Shown: piece by piece, positions 1 through 64,000 of the stretch
How positions within the stretch are numbered: position 1 is the stretch's first letter
Layout: every line of letters starts with the position of its first letter
DNA from: Fidelibacterota bacterium
Lineage (GTDB): Bacteria; Fidelibacterota; Marinisomatia; Marinisomatales; S15-B10
Reading direction: 5' to 3'
DNA: 64,000 bases
Assembly (NCBI GenBank): GCA_046861655.1
Contig: JBHIAI010000002.1
Span: 1-64,000, forward strand
Notes under the pieces: model-generated
The model's database searches: none
The model's input: the letters and a program-made list of their open reading frames with translations, nothing else
Told to the model about the DNA's origin: nothing
Translations under genes and position numbers: made by a program

Positions 1-2
1 CC

Positions 3-35
3 CTGTGGATCTGGTGGCTCCGCTGCGGAGCCTAA
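3..35 (+). CDS. 3' part of putative tryptophan leader peptide (...LWIWWLRCGA*); start lies upstream of the window
   Basis: Frame 3 reads ctg tgg atc tgg tgg ctc cgc tgc gga gcc taa: three Trp codons within four codons, about 130 nt upstream of a TrpB-family gene. Confidence 0.65.
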   Translation: MWIWWLRCGA

Positions 36-83
36 TACGTACCCTCTGCGTCTTCAGACGTTTCTGACCTGACACATACTTGC

Positions 84-125
84 TGAATCCCGCCGCCGCA
101 CCGGGATAAGGCCGCGGCGGATTCA
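84..125 (+). promoter_or_regulatory. GC-rich hairpin in trpB2 leader (candidate attenuator structure)
   Basis: TGAATCCCGCCGC...GCGGCGGATTCA imperfect inverted repeat between the Trp-rich ORF and the AAGGAG RBS; no U-tract. Confidence 0.5.
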
Positions 126-162
126 CGGCATAACGCATTCCCAATCAAGGAGAAAAGAAACT

Positions 163-1521
163 ATGGATACAAACATGATCCTCCTGGACCCGAAAAAGTT
201 GCCCACTAGGTGGTATAATCTGGCGGCCGATCTTTCCGAGATCCCTCCTCCGCCCCTTCATCCCGCCACCGGGAAGCCTATCGGACCCGATGATCTGGCA
301 CCTCTGTTTCCTATGGGCTTAATCGCCCAGGAAATGAGCCAGGACCGGTTCATCGATATCCCCGAGGAGGTTTTGTCCGTGTTATCTCTGTACCGGCCCA
401 CACCTCTCATGAGGGCCCGGCGACTGGAAAAGGCCCTAGACACCCCCGCCAGGATCTTCTACAAGTATGAGGGGGTAAGTCCGACCGGAAGCCATAAGCC
501 CAATACGGCCCTGGCCCAGGCCTATTACAACCGGACTGAAGGGGTTAAGCGGTTGGCTACCGAAACAGGGGCGGGACAGTGGGGGAGTGCCCTGGCCTTC
601 GCCTGTGGAATGTTCGAATTGGAATGCAAAGTCTACATGGTCAGGGTGAGTTACGAGCAAAAACCTTACCGGAAGGCGCTCATGAGGTCGTACGGATCGG
701 AAGTGGTGGCGAGTCCCAGTCCTGATACGGAATCGGGGAGGAAAATCCTGGCAGAGTCCCCCTCCAGTCCCGGGAGTCTGGGTATCGCCATTTCGGAAGC
801 TGTGGAGGACGCGAGGGGAAGGGAAGACACCCGCTATTCGCTGGGTTCCGTGTTGAATCACGTTCTCCTTCATCAGACAATCATCGGGCTGGAAGCGGCA
901 GAGCAGATGAAAATGGCAGGGTTATTTCCGGACGTCCTGGTGGGGTGTGTGGGCGGCGGGTCCAACTTCGCCGGTCTCTGCTTTCCCTTTGTCAGGGATA
1001 AGATCAACGGGAAGGATATCGACATTGTGGCCACCGAGCCTTCGGCCTGTCCCACGCTGACCCGTGGTGTATACCGATACGACTTTGGTGACAGCATCGG
1101 CATGACTCCCCTCGTCCCCATGTATACCCTTGGCCATGGCTTTGCCCCTGCACCCATTCATGCCGGGGGTCTCCGGTACCATGGAGATGCACCGTTGCTT
1201 TGCCAGCTGGTCAAGGATGGGATCATCCGGGCTGAGGCGTACGACCAGACGGCCGTATTCGAGGCCGCGGTGCAGTTTGCCCGTTATGAGGGAATCATAT
1301 CCGCGCCGGAGTCGAATCACGCCATCAAGGGGGCCATGGACGCCGCCATCCAGGCCCGGGAGGCAGGGGAAGAGAAGACCATCCTGTTCAATCTGTCCGG
1401 TCACGGTCATTTCGACATGCAGGCCTACGAGGACTTTTTCGAGGGCCATCTGGAGGACAGGCCCCTCGATGAGGAGTCCCTGGAAGAAAGTTTGAAATCT
1501 CTGGAGGTGCTGCCCGGCTGA
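163..1521 (+). CDS. trpB2: TrpB-like PLP enzyme (tryptophan synthase beta, TrpB2 type)
   Basis: [11 protein letters not shown] lysine motif, [29 protein letters not shown]; 452 aa; AAGGAG RBS. Confidence 0.95.
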
Positions 1522-1527
1522 GGGGAT

Positions 1528-1710
1528 CTATTGCTGGAGCCTGTGGAGGAAGTCGCGAAACGCCCTTTCGGAGATTAGCCAGCGCCTGCCGAGTTTGAAC
1601 CCTTCGAGACGGCCGCTCTTCAGGTACCGGCGTACCGTTTTTTCGTTGAGGCTCAACTCCTTCGCGATTTCCTCCACGTAATAGAACTTTACGTCCACAA
1701 TCTCCTTCAT
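1528..1710 (-). CDS. Excisionase-like helix-turn-helix DNA-binding protein (HTH_17)
   Basis: YYVEEIAKELSLNEKTVRRYLKSGRLEGFKLGRRWLI pattern; ATGA overlap with upstream gene. Confidence 0.8.
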   Translation of the reverse strand: MKEIVDVKFYYVEEIAKELSLNEKTVRRYLKSGRLEGFKLGRRWLISERAFRDFLHRLQQ

Positions 1711-1982
1711 TGCATTTTCCTTGCCTTGGCGGCATCGCGTTTTCTCTGTAGGTCAGGAGGCAGCGGCCGAACCCTCTTGTCCTGGAAGAATTCCTTAAGA
1801 GCCTGTTCCACCGTGCTGGAAATGGTGGCGTGGGGAGTCCAGTGGGCATAGGCCTGGACTGTGTCGATAAGGTCCGGATCGAGCCAGTAGGTCATTCGTT
1901 CCTTCCTCTCCGGGGATTTCCCCCGTTTTCCCCTGGTGACAAAGTTTCTTTCTTCGAAGGAAAACTCCTTAAACTTGCCCAT
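1707..1982 (-). CDS. Small ribbon-helix-helix-like protein, probable ParA partner (ParG/CopG-like)
   Basis: Flexible basic N-terminus then RMTYWLDPDLIDTVQAYA...ISSTVEQALKEFF (beta-helix-helix); directly downstream of parA; GGAGGT RBS. Confidence 0.6.
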   Translation of the reverse strand: MGKFKEFSFEERNFVTRGKRGKSPERKERMTYWLDPDLIDTVQAYAHWTPHATISSTVEQALKEFFQDKRVRPLPPDLQRKRDAAKARKMQ

Positions 1983-1995
1983 AGATCACCTCCTC

Positions 1996-2766
1996 TCAGG
2001 TCTGCCTCAATACTTCCTTTGCTAAGGAAAGAAAATCCGCAGCCCCCGGACTCTTAGAGCGGTAGGAAAGAACGTCCTTATGCTGAGCGGCGGCCTCGGT
2101 TATGGCCACGGTATTGCGGATCACCGTCTCAAAGACAAGGTTGCCGAAGTGTTCTCGAATGATCTGTGAACCCTCGGCCGAGATTTTACGTCGGGTGTTG
2201 TACAGAGAAAGGATAATACCGGCCGGCCGCACCCGCCGGGTCTCATTGCGCAAATCATCCACGAGATCCATAAGACTGGCCACGTTTCGCATGGATAGAT
2301 ACTCGGCCTGCAAGGGGAGAAAAAATTCACCCGTGGCAATCAGGGCGCACTGGGTCAGGTATCCCAGGGAGGGGGGACAATCGAGGAACACGAAATCGAA
2401 GTCGTTGAGGTCCTTCAGGCTTGTGCGCAGGAGGGTCCGGTCCCGTCGATGGCTCTCGAAACGCATGAGCCGGTGGTCGGCAGGAATGATATGGAGGCCG
2501 GGGCCGGCTTTTTGGACCGCAGAGGACCATGAGACATGGCCCGACATGACGTCGTAAATGGTAGGCCTTTCTCCGAACGTGTCCGTGACGAACGATAAGT
2601 TGGACTGGGGGTCCATATCGATCATGAGGACGGAATTGTACGTCCACCGATGGACCGGAAGCCCCGGGTCCCGGTGCCTGAGCCGCCTCAAAGCCGCCGA
2701 GAGATTGTGCACCGTGGTGGTCTTCCCGGTACCTCCCTTGGTGGACACAATACTGATGGTTCTCAC
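1996..2766 (-). CDS. parA: ParA/Soj family ATPase
   Basis: Deviant Walker A KGGTGKTT, IDMDPQSN, DCPPSLG, IRNTVAITEA. Confidence 0.92.
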   Translation of the reverse strand: MRTISIVSTKGGTGKTTTVHNLSAALRRLRHRDPGLPVHRWTYNSVLMIDMDPQSNLSFVTDTFGERPTIYDVMSGHVSWSSAVQKAGPGLHIIPADHRLMRFESHRRDRTLLRTSLKDLNDFDFVFLDCPPSLGYLTQCALIATGEFFLPLQAEYLSMRNVASLMDLVDDLRNETRRVRPAGIILSLYNTRRKISAEGSQIIREHFGNLVFETVIRNTVAITEAAAQHKDVLSYRSKSPGAADFLSLAKEVLRQT

Positions 2767-3703
2767 GAGATGCCACCCCGGGGGACTCTGGGTGGAGACC
2801 TGTCCTGATTTGTCCGAAAGGTTAGGGTAATCATCGGTTCAACGAAGGTCGTTCCCAGCACTGCCGGCCGCACATAAACCCGTTCCCACGCACCTTTGGA
2901 AGGGTCGTTAGGCCGATTCTGAAGATGCTACAGGAGGTAAGCGGCGGTCTCAGTATTCCCATGACACGGTTGCACAAATGGGCGACGCAGGAGCTACGAG
3001 GACTCGCCGATTGCACGCTTGATTGCTCTAAACTGTCGGGCTCTCGAAAAGTACGTTTAAGACGTTTAAGTCGGCGAGCCCTATGTCATGAATTCCGGCC
3101 ACCGGCCGGTTCCTTCACGACGAAAGATAATCGATCCTGCCGTGTAAGTCAAGCAAAGGGATACAAAAACGGCCGCTGAATAAATGAGGGCCGGCGGTGA
3201 GTCATCCCGCGGACCCTTTTCGAAGGACAGGCGGACAGGAGGTTGGTCCATGACCCGGGTGAGAGGGGACCCTGGTGTGCCTATTTTGGGGCCACAGCGG
3301 TGTCCTAGAGCGGTCACCCGGTCTGGAAACCTTGTGTGGGTGTGGAGAAGGGCCTGCGGGTGTTGCCATGGGAATCGTATTCGTGAGAAGTAGTAAAGAT
3401 ATTATGTCGACTACTCTAGGGGATGATAGGGGTTTTTCTGACGGGAATCGACGACGTTTTGCCCGCTTGGTTGAACGGGATGACGGTGGCAAGAGGGGGT
3501 TCTGACAGACGAGGACGAGAAATCATCAGGACGTGGGGACGGAATGAAGGGTGAACAGGATGGCATTGACGGCCATGTAGACATAACGTGGAGGAGTCAC
3601 AACATGCAGGTGGACGGTCATGAGGACGGGGAAACGGGGATTGTGCGGGTGCGTGCAGGTTTTAGGAATGCTTGATGTGGGGTTTTTTTGTAATTTTGGA
3701 CCG

Positions 3704-4609
3704 ATGGGTCTTCCGAACTTTCTTGTGGTGGGTGCTGCCAAGAGTGGAACGACGGCGTTTTGCACGTTTTTGGGGCAACATCCGGAGGTTTTCATCCCTG
3801 TGATCAAGGAACCGAAGTTTTTCACTTCTCAGTTCATGGATGATCCGCTGACGGGCAGGGGAGACAGGTTGATTCAGGAGGTACAGGTGCGGGCGTTCTC
3901 TGCGTACCGGGGCCTTTTCCGGAAAGCGGAAGGGTTAAAGGCGGTTGGAGAAGCCAGCGCAGACATGCTGTATTTCTACCGCAGAACGATCCCGCTTATC
4001 AAGGAGTATCTGGGTGACGTTAGAATTCTGATCCTGTTAAGAAACCCAGTGGAGAGGGCCTTTTCGGCGTACAAGCAGCTTGTGAGAGATGGTAGGGAGT
4101 GGCTTTCCTTTCGTGAGGCCCTGATGAGAGAGGAGGACCGGCGGCGGGAAAACTATGAGTACATGTGGCATTACACGCGAGTGGGGTTTTACCATAAGCA
4201 GGTGAAGGCCTATTTGGACAACTTCAGGCGGGGGAAAGTCATTCTATTTGATGATCTTGTGCGGGATCCCCGGGGCTGTCTTGAGGAAACGTTCCGGTTT
4301 CTGGGGGTGGACCCGACGGTGTCACTCGAAATAGACAGAAGGATTAACGTGTCCCGAGTTCCTGATGGGGGCATCATGAGGTCTGTGTTTCGATTGGGTC
4401 CCGTGAAGGTGTGGCTTTATAGAATGTTGGTTACGAGTGGAATAGGGGACAGAAGGATATTTCGTTGGGTGGACAGGTTCCGTGGCTATCGGATCAGGAA
4501 GCTCAGGATGAAAGCGGAAACGCGTTCACGGTTGCAGGCCTTGTACCGGAAGGATATCGTAAACCTCGAGGGATTGTTAGGACGGGATTTATCAGGATGG
4601 TTGGAGTAA
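3704..4609 (+). CDS. Sulfotransferase family protein
   Basis: PNFLVVGAAKSGTT PAPS-binding loop, KEPKFF, GEAS, LRNPVERAFS; start refined to MGLPNF. Confidence 0.9.
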   Translation: MGLPNFLVVGAAKSGTTAFCTFLGQHPEVFIPVIKEPKFFTSQFMDDPLTGRGDRLIQEVQVRAFSAYRGLFRKAEGLKAVGEASADMLYFYRRTIPLIKEYLGDVRILILLRNPVERAFSAYKQLVRDGREWLSFREALMREEDRRRENYEYMWHYTRVGFYHKQVKAYLDNFRRGKVILFDDLVRDPRGCLEETFRFLGVDPTVSLEIDRRINVSRVPDGGIMRSVFRLGPVKVWLYRMLVTSGIGDRRIFRWVDRFRGYRIRKLRMKAETRSRLQALYRKDIVNLEGLLGRDLSGWLE

Positions 4610-5767
4610 CGGATTCCGTTCAACGATGTAGAGGTACCGCTGTTTGACTTCCTGGGCCACCGTTTCCCAGGATCTGTAGAGTGTGTTGCTGGCCTCCTCT
4701 CCTGCCCGACGGATGTCCCCCCTGTTTGCAAGGAGTGTTTTGATTTTTCTGCCGTATGCCTCGGGTGTGTGGTCGCAAAGAAATCCGTTCCGGCTGTCGA
4801 TGATTCCCTCTGCGGCCGTGGCTCCCTTTAAGAGGACAGAGGGGACTTTGAGTGCGGCGGCCTCCCTTACCACCAGGCCGGAAGTATCATACTGGGATGG
4901 AAAAAGGAAAAGATCGGCCCGGGCATAGTAGGCCTTGAGTGTTTCACGATCGGAGATAACGCCCGTAAACTTTACGCGTGAACGTAGGCCCAGTTTTCTC
5001 ACCAATGAGACCAGCCTTCTTCTGGCGTACCCTTCCCCTACGAAGACCATGACAAAGGGGGTGTTCGTATTGTTAAGCCAGTTGAGAGCTTTCAGGATAA
5101 AGGTGAGGTTCTTCTCCCAGGCGAGCTGGCCCACATACAGGAGGACATTGTCGTCCTCCTTAGCTCCCAGGTAATCCCCCGCTTTTTGCCTGTAGGAAGC
5201 GATGCCCTGGGGAGTTTCCATGTCCACTCCGTTAGGGACGACTTTTACGTCTCCCCTGTAGCCATATTCTCTCAGGGTGGCGATGGCGGATTCGGTGGGT
5301 ATCCACACCTCATCGGCTTGATGGAAGAATTCGACAATACGTTTGATCTTGTAGGTGACCACTGTCTTGATGCGCAAGGATCTCTGAAGGTTGTCCTTCA
5401 ATTTTGAATGGAAGGTCGCTACGAGGGGGATTTGCCTTTTTCGGGCGATTCTCAGTGCCAGGCTGGCTGCTGAAAAGGGAGAATGACAGTGAACAAGGTC
5501 GAAACGATGTTGTTTGATCCGGACATGAAAGGGGATATCTGCAGCCGGGATGCCGAGCCTGTAGGGCCTGCGGTGCGGGATAGGGATGGAAAGGTAGCGG
5601 AGGACGGGAAACTCGTCCCGGTCGCGGTATCCGGGGAATTCAGGAGTGATGACGGAACACGGTCCGAGAATGCGGTTCAGCCAGTAGGCGTAGTTCCTGA
5701 CGGCCACGGAGACGCCGTCCATGATCGGTGCGTAGGAATCGTTGAATTGTCCGGTGGAAAGCCTCAT
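4592..5767 (-). CDS. Glycosyltransferase family 4 (diacylglycerol glucosyltransferase-like)
   Basis: FNDSYAPIMDGV, HCHSPF, YVGQLAWEKN, FPSQYDTSGLVVREAAA. Confidence 0.9.
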   Translation of the reverse strand: MRLSTGQFNDSYAPIMDGVSVAVRNYAYWLNRILGPCSVITPEFPGYRDRDEFPVLRYLSIPIPHRRPYRLGIPAADIPFHVRIKQHRFDLVHCHSPFSAASLALRIARKRQIPLVATFHSKLKDNLQRSLRIKTVVTYKIKRIVEFFHQADEVWIPTESAIATLREYGYRGDVKVVPNGVDMETPQGIASYRQKAGDYLGAKEDDNVLLYVGQLAWEKNLTFILKALNWLNNTNTPFVMVFVGEGYARRRLVSLVRKLGLRSRVKFTGVISDRETLKAYYARADLFLFPSQYDTSGLVVREAAALKVPSVLLKGATAAEGIIDSRNGFLCDHTPEAYGRKIKTLLANRGDIRRAGEEASNTLYRSWETVAQEVKQRYLYIVERNPLLQPS

Positions 5768-5932
5768 TTGTCGAAGTATTCATACAGGCGGCACCAAAGT
5801 CAAGAGCTAAGTAACCGTTCAGTCTCCCTTAGCCCATAGAAACACGACAGAGTTTCTCCTTCAGTTTGACGACGAACGCGTTCCTGGGAAACTGTGGGAT
5901 CTGATGTGTGGCACCGGGTGTTCCGGCGCCGG

Positions 5933-8029
5933 CTACCGGAGAATCATGAGTTTCTTGATCACCGAGGAGCCTTCGGGCGTCTGGATATGAGCGATGTACA
6001 CGCCGCTTACGACCACCTGCCGGGAGGAGGTCACCGAGTTCCAGGCTTCGTCGCCGCTGCCGTCGGTGTGTTGAATGGTTCTGATGAGATCGCCTCGTTC
6101 GGTGAATATCCTGATGGTGCAGACGGGGGGCAAGTTGTAGAACATGATGCGATCGGGGTCGCTCTCTCCGAACTGAAACTCCCGGGCTCTTATGTTAAAT
6201 GGATTCGGGACGATTCTGATCGCCTCGAGCGTTTCTCCCGGGGCTCGCCTCAGGAAGGCGGGCTCGCTGGTCATCGTGAAGAACTTGCTGCTTACCAGCG
6301 GAAGTCCAGGTCGGATCTCATTGGCTTGTCCGTCGTCGAAACTTACCACATAGTAATAGTAGTTAAACCCCCTCACCGCCGACCTGTCCTCGTATTCGCG
6401 AGCGATCGGATTCCCGGTGCCCTCCCCGCATTCGTAAAGAAGGTCATACGTTGAATCGGGGACATGAATGGCCCGGTAGATCTGGTAACCCACAGCGGGA
6501 TTCACGGGATCGTATTCGGCGTTGTCTGCCCATCTCAGGGTAATGCGATCGCCGCCCGAGACCACCTCGAACAATTCCGGGGGCGGGGGTGGTTGGGGAA
6601 TGTCGAAACCAGAGTCGTAATTGTCCATGGCCCGTTCGAACGTTCTGAATAACGAATCCTGGCTGGTGTAAACCCATGCATTCTTGTACTGATTTCCGTC
6701 CGTGGTCGTGGAACCGTCAGGGAGGGTAAAAGTCAGGCTTTCCCCTTTGAACCATCTGAGCCATTTGGCGCCGATTTCATAGACTTCCCTTCTGCCCAGG
6801 CCAGCCACGCCCTCGGCCAGGACGATGTGAATGCTGTCACCGGGTTCAAGAGTGTATGGACCAAATCCCTGTCCGTGTGAATACCCGCCTGGATTGCCTG
6901 GATCGCCAGCTTTTACGTAGGTGTTGGCGGGAGCCCCGCAGTCAATCGGGGTGGGGCAGCCAATATCCTCCCCGTGTCTTTTCAGGGGGTGTCCCGCGGT
7001 CATGGCTGCGTACTCCTCACCCATCTGTGTATCGTTAAACTGGCTGTTGCCAGATGTGATCTTCAAATCGGACTGGAGGTACATGGTGGTGGAAGGTTGA
7101 TCCGGGTCGTCCGTTTTGTCCGATGCCGATCGATCCGCATGGAGGGTCATGACCCCAACGTACTGAGCGGCGGCCAGGTGTCCGTCCGAGGTTGCCCAGG
7201 GTCCCCCGATGGAATTGAAATTTGCCTGGGAGTGAAGTCCCAGCCACGCGAACTGGACCCTAAAAGGATCTCCCGTTTCGGGATGTTGAAATACGGCGTC
7301 ATTGACGGTGCTGTGTCCCCAACCCATGGATTGTGGCATGGCGCCCCCATGGTAGTGCCTGGCCTCCTTGGTTGGGGAATAACGGTATTGAAAAAAGAAA
7401 ACCACATCGGTGAGAGTCTGCGAGTGTGTGATGCTATTGTCTTTCTTTACGATTCCCGTGTTCTTGAAAACATAGTCATAAATGAAATAGTTATCATGAT
7501 TCTGATTGGTGAATGCGTAAATCTTCCGGGTGAGGGTAATGCCGATGCCCGTATGGACGACATTGTAGATCATTCTGTCGGCTTTCAGTGCCGGATCCAC
7601 TTCGTCCACTTCATCATCCCCGTACATCATTCTCGACCCCGGAATATTATCAACGAAAACAGTGGGGTGGTCAAAACGGCCCACCATCTTGAATTCCACC
7701 GGGATCATTTCGTCAATATCATCAAGAACCCTCGGTCCCACATGAACGACCTTGAAGGGGAAGGTCTTACCGATGAGAGGGTCGTAGTAGTTGGTGGAGC
7801 CAATCCAGAGAGCTTTGGCCGCCACCGTATCCTGGTACCGGTACTGAGCGGGCCACCTCAAGCCATCCTGCTGACTGTAGATTCGACCCACTTCCCTTTC
7901 CCCGCCTGCGCTGGAATACCAGCTGTGAAGATTCCCTACGCCCAGCCACTTGGTTTCGTCCCCGAGGGCGGTACTGAGGAAGGCGACAAACAGGAGAAAT
8001 TGAAGGGATTCTTTGACAGTACCTCTCAT
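5933..8029 (-). CDS. Secreted protein with fibronectin-III-like domain and FCB-type C-terminal sorting (T9SS CTD/FlgD-Ig-like) domain
   Basis: Signal peptide, PQPPPPP linker, ITLRW...GYQIYR...YYYYVVSFD Fn3 pattern, C-terminal IRIVPNPF...TIRIFTERGDLIRTI...SGVYI...KKLMILR. Confidence 0.7.
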   Translation of the reverse strand: MRGTVKESLQFLLFVAFLSTALGDETKWLGVGNLHSWYSSAGGEREVGRIYSQQDGLRWPAQYRYQDTVAAKALWIGSTNYYDPLIGKTFPFKVVHVGPRVLDDIDEMIPVEFKMVGRFDHPTVFVDNIPGSRMMYGDDEVDEVDPALKADRMIYNVVHTGIGITLTRKIYAFTNQNHDNYFIYDYVFKNTGIVKKDNSITHSQTLTDVVFFFQYRYSPTKEARHYHGGAMPQSMGWGHSTVNDAVFQHPETGDPFRVQFAWLGLHSQANFNSIGGPWATSDGHLAAAQYVGVMTLHADRSASDKTDDPDQPSTTMYLQSDLKITSGNSQFNDTQMGEEYAAMTAGHPLKRHGEDIGCPTPIDCGAPANTYVKAGDPGNPGGYSHGQGFGPYTLEPGDSIHIVLAEGVAGLGRREVYEIGAKWLRWFKGESLTFTLPDGSTTTDGNQYKNAWVYTSQDSLFRTFERAMDNYDSGFDIPQPPPPPELFEVVSGGDRITLRWADNAEYDPVNPAVGYQIYRAIHVPDSTYDLLYECGEGTGNPIAREYEDRSAVRGFNYYYYVVSFDDGQANEIRPGLPLVSSKFFTMTSEPAFLRRAPGETLEAIRIVPNPFNIRAREFQFGESDPDRIMFYNLPPVCTIRIFTERGDLIRTIQHTDGSGDEAWNSVTSSRQVVVSGVYIAHIQTPEGSSVIKKLMILR

Positions 8030-8194
8030 GGGTGGGCCACTTTGGAGGAAGACTCGGAAATATACCTTTTCAGGACGTAACATTCAATCACTTCACCCGC
8101 GGTTTTTCGGGCCGGACCTGGTCAATCGCAGCCCATTTATCGCTTGATAGTTAAAAGAGGGTGAGGGTAAATTGGCCGGCACTGTTCGATTCGT

Positions 8195-9121
8195 ATGAAA
8201 AAAATACTCCCCCTCTTACTTCCCTTGACCCTCTTTGGCCAGGACGATTCTTATCTTCCTGAGTCCTTCTACGGCGGGGGAGTGGGCTTCAGCCAGATGT
8301 TCCTTTTTGTGGACGTAGGTCAGCTGGAAGGCTTTGAACTTCTGGGAACGGTGACGGATACCCTGGGCGTTACCCGAGGGCTGGGACTGAACACAGGGGA
8401 TTTTTCCGATCCTTTCGTCGTCAATGGCGGGGAAGGATTCTCGAATGTCACCGGCCGGTGGCGGTTGGGCGGCTATGCCGGGGTCGGATCATCATTCATC
8501 AGTGGAAAACCCGCGGTTACCCTGTTCCTGGATGTGAATGAGAACGGTGAATTTGATCTGGGTACCGACAGTTCCCGGGTGGCATACCAGGGCGATTTCG
8601 CCCCCGATCTGCAGGCGAAGGTGTCCATATGGTTCGGGGGGGCCACCGTTGAGTATATTTTTCCTGTATTCAGCGGACTTGAACTGGCGGGCGGAATGTT
8701 GATAGGCCTGGGACGGCTGAATCTTTCGGTTTCCCAGACCTCAGGAAGTCCTGCATGGGAGGAGCAGTTCGGGTCCGTGTTTCAGATTGGGGCCGACGGC
8801 GACTATCCCGTCACCGATGTGAACGGCGATTCCCTGATAAACACGGCTGACATCGCCTATATCGAATCCACGGCCTTTCCCTCTGTGGCAAGGGCCAGGG
8901 CGATGACGTCTCTTACGGGAACCTTCGTGAATTTTCAACCGTATGGTGCGGTGAAGCTCCAGCTCCTGGACAGGGTTGGGCTTCGGATAAGCCTGGGATT
9001 CAATTTTGCGGAGGTGGAAAAGGGGACCTGGGAAACGGAGAACCGGTATCCCATAAGCGATTCTCCGGGCACCCGTTTGAACGGGCTGGCCGTCCGGGCC
9101 ATGCTCTATTTTGGTTTATAG
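8195..9121 (+). CDS. Putative outer-membrane beta-barrel protein with DxDxDG-type Ca-binding loop inserts
   Basis: Signal peptide MKKILPLLLPLTLFG, Gly-rich amphipathic strands, C-terminal LYFGL; DVNENGEFD and DVNGDSLINTADI motifs. Confidence 0.6.
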   Translation: MKKILPLLLPLTLFGQDDSYLPESFYGGGVGFSQMFLFVDVGQLEGFELLGTVTDTLGVTRGLGLNTGDFSDPFVVNGGEGFSNVTGRWRLGGYAGVGSSFISGKPAVTLFLDVNENGEFDLGTDSSRVAYQGDFAPDLQAKVSIWFGGATVEYIFPVFSGLELAGGMLIGLGRLNLSVSQTSGSPAWEEQFGSVFQIGADGDYPVTDVNGDSLINTADIAYIESTAFPSVARARAMTSLTGTFVNFQPYGAVKLQLLDRVGLRISLGFNFAEVEKGTWETENRYPISDSPGTRLNGLAVRAMLYFGL

Positions 9122-9174
9122 TTTCTTGGCGATCGATCCGCGGGGAGGGGGGGTAGTCCTTCGGTAAGACGTTT

Positions 9175-10767
9175 ATGAGGTTACACTCCAGACGAAGAAC
9201 GATGGTGCTGGTTCTGGCGGGGACGGTGTTCGTCCTAACTGCAGGCTTTGTGGTGCCGGCCCTTTATCCCAGGGCTGTAAACATTTACGAGAAAATCCGG
9301 GTCTTGAACCAGATCATTTCCATCGTGAATGAGCATTATGTGGAACCCGTGGACTGGGACGCGGTCATGGACGGTGCCTTCCGGGGCCTTCTGCGAGAGC
9401 TGGATCCCCACTCCGCCTACATTCCCCGGGACCGTCTCGAGGCTATCAACGAACAGTTCCATGGGAAGTTCGAGGGGATCGGCATTGAGTTTGATATACT
9501 GGGGGGGTACATCACGGTCATCGCCCCTGTGGCGGATTCCCCTTCCGACCGGGTGGGTCTGCACCCCGGGGATCAGATTGTGAAGATCAATGGCGAGGAC
9601 GCTTTCAATATCACCAAGGATGAGGTCTTTCAGAAACTGCGGGGACGTAAAGGGACGGAGGTGACCGTAACCATCCGGAGACCGGGGCTTGAGAAGCCCT
9701 TCGACGTCACGATCATCCGGGATGAGATTCCCATTTACAGTGTGACAGCCAGCTTCATGCTGGACGATCAGACAGGGTACATCCGGCTGAATCGGTTTTC
9801 CGCCTCAACGGGTGAAGAAGTGCAGGAGGCTGCCGACCGGTTACTCTCACAGGGGATGACGCAGCTGGTTTTCGATCTGAGAAGAAACAGTGGGGGATAT
9901 CTTGAACAGGCAGTGGAGGTGGCAGACTATTTTGTCACGGGTCGGGATACGCTGGTCTACACCCTGGGCAGAAAACCTGAATCCAATGAGGTCTACCTGG
10001 CCGATCCCGCTGTAGGGCACAGCGATTTTGCCCTTATTGTGCTCATCGATCGCTGGTCTGCCAGTGCCAGCGAAATCGTAGCGGGGGCGATACAGGATCT
10101 GGACCGGGGATTGGTCCTGGGGGAAACGAGTTTTGGGAAAGGGCTGGTCCAGCGGCAGTGGGCTCTCAGGGACGATTCCGCTGTCCGGGTTACCATTGCC
10201 CGGTACTATACCCCCAGTGGCCGGTTGATCCAGAGACCTTATGAGAACGGAGTTCATCAGTACTATCAGGAATTGACCGACAGGGGTCGACAGGCCCAGC
10301 TCGATTCCCTCCGGGCGTCGGCCCCCAGCTACCAGACCAGGCTGGGCAGGAAGGTTTTCGGGGGAGGAGGCATCACTCCCGACGTTTTTGTGCCTCGCCA
10401 GGAGCTCACTGAGACCACCTGGAAAGTCCTGAGGAGCCCGGAGAGGTTTACGTTCAATTGGGGTACGGAACTTGCCTCGAAACGGCGAACCGAATGGTAT
10501 TCGGAGGACCTATTTCGCCGGGAGTTTGAGGTCACCGACGAATACCTTAAGGATTTCGAATCCTACATCACCGACCGGGGAGCAGTTTTCGACCAGGATG
10601 CCCTAGAGCAGGATTCAGACTACATGAAAACGGTGTTGAAGGCCGAAATCGGTGGTGCCGTCTGGGGCAAGGAGGCCTACCACCATGTGCTGGCGCAGGG
10701 GGATCGACAGGTGACAGCGGCGCTGGAATATTTCGATCAGGCAAGGAAATTCCTGGTTCATCCCTAG
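9175..10767 (+). CDS. ctpA: Carboxyl-terminal processing protease (S41 family, PDZ)
   Basis: LDPHSAY, FEGIGI PDZ, DLRRNSGG, SASASEIVAGAIQD, SFGKGLVQ, ARYYTPSGR. Confidence 0.95.
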   Translation: MRLHSRRRTMVLVLAGTVFVLTAGFVVPALYPRAVNIYEKIRVLNQIISIVNEHYVEPVDWDAVMDGAFRGLLRELDPHSAYIPRDRLEAINEQFHGKFEGIGIEFDILGGYITVIAPVADSPSDRVGLHPGDQIVKINGEDAFNITKDEVFQKLRGRKGTEVTVTIRRPGLEKPFDVTIIRDEIPIYSVTASFMLDDQTGYIRLNRFSASTGEEVQEAADRLLSQGMTQLVFDLRRNSGGYLEQAVEVADYFVTGRDTLVYTLGRKPESNEVYLADPAVGHSDFALIVLIDRWSASASEIVAGAIQDLDRGLVLGETSFGKGLVQRQWALRDDSAVRVTIARYYTPSGRLIQRPYENGVHQYYQELTDRGRQAQLDSLRASAPSYQTRLGRKVFGGGGITPDVFVPRQELTETTWKVLRSPERFTFNWGTELASKRRTEWYSEDLFRREFEVTDEYLKDFESYITDRGAVFDQDALEQDSDYMKTVLKAEIGGAVWGKEAYHHVLAQGDRQVTAALEYFDQARKFLVHP

Positions 10768-10806
10768 GCCCGCACCCTCAGAATTTTCTATCCATCAAAC
10801 GGTGCG

Positions 10807-10835
10807 TTGACATTGCTTGTGGGAATGTTTATTTT
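10807..10835 (+). promoter_or_regulatory. Sigma70-type promoter for exbB operon
   Basis: TTGACA-17 nt-TATTTT, followed by AAGGAG RBS. Confidence 0.55.
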
Positions 10836-10868
10836 CGATCGCCCTAAACAAAAAAGGAGATTACGTCG

Positions 10869-11510
10869 ATGGTTGAGTACTTCCTAGAGGGAGGAGGATT
10901 CATGTGGCCGATTCTGGCACTGCTGGTGTTCGGCCTGGGGTTCGGCCTGGAAAGACTCTATACTCTGTTTCGTGCATCGGTCAATACCCGGAAATTCATG
11001 TCCAGAGTACGCTCGGCCCTTCATAACGAGGGGTACGAGGCGGCCGTGGAAGTCTGTGAAAAGACCCGGGGACCTGTGGCGGAGATTTTTCATGCGGGAC
11101 TGACGCGGGTTCACCGGGGAATCGATGCCGTGGAAAAGGGGATCGAAAACACGGGTGCCATTGAGATGGCGTTCCTGGAAAAAAACATGGTGTGGTTGAG
11201 CACTGTGGTGACTCTGGCCCCCATGCTGGGGTTTACGGGGACCGTTGCGGGTATGATCAGGGCGTTCGACGACATCAAACAGGCCAATGATATTTCGCCA
11301 GCCATCGTGGCCGGGGGGATTTCCATCGCCCTGTTGACCACCCTGTTCGGTCTTCTGGTGGCCATCATTGTTCAGACATTTCAGAACTTCCTCATTTCCC
11401 GGGTGGACAAACTCATCATTGACATGGAAGAAAACTCGGTGCTTCTGATCGATGAACTGGTGGAGATGGACCAGGAAGGGAAGCTCGAGCCAAAAGCCAA
11501 GAAGACGTGA
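10869..11510 (+). CDS. exbB: MotA/TolQ/ExbB proton channel protein
   Basis: GGGFMWPI, APMLGFTGTVAGMI, GISIALLTTLFGL. Confidence 0.92.
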   Translation: MVEYFLEGGGFMWPILALLVFGLGFGLERLYTLFRASVNTRKFMSRVRSALHNEGYEAAVEVCEKTRGPVAEIFHAGLTRVHRGIDAVEKGIENTGAIEMAFLEKNMVWLSTVVTLAPMLGFTGTVAGMIRAFDDIKQANDISPAIVAGGISIALLTTLFGLLVAIIVQTFQNFLISRVDKLIIDMEENSVLLIDELVEMDQEGKLEPKAKKT

Positions 11511-11896
11511 AGCGACGGATCAAAGCTGGAGAAATACCCACGGCCTCCATGGCCGATATCGCCTTCCTGCTCCTCATATTCTTCTTAGTAACCACCACCA
11601 TTGACATGGATAAGGGTCTGGGGCTGGTGTTGCCCCCCAAGGGGGAACAGAAAGAGGTTCCCAAGAAAAACATTTCCAATCTTCTCATTAACGCAAAGGG
11701 GGAAGTTCTTCTGGATAAGGAGCCCATCCAGGTCAGAAACATCAAGCGGGTGATCAAGGAAAAACTGGCGGCAAATGACAAGCTCATCGTATCGGTAAAA
11801 ACGCATCCCATGACGAAGTATCAGGACTACATAGATGTTCTGGACCAGCTGAAGCAGGCCGAAGCCACCCGTATATCCATTGCCGAAAGCGACTGA
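11507..11896 (+). CDS. exbD: Biopolymer transporter ExbD
   Basis: IPTASMADIAFLLLIFFLVTT transmembrane segment with conserved Asp. Confidence 0.9.
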   Translation: MKRRIKAGEIPTASMADIAFLLLIFFLVTTTIDMDKGLGLVLPPKGEQKEVPKKNISNLLINAKGEVLLDKEPIQVRNIKRVIKEKLAANDKLIVSVKTHPMTKYQDYIDVLDQLKQAEATRISIAESD

Positions 11897-12303
11897 TGAA
11901 GTTTCAGGCGAAAACCAAGGCTTCCGGAGCCATTCCCACGGCATCCCTGCCGGACATCATCTTCATGTTGCTGATCTTTTTCATGGTGACCACCGTGTTG
12001 CGCACCTACGAAGGGCTCAATGTTTTCCTCCCTCAGGCCAAGAAGATTGAGCGGCTTGAGACCAAGCGCCACGTGGCCTACGTATTCGTTTCCAAGGAGG
12101 GTCTCATCTCCATCGACGACAAGATCATCCCGGTCGATAACGTGAGGCACGTCATGTACGAGAAACGGGTGTCCGATCCCCAGCTCACCGTCTCCTTGAA
12201 AAGTGACCGGAATGCCCAGATGAAACTGATCAGCGAAGTCCACAATGAACTTCGGGAGGCCGATGCCTTGAAAATCAACTATTCCTCGAAATTCAGGCCG
12301 TAG
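11896..12303 (+). CDS. exbD: Biopolymer transporter ExbD (second copy)
   Basis: IPTASLPDIIFMLLIFFMVTT. Confidence 0.9.
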   Translation: MKFQAKTKASGAIPTASLPDIIFMLLIFFMVTTVLRTYEGLNVFLPQAKKIERLETKRHVAYVFVSKEGLISIDDKIIPVDNVRHVMYEKRVSDPQLTVSLKSDRNAQMKLISEVHNELREADALKINYSSKFRP

Positions 12304-12308
12304 CTGCC

Positions 12309-12956
12309 ATGATCATCCGGAAAGATCCCAGGATTTCTTTGAAGATCCGTTACCCCATAACGGTCCGGATCTCCGTGCTTGTGAGCATTCTGGTGATCGT
12401 GGCCCTCAATGTGGCATTCCCCAGATTCCAGGCCAAGCAGTTCATTCAGAAAGAGATCCATGTGGACATCGAACAGTTCGATATTCCACAGACCCAGCAG
12501 TTCGAGCTGCCCCCACCGCCGTCCCGCCCAGCCATCCCCGTGGAATCGGAAAATGAAGACCTGGCCGATGACGTGACCATTGAAGAGACTGGCCTGGAGG
12601 ACTTCGTGGAATGGGACTCTCCCCCGCCGCCCCCTTCTGAGGGTCCCAGAGTCAGGTTTATTCCCTATGATGAACCGCCCACACCTATCGGAGGATATGA
12701 GGCTATTCACAGGAATATCGTGTATCCCGAGATTGCCCAGGAGGCGGGCATCGAAGGGATGGTGGTCATTCAGGCCTTTGTGGACAAGCGCGGCAGGGTC
12801 ACCGAGACGATAGTCCTGAAAGGAATTCCCAACACGGGCCTGGATGACGCAGCCATGGATGCCATACGAAAAACCCGGTGGACGCCAGCCAAACAGAGGG
12901 ACAGGGCTGTGGGCGTGTGGATTTCCATTCCGGTGAATTTCCGACTCAAGGGTTAG
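12309..12956 (+). CDS. tonB: Energy transducer TonB
   Basis: N-terminal TM, Pro-rich linker, YPEIAQEAGIEG...WTPAKQ...IPVNFRL C-terminal domain. Confidence 0.92.
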   Translation: MIIRKDPRISLKIRYPITVRISVLVSILVIVALNVAFPRFQAKQFIQKEIHVDIEQFDIPQTQQFELPPPPSRPAIPVESENEDLADDVTIEETGLEDFVEWDSPPPPPSEGPRVRFIPYDEPPTPIGGYEAIHRNIVYPEIAQEAGIEGMVVIQAFVDKRGRVTETIVLKGIPNTGLDDAAMDAIRKTRWTPAKQRDRAVGVWISIPVNFRLKG

Positions 12957-13043
12957 ATATTTCCCTCCCTCTTAGTTTCGTTTGATCTTACGAACTCCCT
13001 CCATGTCCCGTCACCGGCCAGACCCTGTGGGAGAGGGAGACCT

Positions 13044-13520
13044 GTGAGGGCGCAAAATGACGAACGGTTCATGCTCCTGGCCATCGAGAAGGCGCGGGAA
13101 GGGCTCCAGAAGGGTCAATCCCCCTTTGGGGTTTGCCTGGCAAGAAGTGGGCGAGTGGTGGTGACCGCTCACAACCGTGTATGGGAAACCTCGGACATCA
13201 CGGCCCACGCCGAGATTCTGGCCATCCGGGAAGCCTGTGCCCGCCTCAACACAGTGGATCTTTCCGGGTGCACCCTTTACTCCACCACGGAACCGTGTCC
13301 CATGTGTTTCGGGGCCATTCATTGGGCCCGGATAGACCGGATCGTGTACGGAGCCACCATTTCCGACGGGAAAAAGGCCGGATTCAACGAACTGTCCCTT
13401 TCCAACGAACAGATGAAACGATTGGGGGGGAGTGCCGTTGAGGTGGAGCGTGGCGTGCTCAGACAGGAATGCCAGGCCCTGTTCAAAGAGTGGTCCCGCC
13501 TGGGGAATCCCCCGTATTAA
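13044..13520 (+). CDS. Zn-dependent nucleoside/guanine deaminase
   Basis: HAE and EPCPMC motifs, PFG, WARIDRIVYG. Confidence 0.9.
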   Translation: MRAQNDERFMLLAIEKAREGLQKGQSPFGVCLARSGRVVVTAHNRVWETSDITAHAEILAIREACARLNTVDLSGCTLYSTTEPCPMCFGAIHWARIDRIVYGATISDGKKAGFNELSLSNEQMKRLGGSAVEVERGVLRQECQALFKEWSRLGNPPY

Positions 13521-13673
13521 CCCCCCCCATCCTGAAGAGCCCCCGCAGGATTTCCGGCATATCAAGAATCCCCCTTCCATATCGTTTTGATAGGGTCAGG
13601 AGCCCCAGAGGATTCTTGGGCTGAAGTTATATCTAATTGTAATCCATTGTGTTATGATCTAACATCTTTTCTT

Positions 13674-13689
13674 TGGCACGCGGTTTGCA
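13674..13689 (+). promoter_or_regulatory. Sigma54 (-24/-12) promoter
   Basis: TGGCACG-CGGT-TTGCA, an exact match to the TGGCACG-N4-TTGCW consensus; AT-rich tract upstream; sigma54 activator encoded 3.4 kb downstream. Confidence 0.8.
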
Positions 13690-13743
13690 CTCTGTGCGGG
13701 CAGGATGGTTGAAAGAAACGAAGAGATTCTGGAGGATGGAAAA

Positions 13744-13839
13744 ATGAAGGTGAGAAGAAAGAGAGTCGACACCCATTGGCTGGTCCCGTGTGTTTTTGTT
13801 GCTCTGACGGTTTTACCTCTGATTTTCATTCCGGTCTGA
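13744..13839 (+). CDS. Putative 31-aa membrane peptide (MKVRRKRVDTHWLVPCVFVALTVLPLIFIPV)
   Basis: GGAGG RBS, basic N-terminus plus hydrophobic helix; first ORF after the sigma54 promoter; alternative in-frame ATG at 13705. Confidence 0.45.
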   Translation: MKVRRKRVDTHWLVPCVFVALTVLPLIFIPV

Positions 13840-13905
13840 TACCGAGACCGCAACGAGTGTGACGAACAGTCAAGAAACCCATAACCGTGAAAAGGAGAGT
13901 TTGAT

Positions 13906-15147
13906 ATGTCTAGACTTCGGTATTCCGCAAAGATGAGTCCGCTGGCCATTTCCGTCGTTGTCATAGCGGGTCTGATAATGATTCCTGCTTTGGGATTATC
14001 CCAGGAGATCGAGGATGGGGATGAAATGGACCAGGTACTGAAAGAGATGGAACGAGAACTCGAGGAAGTGGAAGACGAATTGGGGGAAGCGGCTAGAGAG
14101 GTGCGAGTGGAGGTAAGGGCGGTCTTGGATCAGGGGGACAGGAAGGGTCGAGGCCCCAAGCCTCTGTTCGGTGTCTACCTGGATGATCTGGATTTCGAGG
14201 ATGCCTACGAGATGCACTATCCGGAAAACTACGGTGTCCTCATTGATGGGGTCATCCGGGGCGGCAACGCCGACCGGGCGGGGTTACGGGAAGGTGACAT
14301 CATCATGGAATTCGATGGGGAGAAGGTTCGGTATGAGGATCATCTCCTCCGGATGAGGAATGCCAAGAGTGTTGGTGACACGGTGGAAATAACCTTCTTC
14401 CGGGATGGGCAGGTCCTGTCAACCGGTCTGGTATTCCTTCCCCCGGAGGATTTGGATGAAGAAACTGCCCGGGAGTTAGGGGTACAGAAGAGAAAGTTGT
14501 CCCCAGGTCACGGCGGAGGCGGATTCGAGCCGGTGTTCATAAATCTTGATGGTAAAGGGATCAACGATTTCCTGAAAGTGAACGGATTCGATGGCATCCC
14601 TGCAGGTCCGGTGGTAGCCTGGGGCGGCGGGGGTGCTGGCAATGTGGGGAAAGGATGGTTCGTCGGTGGCATGGGGGCCGGTTTCGAAAAGCGTGAGCAG
14701 GTGGCTGTGAAGGATCCGGTCACAGGGAAGCCAGAGGCATGGAAATCCTACAAGTTGGAAACCGGGTTTGGGGGTGTTACTCTAACCAAGAAGTTCCCCA
14801 TTTTCACGGAACGATTCATCCTTGATGCGGGGGTAATGCTGGGTGGGGGGAGCACGAAATTGTGGGTGAGTCAGACCGACGGAGACTTGACGTGGACCGA
14901 CGCCATTGATGACAAAAACAGCTATTCTGTCCGGTTTGAGAAAAGATATTTTGTGTATTACCCTTCCGTTGGACTTCTGGTTCGAATTAAGGACTGGCTC
15001 GGTATCCATGGATCCCTGGGCTACCTGGGAACGTACGCCGGTGATGACAAATGGACGGAGAAACCGTTCGATTTCACGGTGGGAGGCCCCTCTCCCACGG
15101 TCCCGTCAGGCCCGTCGTTTACCCTGGGGATTTGGTTCGGAAACTAG
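13906..15147 (+). CDS. PDZ-domain protein fused to putative outer-membrane beta-barrel
   Basis: Signal peptide, acidic coiled segment, PDZ (LFGVYL...GVLIDGVIRGGNADRAGLREGDIIMEFDG), barrel strands ending LGIWFGN; AAGGAG RBS. Confidence 0.75.
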   Translation: MSRLRYSAKMSPLAISVVVIAGLIMIPALGLSQEIEDGDEMDQVLKEMERELEEVEDELGEAAREVRVEVRAVLDQGDRKGRGPKPLFGVYLDDLDFEDAYEMHYPENYGVLIDGVIRGGNADRAGLREGDIIMEFDGEKVRYEDHLLRMRNAKSVGDTVEITFFRDGQVLSTGLVFLPPEDLDEETARELGVQKRKLSPGHGGGGFEPVFINLDGKGINDFLKVNGFDGIPAGPVVAWGGGGAGNVGKGWFVGGMGAGFEKREQVAVKDPVTGKPEAWKSYKLETGFGGVTLTKKFPIFTERFILDAGVMLGGGSTKLWVSQTDGDLTWTDAIDDKNSYSVRFEKRYFVYYPSVGLLVRIKDWLGIHGSLGYLGTYAGDDKWTEKPFDFTVGGPSPTVPSGPSFTLGIWFGN

Positions 15148-15286
15148 GCCGTAGGGCGGGATACCGCCGAATAAGCATTCAAGAAGGGCCATACTGATCA
15201 TTCGCACGGGTTAGACGGGCCGTTTCCGCTTCCGGGCCCTACAGGAAAACTGCCTCTTTGCACCCGAAAGTATCCTAATTTGGGGT

Positions 15287-15871
15287 ATGGAAGAGACCCT
15301 TTTCTCCGTGATTTCAAGGAAGATTGTTTCCACGGTCATCGCTATTGGGTCGCTTTTTTATTCGTCCATTCCGGGTGTGGTGGCGGAATTTGACGATCTT
15401 ACTCTGGAAACTCACGGGGATGAACTGGTTTTGTCAACCCGGCTCGTCAATTGTTTCAGCGATGATCTGGACACGATATTGAGGTCTGGAGAGGAGATTC
15501 GAATCATCTTTCAGGTGGAGGTCCTGGATACAGATGACCAGGTCGCGGTGCACAAAACCACCCTCTATCATGCCGTCATCTATTCTCTTATTGATCGTTC
15601 CTACGGGGTTTTCCGGTCAAACACCCAGGAGCATCGGACCGGTCTGTCCCTGGAGCAGGCCAAGACGATGCTGAGTAATCTCGAGGAGGTGGGCGTTGTG
15701 GTTGCTTCTGAGCTTGCCTTTGGGGTAGACTATGCTGTTAGGGTGACAGCACACCTGGGAAAGGTTGCTCTTCCGGGGACCGAGGAGGAACTGAATTTGA
15801 TGTATTACTGGAGCAGTATTAGACCGACTGCCACGTCAGAGCCGTTCAGCCGGGATTCTTTCAGGAAATGA
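15287..15871 (+). CDS. DUF4390-like periplasmic protein
   Basis: LDTILRSGEEIRIIFQVE...YSLIDRSY pattern; position upstream of an NtrY/NtrX-like pair is typical of DUF4390. Confidence 0.65.
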   Translation: MEETLFSVISRKIVSTVIAIGSLFYSSIPGVVAEFDDLTLETHGDELVLSTRLVNCFSDDLDTILRSGEEIRIIFQVEVLDTDDQVAVHKTTLYHAVIYSLIDRSYGVFRSNTQEHRTGLSLEQAKTMLSNLEEVGVVVASELAFGVDYAVRVTAHLGKVALPGTEEELNLMYYWSSIRPTATSEPFSRDSFRK

Positions 15872-17049
15872 CCAGGGTAATCCCCTCCTTTCGGACACAG
15901 ATCATTCTCATTGTCCTGTTCCTGGTGATCGTTTCAGCACTCTTCTTTCGGTATTTCTTTTTGAACAGTTTTCGCGAGTATTCGGATGCTGTAAGCCGCC
16001 TGGACTTCAGCGGTGAGGTGAGTGAAATCTACCGGGATTACGGTCCTTCGTTGCGTGAAGAAACCAGGGAGGACTTTAGGGAGGATGTGGAATCTGTCCT
16101 TTCCATGGAGTGGCAAAGACAGCGTCAGGCCCATGTGTTTGAGAAGGAGATAACCCTGTATTCGCAGTTCATCATAACGTTTCTTGTTGTGGCGGTTTTG
16201 GCCCTGTTTTTTATCACCTTCAATTTGATCACCCGGCCTCTCCGGCGTCTTCAGAGGGCCACGGAGGAGCTGTCCCGGGGAAACGGGAAGATCCGGGTCC
16301 AGGAAAGCCGGTTTTCTCCCTTGAATGATCTCATCGACTCTTTCAATAAGATGGCGGGTGAACTGGAGTCGAACCGGGAGAAACTGTTACAGGCAGAGAA
16401 GGAAGTCATCTGGAGGGAAATGGCCAGGGTGATGGCCCACGAGGTGAAAAACCCTCTTACTCCCATTCGCCTGGCTCTGGACCGGATGGAGGCAAAAAAG
16501 GGGTCAGACTCACCACAATTCGACCGTGCCTTCCGCAGGGGAGTGGCCGTCATTCAGGAAGAAGTGAACAATCTTCAATCCCTGGTGACGGAATTCTCCG
16601 AGTTCGCCCGTTTGCCTGAGGCAAGGTTGGGCCCTCACGACTTGAACCGGCAACTCACAGACATCATCGTTCCCTACAAGAAGAAGGCTCACTTCGAGCT
16701 GGCCCTTTCCCATAGCATTCCCATGTTTCAGGCAGACAGGGTCCAGATGAAACAGGTCTTTGTGAACATCATACAGAATGCCATTGAGTCCTCTGGCGAG
16801 GGGTGTGTGATTCGTATTTCCACGGCGGTTCATGACGGGAAGATTTCCGTGAGAATATCCGACAACGGACCCGGAATTCCCCCCGATGATCTTAAGAAGA
16901 TTTTTGAGCCCTATTTCTCCACCCGGAAAAAGGGTACGGGTTTGGGTCTTGCCATTGTCAAACGGATCGTGGAACAGCACGGGGGTACGGTACGGGTGGA
17001 AAGCAAACCCGGTGAGGGAACCGAAGTTACCCTGGTATTCCCCAAATGA
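15868..17049 (+). CDS. HAMP-domain sensor histidine kinase (NtrY-like)
   Basis: Two TMs, HAMP, WREMARVMAHEVKNPLTPI H-box, DNGPGI, GTGLGL. Confidence 0.92.
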   Translation: MTRVIPSFRTQIILIVLFLVIVSALFFRYFFLNSFREYSDAVSRLDFSGEVSEIYRDYGPSLREETREDFREDVESVLSMEWQRQRQAHVFEKEITLYSQFIITFLVVAVLALFFITFNLITRPLRRLQRATEELSRGNGKIRVQESRFSPLNDLIDSFNKMAGELESNREKLLQAEKEVIWREMARVMAHEVKNPLTPIRLALDRMEAKKGSDSPQFDRAFRRGVAVIQEEVNNLQSLVTEFSEFARLPEARLGPHDLNRQLTDIIVPYKKKAHFELALSHSIPMFQADRVQMKQVFVNIIQNAIESSGEGCVIRISTAVHDGKISVRISDNGPGIPPDDLKKIFEPYFSTRKKGTGLGLAIVKRIVEQHGGTVRVESKPGEGTEVTLVFPK

Positions 17050-18398
17050 AAATTCTGGTAGTTGACGACGAAAAAGACATTCGGATAACTCTCAAGGATA
17101 TCCTGGAGGACGAGGGTCATGACGTTTCGACGGCTGGGACCGGGGAGAAAGCGCTGGAGATGATCTCCGATGAATGGGTGGATCTGGTGATCCTGGATGT
17201 CAGGCTACCGGGGATGGATGGCATCCGGGTGTTCAAGAAGATCCGGGACATTCGAGGGGATCTTGAGGTTCTGATGATTTCAGGACACAGTACTATCGAG
17301 ATGGCAGTAGAGGCGGTGAAGCTGGGGGCATTCGATTTTCTGGAGAAACCCCTTTCCATGTCCAAGATTCTCACGGCTGCCCGGAACATCGCTGAAAAGA
17401 GAACTCTCCTGAAGCGACTCCAGGAGGGGGAATTGGCTGAACGATCCAAGTACAGGCTGGTAGGTGACTCTCGTCAGATGAAGAGGCTTCGGGATACGAT
17501 TCGGAAGGTGGGTCCCACGAATTCAAGAGTCCTGATCCGGGGAGAGACGGGAACGGGGAAAGAGCTCGTGGCTTTCGCGATTCACCGTGAAAGTGAACGA
17601 AAGGGAGGACCGTTTGTAACCTTCAACTCAGCGGCCATCCCTCAAGAACTGGTGGAGAGCGAACTGTTCGGTCATGAAAAGGGGGCGTTCACCGGAGCTG
17701 ACCGGCAGAAGCTTGGGAAGCTTGAAGTGGCCCATAAGGGAACGCTGTTCCTGGATGAAATTGGAGATATGAATCTTTCGGCACAGGCCAAAATCCTACG
17801 GGTTATTGAGGAGGGGAAGTTTAAGCGGCTGGGAGGAAACAAGACCATCGAGATCGACGTCAGGATCCTGGCCGCGACACACAAGAATCTCGAAGAAATG
17901 ATACAGGAAGGGTCGTTTCGAGAGGATCTGTATTACCGCCTCAACGTTGTGCCCATCGCTATACCCCCTCTACGGGAGCGACACGGGGACATCCAGCAAC
18001 TGGCCGATCATTTTCTGGATCATTACGCGGCGGAGTTGAAGGTTCAACGGAAAGAATTGAGCACCGGTGCCCTGGATCATCTGTCAGGATATTCGTTCCC
18101 GGGAAATGTCAGGGAATTAAGGAATGTTATCGAACGGCTGTATATTCTGTCTGGATCGGACCTGATAGAAGAAGAAGAGGTGAAACCTTTCGTGTCCCGG
18201 ACCTCCGGGAAGAGTTCGGACCTGGCCCTTTATGAAACCCGCCAATTCAGAGAAGCCAGGAAAGAATTCGAGATTCGGTACCTCACCACCCAGTTGGAAA
18301 AGCATGGCTGGAATATCTCTGCTGCCGCCCGGCAGCTCGGTATGCGCCAGCCCAACCTCTCCAGGAAACTTAAGGAGCTGGGGATAAGAAAGCAGTAG
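17046..18398 (+). CDS. Sigma54-dependent response regulator (NtrX/NtrC-like)
   Basis: Receiver domain, GETGTGKE, intact GAFTGA, FLDEIG, C-terminal Fis HTH. Confidence 0.95.
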   Translation: MKILVVDDEKDIRITLKDILEDEGHDVSTAGTGEKALEMISDEWVDLVILDVRLPGMDGIRVFKKIRDIRGDLEVLMISGHSTIEMAVEAVKLGAFDFLEKPLSMSKILTAARNIAEKRTLLKRLQEGELAERSKYRLVGDSRQMKRLRDTIRKVGPTNSRVLIRGETGTGKELVAFAIHRESERKGGPFVTFNSAAIPQELVESELFGHEKGAFTGADRQKLGKLEVAHKGTLFLDEIGDMNLSAQAKILRVIEEGKFKRLGGNKTIEIDVRILAATHKNLEEMIQEGSFREDLYYRLNVVPIAIPPLRERHGDIQQLADHFLDHYAAELKVQRKELSTGALDHLSGYSFPGNVRELRNVIERLYILSGSDLIEEEEVKPFVSRTSGKSSDLALYETRQFREARKEFEIRYLTTQLEKHGWNISAAARQLGMRQPNLSRKLKELGIRKQ

Positions 18399-18504
18399 CT
18401 CCTCCCTCCCGCCTCAGAACGGAGCAATTTCTCCGTGAAAAAGGGATACACATGTCTTATATTTTATCTTCGGAATAATGTGAGGGTGAACTGGAGAGTT
18501 TAAC

Positions 18505-19293
18505 ATGACCAATATTGACCTGGGCTTATATCCCCGGCCCACCACCGAACGAGGCAAAGAGACCCCCGCCCCGGGGTATGCTCGAAAGGCACTCATTAAC
18601 GAATGGATAGGCGGGGTAACGGGAGCCATTCTGGCCCTGTTTATCTGGGGACACCTGGTGTTTGAAAGCACCATTCTGATCGGCAGAGGCGCCTATGATG
18701 CCGTGGCCAATTTTCTGGAGCACACCATCTACATTGCCCAGCCCACGGTCCTTTTCATCACCCTGGTGTTCTTTATTCATTTCGTGTGGAGCAGCCGGAA
18801 GATTCCGGCCAAACTCCGGGAAAGAAAGAGGATGATGAAATTGGGCCTTAGCATTAAACAGGCCAAGGGACGCTGGGATCAGGACCCCCGGAGTGAAATT
18901 CGCCTTCGGTACCATTTTGAGACTTCCCTATGGATCTGGCAGGTCCGCACGGGCTTCATCGTTCTTGCCACCGGTGCCTTTCACCTGTTTTTGGTCACCT
19001 GGAATATCTTTACGGATATGGGTGTTGCCGGACAGGAAGCGGGTCTTTCGGCCGCCATTGCTACCAGCAGGGTGGGCAGTGGTTTGTGGATCCTTTATGG
19101 GGTGCTGATGCTCTCGGTGGTGGCACATACCGCGATTGGGACTTACCGGTTGTTGGTGAAGTGGTTTGCCGATACTTGGTTTGTGCGGAAGTATGCCCGG
19201 ATCCTTTTCTATTTCCTGTTCTGGTTCTTTGTTGTTCTGGGGACGGCTACCGTCATTGGGTTGGCCGGTCCCTTGGAAGGGGTCCTGTCGTGA
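18505..19293 (+). CDS. frdC: Succinate dehydrogenase/fumarate reductase dihaem cytochrome b subunit (Wolinella FrdC-like)
   Basis: Five TMs with four His (WGHL, FIHF, AFHL, VAHT), WQVRTG, GTYRLLVKW. Confidence 0.85.
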   Translation: MTNIDLGLYPRPTTERGKETPAPGYARKALINEWIGGVTGAILALFIWGHLVFESTILIGRGAYDAVANFLEHTIYIAQPTVLFITLVFFIHFVWSSRKIPAKLRERKRMMKLGLSIKQAKGRWDQDPRSEIRLRYHFETSLWIWQVRTGFIVLATGAFHLFLVTWNIFTDMGVAGQEAGLSAAIATSRVGSGLWILYGVLMLSVVAHTAIGTYRLLVKWFADTWFVRKYARILFYFLFWFFVVLGTATVIGLAGPLEGVLS

Positions 19294-21257
19294 AGGTCCT
19301 GACATCGGATGTGTTGATCATCGGTGCCGGACTGGCCGGTGAACGGGTGGCCATCGCCTGTTCCAGCGAAGGTCTCGACGTTACCATGCTTTCCCTGGTT
19401 CCCCCCCGGCGCAGTCATTCCTGCGCCGCCCAGGGAGGGATGCAGGCCGCCCTGGGAAACAGCGTCATGGGCAAGGGGGACAACGCCACCGTTCACTGGC
19501 TCGATACAGTCCGGGGATCAGACTGGGGAAACGATCAGGAGGTTGCCCGTATTTTCGCCGACAATGCTCCCATTGCCATGCGGGAGATGGCCCATTTTGG
19601 AGTTCCCTGGAACCGGGTGAAGGGGGGTCCCCAGGAAGTCTTTATCAAGGGTAAGAAGACGACGATTACCGAGGAGCATGAGAAAGAGGGTCTGATCACC
19701 GCCCGGGCATTCGGCGGCACAGCCAAGTGGCGAACCTGCTACACAGCGGACGGAACCGGCCATTCCGTGCTTTATACCATGGACAATATGGTGGTACAGC
19801 TGGGCATTACCGTGCATGACAGAATGGAAGCTCTAAGACTCATTCACACCGATGGCCGGTGTGTTGGCGCCGTGGTCCGGTCCCTTCGTGACGGCGAAAT
19901 CCGGATCTATTTTGCCAGGGCCACGGTCATCGCTACGGGTGGCTACGGCCGCCTGTACGGCATATCCACGAATGCGATTATCAATGAGGGGACGGGATCG
20001 TGGCTGGCCCTTCAGACGGGGGAGGTTCCTCTGGGAAATATGGAGGCGGTGCAGTTTCACCCCACCGGTTTGGTCCCCACGGACATCCTGGTCACCGAAG
20101 GGTGCCGGGGAGACGGAGGAACGCTGCTCGACGCAGACGAATACCGGTTTATGCCCGATTACGAACCGGAAAAACAGGAGCTGGCATCTCGGGACGTGGT
20201 GTCCCGGCGCATGATGGAACACATCATGAAGGGAAAGGGAGCAAAATCCCCGTACGGAGATCATCTCTGGCTGGACCTGCGGCACCTGGGCGAGCATCAT
20301 CTTAAGACCAAGCTGCGGGAAGTGTACGATATCTGCACGCACTTTATCGGAGTGAATCCCATCAAGGAACTCATTCCCGTGAGACCCACCCAGCACTACT
20401 CCATGGGGGGGGTTCGGGTGAACAAGGAAGGTCAAGTCTACAGCATGGAGGGATTGTTCGCTGCCGGTGAGGCCTCCTGCTGGGACCTGCATGGGTTCAA
20501 CCGTCTCGGGGGTAATTCCCTGGCGGAGACGGTTGTGGCAGGCATGCTTGTGGGGGAACAGGCGGCCCGGTATGCCAGGGACGCGAATCTGGTGGCTGAT
20601 GTTTCACTGGCTGAAGGTTTTGCAGAGAAGGAGAAAGAAAAGATTGACAGGCTGCTAAACGGTAACGGAGACGAAAACGTTTACACCTTGAGGGATGAAA
20701 TATCCAAGGCTCTGATCAACGATGTGGGCATTTTCCGGAATGGAGAACGGCTTGAGAGAGCGGTTAGGACATTGAAGGATGTGGTGAGACGGACAGAGAA
20801 GGTAAAGGTTCGCACCCGGGCACCCGGGATGAACCCGGAATTATCCAGCGCCTTGCGCATTGAAGGGATGGCAAAACAGGCTCTGGTCATCGCCATGGGT
20901 GCCCTGGCCCGGACGGAATCCCGGGGGGCCCACTATCGGGAGGACTATCCTGCGAGGGACGACGCCAACTGGTTGAATCGAACCCTGGCCAGGTGGCCCG
21001 AAGGAGCGGATGAACCGGAATTCAATTACGAGCCGGTGGGAATCCTCGATCTTCCTCCCGGCGAACGGGGCTACGGTGAGGCCCGGCAGATACCCATGCG
21101 TCTGTCTCCTGAAGATTACAACCGGCAGGTTTATGAGGGACAGAAAGCAAACGGTCGTTTGGAGACGTCCGAAAGCATAGGGACGCGCCTTCCGAAAGAA
21201 GCATGGCGCAAGGAAGTGGAAGGGCTGGGAAGTCCATCCAGACAGGGGGCCCGGTAA
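19290..21257 (+). CDS. frdA: Fumarate reductase/succinate dehydrogenase flavoprotein (Wolinella-type)
   Basis: GAGLAG, RSHSCAAQGG, QFHPTG, EGCRGDGG, HYSMGG, HGFNRLGGNSL; GTG start overlapping the frdC stop. Confidence 0.95.
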   Translation: MKVLTSDVLIIGAGLAGERVAIACSSEGLDVTMLSLVPPRRSHSCAAQGGMQAALGNSVMGKGDNATVHWLDTVRGSDWGNDQEVARIFADNAPIAMREMAHFGVPWNRVKGGPQEVFIKGKKTTITEEHEKEGLITARAFGGTAKWRTCYTADGTGHSVLYTMDNMVVQLGITVHDRMEALRLIHTDGRCVGAVVRSLRDGEIRIYFARATVIATGGYGRLYGISTNAIINEGTGSWLALQTGEVPLGNMEAVQFHPTGLVPTDILVTEGCRGDGGTLLDADEYRFMPDYEPEKQELASRDVVSRRMMEHIMKGKGAKSPYGDHLWLDLRHLGEHHLKTKLREVYDICTHFIGVNPIKELIPVRPTQHYSMGGVRVNKEGQVYSMEGLFAAGEASCWDLHGFNRLGGNSLAETVVAGMLVGEQAARYARDANLVADVSLAEGFAEKEKEKIDRLLNGNGDENVYTLRDEISKALINDVGIFRNGERLERAVRTLKDVVRRTEKVKVRTRAPGMNPELSSALRIEGMAKQALVIAMGALARTESRGAHYREDYPARDDANWLNRTLARWPEGADEPEFNYEPVGILDLPPGERGYGEARQIPMRLSPEDYNRQVYEGQKANGRLETSESIGTRLPKEAWRKEVEGLGSPSRQGAR

Positions 21258-22015
21258 TGGGGCGGACGTTAACCTTCAGGATATTCCGCTATAACCCCAG
21301 CTTAGGGGACGATCAACCCAGAATCGAGACGTACAGGTTGGAAGAGACGCCCAGGCTAAATCTTTTTACCGCCCTTCACAAGATAAGAGAGGATCAGGCG
21401 CCCGGTCTTATGTTCGATTTTGTCTGCCGGGCCGGGGTTTGCGGTTCGTGTGGCATGATGATCAATGGCAGGCCCACCCTTGCCTGCAGGACCCTCACTT
21501 CCGATCTTCCCGGCACCATCGAATTGTACCCCCTGCCGTTTTTCAAACTCCTGGGCGACCTGTCGGTGGATACGGGTGTGTGGTTCCGTGAAATGGCCCA
21601 GCAGGTGGAATCGTGGATTCACACCCGGAAGGAGTTCGATCCCAGAGCGGAAGAGGAGCCCATGGACAACGATCTGGCCAACCGGATCTATGAATCAGAG
21701 CGCTGTATTGAATGTGGCTGCTGCATCGCCGGGTGTGCCACCGCCCTGGTGAATCGTGATTTTCTCGGGGCCGCCGGACTGTTCCGCATTGGCCGGTTTA
21801 TGATCGATCCCAGGGACCAGCGGGAAAACGAGGATTGGTTTGAGCTGGTCTCCACGGACGAAGGGGTGTTTGGATGTATCGGCATGATGAGCTGTGATGA
21901 TGTCTGCCCCAAAGATCTTCCCCTATTGGAAGTGTTTGCCTATATCCGCCGGAAAATGTCTGCGGCGGGCCTGAAGAGCCGGAAGAAAGAAGAACTCAAA
22001 ACTGCCAGAGTATGA
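21257..22015 (+). CDS. frdB: Fumarate reductase/succinate dehydrogenase iron-sulfur subunit
   Basis: CRAGVCGSC, CIECGCCIAGC, CIGMMSCDDVCP clusters. Confidence 0.95.
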   Translation: MGRTLTFRIFRYNPSLGDDQPRIETYRLEETPRLNLFTALHKIREDQAPGLMFDFVCRAGVCGSCGMMINGRPTLACRTLTSDLPGTIELYPLPFFKLLGDLSVDTGVWFREMAQQVESWIHTRKEFDPRAEEEPMDNDLANRIYESERCIECGCCIAGCATALVNRDFLGAAGLFRIGRFMIDPRDQRENEDWFELVSTDEGVFGCIGMMSCDDVCPKDLPLLEVFAYIRRKMSAAGLKSRKKEELKTARV

Positions 22016-22346
22016 CGGCCGTGATGGCCGTTCCCACCAGGGCGCTTCCGTAGCAGAAGACCGAAACCGGAGTTCTTACCTTCCGCAATCCCATATCGAT
22101 GAGTGCGTACCGGAAACGGTGGGCCCAGTGAAATAGAGGCAGGCTAATCACCGCGAAAAGGATCACTTGGATCGGGGGATGAGACAAAAGGGTATACAGG
22201 GTCTCCAGAAAAAGAGGGTCTTCATCCACTTTATGAAAGGGGAGAACAAATCCTGTCAGTACAATCAGAACGGGAAACAGAAGGGCGCTCACCATGCCGC
22301 CTGCCGAGAAAAGCATCCACCAGATGGGTTCGGATGATCTTGTCAT
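21996..22346 (-). CDS. frdD: Fumarate reductase subunit D (E. coli type)
   Basis: RSSEPIWWMLFSAGGMVSA...PLFHWAHR. Confidence 0.9.
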   Translation of the reverse strand: MTRSSEPIWWMLFSAGGMVSALLFPVLIVLTGFVLPFHKVDEDPLFLETLYTLLSHPPIQVILFAVISLPLFHWAHRFRYALIDMGLRKVRTPVSVFCYGSALVGTAITAVILWQF

Positions 22347-22349
22347 TCC

Positions 22350-22748
22350 CTATCCTCCCAATACCATCCAACCCACGGCCAGGGAGAGAACGATCCAACC
22401 CGCGTAGATGGCTCCGGCGATGAGGGCCGGAGGAACCCGCTCTTCTCCGATCCGCAAAACCAGAATCTTAGGGGTGAGGTTGAACCATGTCACGGTGTGG
22501 TAAAGAACAGGGGGAAGGGCCAGGGCGTGAAAAATGATGCTAACCGGGGACTTCATGAGTGCAGCCACATCCGGATAGGCGGTGGACCCCCGGGCGAACC
22601 TGGCAATCATGATCAGGAGAAATACGCAGTAACCAGCTACAAAAAGGCTGGTGAATTCCCGGGCCATGAAGAGAAAATAGGGGCGTCTTCTTATCCACCA
22701 CGTGTTCGGAAATTGTCTGTGATAGGGGGTCACCGTTTCCTGCCCCAC
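22350..22748 (-). CDS. frdC: Fumarate reductase subunit C (E. coli type)
   Basis: PYHR...WW...[11 protein letters not shown]...[11 protein letters not shown]; start refined to GTG at 22748. Confidence 0.88.
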
Positions 22749-23476
22749 GGCAGTAGGACTTCCTTCATGAAAGAAAGCGACGAAGGGAGTTTGGCCCGCT
22801 GAATGGCGGCGGCGGGGTCCACATCCTTGGGACAGACAGCACTGCACTCTCCCACGTAGCTGCACTCCCAGATTCCTTCGTGGCCGGTCACGGCTTCGTG
22901 CCGCTCTTTTTTCCCCAGGTCCCGGGAATCGAGGTTGTAGCGTTGCGCAAGGGCGATGGCTGCGGGTCCGATGAAAGTGGAATCAAGAGCGTACACCGGA
23001 CAGGCGGCATAACACAGCATGCAGTTAATACACATAGAATACTGTCTGTACCGTTCCAGTTCACCCGGAGACTGAAGGTATTCTCCTTCGTCCAGAGATT
23101 TTTCTTCTTCCCGGATGATCCAGGGCTTAACGGCATTAAGCTTGTCCATGAAATCGTCCATCACCACTACCAGATCTCTCTCCACGGGAAACCCTGTCAG
23201 TGGCTCTACCCGTACGGGGCCGGGCGCATAGTCCCGGATGAAAGCACCGCAGGTGAGAACAGGAACGCCGTTGACCATCATGCCACAGCTGCCGCAGACC
23301 CCCATGCGGCATGACCACCGGTACGAGAGGGATCCGTCTAGTTCATCCTTGATGTAATTCAGGGCATCCAGAATCACCCAATCTTCCCTGAAGGAAACCT
23401 CGTAGGTGTCAAACGTCGGTTCCTTCTCCTGCTCCGGTCGATAGCGGAGTACTTCGAGTGGAATCTTATTAGCCAT
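22730..23476 (-). CDS. frdB: Fumarate reductase iron-sulfur subunit (E. coli type)
   Basis: [48 protein letters not shown]. Confidence 0.95.
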
Positions 23477-23527
23477 GAGCACTGGGCTGTCGGCTTTCAG
23501 CTGGGGTTATGCTGACGGCGGAGAGTT

Positions 23528-25282
23528 TTATCTTCCATAAACTCGTTCTGCGGGCGGCCAGCGGGTGATAACCACATCCTTATGATCTATTCTCGGGTCC
23601 CCGTCCGTTCGAAAAGCAAGCGTATGTTTGAGATAGTTCTTGTCGTCCCTTTCCGGATGGTCGGTACGCTGGTGGGATCCCCGGCTCTCCCGTCTGGAAA
23701 CGGCACTGTGGGCCACAACCCGGGCCACGTCGAGCATGAAATCCAGTTCCAGGGCGGAGGTGAGCTCGGTGTTGAAGGTAAGGGTCCGGTCATCGAGTAC
23801 AAGGTTTGAAAACCGTTCCCGGAGTTCGGACAGTTTTTCGCAGCAGGTTTTCAGCCCCGTTTCTGTCCGGTAGATGCCGGCGCCGTCTTCCATGGCATTG
23901 CGCATTTCATCCCTGAGAACGGCGATCCGTTCGGACCCCTTCTCCTTCCGAATAAAGCTTTCGGCAATTCTCTTATCTTCATGGGCGCCCAGTTTCTCCA
24001 GTGAACTCGTGTCAAGGTCCTGGTTTTCCCGGGCAAATGTGGCGGACGCCTTCCCTGCCCTGGCTCCGAACACCATGAGTTTGGTCAGGGAGTTGGATCC
24101 CAGGCGGTTGGCACCGTTGATGGAAATGCAGGCCACCTCCCCCACAGCATACAGTCCCGGTAGAACGGTGGCTCCGTCGATATCCGTATCCACGCCCCCC
24201 ATGAAGTAATGGAGAACAGGCCGTACACCGATGGGTTCGTGGACCGGGTCAACACCGGCATATTTCGTGGCGAGCTCCCGGACGAAGGGAAGCTTCCTGT
24301 CGATCTTTTTCTTTTCCAGGTGCCGAAGATCAAGATGTACTACGTCGCCATGGGGGGTGGAAATCGTCCGCCCCTTTTCCAGCTCTTTCATGAAAGCCTG
24401 GCTCAGTCGATCCCTGGGACCCAGCTCCATACTTTTCTTCACAGGGTGTCTGGGATCGGTAACCTCCAACGGGGTGCCAAGATCGTAGTCCTGAAGATAG
24501 CGATAGCCGTCCTTATTGACCAGAATGCCCCCCTCCCCCCGGGCGGCCTCGGTAATGAGGATACCCGTTCCCGGGAGGCCTGTGGGGTGGTACTGGACAA
24601 ACTCCATGTCCTTCAGTGGCACTCCGGCCCGGTAGGCCATGGCCATGCCGTCCCCTGTTTTGATGGAGCCGTTCGTGGTAAAGGGGAAGACCCTGCCCGC
24701 ACCACCGGTGGAAAGGATGGTGGCCTTAGCTGAAATCACCTCCAGCTTGCCCGACCGGAGTTCCAGGGCGGTGATTCCCTGGCACCGTCCGTTCACGGTG
24801 AGGATTTTCGTGGCAAACCATTCGTCATAACGGGTGATGTTGTCGTACTTAAGGGAGGTCTGGAACAGAGTGTGAAGCATGTGAAAACCCGTCTTATCCG
24901 CGGCGAACCAGGTCCGTTCGGTTTTCATGCCCCCGAATGGCCGGACAGCAACGGTTCCATCAGGTTCACGGCTCCACGGACACCCCCAGTGCTCAAGCTG
25001 GATCAGTTCCTCCGGTGCCTTTCCGACGAACAGTTCCACGGCGTCCTGGTCCGAAAGCCAATCACCTCCCGCGATGGTGTCCAGGCAGTGGTCCTCCAGG
25101 GTGTCGTTGTCCTTGATGACGGCGGCTGCCCCTCCTTCTGCGGCCACAGTGTGGCTTCGCATAGGGTAGACCTTACTCACCACGGCGACACTGAGAGAGG
25201 GATCGGTCTGACCGATGGCGATGGCGGCCCTCAGGCCTGCTCCACCGCCACCAACGATGACGATATCATGCTGGATCGGCAT
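23528..25282 (-). CDS. frdA: Fumarate reductase flavoprotein (E. coli type)
   Basis: [60 protein letters not shown]-terminus. Confidence 0.95.
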
Positions 25283-25354
25283 AGAAATCCGGGAAACGTA
25301 CACCTGCAGGCCGTAAACGTTAACCCTCGCCCTGGGAAAGTTACAACGGAAAAA

Positions 25355-25741
25355 TCAGGCCCCGATGTTTCGGTCTCCCCTATTCAGCTTGACCGTCGCC
25401 CACAAGCTCACGAGGTAAAGGATGAAAAGGACCCAGGTAAGGGTGATAAAGGGGGAATCGGGGATGAACCTGTATTCCAGATAGAACAGGAGCCCCATGA
25501 AAATTCCCAGAACGGAAAGTAGGGTATTCCGGGCTCTCCGGGTCCCCATTAAGGTGATGACCAGATAGCCACAGATCATCCCCCCAAGGCCCAGCATCCA
25601 CAATCCGAAAAAGCGGGAGATCCCGTCATCCTGAACCCACGGTGGGTTCCCGATGAAGTAAAGTCCCAGGACAAAGGTGACCAGGGCCATGACGAATAGA
25701 GGGACCCAACTGAGGACGTGGAGAAGCTTCAAGGAGATCAT
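25355..25741 (-). CDS. Hypothetical membrane protein (4 TM)
   Basis: Four hydrophobic segments; start refined to MISLKLL. Confidence 0.6.
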   Translation of the reverse strand: MISLKLLHVLSWVPLFVMALVTFVLGLYFIGNPPWVQDDGISRFFGLWMLGLGGMICGYLVITLMGTRRARNTLLSVLGIFMGLLFYLEYRFIPDSPFITLTWVLFILYLVSLWATVKLNRGDRNIGA

Positions 25742-25872
25742 ATCAACCCTTGCGCAAAGTTTGAAAAGAGGGAGATAAGAGTCCAGATATTTCAAAGGAG
25801 CACTTCATCACGCCGTCCCTCCAGCCCACCCTTCTAACAGCAGGGGGGCAGGGGATGTTGAGGCCAATTGTC

Positions 25873-25901
25873 TTGACAGGCATACCCGACCGAGTTAGTT
25901 T
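25873..25901 (+). promoter_or_regulatory. Sigma70-type promoter for ggt
   Basis: TTGACA-17 nt-TAGTTT, 10 nt before ATG. Confidence 0.5.
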
Positions 25902-25911
25902 CGGTTTATCC

Positions 25912-27468
25912 ATGAACAACTTGATTTCTGCCGGGGATCGGACTACGGTGGAGGCAGGCCGGGTGGTCCTTGAGAAGGGAGGAAATGCCTTCGACGCGGC
26001 CGTAGGGGCCTCGTTTACGGCCATGGTGGCGGAACCGGCCCTCACCAGTCCCGGCGGCGGGGGCCACCTTATGGCTCATCCAGTGGACCGGCCACCTGAA
26101 GTGTTCGACTTTTTTGTCAACACACCGTCCGGAATGGTCAGCGAATCAGACCTCGATTTTTTCGCGGTGGACGTGGACTTCGGGGGCGTCACCCAGGAAT
26201 TCCACACGGGGAAAGGTTCGGCTGCTGTTCCCGGAAACGTGGCGGGACTGTTGGCCGTGCACGAACGGCTGGGACGCATACCCCTTGCCGAGGTTCTGGA
26301 ACCCGCCGTTGTGGCAGCCAAGGAAGGGGTTATCCTTTCCCCTGTCCAAGCCTATCTTCTGAAGATTCTAACCCCTATCCTCACCCATGAAGGCAGAGGA
26401 CAGGCCTTGTTTGCCCAGGAGGGAGAACCGCTGGGCGAGGGCGATCGGCTGATGATGCCGGCACTGGCCGACTTTCTGTTTGTCCTGGGCCGGGAGGGAG
26501 CTGATCTTATGTACAGGGGAGAGGTAGCGAACCTTATTTGTGAATGGGCGAAGAACGGGGGTCTCATTGTCAGGAAGGACCTGGAGTCCTACCGCGTCGT
26601 GGAACGAAAGCCCCTAAGAAGTTCATTCAGAACCTACACGGCTCTTCTGAATCCTCCTCCGGCCGTTAGTGGCCTGCTGGTGGATTTTGCTCTCCGTCTT
26701 CTGGATGCAGCGGGGTGCTTCAGAACCGGTTCCCTGCCCCTGAAGGAACTCGTTCTCGCCTTTGAGGAGACCGACCGGATACGGGGACGGGAATTAGGCC
26801 GGGGCCTGGTGGACGAGGATACCCCACCATTGTCGACACAACCGTTCTTTCTCGATTCTGTTCGGCGATTCAGGAGCCTCACTCACGAGCCCCTGATCGA
26901 AGGATCACAGGAAGGAGGTGGAAGCACGACCCACATCAGTGTTCTGGATCGCCAAGGCAATGCTGCCAGTGTAACCACCACCAACGGGGAGGGGTGCGGG
27001 TACGTACTGCCGGATGCCGGATTCATGTTAAACAATATGCTGGGAGAGCAGGACTTAAGTCCCGGCGGGTTTCACCGGTACCCACCGGGCGTTCGCCTTC
27101 CGTCCATGTTGGCCCCTACCATCGTGCTGTCGTCCCCGTCAGGATCCGGGCGCGGGTTTCGACCTGTTTTGCTGACTGGCACCGCCGGGAGTAACCGGAT
27201 CCGTTCCGTGGTGGTACAAATCCTGGTCAATCATCTCTGCAAAGGAATGGACCTGGAAAAGACCACCAAGGCTCCCCGGGTGCACCTGGAAGGCGATGTA
27301 CTGCATGTGGAGCCGGGGATTCCGGAGAGAGAATTGAGGGACCTGGAAAATCGATACGCCGTGGAGCGGTGGGAACAGTACAATCTATTCTTTGGGGGCG
27401 CCAATTCCGTCACGCCAGAACAGGCGATGGGGGACCCCCGCAGGGGAGGGGTCAGCCTTATCTTCTAA
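25912..27468 (+). CDS. ggt: Gamma-glutamyltransferase family protein
   Basis: GGNAFDAAV, AVPG, STTHISVLD...SVTTT nucleophile, NNMLGE, SMLAPT, DPRRGG. Confidence 0.92.
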   Translation: MNNLISAGDRTTVEAGRVVLEKGGNAFDAAVGASFTAMVAEPALTSPGGGGHLMAHPVDRPPEVFDFFVNTPSGMVSESDLDFFAVDVDFGGVTQEFHTGKGSAAVPGNVAGLLAVHERLGRIPLAEVLEPAVVAAKEGVILSPVQAYLLKILTPILTHEGRGQALFAQEGEPLGEGDRLMMPALADFLFVLGREGADLMYRGEVANLICEWAKNGGLIVRKDLESYRVVERKPLRSSFRTYTALLNPPPAVSGLLVDFALRLLDAAGCFRTGSLPLKELVLAFEETDRIRGRELGRGLVDEDTPPLSTQPFFLDSVRRFRSLTHEPLIEGSQEGGGSTTHISVLDRQGNAASVTTTNGEGCGYVLPDAGFMLNNMLGEQDLSPGGFHRYPPGVRLPSMLAPTIVLSSPSGSGRGFRPVLLTGTAGSNRIRSVVVQILVNHLCKGMDLEKTTKAPRVHLEGDVLHVEPGIPERELRDLENRYAVERWEQYNLFFGGANSVTPEQAMGDPRRGGVSLIF

Positions 27469-27484
27469 AGAAGGGAGACCGACT

Positions 27485-28612
27485 ATGGGCATCGTTTTCC
27501 ACAGTTCGCTGGAACCCACCCTCGGAGTGGAGGTAGAACTGCAGATTGTGGATCTTGAGACCAGGCAACTGGTGTCAGTGGCCCCTGAGATACTGAAACA
27601 TTTCGAGGGCAATCCCCACGTGAAGCCAGAGCTCCTTCAGTCCACCATCGAGTTGAACACCGGGATCTGCAAGCATGTGGGAGAAGTGAGGAGAGATCTG
27701 GAAGGCCTGATGGAACAGATTCAGCCCATCTGTGACGATCTGGGATGTGCCATGATGTCAGCAGGCACCCATCCCACGGCAGTGTGGCCTGAACAAACCA
27801 TCACGGACGACAAGCGGTATCAACAGCTGGTGGACCGGGTCCAGTGGCCCGCCCAGAGGCTGATGATTTTTGGTCTTCATGTTCACGTAGGGATTAACAG
27901 TCCCGAAAAGGCGATTGCCCTGTTTAATGCTCTCTCTGGGTATATCCCTCATCTCCTGGCCGTGTCCGCCAGCTCTCCCTTCTGGCAGGGAAATGACACG
28001 GGGCTGGCGTCAGTCAGGGTCAAGGTATTTGAGACCCTTCCCACGGCGGGACTTCCGTACAGGATGCTTAACTGGGGGGAATTCCAGCGGTTCATGAAAA
28101 CCCTGGTGGAGGCCAGGGCCATTGAAACCATCCGGGAAGTGTGGTGGGATATCCGGCCTCATCCAGGGTTTGGTACGGTGGAGATGCGCATGTGTGACGG
28201 CCTTCCCACCATGAGCGAACTGGTGTCCGTGGTCGCCCTCATCCACTCTCTGGTGGTCTGGCTGGGGCAACAGTACGATGAGGGGGACATGTTGCAGCTT
28301 GACCGGCACTGGGTCATTCGGGAAAACAAGTGGCGAGCAGCCCGGTGGAGCTTGGACGCTGACATCATTCTGGATGATCAGGGCACCCGGGAAACGATAT
28401 CACGGAGTCTCAAACGTCTCGTGGATGACCTGGTTCCCATCAGTGACCGGCTTAACTGCAGGAAGGAACTGGAGGGAATCCGGGATATCATGGGATCAGG
28501 CCCCAGCTATCAAAGACAGAGGGCGATCTATCAGAAGACAGGGCGGTTTGAGCCCGTGGTGGATGCGCTGATTGAGGAATGGAAGACAGACAGGAGGGTG
28601 AACCCAGCCTAG
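27485..28612 (+). CDS. Glutamate--cysteine ligase / carboxylate-amine ligase (YbdK/GCS2 family)
   Basis: TLGVEVELQIVD, AGTHP, FGLHVHVG, SASSPFW, WWDIRPHPGFGTVEMR, ENKWRAARW. Confidence 0.92.
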   Translation: MGIVFHSSLEPTLGVEVELQIVDLETRQLVSVAPEILKHFEGNPHVKPELLQSTIELNTGICKHVGEVRRDLEGLMEQIQPICDDLGCAMMSAGTHPTAVWPEQTITDDKRYQQLVDRVQWPAQRLMIFGLHVHVGINSPEKAIALFNALSGYIPHLLAVSASSPFWQGNDTGLASVRVKVFETLPTAGLPYRMLNWGEFQRFMKTLVEARAIETIREVWWDIRPHPGFGTVEMRMCDGLPTMSELVSVVALIHSLVVWLGQQYDEGDMLQLDRHWVIRENKWRAARWSLDADIILDDQGTRETISRSLKRLVDDLVPISDRLNCRKELEGIRDIMGSGPSYQRQRAIYQKTGRFEPVVDALIEEWKTDRRVNPA

Positions 28613-28616
28613 GCTA

Positions 28617-29366
28617 TCAGCCGGCGGCGGATTCCTCAACCAGCCACCGGAACAGGGTTTTCTGGTGGGGATCATCTCCCATCTTTTCCGGATGCCATTG
28701 AACGGCGACAAAGGTGCCATCGTCAGAAGCTGACTCCACCGCTTCCACCAACCCATCGCCGGACCACGCTGTGGGTTTGAGACGGGAACCCACCCTTTTT
28801 ATCCCCTGATGATGAGTGCTGGTCACGGTGAGGGTGCGCTGCCCCGTTATCCTGTACAGAAGACTGTCATTGTCGACGGTCACCTCATGTCTGACTGTGG
28901 GTCCCTTGTAGTCGCCATGATCGATGGCCCCGGGCAGTTGTGAGGCAATATCCTCATACAAATCCCCGCCGTGTATGACGTTGATGTGCTGGAGACCGGC
29001 ACAGATGCCCAGGATCGGTTTTCCCTGGTCCCGGCAACATTCGAAGATCTGCCGGTCGAAGGAAACCCTGTCCGGATGCATGGGTTCTTCCCCCTTCAGG
29101 TCGTAGCGGGATCCCCCGTAAGAGTTGACAGGAAGATCGGGCCCGCCGATGAGAGTGAGGCCGTCAATCACCCTGGCGATATCCGAAACGGAACCCTGAG
29201 AACGGGGATGGGTCAGGATGAAAGGGATCCCCCCTTGTTCCCAGATGCGGTGGGCATAGGCTTCCTTCGTGGCCATCCAGAACACGTCCTCCAGGGAGTA
29301 GTAGTAGGGATTGATTCCGATAACGGGTCTACGTCCGCCAGGACCGGAATGTGATGAATGAACCAT
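28617..29366 (-). CDS. Gamma-glutamyl-gamma-aminobutyrate hydrolase family (peptidase C26, PuuD-like)
   Basis: GGPD, PILGICAGLQ (Cys), HHQG, VQWHPE triad. Confidence 0.9.
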   Translation of the reverse strand: MVHSSHSGPGGRRPVIGINPYYYSLEDVFWMATKEAYAHRIWEQGGIPFILTHPRSQGSVSDIARVIDGLTLIGGPDLPVNSYGGSRYDLKGEEPMHPDRVSFDRQIFECCRDQGKPILGICAGLQHINVIHGGDLYEDIASQLPGAIDHGDYKGPTVRHEVTVDNDSLLYRITGQRTLTVTSTHHQGIKRVGSRLKPTAWSGDGLVEAVESASDDGTFVAVQWHPEKMGDDPHQKTLFRWLVEESAAG

Positions 29367-29460
29367 AGATTCCCCCCAGACTAACGGCCAATTTTAGCCA
29401 TGTTTCGGTAGGATACCAAATACCGGTCTACAATACCTTTTCGGGGGATTTCCTCAGGGG

Positions 29461-29631
29461 TCAGGAAGGTCCTGGGGAGCGTAGGCGTTTTCGGATTGCC
29501 TTGAGGTCCGGACCGTGGCTGCGGCCGTCTCTTTCATAGTCATACCACCACTCCAGTTCTTTGTCGGTACGTTCCGCCAGGCGCCTCCACCAGCCCAGGT
29601 CGGTGATACTTCTATGGCGTTTTCGTTTCAC
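29461..29631 (-). CDS. Putative 56-aa small protein
   Basis: GTG-started ORF MKRKRHRSITDLGWWRRLAERTDKELEWWYDYERDGRSHGPDLKAIRKRLRSPGPS fills the gap between nuoB and the C26 gene, on the same strand. Confidence 0.4.
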   Translation of the reverse strand: MKRKRHRSITDLGWWRRLAERTDKELEWWYDYERDGRSHGPDLKAIRKRLRSPGPS

Positions 29632-29693
29632 GAGTTAGGGCAACGCGGGAAAGGGGACAGGAGCCGGGAGCGTTGGGTATGGGGGGCGAGGAT

Positions 29694-30245
29694 CTAGGCG
29701 TCAGGGGTAAGAGCGGGAGTGGGTTGACGCTTCTCCTTTTTTCGACCGAATAGATTCTTCAAGTTCTTCATAACGGTGTCCTGAACAGGACGCTCCGTTC
29801 GAATCTTTTCCTGGAGTCTCAGGAGTCCCTCGATCAAGGCTTCTGGCCGGGGAGGACAGCCGGGGACGTACACATCCACCGGTACAACGATGTCGACCCC
29901 TTTCAGGACATGGTAGCCGTACTGCCAGTAGGGCCCGCCGCTAGTAGCACAGCTGCCCATGGATACCACGTATTTGGGATCGGCCATCTGCTCGTACAAA
30001 CGCTTAATCCTGATTGCCATTTTCATGGTGACAGTACCGGCAACAATCATGACATCTGCCTGTCTGGGGGACGACCGGGGCATCATCCCGATCCGTTCCA
30101 GGTCGTGGCGGGACGCCGCGGTGGCCATCATTTCAATGGCGCAGCAGGCAATGCCAAATTGAAAATACCAGGGAGATGTTGATCTGGCCCAGTTTAGGAG
30201 CTTGTTGAGCGGTGCAACGATGATATCTCCTGATCCATCCTTCAT
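29694..30245 (-). CDS. nuoB: NADH-quinone oxidoreductase subunit B
   Basis: [39 protein letters not shown]. Confidence 0.95.
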
Positions 30246-30499
30246 GAATCATCCTCCACGAATTTCTCGGGTGACATGTAAACCGGTTTTTCCCCCATGA
30301 AATCGTGATGCCTTAGGATGGCGTACCCCTGGGGATTTCGGGTAGGGCAGGTGCTGCAGGAACGCTTTCCACTGATTTTGTGTCTCAAGATATCCAGGAT
30401 CTTTTCATCCGAATCTTCCGCACCTTCCACCAGCTCCTCATCGGTTTCCACATACCACCTTAGAGTCACGAGATACCGGTACTTGTTCTTCTCACTCAT
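30242..30499 (-). CDS. Hypothetical protein with CxxC motif, translationally coupled to nuoB
   Basis: AAGGAG RBS before MSEKNK, SCSTCP, ATGA overlap with nuoB. Confidence 0.65.
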
Positions 30500-30666
30500 G
30501 GCCACATTCTCCTTGACGGTGCCACTGTTGTTCGCCATTGAGCAGCTAATTTAGAAACACTGACCATTATGGCAAACGGCTTTCACGAGCGGGGCCCTGT
30601 TATGTCTGTCCTGCGACCATTGAGATTTACAAACTGGCCCGATCTTCCTAAATTTAACTGGATTAA

Positions 30667-32394
<1,728 letters not shown>

Positions 32395-32461
32395 GGCTGC
32401 CTTCGCTGTACTGGGGAATAAATTCTTTGAGGCCCAGGGGTGGGAATGTATATTCTCGCGA

Positions 32462-33181
32462 GTGATCCCCCACGACACCATTTCCATTTTTGCCCCTCTG
32501 TGGTGGAAGGCCAATATTCCCACCGTAGTCATCATCGTTGGTCTTATCGGTGTCGGGAAGCGTCTTTCCCCCCTTAACCGTGAGCGCCTGGCGGTGATCC
32601 TGGCCGTGGTTCTCCTTGCCCGGGTCATCCTGATTCATCCCTATCTGATCTCCCTTGGAAGGTGGCGGGTAGAATCGAGCCTTCCGTTGCATATGTGTGG
32701 ACTGTCGGCCATTCTGTCAGGCGTGGTTCTTCTCTGGCGGAATCAGCGGGCGTATGAATTCCTCTACTACTGGGGAATTCCGGGTGCTTTCCATTCTCTG
32801 CTAACACCCGAGTTCACCAGCGGCAGAGTGGGACTGCTTTTCCCGGAGTATTTCATCTCTCACGGCGGCATTCTGGCTTCGGCTCTGTACCTGACTCTGG
32901 TACTGGGAATGAGACCGAGCAAAGGTTCCTGGTGGAGAATTGCCCTCTGGACGCAACCTGTCCTTCTGGGAATCGGCCTGGCCAACTGGGCACTGGACTC
33001 AAACTATATGTATCTGTGTCAAAAACCCCTGGCGAGCAACCCCTTTGTCATCGGGGACTGGCCCTGGTATCTGGTGGGCCTGGAAATCGCCGGCCTGCTT
33101 CACATTCTTGCCATCTATTCTCCCGTCGCACTCCAGTACTACCGGCAGACTGTCCCCGCTACGAGGGCTGTGCCTGACTGA
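32462..33181 (+). CDS. TIGR02206/YwaF family membrane protein
   Basis: LPLHMC, GAFHSLLTP, YFISHG, NYMYL...KP, WPWY. Confidence 0.85.
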   Translation: MIPHDTISIFAPLWWKANIPTVVIIVGLIGVGKRLSPLNRERLAVILAVVLLARVILIHPYLISLGRWRVESSLPLHMCGLSAILSGVVLLWRNQRAYEFLYYWGIPGAFHSLLTPEFTSGRVGLLFPEYFISHGGILASALYLTLVLGMRPSKGSWWRIALWTQPVLLGIGLANWALDSNYMYLCQKPLASNPFVIGDWPWYLVGLEIAGLLHILAIYSPVALQYYRQTVPATRAVPD

Positions 33182-33214
33182 CGTCCCTGTTCTGCCACGG
33201 GGTTCAGGTTCATT

Positions 33215-34429
33215 GTGATGTCAAAGGGCTCCCCATCCTTCCGACGAGGGCTGACCATCTTCTGGGGATTTCTCCTGGCAGGATGTTCAGACCTGGCCAC
33301 AGATTTTGCCCCCCTTGAGGATGCTGTGTTGTACGAGGCAACCCGTCCGGTTGCGCCCCCATCCTCGGTAAAAAGCCTCACCGTCATGACCTGGAACATC
33401 CGGTACGGGGCGGGCCATATCCCCTGGTTTGGCGACTCGTGCGGGGATCGCGTCATCCTCACCCGGGACGAAGTCATGCAAGGGCTGGAGGGTCTGGCGG
33501 GAAAAATCCGGCGAGTAGACCCTGATATCCTGCTATTGCAGGAGGTGGACAGGGAATCCAAGCGAACGGCGTATGTGGATCAGGTGCAATGGCTTTTGGA
33601 TCACACGGATCTCAACTATGGGGCGTATGCGTCCGCATGGCGGGTTCAGTTTATTCCCAGTGACGGATTGGGTCGAATGGATACGGGCAATGCCATCCTG
33701 AGCCGATGGAAAATCACCGGTTCTGAGAGGATCTCCCTGGATCTACGGGGGGATCAGAGCGACCTGACCCGTTACTTCTACCTCCGGCGGAATATCCTGA
33801 AGGTGCAGTTGAATCTTTCCAACCCCGAAAACCTCTTTGTTGTGAACGTACATTCAGCGGCTTTTGCCGAGGACGACACCAAGCAGAAGCATATCCAGGA
33901 CTTTGAACGCGTCCTCGCCGAACTGGATGAGGACGGATCGATGTTCGTAGCCGGAGGTGACCTCAATGAGGTGCCTCCAGGGTCCGATTCTACCGATTAC
34001 TGTGATGAAGCCCGGTGCCCCGACGAGCCCCGAGATTTTTGTCCGGAAGGAAGCAACTACACCGGCGAAAGCGGATGGCTTGATGGTCTTTACCATCGGT
34101 TCAATCCCGCCGTATCCCTGGATAGCTACCAGCAGGACAATAGCCCCCATTTTACCTACGGACGCTACGATAACGGGTTCTGGGACCGGAAGCTCGATTA
34201 TCTGTTCACGAATGGACGGTGGGTGACCGATTCCGATTCCACTCATCAGGATGCCTTTGGGTTGTCGGATCACGCGCCGGTAAGTGCCACGCTTCGGTGC
34301 TGCCATGATGGGCAGGAATGTAGCAGCTGTCAGCCGTCTTCTGTCCATCCTGACCCTGTCGGTCCTGGGCCAGGAAGCGGTCGCCACCCCTCGGATATGG
34401 TCCGCGGGAACAGCCCACATCCTTCCTGA
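33215..34429 (+). CDS. Endonuclease/exonuclease/phosphatase family lipoprotein (C-terminus probably extended by a frameshift)
   Basis: Lipobox LLAGC, MTWNI, LQEVD, GNAILS, GGDLN, LDYLF, SDHAPV. Confidence 0.88.
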   Translation: MMSKGSPSFRRGLTIFWGFLLAGCSDLATDFAPLEDAVLYEATRPVAPPSSVKSLTVMTWNIRYGAGHIPWFGDSCGDRVILTRDEVMQGLEGLAGKIRRVDPDILLLQEVDRESKRTAYVDQVQWLLDHTDLNYGAYASAWRVQFIPSDGLGRMDTGNAILSRWKITGSERISLDLRGDQSDLTRYFYLRRNILKVQLNLSNPENLFVVNVHSAAFAEDDTKQKHIQDFERVLAELDEDGSMFVAGGDLNEVPPGSDSTDYCDEARCPDEPRDFCPEGSNYTGESGWLDGLYHRFNPAVSLDSYQQDNSPHFTYGRYDNGFWDRKLDYLFTNGRWVTDSDSTHQDAFGLSDHAPVSATLRCCHDGQECSSCQPSSVHPDPVGPGPGSGRHPSDMVRGNSPHPS

Positions 34430-35135
34430 GAAAAGGTGGGAAATAGGTCTGTTCCAGCCTCTTAGAGTGGGCGCGACCAGCCGCCTGGAGTGGTCCGTTC
34501 ACCCCATCTGGTTTCTTCAGATTCCCAATGTAAGAGTCAAGGCGGCTCACACCGTACGGATGGGGTGGCACGTGGCCAGCCGGCACAGTGTGGTGTATCC
34601 CACCCCACTGCTGAGACGACTCCAGAAAAAGGGATTCGGCATCCAGGCCCTTGCGGACATCGATTTCGGTGGTATCATCACCGCCGATCCTGACGTAGGG
34701 GATATCCCCCACATGATTCTATCCCGGCATGAGATCATGGCCACGGGTGGGTTCGGTTCTGCCGCTCTGGTTACCATCAAAGGGGGAATCGCTCTGGCCC
34801 TGAGGAGCGGCCAACTGGATGGTCGCACCACTATTGACCTTCCCATCGTGTTCCCCCGCCTGGGGGTTCTTCATAACGGCTTCGGATTGAATGCTGGCGT
34901 GGACGTTATCCGGCCCCTGATTCCGGGGTTGGACACTCTTGTCGACGGCGATCTTCTTTTCCTTCCTGGGGCAAAAGAGGGGACGGCCTTCGAACACAAG
35001 GGACTTCTAATCTGGACCAAGAGCGGCCGGTTTCAGCTTATGGTGGGGTACAAACTTGTCTTCGGGGAATATCCCTTTGGCACCCAGTGGCACCTGTTTC
35101 CTCTGTTCGATCTTCAGTGGGGATGGTCCAGGTAA
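34305..35135 (+). CDS. Hypothetical secreted/outer-membrane protein
   Basis: Signal peptide, amphipathic beta strands, C-terminal FDLQWGW. Confidence 0.6.
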   Translation: MMGRNVAAVSRLLSILTLSVLGQEAVATPRIWSAGTAHILPEKRWEIGLFQPLRVGATSRLEWSVHPIWFLQIPNVRVKAAHTVRMGWHVASRHSVVYPTPLLRRLQKKGFGIQALADIDFGGIITADPDVGDIPHMILSRHEIMATGGFGSAALVTIKGGIALALRSGQLDGRTTIDLPIVFPRLGVLHNGFGLNAGVDVIRPLIPGLDTLVDGDLLFLPGAKEGTAFEHKGLLIWTKSGRFQLMVGYKLVFGEYPFGTQWHLFPLFDLQWGWSR

Positions 35136-35145
35136 GGTCAAAGTC

Positions 35146-36036
35146 ATGAAACGGCTCTTTGTGGCAGTCAATCCATCCGGAGGAACGAAACGGGGCCGCA
35201 GGATTCTGAGTGAGGTCAGACCTGTGTTTGACGCAGAGGGCGCGGTTTTGACGGTCCTGGAGACGGAATACCCTGGTCATATGGCCGAGATCGTTCATTC
35301 TCTGGATCTGAATGAATATGATGGTTTCTGCATGATCGGGGGCGACGGCACCCTGCATGAATTGGTGAACGGCCTGTTGAGCCGGGAAGACGGGGCCACA
35401 ATCCCCGTCGGGTGTATTCCGGGGGGAACGGGCAATTCCTTTATGCATCATCTCGATTGCCTGGATGCGATGACTGCGGCCAGAAAGATCGTGGAGGGAC
35501 GTACCAAACCCATCGATGTGGCCAGGGTAGTCATGGGGAAGGAAACGGTCTACTGTTTCAACATTGTGGGATGGGGAATCGTCACGGACATTAACCGGAT
35601 GGCGGAAGGGATGCGATGGATGGGTGAGAGCCGGTACAGCGTGAGTACCCTTGCCCACGTTGCGAAACTCAAGCGCCGCAAGGCGACGGTCGTCCTGGAT
35701 GGAGAGGAACGGCAGGATAAATTTGTCTTTGTTATAGGATGCAATACCCGGTACACGGGAAAGGGGATGCTCCTCGCACCCCATGCCCGGATCGGCGACG
35801 GGCGGATAGACGTGGTGCTCATCCGGGACGCCAGTCGATGGGAATTGCTAAAGATGTTTCCCAAGGTGTTTGATGGTTCTCACCTCGATTTTCCCTTTGT
35901 GGAGTACCATCAGGCACGCACCTTTTCTGTGACGCCGTCGGAAGACGAGGCCCTCAACCTGGACGGAGAGCTCAAGGGAACGACTCCCTTCACGGTGGAA
36001 ATGGTACAGGGGGCGTTCGAGGTGTTTTCATCGTAG
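35146..36036 (+). CDS. Diacylglycerol/sphingosine kinase family protein
   Basis: NPSGG, GGDGTLHELVNG, PGGTGN, LDGE. Confidence 0.92.
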   Translation: MKRLFVAVNPSGGTKRGRRILSEVRPVFDAEGAVLTVLETEYPGHMAEIVHSLDLNEYDGFCMIGGDGTLHELVNGLLSREDGATIPVGCIPGGTGNSFMHHLDCLDAMTAARKIVEGRTKPIDVARVVMGKETVYCFNIVGWGIVTDINRMAEGMRWMGESRYSVSTLAHVAKLKRRKATVVLDGEERQDKFVFVIGCNTRYTGKGMLLAPHARIGDGRIDVVLIRDASRWELLKMFPKVFDGSHLDFPFVEYHQARTFSVTPSEDEALNLDGELKGTTPFTVEMVQGAFEVFSS

Positions 36037-36083
36037 TTTGGGATCCGTGGATTCCTCTGTAATTTAGGGCACTGTTTCCAACC

Positions 36084-37064
36084 ATGAGCCGAATCCTCCC
36101 TATTCTGGTTTTGACCCAGGCCCTTTCGGGTCAGGATTGGGACATTGTCCTTAGCTCCGGAGAGGAACTCACGGGCCTTGACCTCCAGTGGGTAAAGCGG
36201 GACTCGCTTGTGGTGGGACTGGATGGTGCTTCCCAGGACACCCAGAGGACCCTTCCCATCAGCCACATTCATGAATTGCGGCGTGTCACCGTAGAGAAGT
36301 CTGGAAGGGATCTGGCCAAACGGGCGGCGTTAACCCTTGCTGGCAGTGTCGTCGGGTACGGTGTGGGCAGTTTGTTCTACCGGTTGGCTCTTCCCTGGCT
36401 TTCGAACGGGAATGACGATGAGGACGGTCCTGAGCTTCGAAACGTGTTTGTCTACTCGTCGGCCCTGGTGGGGCTAATGCACGGGAAGAATTGGCCCCTG
36501 GCAGGAAGCCCGGACACGGTGGTTTATGTCCTGGAGGGCACAAGCCCGTCCCAGGATCTAAGGACAGTACGCCGGCTGACGGCACCGGAGGAGCCCCGGT
36601 TCTTCGCATGGTTAGGGAGAATGGGAAACTATCTGACGGGACTGGAGTGGTATGAATGGGAGGTGACCCTGACGTCGGGACAGGTGTACAGCCACACCAA
36701 TCTGGTGGGTCTGGCGGGAGACTCGCTGCGGTTTCACGCGAGTCCCGGATCCTACCGGATTCCCGTCAGGGCGATACGGAGGGTGACCAGAAACGTTTCC
36801 TGGGGCCGGTACCTCCCCCCTGTCCTGGGCGGTCTGCTGGGTATCTACGGAGGTGGGGTCGTGGGAAGGGTTATGTCGGACAAGATTCTCGAATTGCCTG
36901 CTGGATCTCCTGTGAAACCCTTTCCCGTGGTAGCGGGTGGCATTCTGGGGACGGCAGCGGGTGCCCGTTATGTTCACGGATCCGGAGATCTGTACGATCT
37001 CTCCGGTTTGACAGATGAGGAAAAGGCCGGAGTACTTAAGAGATATGTCCTATCCGGTCCATGA
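36084..37064 (+). CDS. Hypothetical protein with two tandem repeats (beta-rich domain plus glycine-zipper helices)
   Basis: Signal peptide; internal duplication WDIVLSSGE...DSL / WEVTLTSGQ...DSL. Confidence 0.6.
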   Translation: MSRILPILVLTQALSGQDWDIVLSSGEELTGLDLQWVKRDSLVVGLDGASQDTQRTLPISHIHELRRVTVEKSGRDLAKRAALTLAGSVVGYGVGSLFYRLALPWLSNGNDDEDGPELRNVFVYSSALVGLMHGKNWPLAGSPDTVVYVLEGTSPSQDLRTVRRLTAPEEPRFFAWLGRMGNYLTGLEWYEWEVTLTSGQVYSHTNLVGLAGDSLRFHASPGSYRIPVRAIRRVTRNVSWGRYLPPVLGGLLGIYGGGVVGRVMSDKILELPAGSPVKPFPVVAGGILGTAAGARYVHGSGDLYDLSGLTDEEKAGVLKRYVLSGP

Positions 37065-37161
37065 TCTGCCATGTCCACGGGTAGGCTTCCGGCCAGCCAC
37101 GTCAAAGATGTTCATTTCCCGATTGGATTGTTCTCGTTAAATTAATTGCTCTTTCAGCGTC

Positions 37162-37986
37162 ATGTATCTGGACAAAGAACCCATAGATTTTGAGGCGGAC
37201 GTGATCGAGGCAAGCCGTTCCCGGCCCGTGGTGGTGGATTTCTGGGCTGAGTGGTGTGCGCCCTGCCGGATCTTGAGTCCGGAGCTTGAGAAACTGGCGA
37301 ACGACGCCGGCGATGCCTGGACCCTGGTCAAAGTGAACACGGAGCTCCAGCCCGATCTGGCGGTTCAGTTCCAGATTCGCGGGATTCCTGCGGTCAAAAT
37401 GATCATTTCGGGCAACATCGTGGGAGAGTTTGTTGGTGCCCTTCCAGAAACTCAGATTCGTCAGTGGCTTGAGCATAATCTGCCCAGTGCTACCAGGGAT
37501 GCGGTGCAAGTGGCAGAGGCAGCCCTGGAAAAAGGGGACACCTATACGGCCATGTTGAAAGTCCGGCAAGTTCTGGAAAGCGAAGACGCGGATGCAGATG
37601 TTAGGAAGCGGGCCACGGTGATCCTGGCGGAAGCAAGTCTCACCACAGATCCGGAACAAAGCCGGAACCTCGCCCGGCGGTTTGAGGTGGGGGACCCCTT
37701 CTACGACCGGGCCCGGGCGGTGCTGGACAGGTATGAACTGGAGCACGGGAACCTCCCTGAAAACGGCAATTCGAAGGCGGCCAGGCTTTATGTGGAGGGA
37801 GTACGGACCTGGCGGGAAGGGGATCCGGAGAGCGCACTGGACAAACTCATCCAATCCGTGCAGGAGGACCGCAGCTTTCTTGACGACGCTGCCCGCAAGG
37901 CCATTATTGCCATTTTCGGAATCCTGGGCGAGGACCACGAGATTACCCGCAAGTACCGGCCCCGGTTCGCCTCCGCCATCTTCTGA
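37162..37986 (+). CDS. cnoX: Thioredoxin-TPR chaperedoxin (YbbN/CnoX family)
   Basis: VDFWAEWCAPC, IRGIP, C-terminal DDAARKA...YRPRFASAIF. Confidence 0.85.
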   Translation: MYLDKEPIDFEADVIEASRSRPVVVDFWAEWCAPCRILSPELEKLANDAGDAWTLVKVNTELQPDLAVQFQIRGIPAVKMIISGNIVGEFVGALPETQIRQWLEHNLPSATRDAVQVAEAALEKGDTYTAMLKVRQVLESEDADADVRKRATVILAEASLTTDPEQSRNLARRFEVGDPFYDRARAVLDRYELEHGNLPENGNSKAARLYVEGVRTWREGDPESALDKLIQSVQEDRSFLDDAARKAIIAIFGILGEDHEITRKYRPRFASAIF

Positions 37987-38095
37987 TATCTGGCTCCAAC
38001 GGTGGGGCCATCATCTGGCCCTGGCTTCTGCACTGGTTCATGGTGCGGGGGCTCGATGTTTTCGTTCCGGTGATTCCCTGAGAAAGGAGGCGGCT

Positions 38096-39079
38096 ATGAC
38101 AAAACCTGTATCAGCCATTGTCCCAATGGTCCTGTTAGGGGGAACGGCGGCCCTGGGTCAGGAACTTCCTGTCCGCCCTGTTCCCACCTATTCAATTGTG
38201 GCGTTGGATTCGCAAACGGGCCAGCTGGGAGTTGCGGTACAAAGTCACTGGTTTTCCGTCGGTACGGTCGTACCCTGGGCTCGGGCTGGCGTGGGTGCGG
38301 TGGCCACGCAGTCGTTCGCCAGGATTGATTACGGACCTGACGGTCTGGGTCTCATGGAGGAGGGGATGACGGCGGAGGAGGCCCTGGTCCGGCTGATAGA
38401 CCAGGATCGTGGCCAGGAGGTACGGCAGGTGGCCATGGTAGATATCGATGGAAACGTGGCGGTCCACACAGGTCTCCGCTGTATTGAAGCTGCCGGACAC
38501 CAGACGGGCAAGGGGTACTCCGTTCAGGCCAATCTCATGGGCAGTCCCACGGTGTGGCCTGCCATGGCGAAGGCATTTGAATCGGCACAGGGCGATCTCG
38601 CCAGCCGGATGCTGGCTGCCCTGGAGGCCGCGGAAAAGGAAGGGGGAGACATCCGGGGTCGTCAGTCCGCAGCCATGCTGATTGTCACCGGGGAGCCCAC
38701 AGGGGTACCCTGGAAGGATGTGATCCTGGACCTCCGGGTTGATGACGATCCTGATCCCCTGGGGGAGCTCAGGCGATTGATCCGGATTCACCGGGCCTAT
38801 GAGCACGCTAACCGTGGGGATGCACGGCTCGAAAAGGATGACGTAGAAGGGGCGCTGGAGGAGTACAGGAAAGCAGCGGAGCTGTATCCTGAGAATCCGG
38901 AGCTTCCTTTCTGGACCGCTGTGACCCTGGCGGACGGGGGGAGACTCCCGGAAGCCCTCCCCGTGTTCAAGACTGTCTTTTCCACGGACTCCCGTTGGAG
39001 GGAGCTGGTTCCCAGATTGGTGAAGTCGAAACTACTTCCCGATGATCCTCAAGTCATAGAGGCTATTGTCAACCAGTAG
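38096..39079 (+). CDS. DUF1028 (Ntn-hydrolase-like) protein with C-terminal TPR
   Basis: TYSIVA...GVAVQSHWFSVG, GAVATQS, GGDIRGRQSAA, DLRVDD. Confidence 0.88.
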   Translation: MTKPVSAIVPMVLLGGTAALGQELPVRPVPTYSIVALDSQTGQLGVAVQSHWFSVGTVVPWARAGVGAVATQSFARIDYGPDGLGLMEEGMTAEEALVRLIDQDRGQEVRQVAMVDIDGNVAVHTGLRCIEAAGHQTGKGYSVQANLMGSPTVWPAMAKAFESAQGDLASRMLAALEAAEKEGGDIRGRQSAAMLIVTGEPTGVPWKDVILDLRVDDDPDPLGELRRLIRIHRAYEHANRGDARLEKDDVEGALEEYRKAAELYPENPELPFWTAVTLADGGRLPEALPVFKTVFSTDSRWRELVPRLVKSKLLPDDPQVIEAIVNQ

Positions 39080-39416
39080 GAAACCAGACTCCCCTGTTAT
39101 CACTTGCCCGTCCTGCGCAGATACTCACAGACGGTCCGGTGCACCCACCGTGTGCCATTGTGGTCATCCCCTTGAGGTGAGGCTCACCTGGGAGGGCGAC
39201 CCTCCCGCCCGGAAATCTGTCGATTCCGGTTTTTCTTCCCTCTGGCGGTACCGGTCCGTCTTGCCCCCTCTTGATAAACAGGGGATCTCCTCCACGGCCC
39301 GGGTGCCTGTGTGCCCCAGGTCACGTCAGGGCAGGCCGCACTGTTTGTACTTTGATGTTCACCGGAGTTGGGGTAAACTTGAATTGCTTGCGACCAAAGC
39401 GTCTTTTCCACTTTGA
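39066..39416 (+). pseudogene. N-terminal remnant of a threonine synthase-like gene
   Basis: CPSC...CHCGHPLEV...SSLWRYRSVLP zinc-ribbon/N-terminal motif with no PLP catalytic domain following. Confidence 0.55.
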
Positions 39417-39434
39417 ATCCCTTTGAGGTCAACT

Positions 39435-40664
39435 ATGTCACCTAACTGGAGAATGTCCGTCACAGCCCTTGTTCTTTTCTTGTCAAGCCTCTCTTCCCAG
39501 ACGGTTAGCTTGACGGGCACGTTCAATCGGTTCATCACCTATTATGTGAGCTCCGTCGATATCAACACGGGTGCATCGGACGTACAGCTGTTCGATTACC
39601 TCCTGGAATGTGTGGACTGTACCGTGGAGGATGGAGAGTATACGGAGCCGGTGTCCATGGACATAGAGTTCAGGATTTCAATGAAGTCTCCAGCCCTGGG
39701 GATACCCGAGGAGGAGACCATCTTGAGGCTTGGCACGAGCGAACTCGTCGTCATGCGGGCTCCCATTCCTCTGGACAGCCGGGATTTTTCGGTAGGAGAC
39801 CTGGACTTTTTCGATGTAAACGGGAATCCGGTCCCTGTGAGTATCCGGATGGAGGAAAATCTTGATTTCGGGCGATTTCAGGATATGTTCAGCGTCATCC
39901 TTCAAAGCGGCCGGCTGCCCGATGGGATTTACCGTTTCACGGTTACCATCGAGGTGGAAGGGGGAACGGGAGATGTACTGGAGGAAGTCATCAATGTCAC
40001 TACCCCCACCACGCTGCAGCTCACCTCTCCCGGTGGTGATTTCCAGAACCTGGATCAATCCGAAATCTACACCCTTTATCCTGTTTTTCAGTGGGAGTCG
40101 GAAATGTTTTCTCCCGCCTGGATCCAGAATTGCGAGGAGTGCGGATTCTTTATCCGGGTAGCCGAATTCCGGTGTCAGGACCATAGCACGCCAGAAGAGG
40201 CCATTGAGGAGGTAACGGTTCTTCCTCTGGATCAGGCCGCTGGCTGGCAACTCGTGGGTGACCAGGACGAAAACGGTGTATGGGAACCAGAAGAGGTCGG
40301 CGGGAATCAATTGAGTTTTATGTATCCCACCACGGGAGCGGTGGACCTTACTGCTGGAAGCATCTATGTATGGCAGGTTCAAAAACGGATCTCAACCACC
40401 GAAGGGGTGGAGGTGATCAACAGTCCCATATATGCCTTTCAAATTAAGGAAACCACGGTCGATCCGGTGCTTCAAGCCTTGGGTGAGATTCTTCCGGAAG
40501 AGATGCTGGAGAGTTACCTGACGCCGTGCGGTCCTCTCACGGGTTTCAGTCCCAGCGGTACCGTGAAGCTCGACGGTGAGGATGTGGATGCGACATCTCT
40601 CAACGAGCTGGTTGAGCAGTTCAGGCAGGGGAACCGTACTCTCATTTCGACTGAGGTTCGGTGA
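39435..40664 (+). CDS. Secreted hypothetical protein (beta-sandwich domains)
   Basis: Signal peptide; PDGIYRFTV, LTSPG...YPVFQWES, YVWQVQ Ig/Fn3-like patterns; very acidic. Confidence 0.65.
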   Translation: MSPNWRMSVTALVLFLSSLSSQTVSLTGTFNRFITYYVSSVDINTGASDVQLFDYLLECVDCTVEDGEYTEPVSMDIEFRISMKSPALGIPEEETILRLGTSELVVMRAPIPLDSRDFSVGDLDFFDVNGNPVPVSIRMEENLDFGRFQDMFSVILQSGRLPDGIYRFTVTIEVEGGTGDVLEEVINVTTPTTLQLTSPGGDFQNLDQSEIYTLYPVFQWESEMFSPAWIQNCEECGFFIRVAEFRCQDHSTPEEAIEEVTVLPLDQAAGWQLVGDQDENGVWEPEEVGGNQLSFMYPTTGAVDLTAGSIYVWQVQKRISTTEGVEVINSPIYAFQIKETTVDPVLQALGEILPEEMLESYLTPCGPLTGFSPSGTVKLDGEDVDATSLNELVEQFRQGNRTLISTEVR

Positions 40665-42259
40665 TGGGCAGTCTTCAGACTGTGTCAAGAAGGCTTTGGA
40701 CCCTTTGGATCGTGGGACTGACGGTTGCCATCCAGGCGGGGGGTGCTGTGGACAAGGTGGCGTTGACCATGAAGACGACCGGGGATGTTCGTCACCAACC
40801 TGTGGGTGTTCAGGAATTCGAAAGCCTCCGGAGAGGAACCGCCCTTTTTGACGGAGAGGTGGTGGCCACGGGAGAGGATGGTCTGGCCATCGCCCTATTC
40901 CTGGATGATAAGTCTCAGCTGAAGATTAAGAAGAATTCCGAGGTGCAGATTTCTGGCACTCGTGACGAACGGACCATTTCCAAGCGGATCAATATGGCGT
41001 TTGGCACCATGAAGGCCACCGTTGAAGAGCAGACCAGGGACTTTGTCATTACCACACCCACATCCGTGGCCTCCATCAAGGGAACGGAATTCTGGCTTAT
41101 CTCTGATCCCACCCTTGGGGATGTCCTTGTGGGAATCCTGGGTACTGTGGAGTTGACGAACGTGGTTTCCGGGGTGGTCCACACCGTGGAACCGGGAACG
41201 GTGGTAGAATCCACTCAGGAAGGACAGATCAATATTCTGGTGACGGTGAAGATCCAGGGTGAGGCTTCCTCTGAGGTCTCGGGAGCCCAGTTTTCGATGA
41301 CTGGCATAACCGTTCTCCAGGGGGAGGCATCGGCTCAGGATTTTTCGGGAACGGTGGAGGTGACCGGGAACACCATTTTTGAAGGTGCCGATGTGTCAGT
41401 CGGGTCCGTGGTGACACTTACGGGGACCCTGGATGAACAGACCGGGAATGTAGCGGCTACAGTGGTAGAGATATCTGCCCCCGTCACCGTTACCGGTACG
41501 GTCTCCAGTACTGTATCCGGGAACCGGTTTTCCATTTCGCAAGTGACCGTGGTTTCGGGAGAGACGGAAACGCCTCCCACGACCGTGGAGGTAACGGAAA
41601 TCACAGTTATTGAAGGGGGAGACATCGTCCTCGGAGCTGAGGTGACTGTCACCGGAAACTACAATGAGGAAACCGAGGTGTTAGAAGCCTCCCGTATTGA
41701 CGTGGTGATCCCGAAGCTGAAGATTTCCGGTGTTATATCGTCCCTTCCTTCAGACCGGGAGATAGAGGTTTCAGGAATTCGGGTGGTCGCGGGTCAGGTG
41801 GATGTATCCCTTTTTTCCGGCAAGATCATCGTCACGGAATCGACGGTCCTTGAGGGAGGAGATCTGGCGGTGGGTGCCACCCTTGAGGTAACGGGGACTC
41901 TGGATCAGACCACAGGGGATTTGGTGGCCGAAAGGATCAAGGTATTTCAGGTCGTCCTTACGGGTCAGGTGAATTCGGCCGTTGTAAACAATGAATTTGA
42001 ACTCACCGATATCACCATTCTGGAGGGTAATGTTGACGTGAGCACCCTGTCCGGTATGGTCAGGTTGACGCCAGATACTGAAGTGGAAGGGGAAGAAATT
42101 CCGGTTGGGGTCCGGGTGACGGTGACCGGAAATGTGGAACCCTCCACGGGTACGTTTGTGGCTTCCAGGATCGTGGTGATCGTCACAGAAAGAGAGCTTA
42201 TCGTGGACATGGAAGATAATCAGGGCCGGAAACGGGAGCTCGTCATCAGATTTCAATAG
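40661..42259 (+). CDS. FecR-domain protein with four DUF5666-like repeats
   Basis: FecR signature TGEDG...LDDKSQLKI...TPTSVASIKGTEF; four ~78-aa repeats G.V...VEVT..T..EG....G..V.VTG......A..I. Confidence 0.8.
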   Translation: MMGSLQTVSRRLWTLWIVGLTVAIQAGGAVDKVALTMKTTGDVRHQPVGVQEFESLRRGTALFDGEVVATGEDGLAIALFLDDKSQLKIKKNSEVQISGTRDERTISKRINMAFGTMKATVEEQTRDFVITTPTSVASIKGTEFWLISDPTLGDVLVGILGTVELTNVVSGVVHTVEPGTVVESTQEGQINILVTVKIQGEASSEVSGAQFSMTGITVLQGEASAQDFSGTVEVTGNTIFEGADVSVGSVVTLTGTLDEQTGNVAATVVEISAPVTVTGTVSSTVSGNRFSISQVTVVSGETETPPTTVEVTEITVIEGGDIVLGAEVTVTGNYNEETEVLEASRIDVVIPKLKISGVISSLPSDREIEVSGIRVVAGQVDVSLFSGKIIVTESTVLEGGDLAVGATLEVTGTLDQTTGDLVAERIKVFQVVLTGQVNSAVVNNEFELTDITILEGNVDVSTLSGMVRLTPDTEVEGEEIPVGVRVTVTGNVEPSTGTFVASRIVVIVTERELIVDMEDNQGRKRELVIRFQ

Positions 42260-45051
42260 TGGAGATTTCCGTGGGATCATTTTTCGCCAATGGGGTTGCC
42301 AGAAGGGCAGGATGGATCGCGGCGTTCGTGATTTTCAGGACTCTTGGGGCCTTTCAGGCCGGGGCTATCACTCACTATCCTGTCCCTCAGCATACAGCCG
42401 ATAGACCCCTGGAGATTAAGGCTACAGTTTCCATGGCGACAGAGGTGGACAGGATGGATCTCTTCTACCGCCGGGCGGACGAAGATGGATTCATTGAGAT
42501 AGAAATGGATGTCGTCCCCGACGGATGGCAGGGTCAAATCCCCCTCGGTTATCTGACGGAGGAGGGGATCGAGTACTATATATCGGCCTCCCTGGAGGAT
42601 GGTACTGTAGTGACGTTCCCTGCGCAGGATCCCGTGGGGAGTCCCCAAACAGTGAAGATTGTCATGCCTGAAGCGTCTCAGCCGGAAATGGCGCGAAGAG
42701 AAACCATCGGTGAGGAAGCCATCCTCATTTTCAGTCCCGAGCCGGGATCCAGGGTGCCCACGGATGCCGTGCTCGTTTCGGTATCCCTTTTCCATGTGGA
42801 TTCGGTGGATGTTTCATCCGTACGGCTGGCAGTGGACGGTCAGGACGTGACGTCCCGGGCATCGGTTGGGACTGACCTGGTTGTCTACGAACCCGTGTTG
42901 ATGCCGCCGGGTTCTCACCGGGTACGTTTGACTGTGAAGACACTGGACGGTCGGGCCGTGGAGCCGAAATCGTGGTCATTCGACGTAACGGGCAAACTGG
43001 AGAAGGAAGTGGAGAGGGCTCTGACCTACGGGGGAAGGATCAACAGTGGGTATTCCCTGGATGCCATCGAGGGCCAGAGCCTGTCGATTGGGTTGACATC
43101 GGCTTCGGTGACCGGGAAGTGGCGGGGTTTAGACTTTAAGACCGATCTGAAGTTTACCACGGAGGAGGACCCCTTCAAGCAGCCCAGAAACCGGTACCAG
43201 TTCAAGGTGGATGCAGGACGGTATTTCAGTCTGAATCTGGGGGATTTCAACAGCAGGCTGTCGAGATTCACCCTGGATGGGAAGCGGGTCCGGGGTCTGG
43301 AGGCAAACCTGAAACTGGGTTGGGTGAATTTTCACCTGGTGAGAGGTGAGCTGGACCGTGTCATTCAGGGACGCCTGGGGGTGAATCAATCCCTGTTTCT
43401 TGAGAGTGTTGAGGCGACACAGAATGAACAGGATTCCACGAAGACCGACATCATCTACCGGTTGAATCGAAAGGGCTTCACCTTTCGCAAGAACATCTCC
43501 GCCGCCCGGTTGAGCTTTGGAAAAGGGAGCCGGTTTCAACTGGGGTTTAACTGGCTTAAGGCCAAGGACGACATCGGTTCCGTTCAGCAGGCTCTCGATA
43601 AGGCTCTTATCGATGTGGACCGGGATTCTTCTGGTTCAATTCCCCTGGAGATCGCCGTAGGGCAGTACGAATACGGGGAATTGAGAAGTGAGATCGACAA
43701 GAGAGGAAACTACCGGCTGGTCCTGCCCGAAACAGATTGGGAGGGGGACGCTCCTCAGGATAATATCGTTCTGGGATCAGACATTCGCTTTTTCCTGGAT
43801 CGAAAAAGGATAGGGTTTGAGGCCGGTTGGGCCTTCAGCATACTGAATAAGGACATCTGGGACGGTCCCTTCAGTCTCGCCGGCCTGGATACGCTCATGG
43901 ACGATGAGCTGGATGGCAGAGCGGGCGATATTGACATCTCGGGTTTTCCTGATCCTTCCGAATATGAGGACATTTTTGTTATCAATGAAAACATTGTGCC
44001 CCTTGTGCCCATAGACCCTGACTCCGCCCTGCTGGCGGATGATCCCCTGAAGGCGATCCTTAATATGCCTTCCCTCGCCTATTACCTTAAGGCTTCCGCC
44101 CGCTACCTTGGCAACCAGTTCAATTTCCAGTACATCAAGGTGGGGCCTGAATTCAATTCCCTGGGGAATCCCTACATTCAGGAGAATAACAGGGAATACT
44201 CCGTATCCGACCGGGTGGGGCTGTTTCGGAACAGATTCCTGGTACACGTAATCTACAAGCATCAAGACGATGACATTCTGAGAACGGTGGAGAATGTGAC
44301 CACCACCGAGACTTTCAGGACCAACCTGGGGCTCTACCCCGGGGGCGGCCTGCCCACCGTCACATTCAGTTTCCGCAATCAGGACAGGGATAACGGAAAA
44401 ACCACGCTTGATACGGTGACTGTGGACACGGCAAACGGCAGAATCGACCTGGAGGACCTGCGGGACTTCACCCGGACTACCCACACCACCGTGGGCGTGA
44501 ACCATCGCCTGGGGGCGTTGGGGATGGAGCACAATGTCTCGGTAAACTATGTTCAGCTTAAGCGTGCCGACCAGTATTACGAGGATGAGGACCGTCCCCT
44601 CCCACCCTTTTTCGAAGTGGTCGGCGGAGACAGTGTATTTGTCGATTCATCCTTCGTCTCTCCCAGTCTGAGTTCCCAGGTGACCAACGTAGCCCTGGTC
44701 ACCGACTACCCCTTTGGCCTGAGAACCACCCTTACCGTGTCCATCAACAAAAGCACCTTCGGGGAAGAAGGTAGTGAGTTATACGATTACGGAGACCAGG
44801 ACATCACGGGATTTACTCTTAAAGGGGACTATCGTATGTTGGACGGCCGCCTGGGACTTCGGGGTGGCGTGGAGATTACGAGTGGCTCGGGTATGGAGGA
44901 GTTTCGCCGTCTGGGGTTCGGAGCCGGATTCGGTTACAGAATCACCGATCTTCTCCGGTTCCGCTTTGACGGGAAACTCCGCTCCAAGAGCACCAACGGG
45001 GAGACAAAATCCAGCACCCTTCTTCGGGCCTCTTTGAATTATTCCTTCTAA
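42259..45051 (+). CDS. Large outer-membrane protein (N-terminal Ig-like domains plus C-terminal beta-barrel)
   Basis: ITHYPV...GIEYYI and SVRLAVDGQDVT...PGSHRV Ig-like domains; LTLDGKRVRG-type barrel strands; ends ASLNYSF. Confidence 0.7.
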   Translation: MEISVGSFFANGVARRAGWIAAFVIFRTLGAFQAGAITHYPVPQHTADRPLEIKATVSMATEVDRMDLFYRRADEDGFIEIEMDVVPDGWQGQIPLGYLTEEGIEYYISASLEDGTVVTFPAQDPVGSPQTVKIVMPEASQPEMARRETIGEEAILIFSPEPGSRVPTDAVLVSVSLFHVDSVDVSSVRLAVDGQDVTSRASVGTDLVVYEPVLMPPGSHRVRLTVKTLDGRAVEPKSWSFDVTGKLEKEVERALTYGGRINSGYSLDAIEGQSLSIGLTSASVTGKWRGLDFKTDLKFTTEEDPFKQPRNRYQFKVDAGRYFSLNLGDFNSRLSRFTLDGKRVRGLEANLKLGWVNFHLVRGELDRVIQGRLGVNQSLFLESVEATQNEQDSTKTDIIYRLNRKGFTFRKNISAARLSFGKGSRFQLGFNWLKAKDDIGSVQQALDKALIDVDRDSSGSIPLEIAVGQYEYGELRSEIDKRGNYRLVLPETDWEGDAPQDNIVLGSDIRFFLDRKRIGFEAGWAFSILNKDIWDGPFSLAGLDTLMDDELDGRAGDIDISGFPDPSEYEDIFVINENIVPLVPIDPDSALLADDPLKAILNMPSLAYYLKASARYLGNQFNFQYIKVGPEFNSLGNPYIQENNREYSVSDRVGLFRNRFLVHVIYKHQDDDILRTVENVTTTETFRTNLGLYPGGGLPTVTFSFRNQDRDNGKTTLDTVTVDTANGRIDLEDLRDFTRTTHTTVGVNHRLGALGMEHNVSVNYVQLKRADQYYEDEDRPLPPFFEVVGGDSVFVDSSFVSPSLSSQVTNVALVTDYPFGLRTTLTVSINKSTFGEEGSELYDYGDQDITGFTLKGDYRMLDGRLGLRGGVEITSGSGMEEFRRLGFGAGFGYRITDLLRFRFDGKLRSKSTNGETKSSTLLRASLNYSF

Positions 45052-45270
45052 ACGTTAGACGTTCAACGTTAGGCGTCTTCCGCAGTACGGTCTACGCATT
45101 ACGCCTGACGGCTCATTTCAAAATGATAATTGAAAATGGTAAATGCAGGAGTGAAGAAACCTGTGATATTGAATGATTCTACATTTTGTACTTTCCATTT
45201 TGCATTCTTCATTGTTACGGTTCAGGTCCATCACGTCCTCAAATAATCCATAGTCAATTCTCTGTTTCTA
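45051..45270. repeat. Intergenic element with 7-nt periodic degenerate repeats and an imperfect inverted repeat
   Basis: AACGTTAG/ACGTTCA/ACGTTAG, TACGCAT/TACGCCT, AAATGAT-AATTGAA-AATGGTA-AATGCAG pairing with TTTTGTA-CTTTCCA-TTTTGCA-TTCTTCA. Confidence 0.5.
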
Positions 45271-45277
45271 AGCCGGC

Positions 45278-46210
45278 CTATCCCTCGAAAAGGAACAGGT
45301 CCGTATTGTCGCGGAAGGTGGAGTACAAAGCCTCCATGGAATCGATGACGAAGTAGCGATCCTGGATATCGCTGTAGTCAAACCGGGTAAGGACCACCTC
45401 CCCCACATCGAAGGGAAGGAACCTGGACCGGTTGGATTCGCCCGTGGCACAGGCGACCACGTTCATGACCTCATCATACGACGAGATGATCCCTGACCCA
45501 TAAATCTCATAATCAATGTTATTGGGGCTTTTCCGGATCTCATCGGTATGGTTCTGTTTTTTCATGACGCCGAATTCGTAGCTCCACCAGGCGAAATTTT
45601 GGAGGCGCTTCAGGTTGTGGGCAATCAGCTCGGGACCCATGCCCCGTTCATCGGTAATGAGTGCATAGCCCAGCTGGCCGATTTCCGCCAGAAAATCACC
45701 GTACTCCCTGTTGGTGAGAAAAGGAGAATGGCCCCGGATATCGTGAAAAATATCGGGTTCAGGCGTGTATTCGTCTGTGTTGCGAATGTCCTGTCCTGAG
45801 TATTTCTGCCGGAATCGCCCGGATTGACGAATGATGTCCGTAACGGGAAACTTCCGCTGACTGTTCAAGAGGAAGAAGAGATACTCATTGAGGAATCCGG
45901 CCACCGGTGTGAGCATCCAGCCGCTGGCCTGTTCCAGCACAGGAGTCAGGGTCTCGAAATTTGGCCATTCGTTCCTGGAGAGCCCCAGGGCTCTCAACCC
46001 CTGGAGGTATTCCTTCGATGCGTATTGATCAAGGGGATCCTCGAGACGATTGAACAGCCGTCGCCAGATCTCCCGTTCTTCATCACTGATAGCGCCGTAG
46101 TTCTGTTTTATGAGGTAGGGATCATTCTCCGTGAAAATCTTGATCCCTCCCACTGCGTGGGGTTTTACGTTCCTAAAAAGATGGTCGTATTTGGTGTGCA
46201 CCTCCAGCAT
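45278..46210 (-). CDS. phhA: Aromatic amino-acid hydroxylase (phenylalanine 4-monooxygenase family)
   Basis: YTPEPDIFHDIRGH (two Fe-binding His), WWSYEFG (Glu), IYGSGIISS, IQDRYFVIDS. Confidence 0.88.
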   Translation of the reverse strand: MLEVHTKYDHLFRNVKPHAVGGIKIFTENDPYLIKQNYGAISDEEREIWRRLFNRLEDPLDQYASKEYLQGLRALGLSRNEWPNFETLTPVLEQASGWMLTPVAGFLNEYLFFLLNSQRKFPVTDIIRQSGRFRQKYSGQDIRNTDEYTPEPDIFHDIRGHSPFLTNREYGDFLAEIGQLGYALITDERGMGPELIAHNLKRLQNFAWWSYEFGVMKKQNHTDEIRKSPNNIDYEIYGSGIISSYDEVMNVVACATGESNRSRFLPFDVGEVVLTRFDYSDIQDRYFVIDSMEALYSTFRDNTDLFLFEG

Positions 46211-46306
46211 GCACGGGAATTTACAACACAAATGATTTTTGTAAACCCCTTTATGGGGACCTTCCAGACGTCAGCTCCTGCCTCCGGCAGTGCAAAACCT
46301 TTTTTC

Positions 46307-46335
46307 TTGACATTTATTGGAAACGGGTTTACAAT
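46307..46335 (+). promoter_or_regulatory. Sigma70-type promoter of the motor-like operon
   Basis: TTGACA-17 nt-TACAAT near-consensus, then GAGG RBS before GTG at 46390. Confidence 0.7.
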
Positions 46336-46389
46336 TGTGGGAGCTCGATTGGTTTCCTAATCGTTTCGGGTTAAATCCGAGGTAATGGC

Positions 46390-47511
46390 GTGAATAAGTT
46401 TACTCAGTCTATCTGTACCTTTCTCGTAGTCTGCTCATTTGTCGCAACCGGGTATGCCGCTGACACGTACCGGATACAGGGGGTGATCCTCGACAGTGGT
46501 GGCGACAAGGTGGGCGGTGCACAGGTGGTTCTTTTAGACGCGGACGGTAACGAGGCAGACCAGACCTCCTCTTCAAAAGGCTTCCTGGGAAAAGGGAAGT
46601 TCGAGTTCGACGATCTCAATCCGGGCCGGTACACGGTGAAGGCGACGGCAGGGGAGGCAGGTTCGGCCTCCCTCGAAGTGGTGGTGGCCGAGGAAGACCG
46701 GGAAATTGAATTGACCCTGGCCCCTGTGGGGAAAGGTGAAGAAAACGGCGGTCAGGAAGAAGGTGAAAGAATTCCCTCGGGGCGGGATGAATATGTCCTG
46801 AGCGAAATCAGTTTCGAACTGAAAAAACTAGGGGCTGAACTGGATCATCTTGGGAGCCAGATCAGGGATCTGCAAGCGAAGAGTGAGATGTGGACCAACC
46901 CCCTGTCCATCTACTCCAAGGAGATCATCCTGGAAAACGGCAGCACCGTTTTCGGGAAGGTCGTGTATCAAGATGAAGATATTCTGAAAGTACAGACCCT
47001 GGTGGGAAATCTGGTTATCGACCGATCCCAGGTGGTTCGCATAGTGGAGAATGTTCAGGCGGAGGAAGAACCTGAATACGTTCCCGAGCAGATCCGGGAG
47101 ACCTACAGTCCACCCCCCATGCCCAGGCTCGCCGAACCGAAGTACGTCGCCGTGACTCCTTCGGAGCGAATTCCCTCGGAGGTACGGGCGGCCAACGTGG
47201 TGCTGGTGGGTAACATTGCGGAGAATAAGGACAGGTCCGGAAACATCACCTTTCAGGGACAGCTCAAGAACCTTGGCGGCCGGCGGGCCGACTTTGTGAA
47301 GGTCAACTTTGTTTTCCGCAAGAACTGGAGCGGGGAGACCAAGACTCTCACCACCTTTGCCAAGGGATCTTACCACACCTTTGATTCGGGCATTACCACC
47401 GACTCATCGTTGCTCCCCGGCGCCAGTGCCGCCTTCGAACTGGTGGTTCCTGCTGATTTTGGATCCTTCATCGGGTATTCCCCCACCATCGATTGGGAAG
47501 AGTACGAGTGA
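46390..47511 (+). CDS. Secreted multidomain protein (carboxypeptidase-regulatory-like domain, coiled coil, small beta domain, FxLYD-like Ig domain)
   Basis: Signal peptide; IQGVILDSGG...FDDLNPGRYTVKA; heptad stretch; GQLKNLGGRRADFVKVNFVF. Confidence 0.65.
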   Translation: MNKFTQSICTFLVVCSFVATGYAADTYRIQGVILDSGGDKVGGAQVVLLDADGNEADQTSSSKGFLGKGKFEFDDLNPGRYTVKATAGEAGSASLEVVVAEEDREIELTLAPVGKGEENGGQEEGERIPSGRDEYVLSEISFELKKLGAELDHLGSQIRDLQAKSEMWTNPLSIYSKEIILENGSTVFGKVVYQDEDILKVQTLVGNLVIDRSQVVRIVENVQAEEEPEYVPEQIRETYSPPPMPRLAEPKYVAVTPSERIPSEVRAANVVLVGNIAENKDRSGNITFQGQLKNLGGRRADFVKVNFVFRKNWSGETKTLTTFAKGSYHTFDSGITTDSSLLPGASAAFELVVPADFGSFIGYSPTIDWEEYE

Positions 47512-48407
47512 ACCGTCCGGTAGCGATTCCGTTGCTCTCAGGGGCTCTTCTTATTCTATGTACCTTGACCGGGGTACTAACGGGTCAGTCCTCGTCCGGA
47601 TCTCCCGGGCCCTTGGGGGATGACATCTTCTTCCTGGACCTGGGCATCGTGATTGAACCGGGCACCGGCAAGGAAGAGGTTAACCGTCTGGTGAAGGCAC
47701 CTCCGGAGAAGGTGAAATTCTTCCTGGACAAGGAACCCAGTGGTTCCGTCTACATGGCGTCAACCCGGGAGTTGCATGAGACGCTCGCCCGGATCAGCGA
47801 CAGGATTGATGCCCTGGAGGAGTCCTTTCACCGGGAGATTACTGCTGTCCGGGTGGAGAATGGCGAGTTGCGGGAAATGGTGGCCGACCTCCTGGCCAGG
47901 GAACCCATTCTTCCCTCCCAACCTGCGGTGACCCCGGTTCCATCTTTGTCCACCCCACCCGTTTCCCGGGAGGAACAACCCGAACCGGAGGTGGAAGAAA
48001 AAGTCGTCGTTACCGCCCCTGCGGCGGACGGCTCTTTCAGCAAGATGAGATACATGAATGCCGTTTTCGCTTACCAGAGGGAGGACTACCGGGTCGCCCT
48101 GGATCATTTTTCCCGGTTGTACCTGAAGGAGCAGGATCACACCACCAGAGGAAACGTGTTGTACTGGATTGCCGATTGCTACTATCAACTGGGAGATTAC
48201 CGGAGAGCTCTCGACACCCTGGAGGAGATCAGATCCCTGGGCCGGTCGGACAAGCAGGATGACGCCCTGGTGTTGACCGGGCTGGCCTATCGCCAGATGG
48301 GTCGGGAAAACGAGGCCCTTGAGGCCTTTGATCATATCCTTCAGTACTATCCCGACAGCGAATACTTCAGGCTGGCCCGGATGGAGTTGCGGAAATCTCA
48401 GGAGTAG
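47508..48407 (+). CDS. Periplasmic coiled-coil plus TPR protein (CpoB/YbgF-like architecture)
   Basis: Signal peptide, coiled coil, Pro-rich linker, TPRs (NVLYWIADCYY, DDALVLTG, YPDSEY). Confidence 0.75.
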   Translation: MNRPVAIPLLSGALLILCTLTGVLTGQSSSGSPGPLGDDIFFLDLGIVIEPGTGKEEVNRLVKAPPEKVKFFLDKEPSGSVYMASTRELHETLARISDRIDALEESFHREITAVRVENGELREMVADLLAREPILPSQPAVTPVPSLSTPPVSREEQPEPEVEEKVVVTAPAADGSFSKMRYMNAVFAYQREDYRVALDHFSRLYLKEQDHTTRGNVLYWIADCYYQLGDYRRALDTLEEIRSLGRSDKQDDALVLTGLAYRQMGRENEALEAFDHILQYYPDSEYFRLARMELRKSQE

Positions 48408-48412
48408 TCCGT

Positions 48413-49780
48413 ATGGGTAAAACCCACAGATCCGGCGTGTTATTCCTGTTGATCTTGATGTCTGCGCCCCTGTTGGGCGTGACCCGGGTGGCGTTTACCC
48501 GTCCCGGACCCATGGTGAGAATTCCCATGACCCGCACCGTGCGGTCTCCCTATCTTTTCAGTGCAGGTTTCGGATCGGAGATTCACAATTTTTCCCCTTT
48601 CAATGTAGCCAAGGGTGTTTATTTCACCATGGACATATCCGAGAGATTCACCCTGGGATTCTCTTCAGGTCAGGGGGCGGACACCACCGCTCTGGAGAAC
48701 ATTCTGGAGTCCACCTATGCCCCCCCTGTTGAGTTCGGATTTCATTTCCAGCAGCGCGTTTACACCCGGGGAGACGTTTCTTTTAGTCTGGGCGTTCACG
48801 ATGTGGTCTTTGAGAACGCAGATGACGGCTTAAGTCTCGACCCCAAGCAACTGTCTTTTTTCGGGATTATTGGTAGTGAGAAGTCCTTCGGTGATTATGA
48901 TCTGCACACGTTTATGGGGTTTGGCACGGGAGGATTTGCCCAGACCCTCGCCACGGGTCAACCCGGAACCGCCGGGGAAGACACCGCCGGAACCCGGACC
49001 GGCGTATTCGCCGGGTTCTTGTTGAACACACCGTTCCTGCCCAAATGGGGTGGACTCGATTTTGTGGGTGAATTCGACGGCTCAGGCATCAATGTGGGAC
49101 TCCGCATCCCCCTTACCTCGGATTATCGCCTGAGTCTAGGATTCACCCACATAGAAAATTTGCCCGCTTTTTCCGAAGAACCTTATGGTCCCGATCACCC
49201 GGGTCTTGCGGTGGGGCTCGACATGTCGGTTCCGAGGGGACCGGTGGTCAGGGAGGTACCGGGTCTGCCCCGGCCCGGCGAGAGGGGCCCCGCCCCCGTT
49301 CCTGAAGCCGCCGTTCGTGACACAATCCTCTTGGCGGCCGATCTGGCAATGGCCAGACTCCGGGATTCTTTGCGGGTGGAAAAACACTACGTACGGAACC
49401 TGGCGACTCAGGTGGCCCGATTGGAGCAGAAAAGCCTCACCCTTGAAGATTCGGTGCGGGCGTTGAGGCTTGATCGGGCGGTGAGTCAAAAGAACATCAA
49501 CCTGGCCATGCAGCACCTGTCCCTTTCCCAGCGTTACGCCTTTGCGGGAGATTACCGGGCGGCTCTTCAGGAGGTGGAGACTGCCCTGGATTTGAACCCT
49601 AATCTGGCACTGGCTTACGCCCGGCGAGGGGCCATATACTATAAGTTGGGAGATATTCAACGGGCGACCATCAACTGGAATCTGGCTCTCCAGATGGATC
49701 CGGAATACGATGACGTGAGAAACATCTTGAAGGCTCTTCACGAGAACCGTTTGAAGGCCATCAGTTTCAACAAGGAGTAA
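48413..49780 (+). CDS. Putative outer-membrane beta-barrel fused to coiled coil and TPR
   Basis: Signal peptide, beta strands (FVGEFDGSGINVGLRIP), coiled coil, TPRs (ALDLNPNLALAYARRG, ALQMDPEY). Confidence 0.7.
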   Translation: MGKTHRSGVLFLLILMSAPLLGVTRVAFTRPGPMVRIPMTRTVRSPYLFSAGFGSEIHNFSPFNVAKGVYFTMDISERFTLGFSSGQGADTTALENILESTYAPPVEFGFHFQQRVYTRGDVSFSLGVHDVVFENADDGLSLDPKQLSFFGIIGSEKSFGDYDLHTFMGFGTGGFAQTLATGQPGTAGEDTAGTRTGVFAGFLLNTPFLPKWGGLDFVGEFDGSGINVGLRIPLTSDYRLSLGFTHIENLPAFSEEPYGPDHPGLAVGLDMSVPRGPVVREVPGLPRPGERGPAPVPEAAVRDTILLAADLAMARLRDSLRVEKHYVRNLATQVARLEQKSLTLEDSVRALRLDRAVSQKNINLAMQHLSLSQRYAFAGDYRAALQEVETALDLNPNLALAYARRGAIYYKLGDIQRATINWNLALQMDPEYDDVRNILKALHENRLKAISFNKE

Positions 49781-49788
49781 CGTTCCGT

Positions 49789-50574
49789 ATGGACATAGCC
49801 ACGCTGGTAGGCATCGTGATCGGTTTAGGTGCTATTGGAGGGGGAATCTTCGTGGCCGCTGCTGCCGCCGGTGCGGGAGCTGAAGGATTCGTTTCCCTGC
49901 CGAGTTTCCTGATCGTGTTCGGAGGCATGGTGGCCTCAGTCTCGGTGGCCTTTCCCCTGCCGGAAGTAATGAAACTGGGGGCGGCCATGGGGGCGGTCTT
50001 CAAGGGAGGTTTGATCAGGCTGGGCGAGCTGGTGGATGATGCGGTGGAACTGGCAGGAGTGGCAAGGAAGGGTGCAGCCGAACTGGAAAAGGGTGTGGGA
50101 GACATCCGAAATCCTTTCTTCAGGGATGGCGTCCAGATGGTGGTGGACGGCTATTCCGAAGAGGAATTGGTTGAGATTCTGGAAACCCGTATCAGCTACC
50201 GGGAAGTCCGGGAACGGTCCCAGGCAAGTCTGTTTCAGACCATGGGGACCATGGCGCCAGCGTGGGGGATGATTGGGACGCTCATCGGACTGGTTATCAT
50301 GCTCATGGGATTCGGTGGAGGGGGAGGAACAGAAGCTCTCGGTTCAGGCATGTCCGCCGCCCTGATTACCACCTTCTACGGAGCTGTGTTTGCCAATCTG
50401 TTCTTTCTCCCCATGGCGGCCAAGCTCAACTCGCGAATCGCTCACACCAGCACCATGCAGGCCATGCTGGTGGAGGCCGCCCGTTTGATTCATCAGAAAA
50501 AACACCCCCTTATCGTCCGGGAGAGACTCAACTCCTTCATTCCTCCCAAGGAATGGAAAAGGGAAGGGGAGTAA
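49789..50574 (+). CDS. motA: Flagellar-type stator protein MotA/PomA
   Basis: MDIATLVG, SFLIVFGG, ARKG...LE, FFRDGVQMVVDG, APAWGMIGTLIGL, ALITTFYG...ANLFFLP; AAGGAG RBS. Confidence 0.93.
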   Translation: MDIATLVGIVIGLGAIGGGIFVAAAAAGAGAEGFVSLPSFLIVFGGMVASVSVAFPLPEVMKLGAAMGAVFKGGLIRLGELVDDAVELAGVARKGAAELEKGVGDIRNPFFRDGVQMVVDGYSEEELVEILETRISYREVRERSQASLFQTMGTMAPAWGMIGTLIGLVIMLMGFGGGGGTEALGSGMSAALITTFYGAVFANLFFLPMAAKLNSRIAHTSTMQAMLVEAARLIHQKKHPLIVRERLNSFIPPKEWKREGE

Positions 50575-50577
50575 CCT

Positions 50578-51330
50578 GTGCCGAGAAAGCCTCAACCTCC
50601 TCCTCCTGAACCGGGTCTCCCCAATTGGTTTGCCACTTTTGCCGATATGATGACGCTTCTCCTGGCCTTTTTCGTTCTTCTGGCCGCCATTTCCACCATC
50701 GATCCCGTCAAACTTCAGGCCATGGCCGATTCCATGAAAAAATCAGTGGGAAAGAAAATAGAGATGGAGGGAGCCATGAGCCTGGCCGATATCGAGAAGG
50801 CGGTTAAGGTGATGGTGTCGCAGGAACAGATGGAGGAAGCTGTGGAAGTGACCACCAGCACCAAGGGTGTCACCATCGGCATTTCATCGGACATCAGTTT
50901 CGAATCGGGTTCAGCGGACCTGAAACCCGGGATCATGCCCATTCTGGAAAAGATTGTTCCCACGATCGAGAATTCGTATTTCCAGGTGGCTGTTGAGGGC
51001 CATACTGACAACGTGCCCATTTCGGACAATATCCGGGTGCGGTTTCCCTCTAACTGGGAACTGTCCGGCGCCCGGGCGGCTTCGGTGGTCCGGGAATTGA
51101 TCGATATGGGCGTAGAACCCACACGTCTGCAGTCGGTGGGATATGCCGAATACATTCCGAGGGATCGGCCCACGGACAGGCTCATCACGGATGAGCTTAT
51201 CCTCGAGCTGAATGCAACCCCCGATCTTCAGGCCCGTAATCGCCGGGTGGAGATCACCTTTCTGGCTCCCCGGGGGGGGCCGGTGGGTAGCCACAGGGAG
51301 GAGTCGGAGCCGGAGGAGGGGGGAGAGTAA
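50578..51330 (+). CDS. motB: Flagellar-type stator protein MotB (OmpA-like peptidoglycan-binding domain)
   Basis: WFATFADMMTLLLAFFV with conserved Asp, EGHTDN, SNWELSGARA, NRRVEI. Confidence 0.93.
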   Translation: MPRKPQPPPPEPGLPNWFATFADMMTLLLAFFVLLAAISTIDPVKLQAMADSMKKSVGKKIEMEGAMSLADIEKAVKVMVSQEQMEEAVEVTTSTKGVTIGISSDISFESGSADLKPGIMPILEKIVPTIENSYFQVAVEGHTDNVPISDNIRVRFPSNWELSGARAASVVRELIDMGVEPTRLQSVGYAEYIPRDRPTDRLITDELILELNATPDLQARNRRVEITFLAPRGGPVGSHREESEPEEGGE

Positions 51331-51357
51331 GACCTGGAGCCTAAACAAGGAGAGGTC

Positions 51358-52935
51358 ATGAAACACAGGTTGAGGGGTATCCTTGGCGGGGGAGCCGTAG
51401 TTGCCGTTTTGGCTGTCCTCGCTGTGGGGCAGGAGTCCACGTTTCTGGCTCAGAAGCTCATGCTGGAAAACGATTTAAGGAAGCGTATTACGGGAGCTCT
51501 TGAAAAAATCCTGGACGACCACCGTTACGTCCTGGATGTGACCGTGGATTTGAAGTTCACGCCCGCCGTTCGCGAGGAAGTGACATTCGCACCCGAGGAG
51601 GTCCCGGCCCAAGTAAAACCAGCTCTCAGAGAAAAGATGGGTGCTCGGGAACAACCAGAAGAGGTGGCGGGCCGGAAGAAGTCCCGGGTGACGGGACTTC
51701 CCATTCCGGGATTTGATTTTCAGGTGGAAGAGGAACCTGCGCCAGGGCTGGAGGAACCGTCTGCTGTTGAAACCGAAAAGGAGGATGAATCCGTCCAGGA
51801 GGGACCGGCCAGAAAAGGGGCCAGAGTGATCCGCCAGTCCTATACGGACATCAGTACATCCATGCCGGTGATCAGGAAGATGGAAATCAGCTGCATTCTC
51901 CCCGAGGGGTCCTCTCCTGAGCTCATCGAGAACGTTCGACAGATTATCATGGTGGCTTCCCATTTCGACCGGAGTCGCGGGGATGTCCTGAGTGTTATGA
52001 CGGCGTCGTTCAAGGAGAGAAAGGACGAGAGGACGGCGGAGGCCATCATCTTAAGAAGTATTGCGGAAAAAATTGATCAGCTTGAGGAGAGACAGGCGGA
52101 GACCGACGCTCAGGTAGTCGAGGACTGGCGCAGGGAGTTGGAACAGTGGAAACAGGAGGAATCCCGGCGCCAGGAGGAAGAACGGTCCGTCTGGCGAACC
52201 GAACTCGAAAGGCTGGAGAATGACCGCCTTCGTCGGGAATTTGAACGGGAAAAAAGAGCCATTCTGGAGCGTGATTCCCTGGAACTGGCAGCCTTAACTC
52301 AGGAAATCGATGAGTTAAGAGCCATGCTGACCACCGCCGATCTGACGCCTCAAGAGCAACAGACGGCTCAGGATCAGGTGGCGATCAAGGAGAGGAAGCG
52401 GGCTCAGATCGACTCTGTGATTGATGAGAAACTGGCTTTTCTTGAGGAGACCCGCCAGGAAATGAGGGAACTGGACAGGGCAGGAGTGAGCAATCTCCCC
52501 ATTTATCTGATGAGTGCTATTTCGCTTCTGGCCGTAGCTGCCCTGGCGGCGGTGATCATTTTCAACGGCCGGAGTCGTCCCCGTTATATGGTACCCCCTC
52601 CATGGCTCATGAGGCCGCCCAGCAAAAAAAAAGTGACTAAGGAGAAAAAAGAGGATGAGGACAAGGGCGAGGGACCCAAGGCGGCGCCGCCTCCCCCACC
52701 TCCGCCCACGCCCCCGGAACCGGAAGAAGATCCCAGTGTCCTCCAGTCAGAAATCAAATCTATGCGGCAGTCCATTGTGTCCATGAGCGTGGGACAGCCC
52801 GAGACGGCCACCGATATCGTTAAAGAGTGGTTGGAAGAAGAAGCGCCCGCACCTCCCGAGGAAGCGCCGGCGGCCGTAACTCCCCCTTCCCCCGAAGAAA
52901 AGGATGAGGGGAAAAAGAAAAAGAAGAAAAAGTAG
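51358..52935 (+). CDS. FliF-like ring protein (RBM3/FliF_C only, long coiled coil, TM, FliG-binding tail)
   Basis: LENDLRKRITGALEKIL...VTVDLKF and IRKMEIS...FDRSRGDVLSVMTASF RBM3 halves; TM at about aa 380-404; PETATDIVKEWL tail. Confidence 0.75.
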   Translation: MKHRLRGILGGGAVVAVLAVLAVGQESTFLAQKLMLENDLRKRITGALEKILDDHRYVLDVTVDLKFTPAVREEVTFAPEEVPAQVKPALREKMGAREQPEEVAGRKKSRVTGLPIPGFDFQVEEEPAPGLEEPSAVETEKEDESVQEGPARKGARVIRQSYTDISTSMPVIRKMEISCILPEGSSPELIENVRQIIMVASHFDRSRGDVLSVMTASFKERKDERTAEAIILRSIAEKIDQLEERQAETDAQVVEDWRRELEQWKQEESRRQEEERSVWRTELERLENDRLRREFEREKRAILERDSLELAALTQEIDELRAMLTTADLTPQEQQTAQDQVAIKERKRAQIDSVIDEKLAFLEETRQEMRELDRAGVSNLPIYLMSAISLLAVAALAAVIIFNGRSRPRYMVPPPWLMRPPSKKKVTKEKKEDEDKGEGPKAAPPPPPPPTPPEPEEDPSVLQSEIKSMRQSIVSMSVGQPETATDIVKEWLEEEAPAPPEEAPAAVTPPSPEEKDEGKKKKKKK

Positions 52936-52944
52936 AGTCAACGC

Positions 52945-53874
52945 ATGATTACCGATTACAATCGTTTGTCCGGCCTGGATAAGGTGGCCATCCTTTTCTC
53001 TGTACTGGGAGAAGGTCTGGCGGTGAAAGTTGTGAAGGGACTGGAAGAGGCGGACCTGCGGCGGATCCGGGCTCGCGTCCGTGAAATGGAGGCAGTGTCT
53101 ACGTCGGTAAAGAAGAAGGTCGTGGACCAATTCTACCTGGCGTTCGTATCCAGGAAACTGGAGGATGAGACCGGCGGAGACACCAAACGGCCCTTTGCCT
53201 TCTTGGAAAACTTAGCCGACGAACAGCTGGGAGCCCTCCTGGAAGTGGAAGAACCGAGAATCATTGCCATGGCTCTGGCTCAGGTGCCTACCGACAGGCA
53301 GGTTTTTGTGATGGCCCGCCTGACACCGGAAACGAAGGGGCAGGTGCTTATGGAAATGGGCAACCTGGGGAATGTTCCCCTGGAGGCCGTGGTCACTGTG
53401 GCTACGGATCTGGAGAAAAAATCCCACTTCCTTCCCCGTGGTGTGGACTTCTCCCGGGGAGGGGGTAAGAACGTGGCTGATATTCTTGAGAAACTTTCCC
53501 CTGAGGAAGGAGAAAAGTTTCTGGAAGCCATCGCCCGGGAGTCTCCTGACCTGGCCAAAGAGATCAAGAGATATCACCTTACCTTCGACGACGTGTTCAG
53601 ATTTCCCGACAGCCTCTTGAGGGACCTCATGAATTCGGTGGAGCTGGATACAGTGGCCTTGGCCATGAAGGGTCAATCCGAGGAGATTGTTGACCGGGTT
53701 ATCAGTAACCTTCCCCAGAAGAAACAGGCCATGTACGAGCCGGTGGAACGAGCGGTTCCCAAAAGGGAGGTGGATAACGCCAGAAAAGCCATTGTGGATG
53801 CTGCCCGGCAGATGGAAAAGGACGGACGCATTAATCTGGAAGATATTCTGGGTGGCAGCGAAATGGTGGAATAG
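52945..53874 (+). CDS. fliG: Divergent flagellar rotor protein FliG
   Basis: LSGLDKVAIL, PFAFL, EEPRIIAMAL, GGGKNVADIL, LTFDDV, ALAMKG, EVDNARKAIV...EKDGRI. Confidence 0.88.
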   Translation: MITDYNRLSGLDKVAILFSVLGEGLAVKVVKGLEEADLRRIRARVREMEAVSTSVKKKVVDQFYLAFVSRKLEDETGGDTKRPFAFLENLADEQLGALLEVEEPRIIAMALAQVPTDRQVFVMARLTPETKGQVLMEMGNLGNVPLEAVVTVATDLEKKSHFLPRGVDFSRGGGKNVADILEKLSPEEGEKFLEAIARESPDLAKEIKRYHLTFDDVFRFPDSLLRDLMNSVELDTVALAMKGQSEEIVDRVISNLPQKKQAMYEPVERAVPKREVDNARKAIVDAARQMEKDGRINLEDILGGSEMVE

Positions 53875-54714
53875 GTGTCTTTGTTCCGTCCTCGGTCAAG
53901 AAGCCTTCCCTGGGAAAGGACGGGAAGGCTTTTTCATATCTTTCCTGTGAGATTGGGAGCCCTGGGACTGATGGCAGTGGTGTCCACGGGTGTCTCCGGA
54001 AAACCTTCCCCCGTTACTCCGGGGGGAGAGGCCGGTTGGGAACGATCCCTCGCAGCCTCGTTTTCCACCCAGGGCGGAAACACCAATCTGTCCAGTTACG
54101 CCCTGGCCTTTACGGTGGATTATACGGGGGATCTCCGTGTAGCAGGCGTGGATTTCAACGACAGTGAGTTCCACGCGTTCGTCCGTCATAAACGGGGGAA
54201 ACTGGACAGGTCTTTATATGAAGACGATGGGAGTGCGTCCTTGCTGTTTGACATCATGGCCCATGGCAAATTCTCCCCTTTTTTCCTTTCTTACTGGGCC
54301 TACGATTCCACCACGGGCCTCGATGAACGAATTCAGCTCGGAGCTGGAGGCAAGTACACCGTCGCCGGGGGATTCTCCCTGAGCCTTGCCTATCTGTTTG
54401 AGGTGGAGGGCTATAAGGGTGAGTCCAGAACCCGGCAGTATCGATTGTCGTTTCGACCCAAGTACAAGAGGACCTTCTCCAGCGGTGTGTCCCTTAACAC
54501 CCTGGTATTCATCCAGCCCCTGGTCCTGGATCCCGGCAGATTTCTCATTGACAGCCATGTGAGTGTGACCGTTCCCACCCCGGTGAAGATACTGGCAGAT
54601 GACAAGAAACTCGAGGTGACTCTGAGGTGGAGGGAACAATTCAACTCCCGTCCCCCCGGTTCGGTCCAGAAGCGGGACAGCGATCTTGACCTTGGCCTGA
54701 TGATTTCGTTTTAG
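53875..54714 (+). CDS. DUF481-like outer-membrane beta-barrel (start uncertain)
   Basis: TQGGNTN, RIQLGAGGKY, NTLVFIQP, FNSRPP...KRD, C-terminal LGLMISF. Confidence 0.65.
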   Translation: MSLFRPRSRSLPWERTGRLFHIFPVRLGALGLMAVVSTGVSGKPSPVTPGGEAGWERSLAASFSTQGGNTNLSSYALAFTVDYTGDLRVAGVDFNDSEFHAFVRHKRGKLDRSLYEDDGSASLLFDIMAHGKFSPFFLSYWAYDSTTGLDERIQLGAGGKYTVAGGFSLSLAYLFEVEGYKGESRTRQYRLSFRPKYKRTFSSGVSLNTLVFIQPLVLDPGRFLIDSHVSVTVPTPVKILADDKKLEVTLRWREQFNSRPPGSVQKRDSDLDLGLMISF

Positions 54715-54732
54715 ATCACGGGGTAGAGTAGT

Positions 54733-56151
54733 ATGGAAAAGGAAATCCACGAGTTGAATCTGGAGGGAACCACCTTCCGGACCATCATTGAACCGTTCAG
54801 AATCAAGTCTGTGGAACCCATCCGGATCACCACCCGGGATGAGAGGGAAACGATTCTTCAACAGGCCTTCTACAATGTGTTTCTCATCCGGTCCAGGGAC
54901 GTTATCATCGATCTTCTCACCGACAGCGGTACCAACGCCATGAGTTCGGACCAGTGGAGCGGAATAATGCGAGGCGATGAGACCTACGCCGGTAGTGAGA
55001 GCTATGGCCGTTTTGAGAATACGGTCAAGGATATCTTCGGATTCAAGCATGTCATTCCGACCCACCAGGGAAGAGCCGCCGAGAGGATTCTGTTTACGGT
55101 CATGTGCCGGCCGGGAGATGTGGTTCCCAACAACACCCACTTCGACACCACCCGGGCCAACGTAGAATTCCGGGGAGCGGTGGCGAAAGATCTCCCCATT
55201 GAAGAAGGGCGAGATCCCCAGAATCCCCATCCGTTCAAGGGGAACATGGACCTGGCAAAACTGGAGGCACTGATCACCCGGGAGGGGAAGGAAAAGATTC
55301 CCCTTTGCATGGTGACGATCACCAACAACTCCGGGGGAGGCCAGCCGGTGTCCATGGAGAACCTACGGGCCACGAAGACCCTGGTATCCCGGTATGGGAT
55401 TCCCCTCTACCTGGACGCATGCCGGTTCGCTGAGAATGCTTATTTGATTAAGTTAAGGGAAAAAGGGTACGAGAATAAGCCGGTCAGGGAGATCGTGGCG
55501 GAAATGATGAGCTACGCCGACGGGTGCACCATGAGTGCCAAAAAGGACGGCCTGGCCAACATCGGAGGATTTCTCTGCACCAACGATGATCTTCTGGCCC
55601 GGCAGGAAAGGGACCTTCTGATTCTCACTGAAGGCTTTCCCACCTACGGGGGCATGGCGGGAAGGGACCTGGAGGCCATCGCCATCGGTCTGGAAGAGGC
55701 GATTCACGAAGATTATCTCATCTACCGGATTGCCGAAACCCAGTACTTGGGGAAACACCTGGAGGAAATAGGGTTTCCCATTGTGCAACCCCCGGGAGGT
55801 CACGCCGTATACGTGGATGCTAACGCCACGTTACCCCATATGGATCCTCTGGAATACCCCGGTCAGGCTCTGACGGCTGAACTTTACCTTGCAGGGGGGA
55901 TCAGGGCGGTGGAAATTGGGTCCGTCATGTTCGGGAAGGAAGACCCGGAGACGGGAAAGGAACAACCGGCGGCCATGGAGTTGGTTCGACTTGCCATTCC
56001 CCGGCGGGTGTACACGCAGAGTCATATCGATTATGTCATTGAGGTGTGCAAGAGAGTCTGGAAACGCCGGGAATCTCTCAAAGGGTTTCGAATCACTGAA
56101 CAGGCCCCGTTTCTTCGTCACTTTACCGCTAAGTTTGAACCCCTTGATTAG
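54733..56151 (+). CDS. tnaA: Tryptophanase
   Basis: EPFRIKSVE, DLLTDSGT, HQGRAAE, SAKKD and LRHFTA (tryptophanase-type; tyrosine phenol-lyase has SGKKD and LRFFTA). Confidence 0.88.
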   Translation: MEKEIHELNLEGTTFRTIIEPFRIKSVEPIRITTRDERETILQQAFYNVFLIRSRDVIIDLLTDSGTNAMSSDQWSGIMRGDETYAGSESYGRFENTVKDIFGFKHVIPTHQGRAAERILFTVMCRPGDVVPNNTHFDTTRANVEFRGAVAKDLPIEEGRDPQNPHPFKGNMDLAKLEALITREGKEKIPLCMVTITNNSGGGQPVSMENLRATKTLVSRYGIPLYLDACRFAENAYLIKLREKGYENKPVREIVAEMMSYADGCTMSAKKDGLANIGGFLCTNDDLLARQERDLLILTEGFPTYGGMAGRDLEAIAIGLEEAIHEDYLIYRIAETQYLGKHLEEIGFPIVQPPGGHAVYVDANATLPHMDPLEYPGQALTAELYLAGGIRAVEIGSVMFGKEDPETGKEQPAAMELVRLAIPRRVYTQSHIDYVIEVCKRVWKRRESLKGFRITEQAPFLRHFTAKFEPLD

Positions 56152-56157
56152 CCGGCG

Positions 56158-57342
56158 ATGCCAGGTACCAGAAAAATCCATCATCTCCTGATCGCGGGTG
56201 CCTTGATTCTGACCGCGTGCACCGAGTCCCCGAGAAAGTTTCACGACCGGGCCTATGTTGCCGACACCCACAATGATGTCCTTCTGCGGGTCATGAGGGG
56301 GGAGGACATTGCCGTGAGAACTTCATCGGGGCATTCCGACGTTCCGAGGTTGGAAGAGGGGGGCGTCGACATGCAGGTGTTTTCGGTCTGGGTGGACCCG
56401 GCCACCTATGGGTCTGGCAGCTCTTTTCAAAGGGCGAACGAGATGATCGATTCTCTGGTCAGCCTTGCGGAAAGAATTCCCCAGCGGCTGGAGATTGCCC
56501 GCTCCTACGACGATCTGGAACGGCTCGAGCGGGAAGGAAAACTGGCGGCTGTCATTGGCGTTGAAGGGGGACACGCCATCGAAAACAGCCTGGAAAAGCT
56601 AAAGGTTCTTCACCAGCGGGGAATGCGCTATCTTACCGTCACCTGGAATAACTCCCTGGATTGGGCCAGCTCAGCCAAGGATGAGACAAAGGGAGATATG
56701 GGACCCTTCGCCGGACTCAATAAGTTCGGCAGGGAGGTGATCCGTTCCTGCAATGACCTGGGGGTGATGGTGGATGTGTCACACGCGGGGGAACAGACCT
56801 TCTGGGATATCATAGGGAGCACCACCCGTCCTGTTATCGCCTCCCACTCTTCCGTGTATGCCATCTGTCCCCATTTTCGCAACCTCAAAGATGACCAGCT
56901 TCAGGCCATCAAGGATAACGGCGGTGTGGTGTTTGTTAATTTTTTCCCGGGTTATCTGGACAGCACCTTCGAAGGCCGGTACCTCCAGGTGGAAAAAGCC
57001 CATCAGGAGGAACTGGATTCCCTGGCGGGGATCTATTCACGGGACTCTGAGGATTTCTGGTATGGACGGATTCAGATCCTTCGGGATGATCTTTCCACCG
57101 TGGCACCCCCCGTGGACCTCCTCATCGATCACATTGACTATATCGCAAACTTGATCGGTGTTGACCATGTTGGACTGGGATCGGATTTTGATGGGGTCTC
57201 GGTCCTGCCCCGGGGAATGGAAGACGCCACCCGGGTTCCCCTGATTACGGAAAAACTCCTCCAACGGGGTTACTCCAGGAGGGATGTAAGGAAGATCCTG
57301 GGGGAGAATTTCAAGCGTGTTTTCCGGGAGACCGTAGGGTGA
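56158..57342 (+). CDS. Membrane dipeptidase (M19) lipoprotein
   Basis: Lipobox LTAC, DTHND, GVEGGH, VDVSH, ASHS, GSDFDG, ILGENF. Confidence 0.92.
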   Translation: MPGTRKIHHLLIAGALILTACTESPRKFHDRAYVADTHNDVLLRVMRGEDIAVRTSSGHSDVPRLEEGGVDMQVFSVWVDPATYGSGSSFQRANEMIDSLVSLAERIPQRLEIARSYDDLERLEREGKLAAVIGVEGGHAIENSLEKLKVLHQRGMRYLTVTWNNSLDWASSAKDETKGDMGPFAGLNKFGREVIRSCNDLGVMVDVSHAGEQTFWDIIGSTTRPVIASHSSVYAICPHFRNLKDDQLQAIKDNGGVVFVNFFPGYLDSTFEGRYLQVEKAHQEELDSLAGIYSRDSEDFWYGRIQILRDDLSTVAPPVDLLIDHIDYIANLIGVDHVGLGSDFDGVSVLPRGMEDATRVPLITEKLLQRGYSRRDVRKILGENFKRVFRETVG

Positions 57343-57351
57343 TCCGGGGAG

Positions 57352-58959
57352 TTATTCTCTGATCTGATCTGGAAGGTCGGGATACTGGCCCGCATTCTTG
57401 CGGGGGCGAACCGTGTTCTGAGCCAAACCCCACGCGGTAGCATACACGAGTTGGGTCACCTTTACCAGCTTGGTGAGATCGATCTTGTCCGGTGTGTCTG
57501 TGGGCTGGTGGTAATCCTCGTGGATACCGGCAAAGAAGAAAATCGCCGGAATGTCCCGGCTGGAGAACTGGTAATGGTCGCTCCGGTAATAATAGCGATT
57601 GGGATCATCCAGGCTGTTGTAACGATAGTTTGGGTACAGTCCCTCTATCTTCGTGGCGGCAAATTCATTAACGGCATGAAGATCGTGACTGATCATGTCC
57701 GAACCGATAACGTAGATAGAGTCGGGGGCGTTTCGTCCAACCATGTCGATGTTTAAGTCGGCGATGGTATTCTCCAGGGGAATGAGAGGATGATGGACGT
57801 AATACCGGGAGCCCAGCAACCCTTTTTCCTCGCCTGAGAGGGCCAGAAACAGGAGGCCCCTTCGGGGAGATTCAGGATTCAGGACTACAGCCTGGGCAAT
57901 CTCCATCAACGCGGCGGTCCCCGAGCCATTGTCATCGGCGCCAGGCCAGATGGTTCCCTCGTCGTTCTTTCCCAGATGGTCATAATGGGCAGAGATGACC
58001 ACCGTTTCGTGGGCAACCTGGGGATCGGTTCCGGGTGCGTAGGCCGCTACATTCCGGGCGATGACGCTTTCCTTGTGAACGTCCACATGGATGTGAATTC
58101 GGCGACTTTCCAGGGAAACGGAATTGGGTCTGCCCGTGTCCTCCAGGTCCAACTGGAGATCTGCCAGTGAAGTATTCATCCCGGCCAGGATGCGGTCAGC
58201 GGCGCGGGAATTGACAAAGAATACGGGAACGGGCTTTTCGGAAGACGGCAGTACCATGCTCTCCCGGGACAGCCACCGGGACCACCGCTTGAATTTTCTT
58301 GAGAATATCTCATCCTTCCTGGGGTCGGGTGCTATGAGGAGGGCTTCCGCCGCCTGGGCTTTGGCCTGTTTGACTTTTTCCCTCACGTCTGAATAATGGG
58401 TGTTCTTGTTTCCTGGTTCTCCATCCATGATCAGGACCATCTTATGGGTGACGTCCACGGAGGCATAATCATCGTAGTCGTATTCCTGTGCCGTAACACC
58501 ATATCCCGCATAGACCACGGGTGCCTGGATTTCTATGGAGGTCATGAGACCTCGAGGGGAAACGAAAAAGTCCTCTCCGTACTGAAACTCCTCTCGAACC
58601 CATCCCTCGCCTTCTTCATACACCAGAGTCAGGGTGGGATCATCCCCCAGGGTGGTTTTCAGAAGCTCATAGGGATGAAAAAAGGAACCATCAGGGTTCA
58701 GGGAGGTGAGTTCCAGCCGGCGAAACTGGGCGGCGATGTATTCAGCCGCCACCTGAAGACCCCGTTGTCCTGTTCCCCGCCCTTCAGCGGCGTCGGATGC
58801 CAGGAATCCCAGATGGGCCTCGAGATCACTCTTAGTGATGGAGTTCATCCCCTGGGCGATGGCTCCGATGTCGAAAACGGGGGAAAAGTAGACCCCCGCC
58901 TGTCCGTAGAGCAAGCAGGTGAGGAAAGTGGCGTAGAGGATTCGAATTCGCAACGTCAA
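57352..58959 (-). CDS. M28 family peptidase with PA domain
   Basis: LASDAAEGRG, SAHYDHLG, GADDNGSG, GEEKGLLGS, NIDMVGR, RSDH, YHQPTD. Confidence 0.93.
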   Translation of the reverse strand: MTLRIRILYATFLTCLLYGQAGVYFSPVFDIGAIAQGMNSITKSDLEAHLGFLASDAAEGRGTGQRGLQVAAEYIAAQFRRLELTSLNPDGSFFHPYELLKTTLGDDPTLTLVYEEGEGWVREEFQYGEDFFVSPRGLMTSIEIQAPVVYAGYGVTAQEYDYDDYASVDVTHKMVLIMDGEPGNKNTHYSDVREKVKQAKAQAAEALLIAPDPRKDEIFSRKFKRWSRWLSRESMVLPSSEKPVPVFFVNSRAADRILAGMNTSLADLQLDLEDTGRPNSVSLESRRIHIHVDVHKESVIARNVAAYAPGTDPQVAHETVVISAHYDHLGKNDEGTIWPGADDNGSGTAALMEIAQAVVLNPESPRRGLLFLALSGEEKGLLGSRYYVHHPLIPLENTIADLNIDMVGRNAPDSIYVIGSDMISHDLHAVNEFAATKIEGLYPNYRYNSLDDPNRYYYRSDHYQFSSRDIPAIFFFAGIHEDYHQPTDTPDKIDLTKLVKVTQLVYATAWGLAQNTVRPRKNAGQYPDLPDQIRE

Positions 58960-59046
58960 GAAAAGTTACGGTCGCAAGGGGTAGGAAAAAAGATTGAAGG
59001 TCAGACAAAACTTTGGCAACATTCCCTTGAAGCAAAGGAGGTTGGT

Positions 59047-59790
59047 ATGAGAGGACTGGAAGGGAAAGTGGTGATCGTTACGGGATCGGGACAGGGAATT
59101 GGCCGGGAGACGGCCCTCCGCTTTGCCGAAGAAGGGGCAAAGGTTGTGGTGGCGGAAGTCAATCCATCAACGGGCCAGCGAGTGGCCCGAGAGCTTTCCG
59201 GTTCGGGGGCGGAAGCTCTGTTTGTTCAGGTGGACATAGCCCACAGGGACAGTGTTCGACAGATGGTTGCCGCGGTGAACAAAAGGTTTGGGCGTATCGA
59301 CGTTCTGGTGAACAATGCCGGTGTCATACAAGACAGGACCCTGAAGAATATGACCGGTGACGAATTCGACCGGGTGATCCGGGTAAACCTCAAGGGAACC
59401 TTCGTTTGCACTCAGGAAGTGGTGGAAGTGATGCGTGAACAAGGATCGGGCGTCGTGTTGAATGCCACATCCGTTGTGGCCCTGTACGGAAATTTCGGTC
59501 AGACCAACTATGTGGCCAGCAAGAGTGGCATCATAGGGATGACCAGGGTGTGGGCCCGGGAGTTGGGCAAGGACGGCATCCGGGTGAACGCCGTGGCTCC
59601 CGGTTTTATCATGACGGACATGCTAAAGGACATCCCGAAGGATGTGTTGAACGAGAAGGTGGACAAGATCCCCTTAAGGCGGATGGGCCATCCTGAAGAG
59701 GTGGCGGCCGTCTACTGCTTCCTGGCCAGTGAGGATGCCGGCTACATCACCGGTGCCGTCTTAAGTGTAGACGGCGGCGTGGTGGTGTAA
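59047..59790 (+). CDS. fabG: 3-oxoacyl-ACP / acetoacetyl-CoA reductase (SDR)
   Basis: TGSGQGIG, NNAG, GQTNYVASK, NAVAPGFI; AAGGAGG RBS. Confidence 0.88.
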   Translation: MRGLEGKVVIVTGSGQGIGRETALRFAEEGAKVVVAEVNPSTGQRVARELSGSGAEALFVQVDIAHRDSVRQMVAAVNKRFGRIDVLVNNAGVIQDRTLKNMTGDEFDRVIRVNLKGTFVCTQEVVEVMREQGSGVVLNATSVVALYGNFGQTNYVASKSGIIGMTRVWARELGKDGIRVNAVAPGFIMTDMLKDIPKDVLNEKVDKIPLRRMGHPEEVAAVYCFLASEDAGYITGAVLSVDGGVVV

Positions 59791-59932
59791 AACCGTCGGC
59801 AGCGGGCAGTGGCAGTTAACAGTAAGAGATGAGAATCCAGCTATCAGCCGTCACGCGTTAAGGCGCGACGAATTACGCATTCCGTTCTCAATGATCACTT
59901 CTGAATAATCAATTCCCTGTGTTCTCTATGGG

Positions 59933-62653
59933 TCAAGTTTCCCTGATGGCGGCCTGGGCGGCGGCCAGCCGGGCAATGGGGATCCGAAAGGGAGAACAAC
60001 TCACGTAGTCCAGTCCCACCCGGTGACAGAATTCGATGGAGTCGGGATCTCCCCCATGCTCACCGCAGATACCCACTTTTAGGTCGTTTCGAGCGGACCG
60101 ACCCTTCTTTACCCCGATCTCAACCAGCTGTCCCACACCGGTCTGGTCCAGGGACTGGAAGGGATCATCCGGCAAGATCTTGTGGGAGAGGTAATCAGGC
60201 AGGAAACCGCCGATATCATCCCGGGAAAAGCCGAATGTGGTCTGGGTGAGATCGTTGGTACCGAATGAGAAGAACTCGGCATCCCTGGCAATTTCATCGG
60301 CGGTGAGGGCGGCCCGGGGGACTTCAATCATGGTGCCCACCTGATAATCAAGAGTCACTCCTGTCTCATCCATGACGCTTTGAGCCACCTTTCGGATAAT
60401 GGATTCCTGGTTCTTAAACTCCTGGGCAGTACCCACCAGAGGGACCATGACTTCAGGGACCGCCTTCAGGTTATCCCTGGAGAGCTCCACCGCTGCTTCG
60501 AAGATGGCCCTGGCCTGCATTTCGGTGATCTCAGGATAGGTGATCCCCAACCGGCAGCCGCGGTGCCCCAGCATGGGATTGACTTCATGGAGAGACTCAA
60601 TCCGGGCTCGCAGTTTATCTGTGTCGACCTTCAAATCCCGGGCCAGTTCGGAGATTTGCTCATCGGCGAGACTGACGAATTCGTGCAGGGGAGGATCCAA
60701 GAGGCGGATGGTTACCGGAAATCCATCCATGGCCCTGAATAGGTCGACAAAATCCTGGCGTTGGTAGGGCAGTAATTTCATAACTGCCTTCCGGCGGTCT
60801 TCCTCTGTCTGGGCGATAATCATCTCTCTCATGGTTCTGATTCGCTCAGGGTCAAAGAACATATGCTCCGTGCGACAGAGGCCGATGCCCCCCGCTCCAA
60901 ACATCCGGGCCTGTTCGGCATCTCGTATCGTGTCGGCATTCGCCCGGATGCCCAGGGTTCGGACCTCGTCCGCCAGGTCCATGAGTCTGGTAAAGTACTC
61001 GTTATTCAGGGGATCAGCGGGGATGAGCGGCAGTTGACCCTGGTAGACGTTGCCTTTCGTGCCGTTCAGGGTGATCCAGTCACCCTCGCGGAGGGTCTGT
61101 CCATTCACCCAGGCCGTCTTATTTTTCCGGTCAATACGGAGGGCTGAGCATCCCACGATGCAGCATTTTCCCCACCCTCTGGCCACCAGGGCGGCGTGAC
61201 TTGTCATGCCCCCTCTTGCAGTGAGAATAGCCTGGGAAGCATGCATGCCGTGAACATCTTCAGGGGAGGTTTCATTCCGGACCAGGACCACCTTTTTCCC
61301 CTCTTGGGACCAGGCTTCGGCATCGTCGGCGGTGAAAACAATCTGTCCCACCGCACCCCCGGGTCCAGCCGGAAGGCCATGGGCCAGGGGTCCGGCGGTT
61401 TGTTCCTCCTTTGGATCAACCATGGGATGGAGGAGTTCATCCAGCTGGGTGGGTCTGACACGCATAAGGGCTTCCTCTTTGGTAATCAACCCCTCCTCCA
61501 ACATCTCCACAGCCATACGGATGGCGGCCGCGCCGTTGCGCTTCCCCACCCGGGTCTGAAGCATCCACAATCTGCCGTCTTCTATGGTGAATTCAATGTC
61601 CTGCATGTCCCGGTAATGGGTGTCCAGCTTCTCCTGGATGGCATTGAGCTGGTCGTAAACCTCAGGCATGGCCTCCTCAAGGGAAGGGAGATCGTCGTTT
61701 TCTCCTGTTTTGCCCTGAATGTTTATGGGATTGGGAGTCCGGATACCGGCCACCACATCCTCTCCCTGCGCATTGGGAAGCCATTCTCCATAGAACACCT
61801 TCTCCCCCGTTGCCGGATTCCGGGTAAAGGCCACTCCTGTGGCACTGGTGTCCCCGGTGTTTCCGAACACCATGGCTTGAACATTCACGGCCGTCCCCAT
61901 TTTGTCCGGAAGCCTTTCAATGCGCCTGTAGGCCACGGCCCGTTTTCCGTTCCAGGAGTGAAACACGGCACCGATGGCTCCCCATAACTGTTCGTGAGGA
62001 TCGTCAGGGAACGGCTTCCCCAGGGTTTGTCTTATGGTTTCTTTGAAGGCTTCGGACAGTATCTTCCAGTCATCGGCGTCCAATTCCGTGTCTAAACTGA
62101 TCCCTTTTTCGTTTTTTCGTTCATCAATGAGGTCCTCGAGTCTCTCCCGGATCCCAACCTCGTTTGGTGATGCCTTTCCCCGTGGTGGTCCCTGCAACCC
62201 TCCCTTTTCCATCACCACATCAGAATACATCATGATCAGGCGCCGGTAGGCATCGTAGGCAAACCTGGGATTCCCGGTTCTCTCGATCAGCGCGGAAAGG
62301 GTTGTGGCCGTAAGTCCCACGTTCAGGACGGTTTCCATCATCCCTGGCATGGAGACGGCCGCCCCTGACCGTACCGAGACCAGAAGGGGATTCTTAGGGT
62401 CCCCAAACTGTTGCCCCATGATGGTTTCCACCTTGAGAAGGTTTGCTTTCACCTCTAGACTAAGTTCGTCCGGATAGTGCCTCTCGTGTTCATAAAAGTA
62501 GGTACACACCTCGGTAGTGATGGTAAAACCGGGGGGAACCGGGATTCCCAGATTGGTCATTTCGGCGATGTTGGCACCCTTTCCGCCAAGGAGATCCCTC
62601 ATCTCAGCACTGCCGTCAGCCTTTCCGTCACCAAAAAAGAAAACGTGTTTCAT
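59933..62653 (-). CDS. ppdK: Pyruvate phosphate dikinase
   Basis: LGGKGANI, VSVRSGA, GGMTSHAALVAR phospho-His, FSFGTNDLTQ, GICGEHGG. Confidence 0.97.
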   Translation of the reverse strand: MKHVFFFGDGKADGSAEMRDLLGGKGANIAEMTNLGIPVPPGFTITTEVCTYFYEHERHYPDELSLEVKANLLKVETIMGQQFGDPKNPLLVSVRSGAAVSMPGMMETVLNVGLTATTLSALIERTGNPRFAYDAYRRLIMMYSDVVMEKGGLQGPPRGKASPNEVGIRERLEDLIDERKNEKGISLDTELDADDWKILSEAFKETIRQTLGKPFPDDPHEQLWGAIGAVFHSWNGKRAVAYRRIERLPDKMGTAVNVQAMVFGNTGDTSATGVAFTRNPATGEKVFYGEWLPNAQGEDVVAGIRTPNPINIQGKTGENDDLPSLEEAMPEVYDQLNAIQEKLDTHYRDMQDIEFTIEDGRLWMLQTRVGKRNGAAAIRMAVEMLEEGLITKEEALMRVRPTQLDELLHPMVDPKEEQTAGPLAHGLPAGPGGAVGQIVFTADDAEAWSQEGKKVVLVRNETSPEDVHGMHASQAILTARGGMTSHAALVARGWGKCCIVGCSALRIDRKNKTAWVNGQTLREGDWITLNGTKGNVYQGQLPLIPADPLNNEYFTRLMDLADEVRTLGIRANADTIRDAEQARMFGAGGIGLCRTEHMFFDPERIRTMREMIIAQTEEDRRKAVMKLLPYQRQDFVDLFRAMDGFPVTIRLLDPPLHEFVSLADEQISELARDLKVDTDKLRARIESLHEVNPMLGHRGCRLGITYPEITEMQARAIFEAAVELSRDNLKAVPEVMVPLVGTAQEFKNQESIIRKVAQSVMDETGVTLDYQVGTMIEVPRAALTADEIARDAEFFSFGTNDLTQTTFGFSRDDIGGFLPDYLSHKILPDDPFQSLDQTGVGQLVEIGVKKGRSARNDLKVGICGEHGGDPDSIEFCHRVGLDYVSCSPFRIPIARLAAAQAAIRET

Positions 62654-62759
62654 AGTGTCAGTCTCCTCAAAACAGACCTCAATTTAGAGACGTCTACCAG
62701 CACATTCAAACCGTATTTGGGTTGATTTTATGACGGGGGCAGGGTACCATTGAAAAGTC

Positions 62760-62784
62760 TAGGAGTGCAGGCCCTGCACTCCTA
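62760..62784. promoter_or_regulatory. Perfect 25-bp palindrome between divergent ppdK and acetoacetate-CoA ligase genes
   Basis: TAGGAGTGCAGG-C-CCTGCACTCCTA. Confidence 0.5.
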
Positions 62785-62799
62785 AGCCGGGAGAAAGCC

Positions 62800-64000
62800 A
62801 TGTCAGAAATCTTGTGGACACCGTCACGGGAACAGGTGGTCCGTACCCAGATGGACGCGTTCCGTCGTTTTGTCAACAAGACGTACGACCGTGACTTGAA
62901 AGACTATTTTGATCTGTATGAGTGGTCGGTATCGGAAATCCCGGATTTCTGGGCCGCGGTGTGGGAATTCATGGACATCATTCATTCCAGGTCCTACCGC
63001 CAGGTGGTGGATGATCCCTCCAGGATGCCCGGTGCCCGGTGGTTTTCCGGTTCCCGGCTGAACTTTGCCGAAAACCTGCTTCGTTACCGCGACGACAGAC
63101 CCGCACTGGTGTTTCAGGGTGAAGGGCAACCCGTACGGACCCTCACGTACGCAGACCTCTACCGGGAGGTGGCCAGACTGGCCCGGGCCCTCCGGGAAGA
63201 AGGGATATCCGAGGGGGACCGGGTGGCCGGTTTCATGCCTAATATGCCAGAAACGGTTGTGGGACTCTTGGCCACAGCCTCATTGGGCGCTGTTTGGAGT
63301 TCATCCTCCCCCGATTTTGGGATCCAGGGCGTTCTAGACCGGTTCATGCAGATTGAACCCAGGGTCCTCCTTTCGGCAAATGGGTACTTTTACAACGGGA
63401 AGGTCTTCGATTCCCTTTCGAAACTTGAAGGCATCCTCCATGAACTTTCCAGTGTTCAGAAGGTGATTGTGGTACCCTATACCGAGCCTGAGCCCGACAT
63501 TTCCGGAATTTCCAGGTCTATCATGTACGAAGAGTTTGTGGGATCGGCGGATTCCCCCGATCTCGTGTTTGAGCAGCTTCGGTTTGATCATCCCCTGACC
63601 ATCATGTATTCCTCCGGAACGACGGGTCTGCCCAAGTCCATGGTTCACGGTGCCGGCGGTACACTCCTTCAACATCTCAAGGAGCTGAGATTGCACACGG
63701 ATCTGACTCGTGAAGATACCATCTTTTACTTCACCACATGCGGATGGATGATGTGGAACTGGCTCATCAGTTCGCTGGCCGTGGGCGCTACCATTGTCCT
63801 GTATGATGGATCGCCCTTTTACCCGGACCCGGGTGCCCTATGGCGTATGGCCCAGGATCTGAGAATCACGGTTTTTGGTACCAGCGCCAAGTTCATCGGC
63901 GCCTCCCGCGCTGCCGGGTCAAAACCGAAAAAGGAGTTTAACCTGAACCGGTTGAGAGCCATCCTGTCTACAGGGTCCCCCCTGGTCGAAGAAGGTTTTG
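62800..64000 (+). CDS. Acetoacetate--CoA ligase (5' partial, runs off the window; absent from the ORF track)
   Basis: MSEILWTPS..., WFSGSRLNFAENLL, SSPDFG, IMYSSGTTGLPK, FTTCGWMMWNWL, GTSAKF, STGSPL. Confidence 0.92.
   Translation, partial: MSEILWTPSREQVVRTQMDAFRRFVNKTYDRDLKDYFDLYEWSVSEIPDFWAAVWEFMDIIHSRSYRQVVDDPSRMPGARWFSGSRLNFAENLLRYRDDRPALVFQGEGQPVRTLTYADLYREVARLARALREEGISEGDRVAGFMPNMPETVVGLLATASLGAVWSSSSPDFGIQGVLDRFMQIEPRVLLSANGYFYNGKVFDSLSKLEGILHELSSVQKVIVVPYTEPEPDISGISRSIMYEEFVGSADSPDLVFEQLRFDHPLTIMYSSGTTGLPKSMVHGAGGTLLQHLKELRLHTDLTREDTIFYFTTCGWMMWNWLISSLAVGATIVLYDGSPFYPDPGALWRMAQDLRITVFGTSAKFIGASRAAGSKPKKEFNLNRLRAILSTGSPLVEEGF

Follow-up and report, generated by a model that had tools for sequence, protein, structure and literature searches.

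Why does an ocean bacterium of the SAR406/Fidelibacterota lineage keep the engine of a flagellar motor without a flagellum? The question arises from a run of genes in the window, the 64-kb stretch of DNA analysed here, which belongs to a metagenome-assembled genome of 2.06 Mb (198 contigs, 92.8% complete, 0.9% contamination). The favoured answer, held with a probability of about 0.8, is that MotA, MotB, FliG and a FliF-like protein form a functional machine of a non-flagellar kind. It is probably an undescribed machine of the cell envelope, as no description of the seven-gene cluster was found in the literature searched. The features of the locus are the following:

46307-46335, + strand: candidate sigma-70-like promoter TTGACA-17-TACAAT (11/12, consensus match only)
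46390-47511, + strand: g1, secreted protein with a prealbumin-like CarboxypepD_reg domain (Pfam)
47493-48407, + strand: g2, periplasmic coiled-coil protein with C-terminal TPR, CpoB/YbgF-like layout (Pfam TPR families)
48413-49780, + strand: g3, predicted outer-membrane beta-barrel with long helix and C-terminal TPR (Pfam TPR, AF2, Foldseek)
49789-50574, + strand: g4, MotA/PomA-type stator A subunit (PF01618)
50578-51330, + strand: g5, MotB/PomB-type stator B subunit (PF13677 and PF00691)
51358-52935, + strand: g6, cut-down, RBM3-only FliF-like protein (PF08345 only)
52945-53874, + strand: g7, FliG paralogue with N, M and C domains (Pfam FliG_N, FliG_M, FliG_C)
53875-54714, + strand: g8, DUF481 outer-membrane protein (PF04338)

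The eight genes are tightly packed on one strand (46390-54714 in the ORF list) with junctions, from g1/g2 to g7/g8, of -19, 5, 8, 3, 27, 9 and 0 nt. The preliminary description had reported eight co-oriented genes with overlaps or gaps under 30 nt, encoding three secreted or outer-membrane proteins, MotA, MotB, a FliF-like protein, FliG and a DUF481-like protein; the reading frames agree with the former, and Pfam and fold matches with the latter. The co-directional, closely spaced run continues past g8 with a beta-eliminating lyase (54733-56151, 18 nt on) and an M19 dipeptidase (56158-57342, a further 6 nt on). Moreover, DUF481 (25.3 bits in g8 against a cut-off of 21.1) follows fliG in 4 of 20 near loci but in none of the 14 distant ones. 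Therefore, the conserved unit consists of seven genes rather than eight, and g8 is a lineage-specific neighbour. As for the single promoter that had been suggested, the highest-scoring site within 45000-56500 does precede g1, in the 158-nt gap to a divergent hydroxylase gene (45278-46231, - strand), but the count of such sites over the whole region is not significant (7 observed against 5.2 +/- 1.9 in shuffles).

The stator pair consists of g4, with 98.2 bits to MotA_ExbB, and g5, with 65.8 bits to MotB_plug and 53.3 bits to OmpA; the latter combines a plug, the ion-binding Asp and an OmpA-like peptidoglycan-binding domain. Matches in the PDB are Paenibacillus MotA1 (1.8e-40) and PomA (1.3e-30) for g4, and MotB (3e-28) and PomB (1.6e-25) for g5. 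FliG_N, FliG_M and FliG_C score 60.7, 53.2 and 89.7 bits in g7, which also matches T. maritima FliG (1lkv, 1.1e-21). When residues were counted over 35 sequences, MotA R93, E100, P157, P208, T164, T194 and T195 as well as MotB D23 proved invariant (35/35), so the initial reading of intact MotA motifs and an intact MotB Asp stands. On the FliG side, K/R259, E/D265, E268 and K/R273 are each found in 35/35 and R274 in 33/35, while the second acidic position is Pro in 26/35. The torque helix of distant members (LPQRTQIILEDE...GPQPRR) is near canonical, and the window's own lineage carries a four-residue deletion in it. PMC7564593 gives the E. coli pairs as MotA R90 and E98 with FliG D289 and R281. 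Stator and FliG alike retain the residues on which torque depends in flagellar motors. By contrast, the FliM-binding EHPQR motif of FliG is lost (E102 in 34/35, no His, P104 in 26/35, R105 in 25/35), in agreement with the missing FliM, and the equivalent of R160 is Glu in 26/35.

In flagella, RBM1 and RBM2 of FliF help to build the MS-ring and surround the export gate. Pfam finds YscJ_FliF_C alone in g6 (29.1 bits, cut-off 23.8) and no PF01514 (YscJ_FliF), and these RBM1-2 domains have no match in the whole genome either. The AF2 model, which is of moderate quality (mean pLDDT 68.5, pTM 0.29, residues 80-155 disordered), suggests an N-terminal hydrophobic segment, an RBM3/beta-collar-like domain at about 25-220, helices at 227-326 and 331-374, a TM helix at 380-406, a Pro-rich linker, a tail resembling the FliG-docking one at 459-495 and a poly-Lys end. 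All 18 Foldseek matches at E<=0.001 are FliF S-ring or RBM3 structures (top match 8z5v_A, 5.8e-7). In the tail, W491 is kept in 35/35 sequences and E465 in 34/35. A complex prediction, as had been advised, gave the tail and FliG_N a score of 0.50 against 0.01 for the best of three controls, with contact agreement of at least 92% between runs and partner pLDDT of at least 66. Of 157 solved complexes 116 pass the mark, as do 2 of 215 mismatches; passes at or below 0.60, however, comprise only 18 of the 157 and both mismatches. As a comparable complex is already solved, the predictor may simply have reproduced it. The prediction thus weakly supports the idea that the tail may dock FliG_N.

The remaining three proteins point to the outer membrane and the periplasm. 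A signal peptide, the CarboxypepD_reg domain (29-109; 40.3 bits, cut-off 32.3), a short coil and a conserved C-terminal part at about 128-373 with no assigned fold make up g1, of which only residues 128-373 align in distant loci. It has an ortholog in 33 of 34 loci, the remaining one being truncated by the contig end. For g2, found in 31/34 (blastp, E<=1e-3), the top NCBIfam match is TIGR02795 tol_pal_ybgF, at 46.4 bits under its cut-off of 90.1, and this match rests on TPR repeats. Present in 34/34 loci (one truncated by the contig end), g3 is modelled by AF2 with a barrel at about 47-274, a helix at 304-378 and TPR at 381-454 (mean pLDDT 76); its Foldseek matches are the barrels OmpT, FapF, NanC, OmpG and a designed 12-strand barrel, together with TPR arrays.

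One explanation to be weighed is that the locus is the remnant of a decaying flagellum, or else that a truly flagellated source only seems to lack flagella because its assembly is incomplete or contaminated. The assembly is fragmented and incomplete, the phylum does have flagella (FlhA over cut-off in 66 of 301 genomes), and the NCBIfam equivalog cut-offs are missed by MotA, MotB, FliF and FliG alike; the closest models for g4 are MotP and PomA. However, contamination is low, and a profile search of the genome, as proposed beforehand, found no match for FHIPEP, FliP, Flagellin_N, Flg_bb_rod, FliMN_C, YscJ_FliF or CheW, all seven being unlinked families, so that neither an export, rod, filament or C-ring family nor CheW was detected in a genome 92.8% complete. 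The claim that the 64 kb hold no flagellar or chemotaxis genes besides the cluster is likewise upheld, as the 50 window ORFs scanned contain no such family. FlhA over cut-off occurs in none of the seven other genomes of the window's family, the nearest approach being one sub-threshold match of 20.6 bits. The seven reading frames are intact across 34 loci, the catalytic and torque residues are kept, and dN/dS against a same-genus genome lies at 0.035-0.21 for g1-g7, far from 1, with g2 evolving fastest (0.21). Together with the separate full flagellar set of flagellated relatives, this makes a remnant or artefact scarcely credible.

Those relatives show directly how the two systems coexist. Three of them, G020, G034 and G026, have FlhA, flagellin and a second FliG (24-26% identity), in G020 within a canonical fliF-fliG-fliH-fliI...flgE-motA-motB-fliM-fliN cluster, and each also carries the seven-gene cluster. 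As a flagellum with its own FliF, FliG and MotAB occurs beside the cluster in the same genomes, the latter is a separate system and not the product of decay, which is what the preliminary description had claimed. Gene order is conserved, as the suggested synteny comparison made clear: among 34 loci fetched across the phylum (20 near, 14 distant), g3-g7 are collinear in 34/34, g1 in 33/34 and g2 in 31/34, and 11 of the 14 distant, fully syntenic loci lie in FlhA-positive genomes. Of 41 related genomes, the window's own among them, 36 have a FliG ortholog, and the FliF-like profile is positive in 210 of 301 Fidelibacterota genomes. The same profile finds 147 loci in genome_contigs; of the best 80, 50 are titled Marinimicrobia, Neomarinimicrobiota or Fidelibacterota, 27 titles give no phylum, and TMED144, 'FCB group' and 'SAR86' occur once each, 'SAR86' for a contig of 2.9 kb. 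In 91 of the 301 genomes the cluster was not found, among them every one of the 27 from the streamlined family f12; it is therefore dispensable. The seven-gene unit is conserved, under purifying selection, and present in Fidelibacterota with or without flagella.

Coexistence also invites the idea that the cluster supplies spare or alternative rotor and stator parts to an ordinary flagellum, for instance an additional FliG with MotAB, used under different conditions. A cross-tabulation of the 301 genomes made by hand, with the cluster scored by the FliF-like profile marker, gives 46 genomes with both cluster and FlhA, 164 with the cluster only, 20 with FlhA only and 71 with neither. In flagellated G029, the sole MotA found apart from an ExbB belongs to the cluster type (70% identical by tblastn, 72% by blastp), with MotB 55% identical and the FliF-like and FliG genes gone; therefore, such a stator may be able to serve a flagellum. 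Against spare parts in general stand the 164 of 210 marker-positive genomes that are FlhA-negative, among them that of the window, which also lacks FliP, flagellin, rod and FliM/N. In addition, the FliM-binding motif is lost, the FliF-like protein has neither RBM1 nor RBM2 to surround an export gate, and the dedicated g1-g3 are conserved with the cluster even in flagellated genomes. This role is very unlikely.

Compared with the flagellar motor (FliF MS-ring, FliG ring, MotA5B2/PomA5B2), the cluster has the same families and functional residues, namely the MotA charged pair and prolines, the MotB Asp and plug, the FliG N, M and C domains with a charged torque helix and a predicted RBM3/collar fold and FliG-docking tail as in FliF. 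It differs in that flagella have an export gate, rod, hook, filament, FliE, FliM/N and Che proteins, none of the seven families searched being matched in this genome. Furthermore, g6 is without RBM1 and RBM2 and would have an extra helical stretch of about 145 residues between periplasmic domain and TM helix, g7 is without the EHPQR site and falls in a separate clade, and barrel-TPR, CpoB-like and prealbumin-like partners are added.

In a functional non-flagellar machine of this kind, MotA5B2 units would be anchored to peptidoglycan via the MotB OmpA-like domain, and H+ or Na+ flowing through them would drive FliG by its C-terminal torque helix. Beneath the inner membrane, FliG would be held by the conserved tail at the C-terminus of the FliF-like protein, whose RBM3/beta-collar domain would build an S-ring-like periplasmic assembly that a helical stalk (about 100-145 residues) ties to the membrane; the rotor's movement would then reach g1, g2 and, at the outer membrane, the barrel-TPR protein g3. 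A rotating ring with such a link to the outer membrane is a more tentative reading, with somewhat less than an even chance of being correct. Against ring formation and rotation speak the absence of RBM1 and RBM2, which help to build the flagellar MS-ring, and of FliM and FliN, which buttress its FliG ring, as well as the moderate quality of the g6 model. Other points weigh against the machine as a whole: the deletion and the Pro in the FliG torque helix, the missed NCBIfam equivalog cut-offs, the weak complex prediction, a MotA tree that does not follow the FliG tree, and the dispensability of the cluster. Each of the observations named beforehand as speaking against a self-contained, ion-driven stator and rotor was looked for, and none was made. 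What the machine does is probably carried out at the outer membrane or cell surface: it may shift or rotate a surface component, or supply energy for transport or for maintaining the envelope. Export of proteins through the rotor does not come into question, since export gate, rod and C-ring are all missing. The jobs listed at the outset, surface motility, secretion, uptake and envelope remodelling, are guesses, and motility is weakened, with the others untouched, by the phylum's one cultured species, which may or may not carry the cluster, being described as non-motile (PMC11652737).

The same parts could instead act as a force transducer of the Ton/Tol type without a rotating ring, in which the stator would engage a small number of FliG/FliF-like units and the long helix in the periplasm would play the part of TolA, TonB or GldM. 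Energy would thus reach the barrel-TPR protein and serve uptake, secretion, or tethering of the outer membrane and division. The modelled helix of g6, the CpoB/YbgF-like g2 with its tol_pal_ybgF match, the predicted barrel with periplasmic TPR and the OmpA-like domain that MotB shares with Pal-type anchors would all suit this. There is also no obvious TolQ among the three MotA/ExbB/TolQ-family genes of the genome (g4, an ExbB beside TonB and an orphan MotAB-like pair). However, Ton/Tol motors grip the TM helix of their partner within the membrane, whereas the parts conserved here are the cytoplasmic MotA-FliG charge pairs and the ring-building RBM3 domain, which make sense only with a FliG array under the membrane, and the g2 match is a sub-threshold one based on TPR. 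A force transducer is thus rather unlikely.

Several envelope systems offer analogies to the proposed machine. GldLM is an ion-driven 5:2-type inner-membrane motor with a partner that crosses the periplasm to an outer-membrane-associated assembly. Tol-Pal with CpoB/YbgF, and Ton, combine a MotA-family stator, a periplasm-spanning helical protein and an outer-membrane partner, and Agl-Glt gliding of Myxococcus uses a proton-driven stator, TPR lipoproteins and outer-membrane barrels. The GldLM motor of type IX secretion and gliding (PMC8986121, PMC9389320) may be compared in motor type, periplasm-spanning partner and outer-membrane target, but GldL and GldM belong to other families, the system has no FliG, FliF or cytoplasmic rotor, and no T9SS component lies within the cluster. 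The likeness to Tol-Pal/Ton extends to the peptidoglycan-binding OmpA-like domain and the CpoB-like coiled-coil/TPR protein, but the stator here has a plug, belongs to the flagellar MotAB/PomAB type and is coupled via FliG. In Agl-Glt, the AglRQS stator is TolQR-like, and FliG and FliF are lacking; NCBIfam matches of g2/g3 to GltC/GltE are weak and TPR-only (17.6 and 21.4 bits against cut-offs of 450 and 225).

The closest relatives of the rotor come from elsewhere. In an unrooted FliG tree, a branch with 100% SH-aLRT support splits 42 canonical rows, including 4 flagellar FliGs of Fidelibacterota, from 66 others, which comprise 32 cluster-type sequences (support 98) and, as their sister group, the FliG part of 34 short-FliF-FliG fusions (91). 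By sequence, cluster FliG thus lies with natural fusions from other phyla and not with flagellar FliG. The separate clade looked for in MotA and FliG trees is thus found for FliG, but the MotA tree does not mirror it: cluster MotA adjoins the flagellar MotAs of the phylum (35-38% identity), and three MotAs from fused cassettes fall outside and do not group with it; the tool flagged long branches in this tree. The term 'repurposed' presupposes an evolutionary direction, for which the unrooted FliG tree gives no evidence.

In the fusions (570-790 aa), a signal/TM segment is followed by RBM3-like motifs (LPGLP, RGD), a TM helix and, last, the M and C domains of FliG. Of 4 loci fetched, 3 have a TPR protein and MotA-MotB next to the fusion, and the cassettes were not found described in the literature searched. 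By comparison, the Fidelibacterota rotor is split into two genes and its FliF-like part has the long helical insert. An hhalign comparison of g6 with the N-terminal half of one fusion gave a probability of 1.6% (E 0.031), and a comparison of g3 with partner proteins from two fused cassettes revealed no sequence similarity. Finally, Atlas look-alikes of g1 scoring >=0.9 are Fidelibacterota clusters without exception; g1 is specific to this phylum and sets the cluster apart from the fusion cassettes.

Eight open reading frames follow one another on the plus strand between 46390 and 54714, separated by junctions of -19, 5, 8, 3, 27, 9 and 0 nt. In the 158-nt gap 5' of the first gene lies the region's best-matching sigma-70-like site (TTGACA-17-TACAAT, 46307-46335). 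It is a consensus match only: shuffled sequence yielded 5.2 +/- 1.9 sites of this kind and the region itself 7. The assignments obtained with Pfam and NCBIfam are as follows:

46390-47511, plus strand: g1, signal peptide, CarboxypepD_reg domain and a C-terminal part without a family
47493-48407, plus strand: g2, coiled coil and TPR; top match tol_pal_ybgF, under cut-off
48413-49780, plus strand: g3, C-terminal TPR
49789-50574, plus strand: g4 (MotA), MotA_ExbB; closest models MotP and PomA
50578-51330, plus strand: g5 (MotB), MotB_plug and OmpA
51358-52935, plus strand: g6 (FliF-like), YscJ_FliF_C half of FliF only
52945-53874, plus strand: g7 (FliG), FliG_N, FliG_M and FliG_C
53875-54714, plus strand: g8, DUF481

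The boundaries of the unit were set by synteny across 34 fetched loci, 20 of them taken from the window's order (near loci) and the remaining 14 from different orders and classes within Fidelibacterota (distant loci). The tight co-directional run extends past g8 into a beta-eliminating lyase and then an M19 dipeptidase. The preliminary description had proposed an eight-gene operon; eight tight co-oriented reading frames are indeed present, but g8, which scores 25.3 bits against PF04338 with a cut-off of 21.1 and so belongs to the family, follows fliG in only 4/20 near loci and in none of the 14 distant ones. The lyase adjoins the cluster in 9/20 near loci and 0/14 distant loci. On synteny the DUF481 protein, the lyase and the dipeptidase are therefore not counted as members, and the conserved unit consists of g1-g7, called the cluster in the following. 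Upstream of it, a co-directional block at 37682-45051 encodes a protein with DUF1028 and TPR, two further proteins that match no family, one with a FecR domain, and a secreted protein of 930 aa whose Big_7 match is weak; part of the gene for the last also lies 5' of the cluster in two of the 20 near loci (L013, L025).

MotA, MotB, the FliF-like protein and FliG are collinear in 34/34 loci, so that the gene order expected to persist among relatives is kept throughout those fetched within Fidelibacterota. The envelope genes are almost as constant, with g3 in all 34 (one truncated by a contig end), g1 in 33, the exception being this truncated locus, and g2 in 31. A FliG ortholog of 50-86% identity was found in 36 of 41 related genomes including the window's own, and among 301 genomes sampled from the phylum a FliF-like profile matched 210, with 0/27 in the streamlined family f12 and none in families f15 and f16. 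The same profile found 147 loci in 185,579 species genomes. Judged by title, the best 80 of these 147 comprise 50 Marinimicrobia/Neomarinimicrobiota/Fidelibacterota, 27 without a phylum and one each of TMED144, "FCB group" and "SAR86" (a 2.9-kb contig). Cluster-type FliF-like and FliG genes also occur on the short contigs 87, 88 and 110 of a metagenome-assembled genome titled SAR86 (G308), which are probably misbinned Fidelibacterota DNA. Against a genome of the same genus, dN/dS amounts to 0.035 for MotA, 0.078 for FliG, 0.085 for g3, 0.092 for MotB, 0.10 for the FliF-like protein, 0.11 for g1 and 0.21 for g2, each far below 1.

By the source names of its homologs the window belongs to Fidelibacterota, a phylum also known as Marinimicrobia, SAR406 or Marine Group A. 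The window's own assembly (2.06 Mb in 198 contigs, 92.8% complete, 0.9% contaminated) was searched for the remainder of a flagellum, with control genomes that matched in every case. Neither the type III export gate (FlhA/FHIPEP, FliP), nor the axial parts (Flg_bb_rod for rod and hook, Flagellin_N for flagellin), nor the C-ring switch FliM/FliN (FliMN_C), nor the chemotaxis coupling protein CheW gave a match in this 92.8% complete genome, which extends to the whole assembly the absence of flagellar genes first noticed in the window. YscJ_FliF (PF01514), the family covering RBM1-2, was likewise without a match both in g6 and in the whole genome. FliG_C is represented by the g7 copy and one sub-threshold match of 22.5 bits at 4049-4222 of contig 93 (L002), within a 511-aa frame that may encode an MgtE-type protein. 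The MotA/ExbB family has three members: g4, an ExbB that the window encodes beside TonB, and, on contig 192, an orphan MotA/MotB-like pair. This pair (L133, 4266-6582, minus strand) consists of a MotA_ExbB protein and one with MotB_plug and OmpA, followed by a DUF4352 protein, and is located beside dnaE; in the MotA tree its MotA groups with flagellar MotAs of the phylum. On the plus strand of the window, ExbB (10869-11507) and a TonB_C protein (12309-12953) have no assigned gene between them, where ExbD would be expected, and the reading frames listed there on the minus strand are probably shadows. The window also carries two side-by-side sets of a succinate dehydrogenase/fumarate reductase flavoprotein and iron-sulfur subunit within 18930-25303, one on the plus strand (18930-22012) and one on the minus strand (22733-25303).

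A FliG/FliF/MotAB set in a genome of this kind could be read as the decaying residue of a flagellum or as a spare flagellar part. Three genomes of the window's order (G020, G034, G026) carry FlhA and flagellin, a second FliG that is 24-26% identical to the cluster FliG, and additional MotA genes within the flagellar region, and each of them holds the full cluster as well. The canonical block of G020 comprises fliF (with PF01514), fliG, fliH, fliI, flgE, motA, motB, fliM and fliN. Decay is made very unlikely by this complete and separate flagellar set beside a complete cluster, and the impression from the window that the genes are not decaying has thereby been borne out in flagellated relatives. 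FlhA lies above its cut-off in 66 of the 301 genomes, the same set as that used for the FliF-like profile; cross-tabulated by hand, 46 genomes have both the cluster and FlhA, 164 the cluster without FlhA, 20 FlhA without the cluster and 71 neither. This shows that the distribution of the cluster is independent of flagella, and together with the flagellar FliG and MotA that G020, G034 and G026 possess in their own right it makes the spare-part reading very unlikely. Eleven of the 14 distant, fully syntenic loci come from FlhA-positive genomes. A separate case is the flagellated genome G029 of family f16, which has lost the cluster genes for FliG and the FliF-like protein (G029:C1, L148, approximately 9645-11475). 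What is left of g3 there is a fragment of 29 residues, after which come a MotA and a MotB of the cluster type, at 70% and 55% identity. The sole other MotA-family gene found there is ExbB, in a genome that is 92% complete and whose flagellar motAB could be unassembled; the flagellum may have adopted the stator of the cluster.

The stator genes keep their functional residues. The g4 protein scores 98.2 bits against PF01618, has the four transmembrane helices of the MotA_ExbB family and can be aligned over its full length with the solved structures of MotA and PomA; g5 exceeds the cut-offs of PF13677 and PF00691 and aligns with MotB and PomB chains. Among 35 sequences (the window and 34 orthologs) MotA R93, E100, P157 and P208 are invariant, which correspond to R90, E98, P173 and P222 of E. 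coli, and the ion-binding aspartate of MotB, D23, is likewise present in 35/35; the preliminary description had judged these motifs to be intact. Equivalog cut-offs of NCBIfam are missed by both proteins, g4 reaching 185.4 bits with its best model MotP (cut-off 394) and g5 157 bits with MotD (cut-off 283). The PomA-like threonines T164, T194 and T195 are invariant in the cluster MotA, and a Clostridium MotA chain has the same threonines.

The FliG encoded by g7 is complete in its domains, with FliG_N at 60.7, FliG_M at 53.2 and FliG_C at 89.7 bits, each above cut-off, and with matches to FliG chains in the PDB down to 1.1e-21; the equivalog TIGR00207 is missed at 115.4 bits (cut-off 226.7). 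The torque interface is retained: K/R259, E/D265, E268 and K/R273 are each found in 35/35 sequences and R274 in 33/35. In E. coli, MotA R90 and E98 pair with FliG D289 and R281, according to PMC7564593. Within the torque helix, the lineage to which the window belongs shows a deletion of four residues and a proline at the second acidic site, and the helix of distant members, LPQRTQIILEDE...GPQPRR, is near the canonical one. A different picture emerges at the surface that binds FliM, where the motif is EHPQR, with EHPQ plus R160 in the aligned T. maritima protein. At this place g7 reads E-E-P-R with a glutamate at the R160 equivalent, and across the 35 FliGs the motif varies, histidine being nowhere the commonest residue and the first glutamate alone being near-invariant (34/35). 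Such an altered motif fits the absence of FliM.

The FliF-like protein resembles the C-terminal half of its flagellar namesake. It scores 29.1 bits against PF08345 (RBM3/beta-collar; cut-off 23.8), and a Foldseek search with its predicted model, of mean pLDDT 68.5, gave 18 matches at E<=0.001, all of them FliF S-ring or RBM3 structures and led by 8z5v_A at 5.8e-7. The model runs from an N-terminal helix through a pair of long beta hairpins, at 58-77 and at 157-182, that flank a disordered acidic insert, and an alpha-beta unit, to helices at 227-326 and 331-374, a transmembrane helix at 380-406 and two tail helices. RBM1-RBM2 (PF01514) is missing, in contrast to the flagellar FliF of the relative G020, where PF01514 scores 198.7 bits. 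The MS-ring of flagella is built from approximately 33-34 FliF subunits. The tail motif SM.VG.P...A..I...W is conserved, with W491 in 35/35 sequences, and complex prediction of the tail with FliG_N gave weak support, at 0.50 against 0.01 for the best control, with at least 92% contact agreement between runs and a partner pLDDT of at least 66. Of 157 solved complexes 116 passed the mark used, as did 2 of 215 mismatches; with a score of 0.60 or less it was passed by only 18 of the 157 and by both of these mismatches; as a like complex has already been solved, the score speaks for likeness more than for binding. At its very end (52870-52935 of the window) g6 carries a run of 6-10 lysines, G-K-K-K-K-K-K-K, which is kept in all 14 aligned homologs and may bind the membrane or acidic partners.

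The remaining genes supply the periplasmic and outer membrane side. In the model of g3 (pLDDT 76), residues 47-274 form some 13 strands, after which come a helix of 75 residues and three to four pairs of TPR helices; its Foldseek matches are the barrels OmpT, FapF, NanC and OmpG, a designed 12-strand barrel, and TPR arrays. Candidate look-alikes of g3 occur in Margulisiibacteriota (score 0.97) and among YaiO-type barrel-TPR proteins (0.87). By their domains and structures the predicted parts together span the envelope: FliG would be cytoplasmic, the inner membrane would hold MotA, MotB and the FliF-like protein, and the outer membrane g3, while the OmpA domain of MotB, g1, g2 and the ring and stalk of the FliF-like protein would occupy the periplasm. 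The main rival to a rotary machine is a force transducer of the Ton/Tol kind which works without a full rotating ring. The best match of g2 is the Tol-Pal protein CpoB/YbgF (TIGR02795), at 46.4 bits and under the cut-off of 90.1, and its neighbours are motAB, fliF-like and fliG rather than tol genes.

These data establish which parts are present, that they are conserved, that the torque interface is kept and that the cluster occurs independently of flagella; the mechanism that we hold most likely is inferred, as follows. Peptidoglycan-anchored MotA5B2 units, powered by a flow of H+ or Na+, would push an array of FliG held by the tails of an S-ring-type assembly of the FliF-like protein. The motion would be relayed through the transmembrane helix and the long helical stalk to the periplasm, where g1, g2 and the barrel-TPR protein g3 would take it up. 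As no export gate was found, the rotor would not be a secretion channel, and an outer membrane or surface process is the output that we favour. The sole cultured member of the phylum is described as non-motile (PMC11652737), which counts against swimming-like motility and has little bearing on other outputs.

Relatives outside the phylum were sought with FliG. An exhaustive search returned 5049 representatives at E<=0.001 and only 24 at E<=1e-30, all 24 being of the cluster type and several of them fragments. The next-best matches are, instead of ordinary FliGs, proteins of 570-790 aa with the source names Saccharospirillaceae, Elusimicrobia and metagenomes, in which a signal or transmembrane segment, RBM3-like motifs (LPGLP, RGD..S) and a transmembrane helix precede the M and C domains of FliG; this layout suggests that a short FliF and FliG are naturally fused in them. 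A tree of 108 FliG regions, drawn from the top of one search and rooted at the midpoint only, contains a branch with 100% SH-aLRT support that parts 42 canonical FliGs, among them true FliF-FliG fusions and the four flagellar copies from Fidelibacterota, from 66 rows made up of 32 cluster-type sequences (support 98) and 34 short fusions (91). The separate clade that was to be looked for in trees of MotA and FliG is thus found for FliG. It does not appear for MotA, where the cluster proteins adjoin the flagellar MotAs of the phylum and three MotAs from fused cassettes fall outside, in a tree with long-branch warnings.

The fusion is present in 6 of 400 sampled genomes of another class, and its neighbours in three of four fetched loci are a MotA-MotB pair and a protein with TPR, an arrangement referred to here as the fused cassette. 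Metagenome scans found zero relatives with a three-sequence alignment of fusions and one short unrelated match with a single fusion protein. When the FliF-like profile was compared by hhalign with the N-terminal half of one fusion (P0148), the result was not significant (probability 1.6%, E 0.031); the likeness of g6 to the N-terminal halves of the fusions therefore comes from shared motifs and layout read in the sequences and not from a significant score. Comparison of g3 with the partner proteins of two fused cassettes gave hhalign probabilities of 0.3-0.4%, so that no likeness was detected, a profile against a single sequence being a weak test.

One joint reading, to which we give roughly three chances in ten, would unite the seven-gene cluster and the fused cassettes in an old and widespread family of non-flagellar rotary motors, each with an RBM3-ring/FliG rotor, a MotAB stator, and outer membrane barrel and TPR partners. 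Such a family would be sister to the flagellar motor and may represent a surviving relative of the module of rotor and stator from which flagella were assembled, and in SAR406 (Fidelibacterota) it would turn or drive an outer membrane or surface structure. If this were true, a bacterial motor would have a new kind of output, for example rotary secretion, particle attachment or surface movement. FliG and FliF count as specific to flagella, and the ion-driven motors of the envelope form a small set consisting of the flagellar, Ton, Tol, GldLM, Agl and Zorya systems. The cluster would add a new member to this set, in which FliG and FliF act as a conserved and selected unit with their own stator and outer membrane partners; the phylum that carries it is marine, very abundant and mostly without flagella. 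The building blocks are known, while their stand-alone use with outer membrane partners of their own is not. Full-text searches of the literature, and passages of PMC8630151, PMC13277936, PMC1586193, PMC5596340, PMC12505986 and PMC12199754, yielded no description of a non-flagellar FliG/FliF/MotAB cassette; the supplements of the last two might list homologs, and the apparent FliG match in PMC8630151 is a reference-list artefact ("time-of-flight"). The modular origin of the flagellar motor becomes testable with two living rotor-stator systems to compare, sometimes in one cell, and ocean microbiology gains a conserved envelope machine in SAR406 that is still to be explained.

In one fused cassette of another class (L145, G337:C1, 10829-12580), a MoxR-type AAA ATPase and a DUF58 protein come after MotB, an arrangement like that of operons of the Bat/aerotolerance type. 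In the window, g2 and g3 have weak matches to the TPR model of Leptospira BatC.
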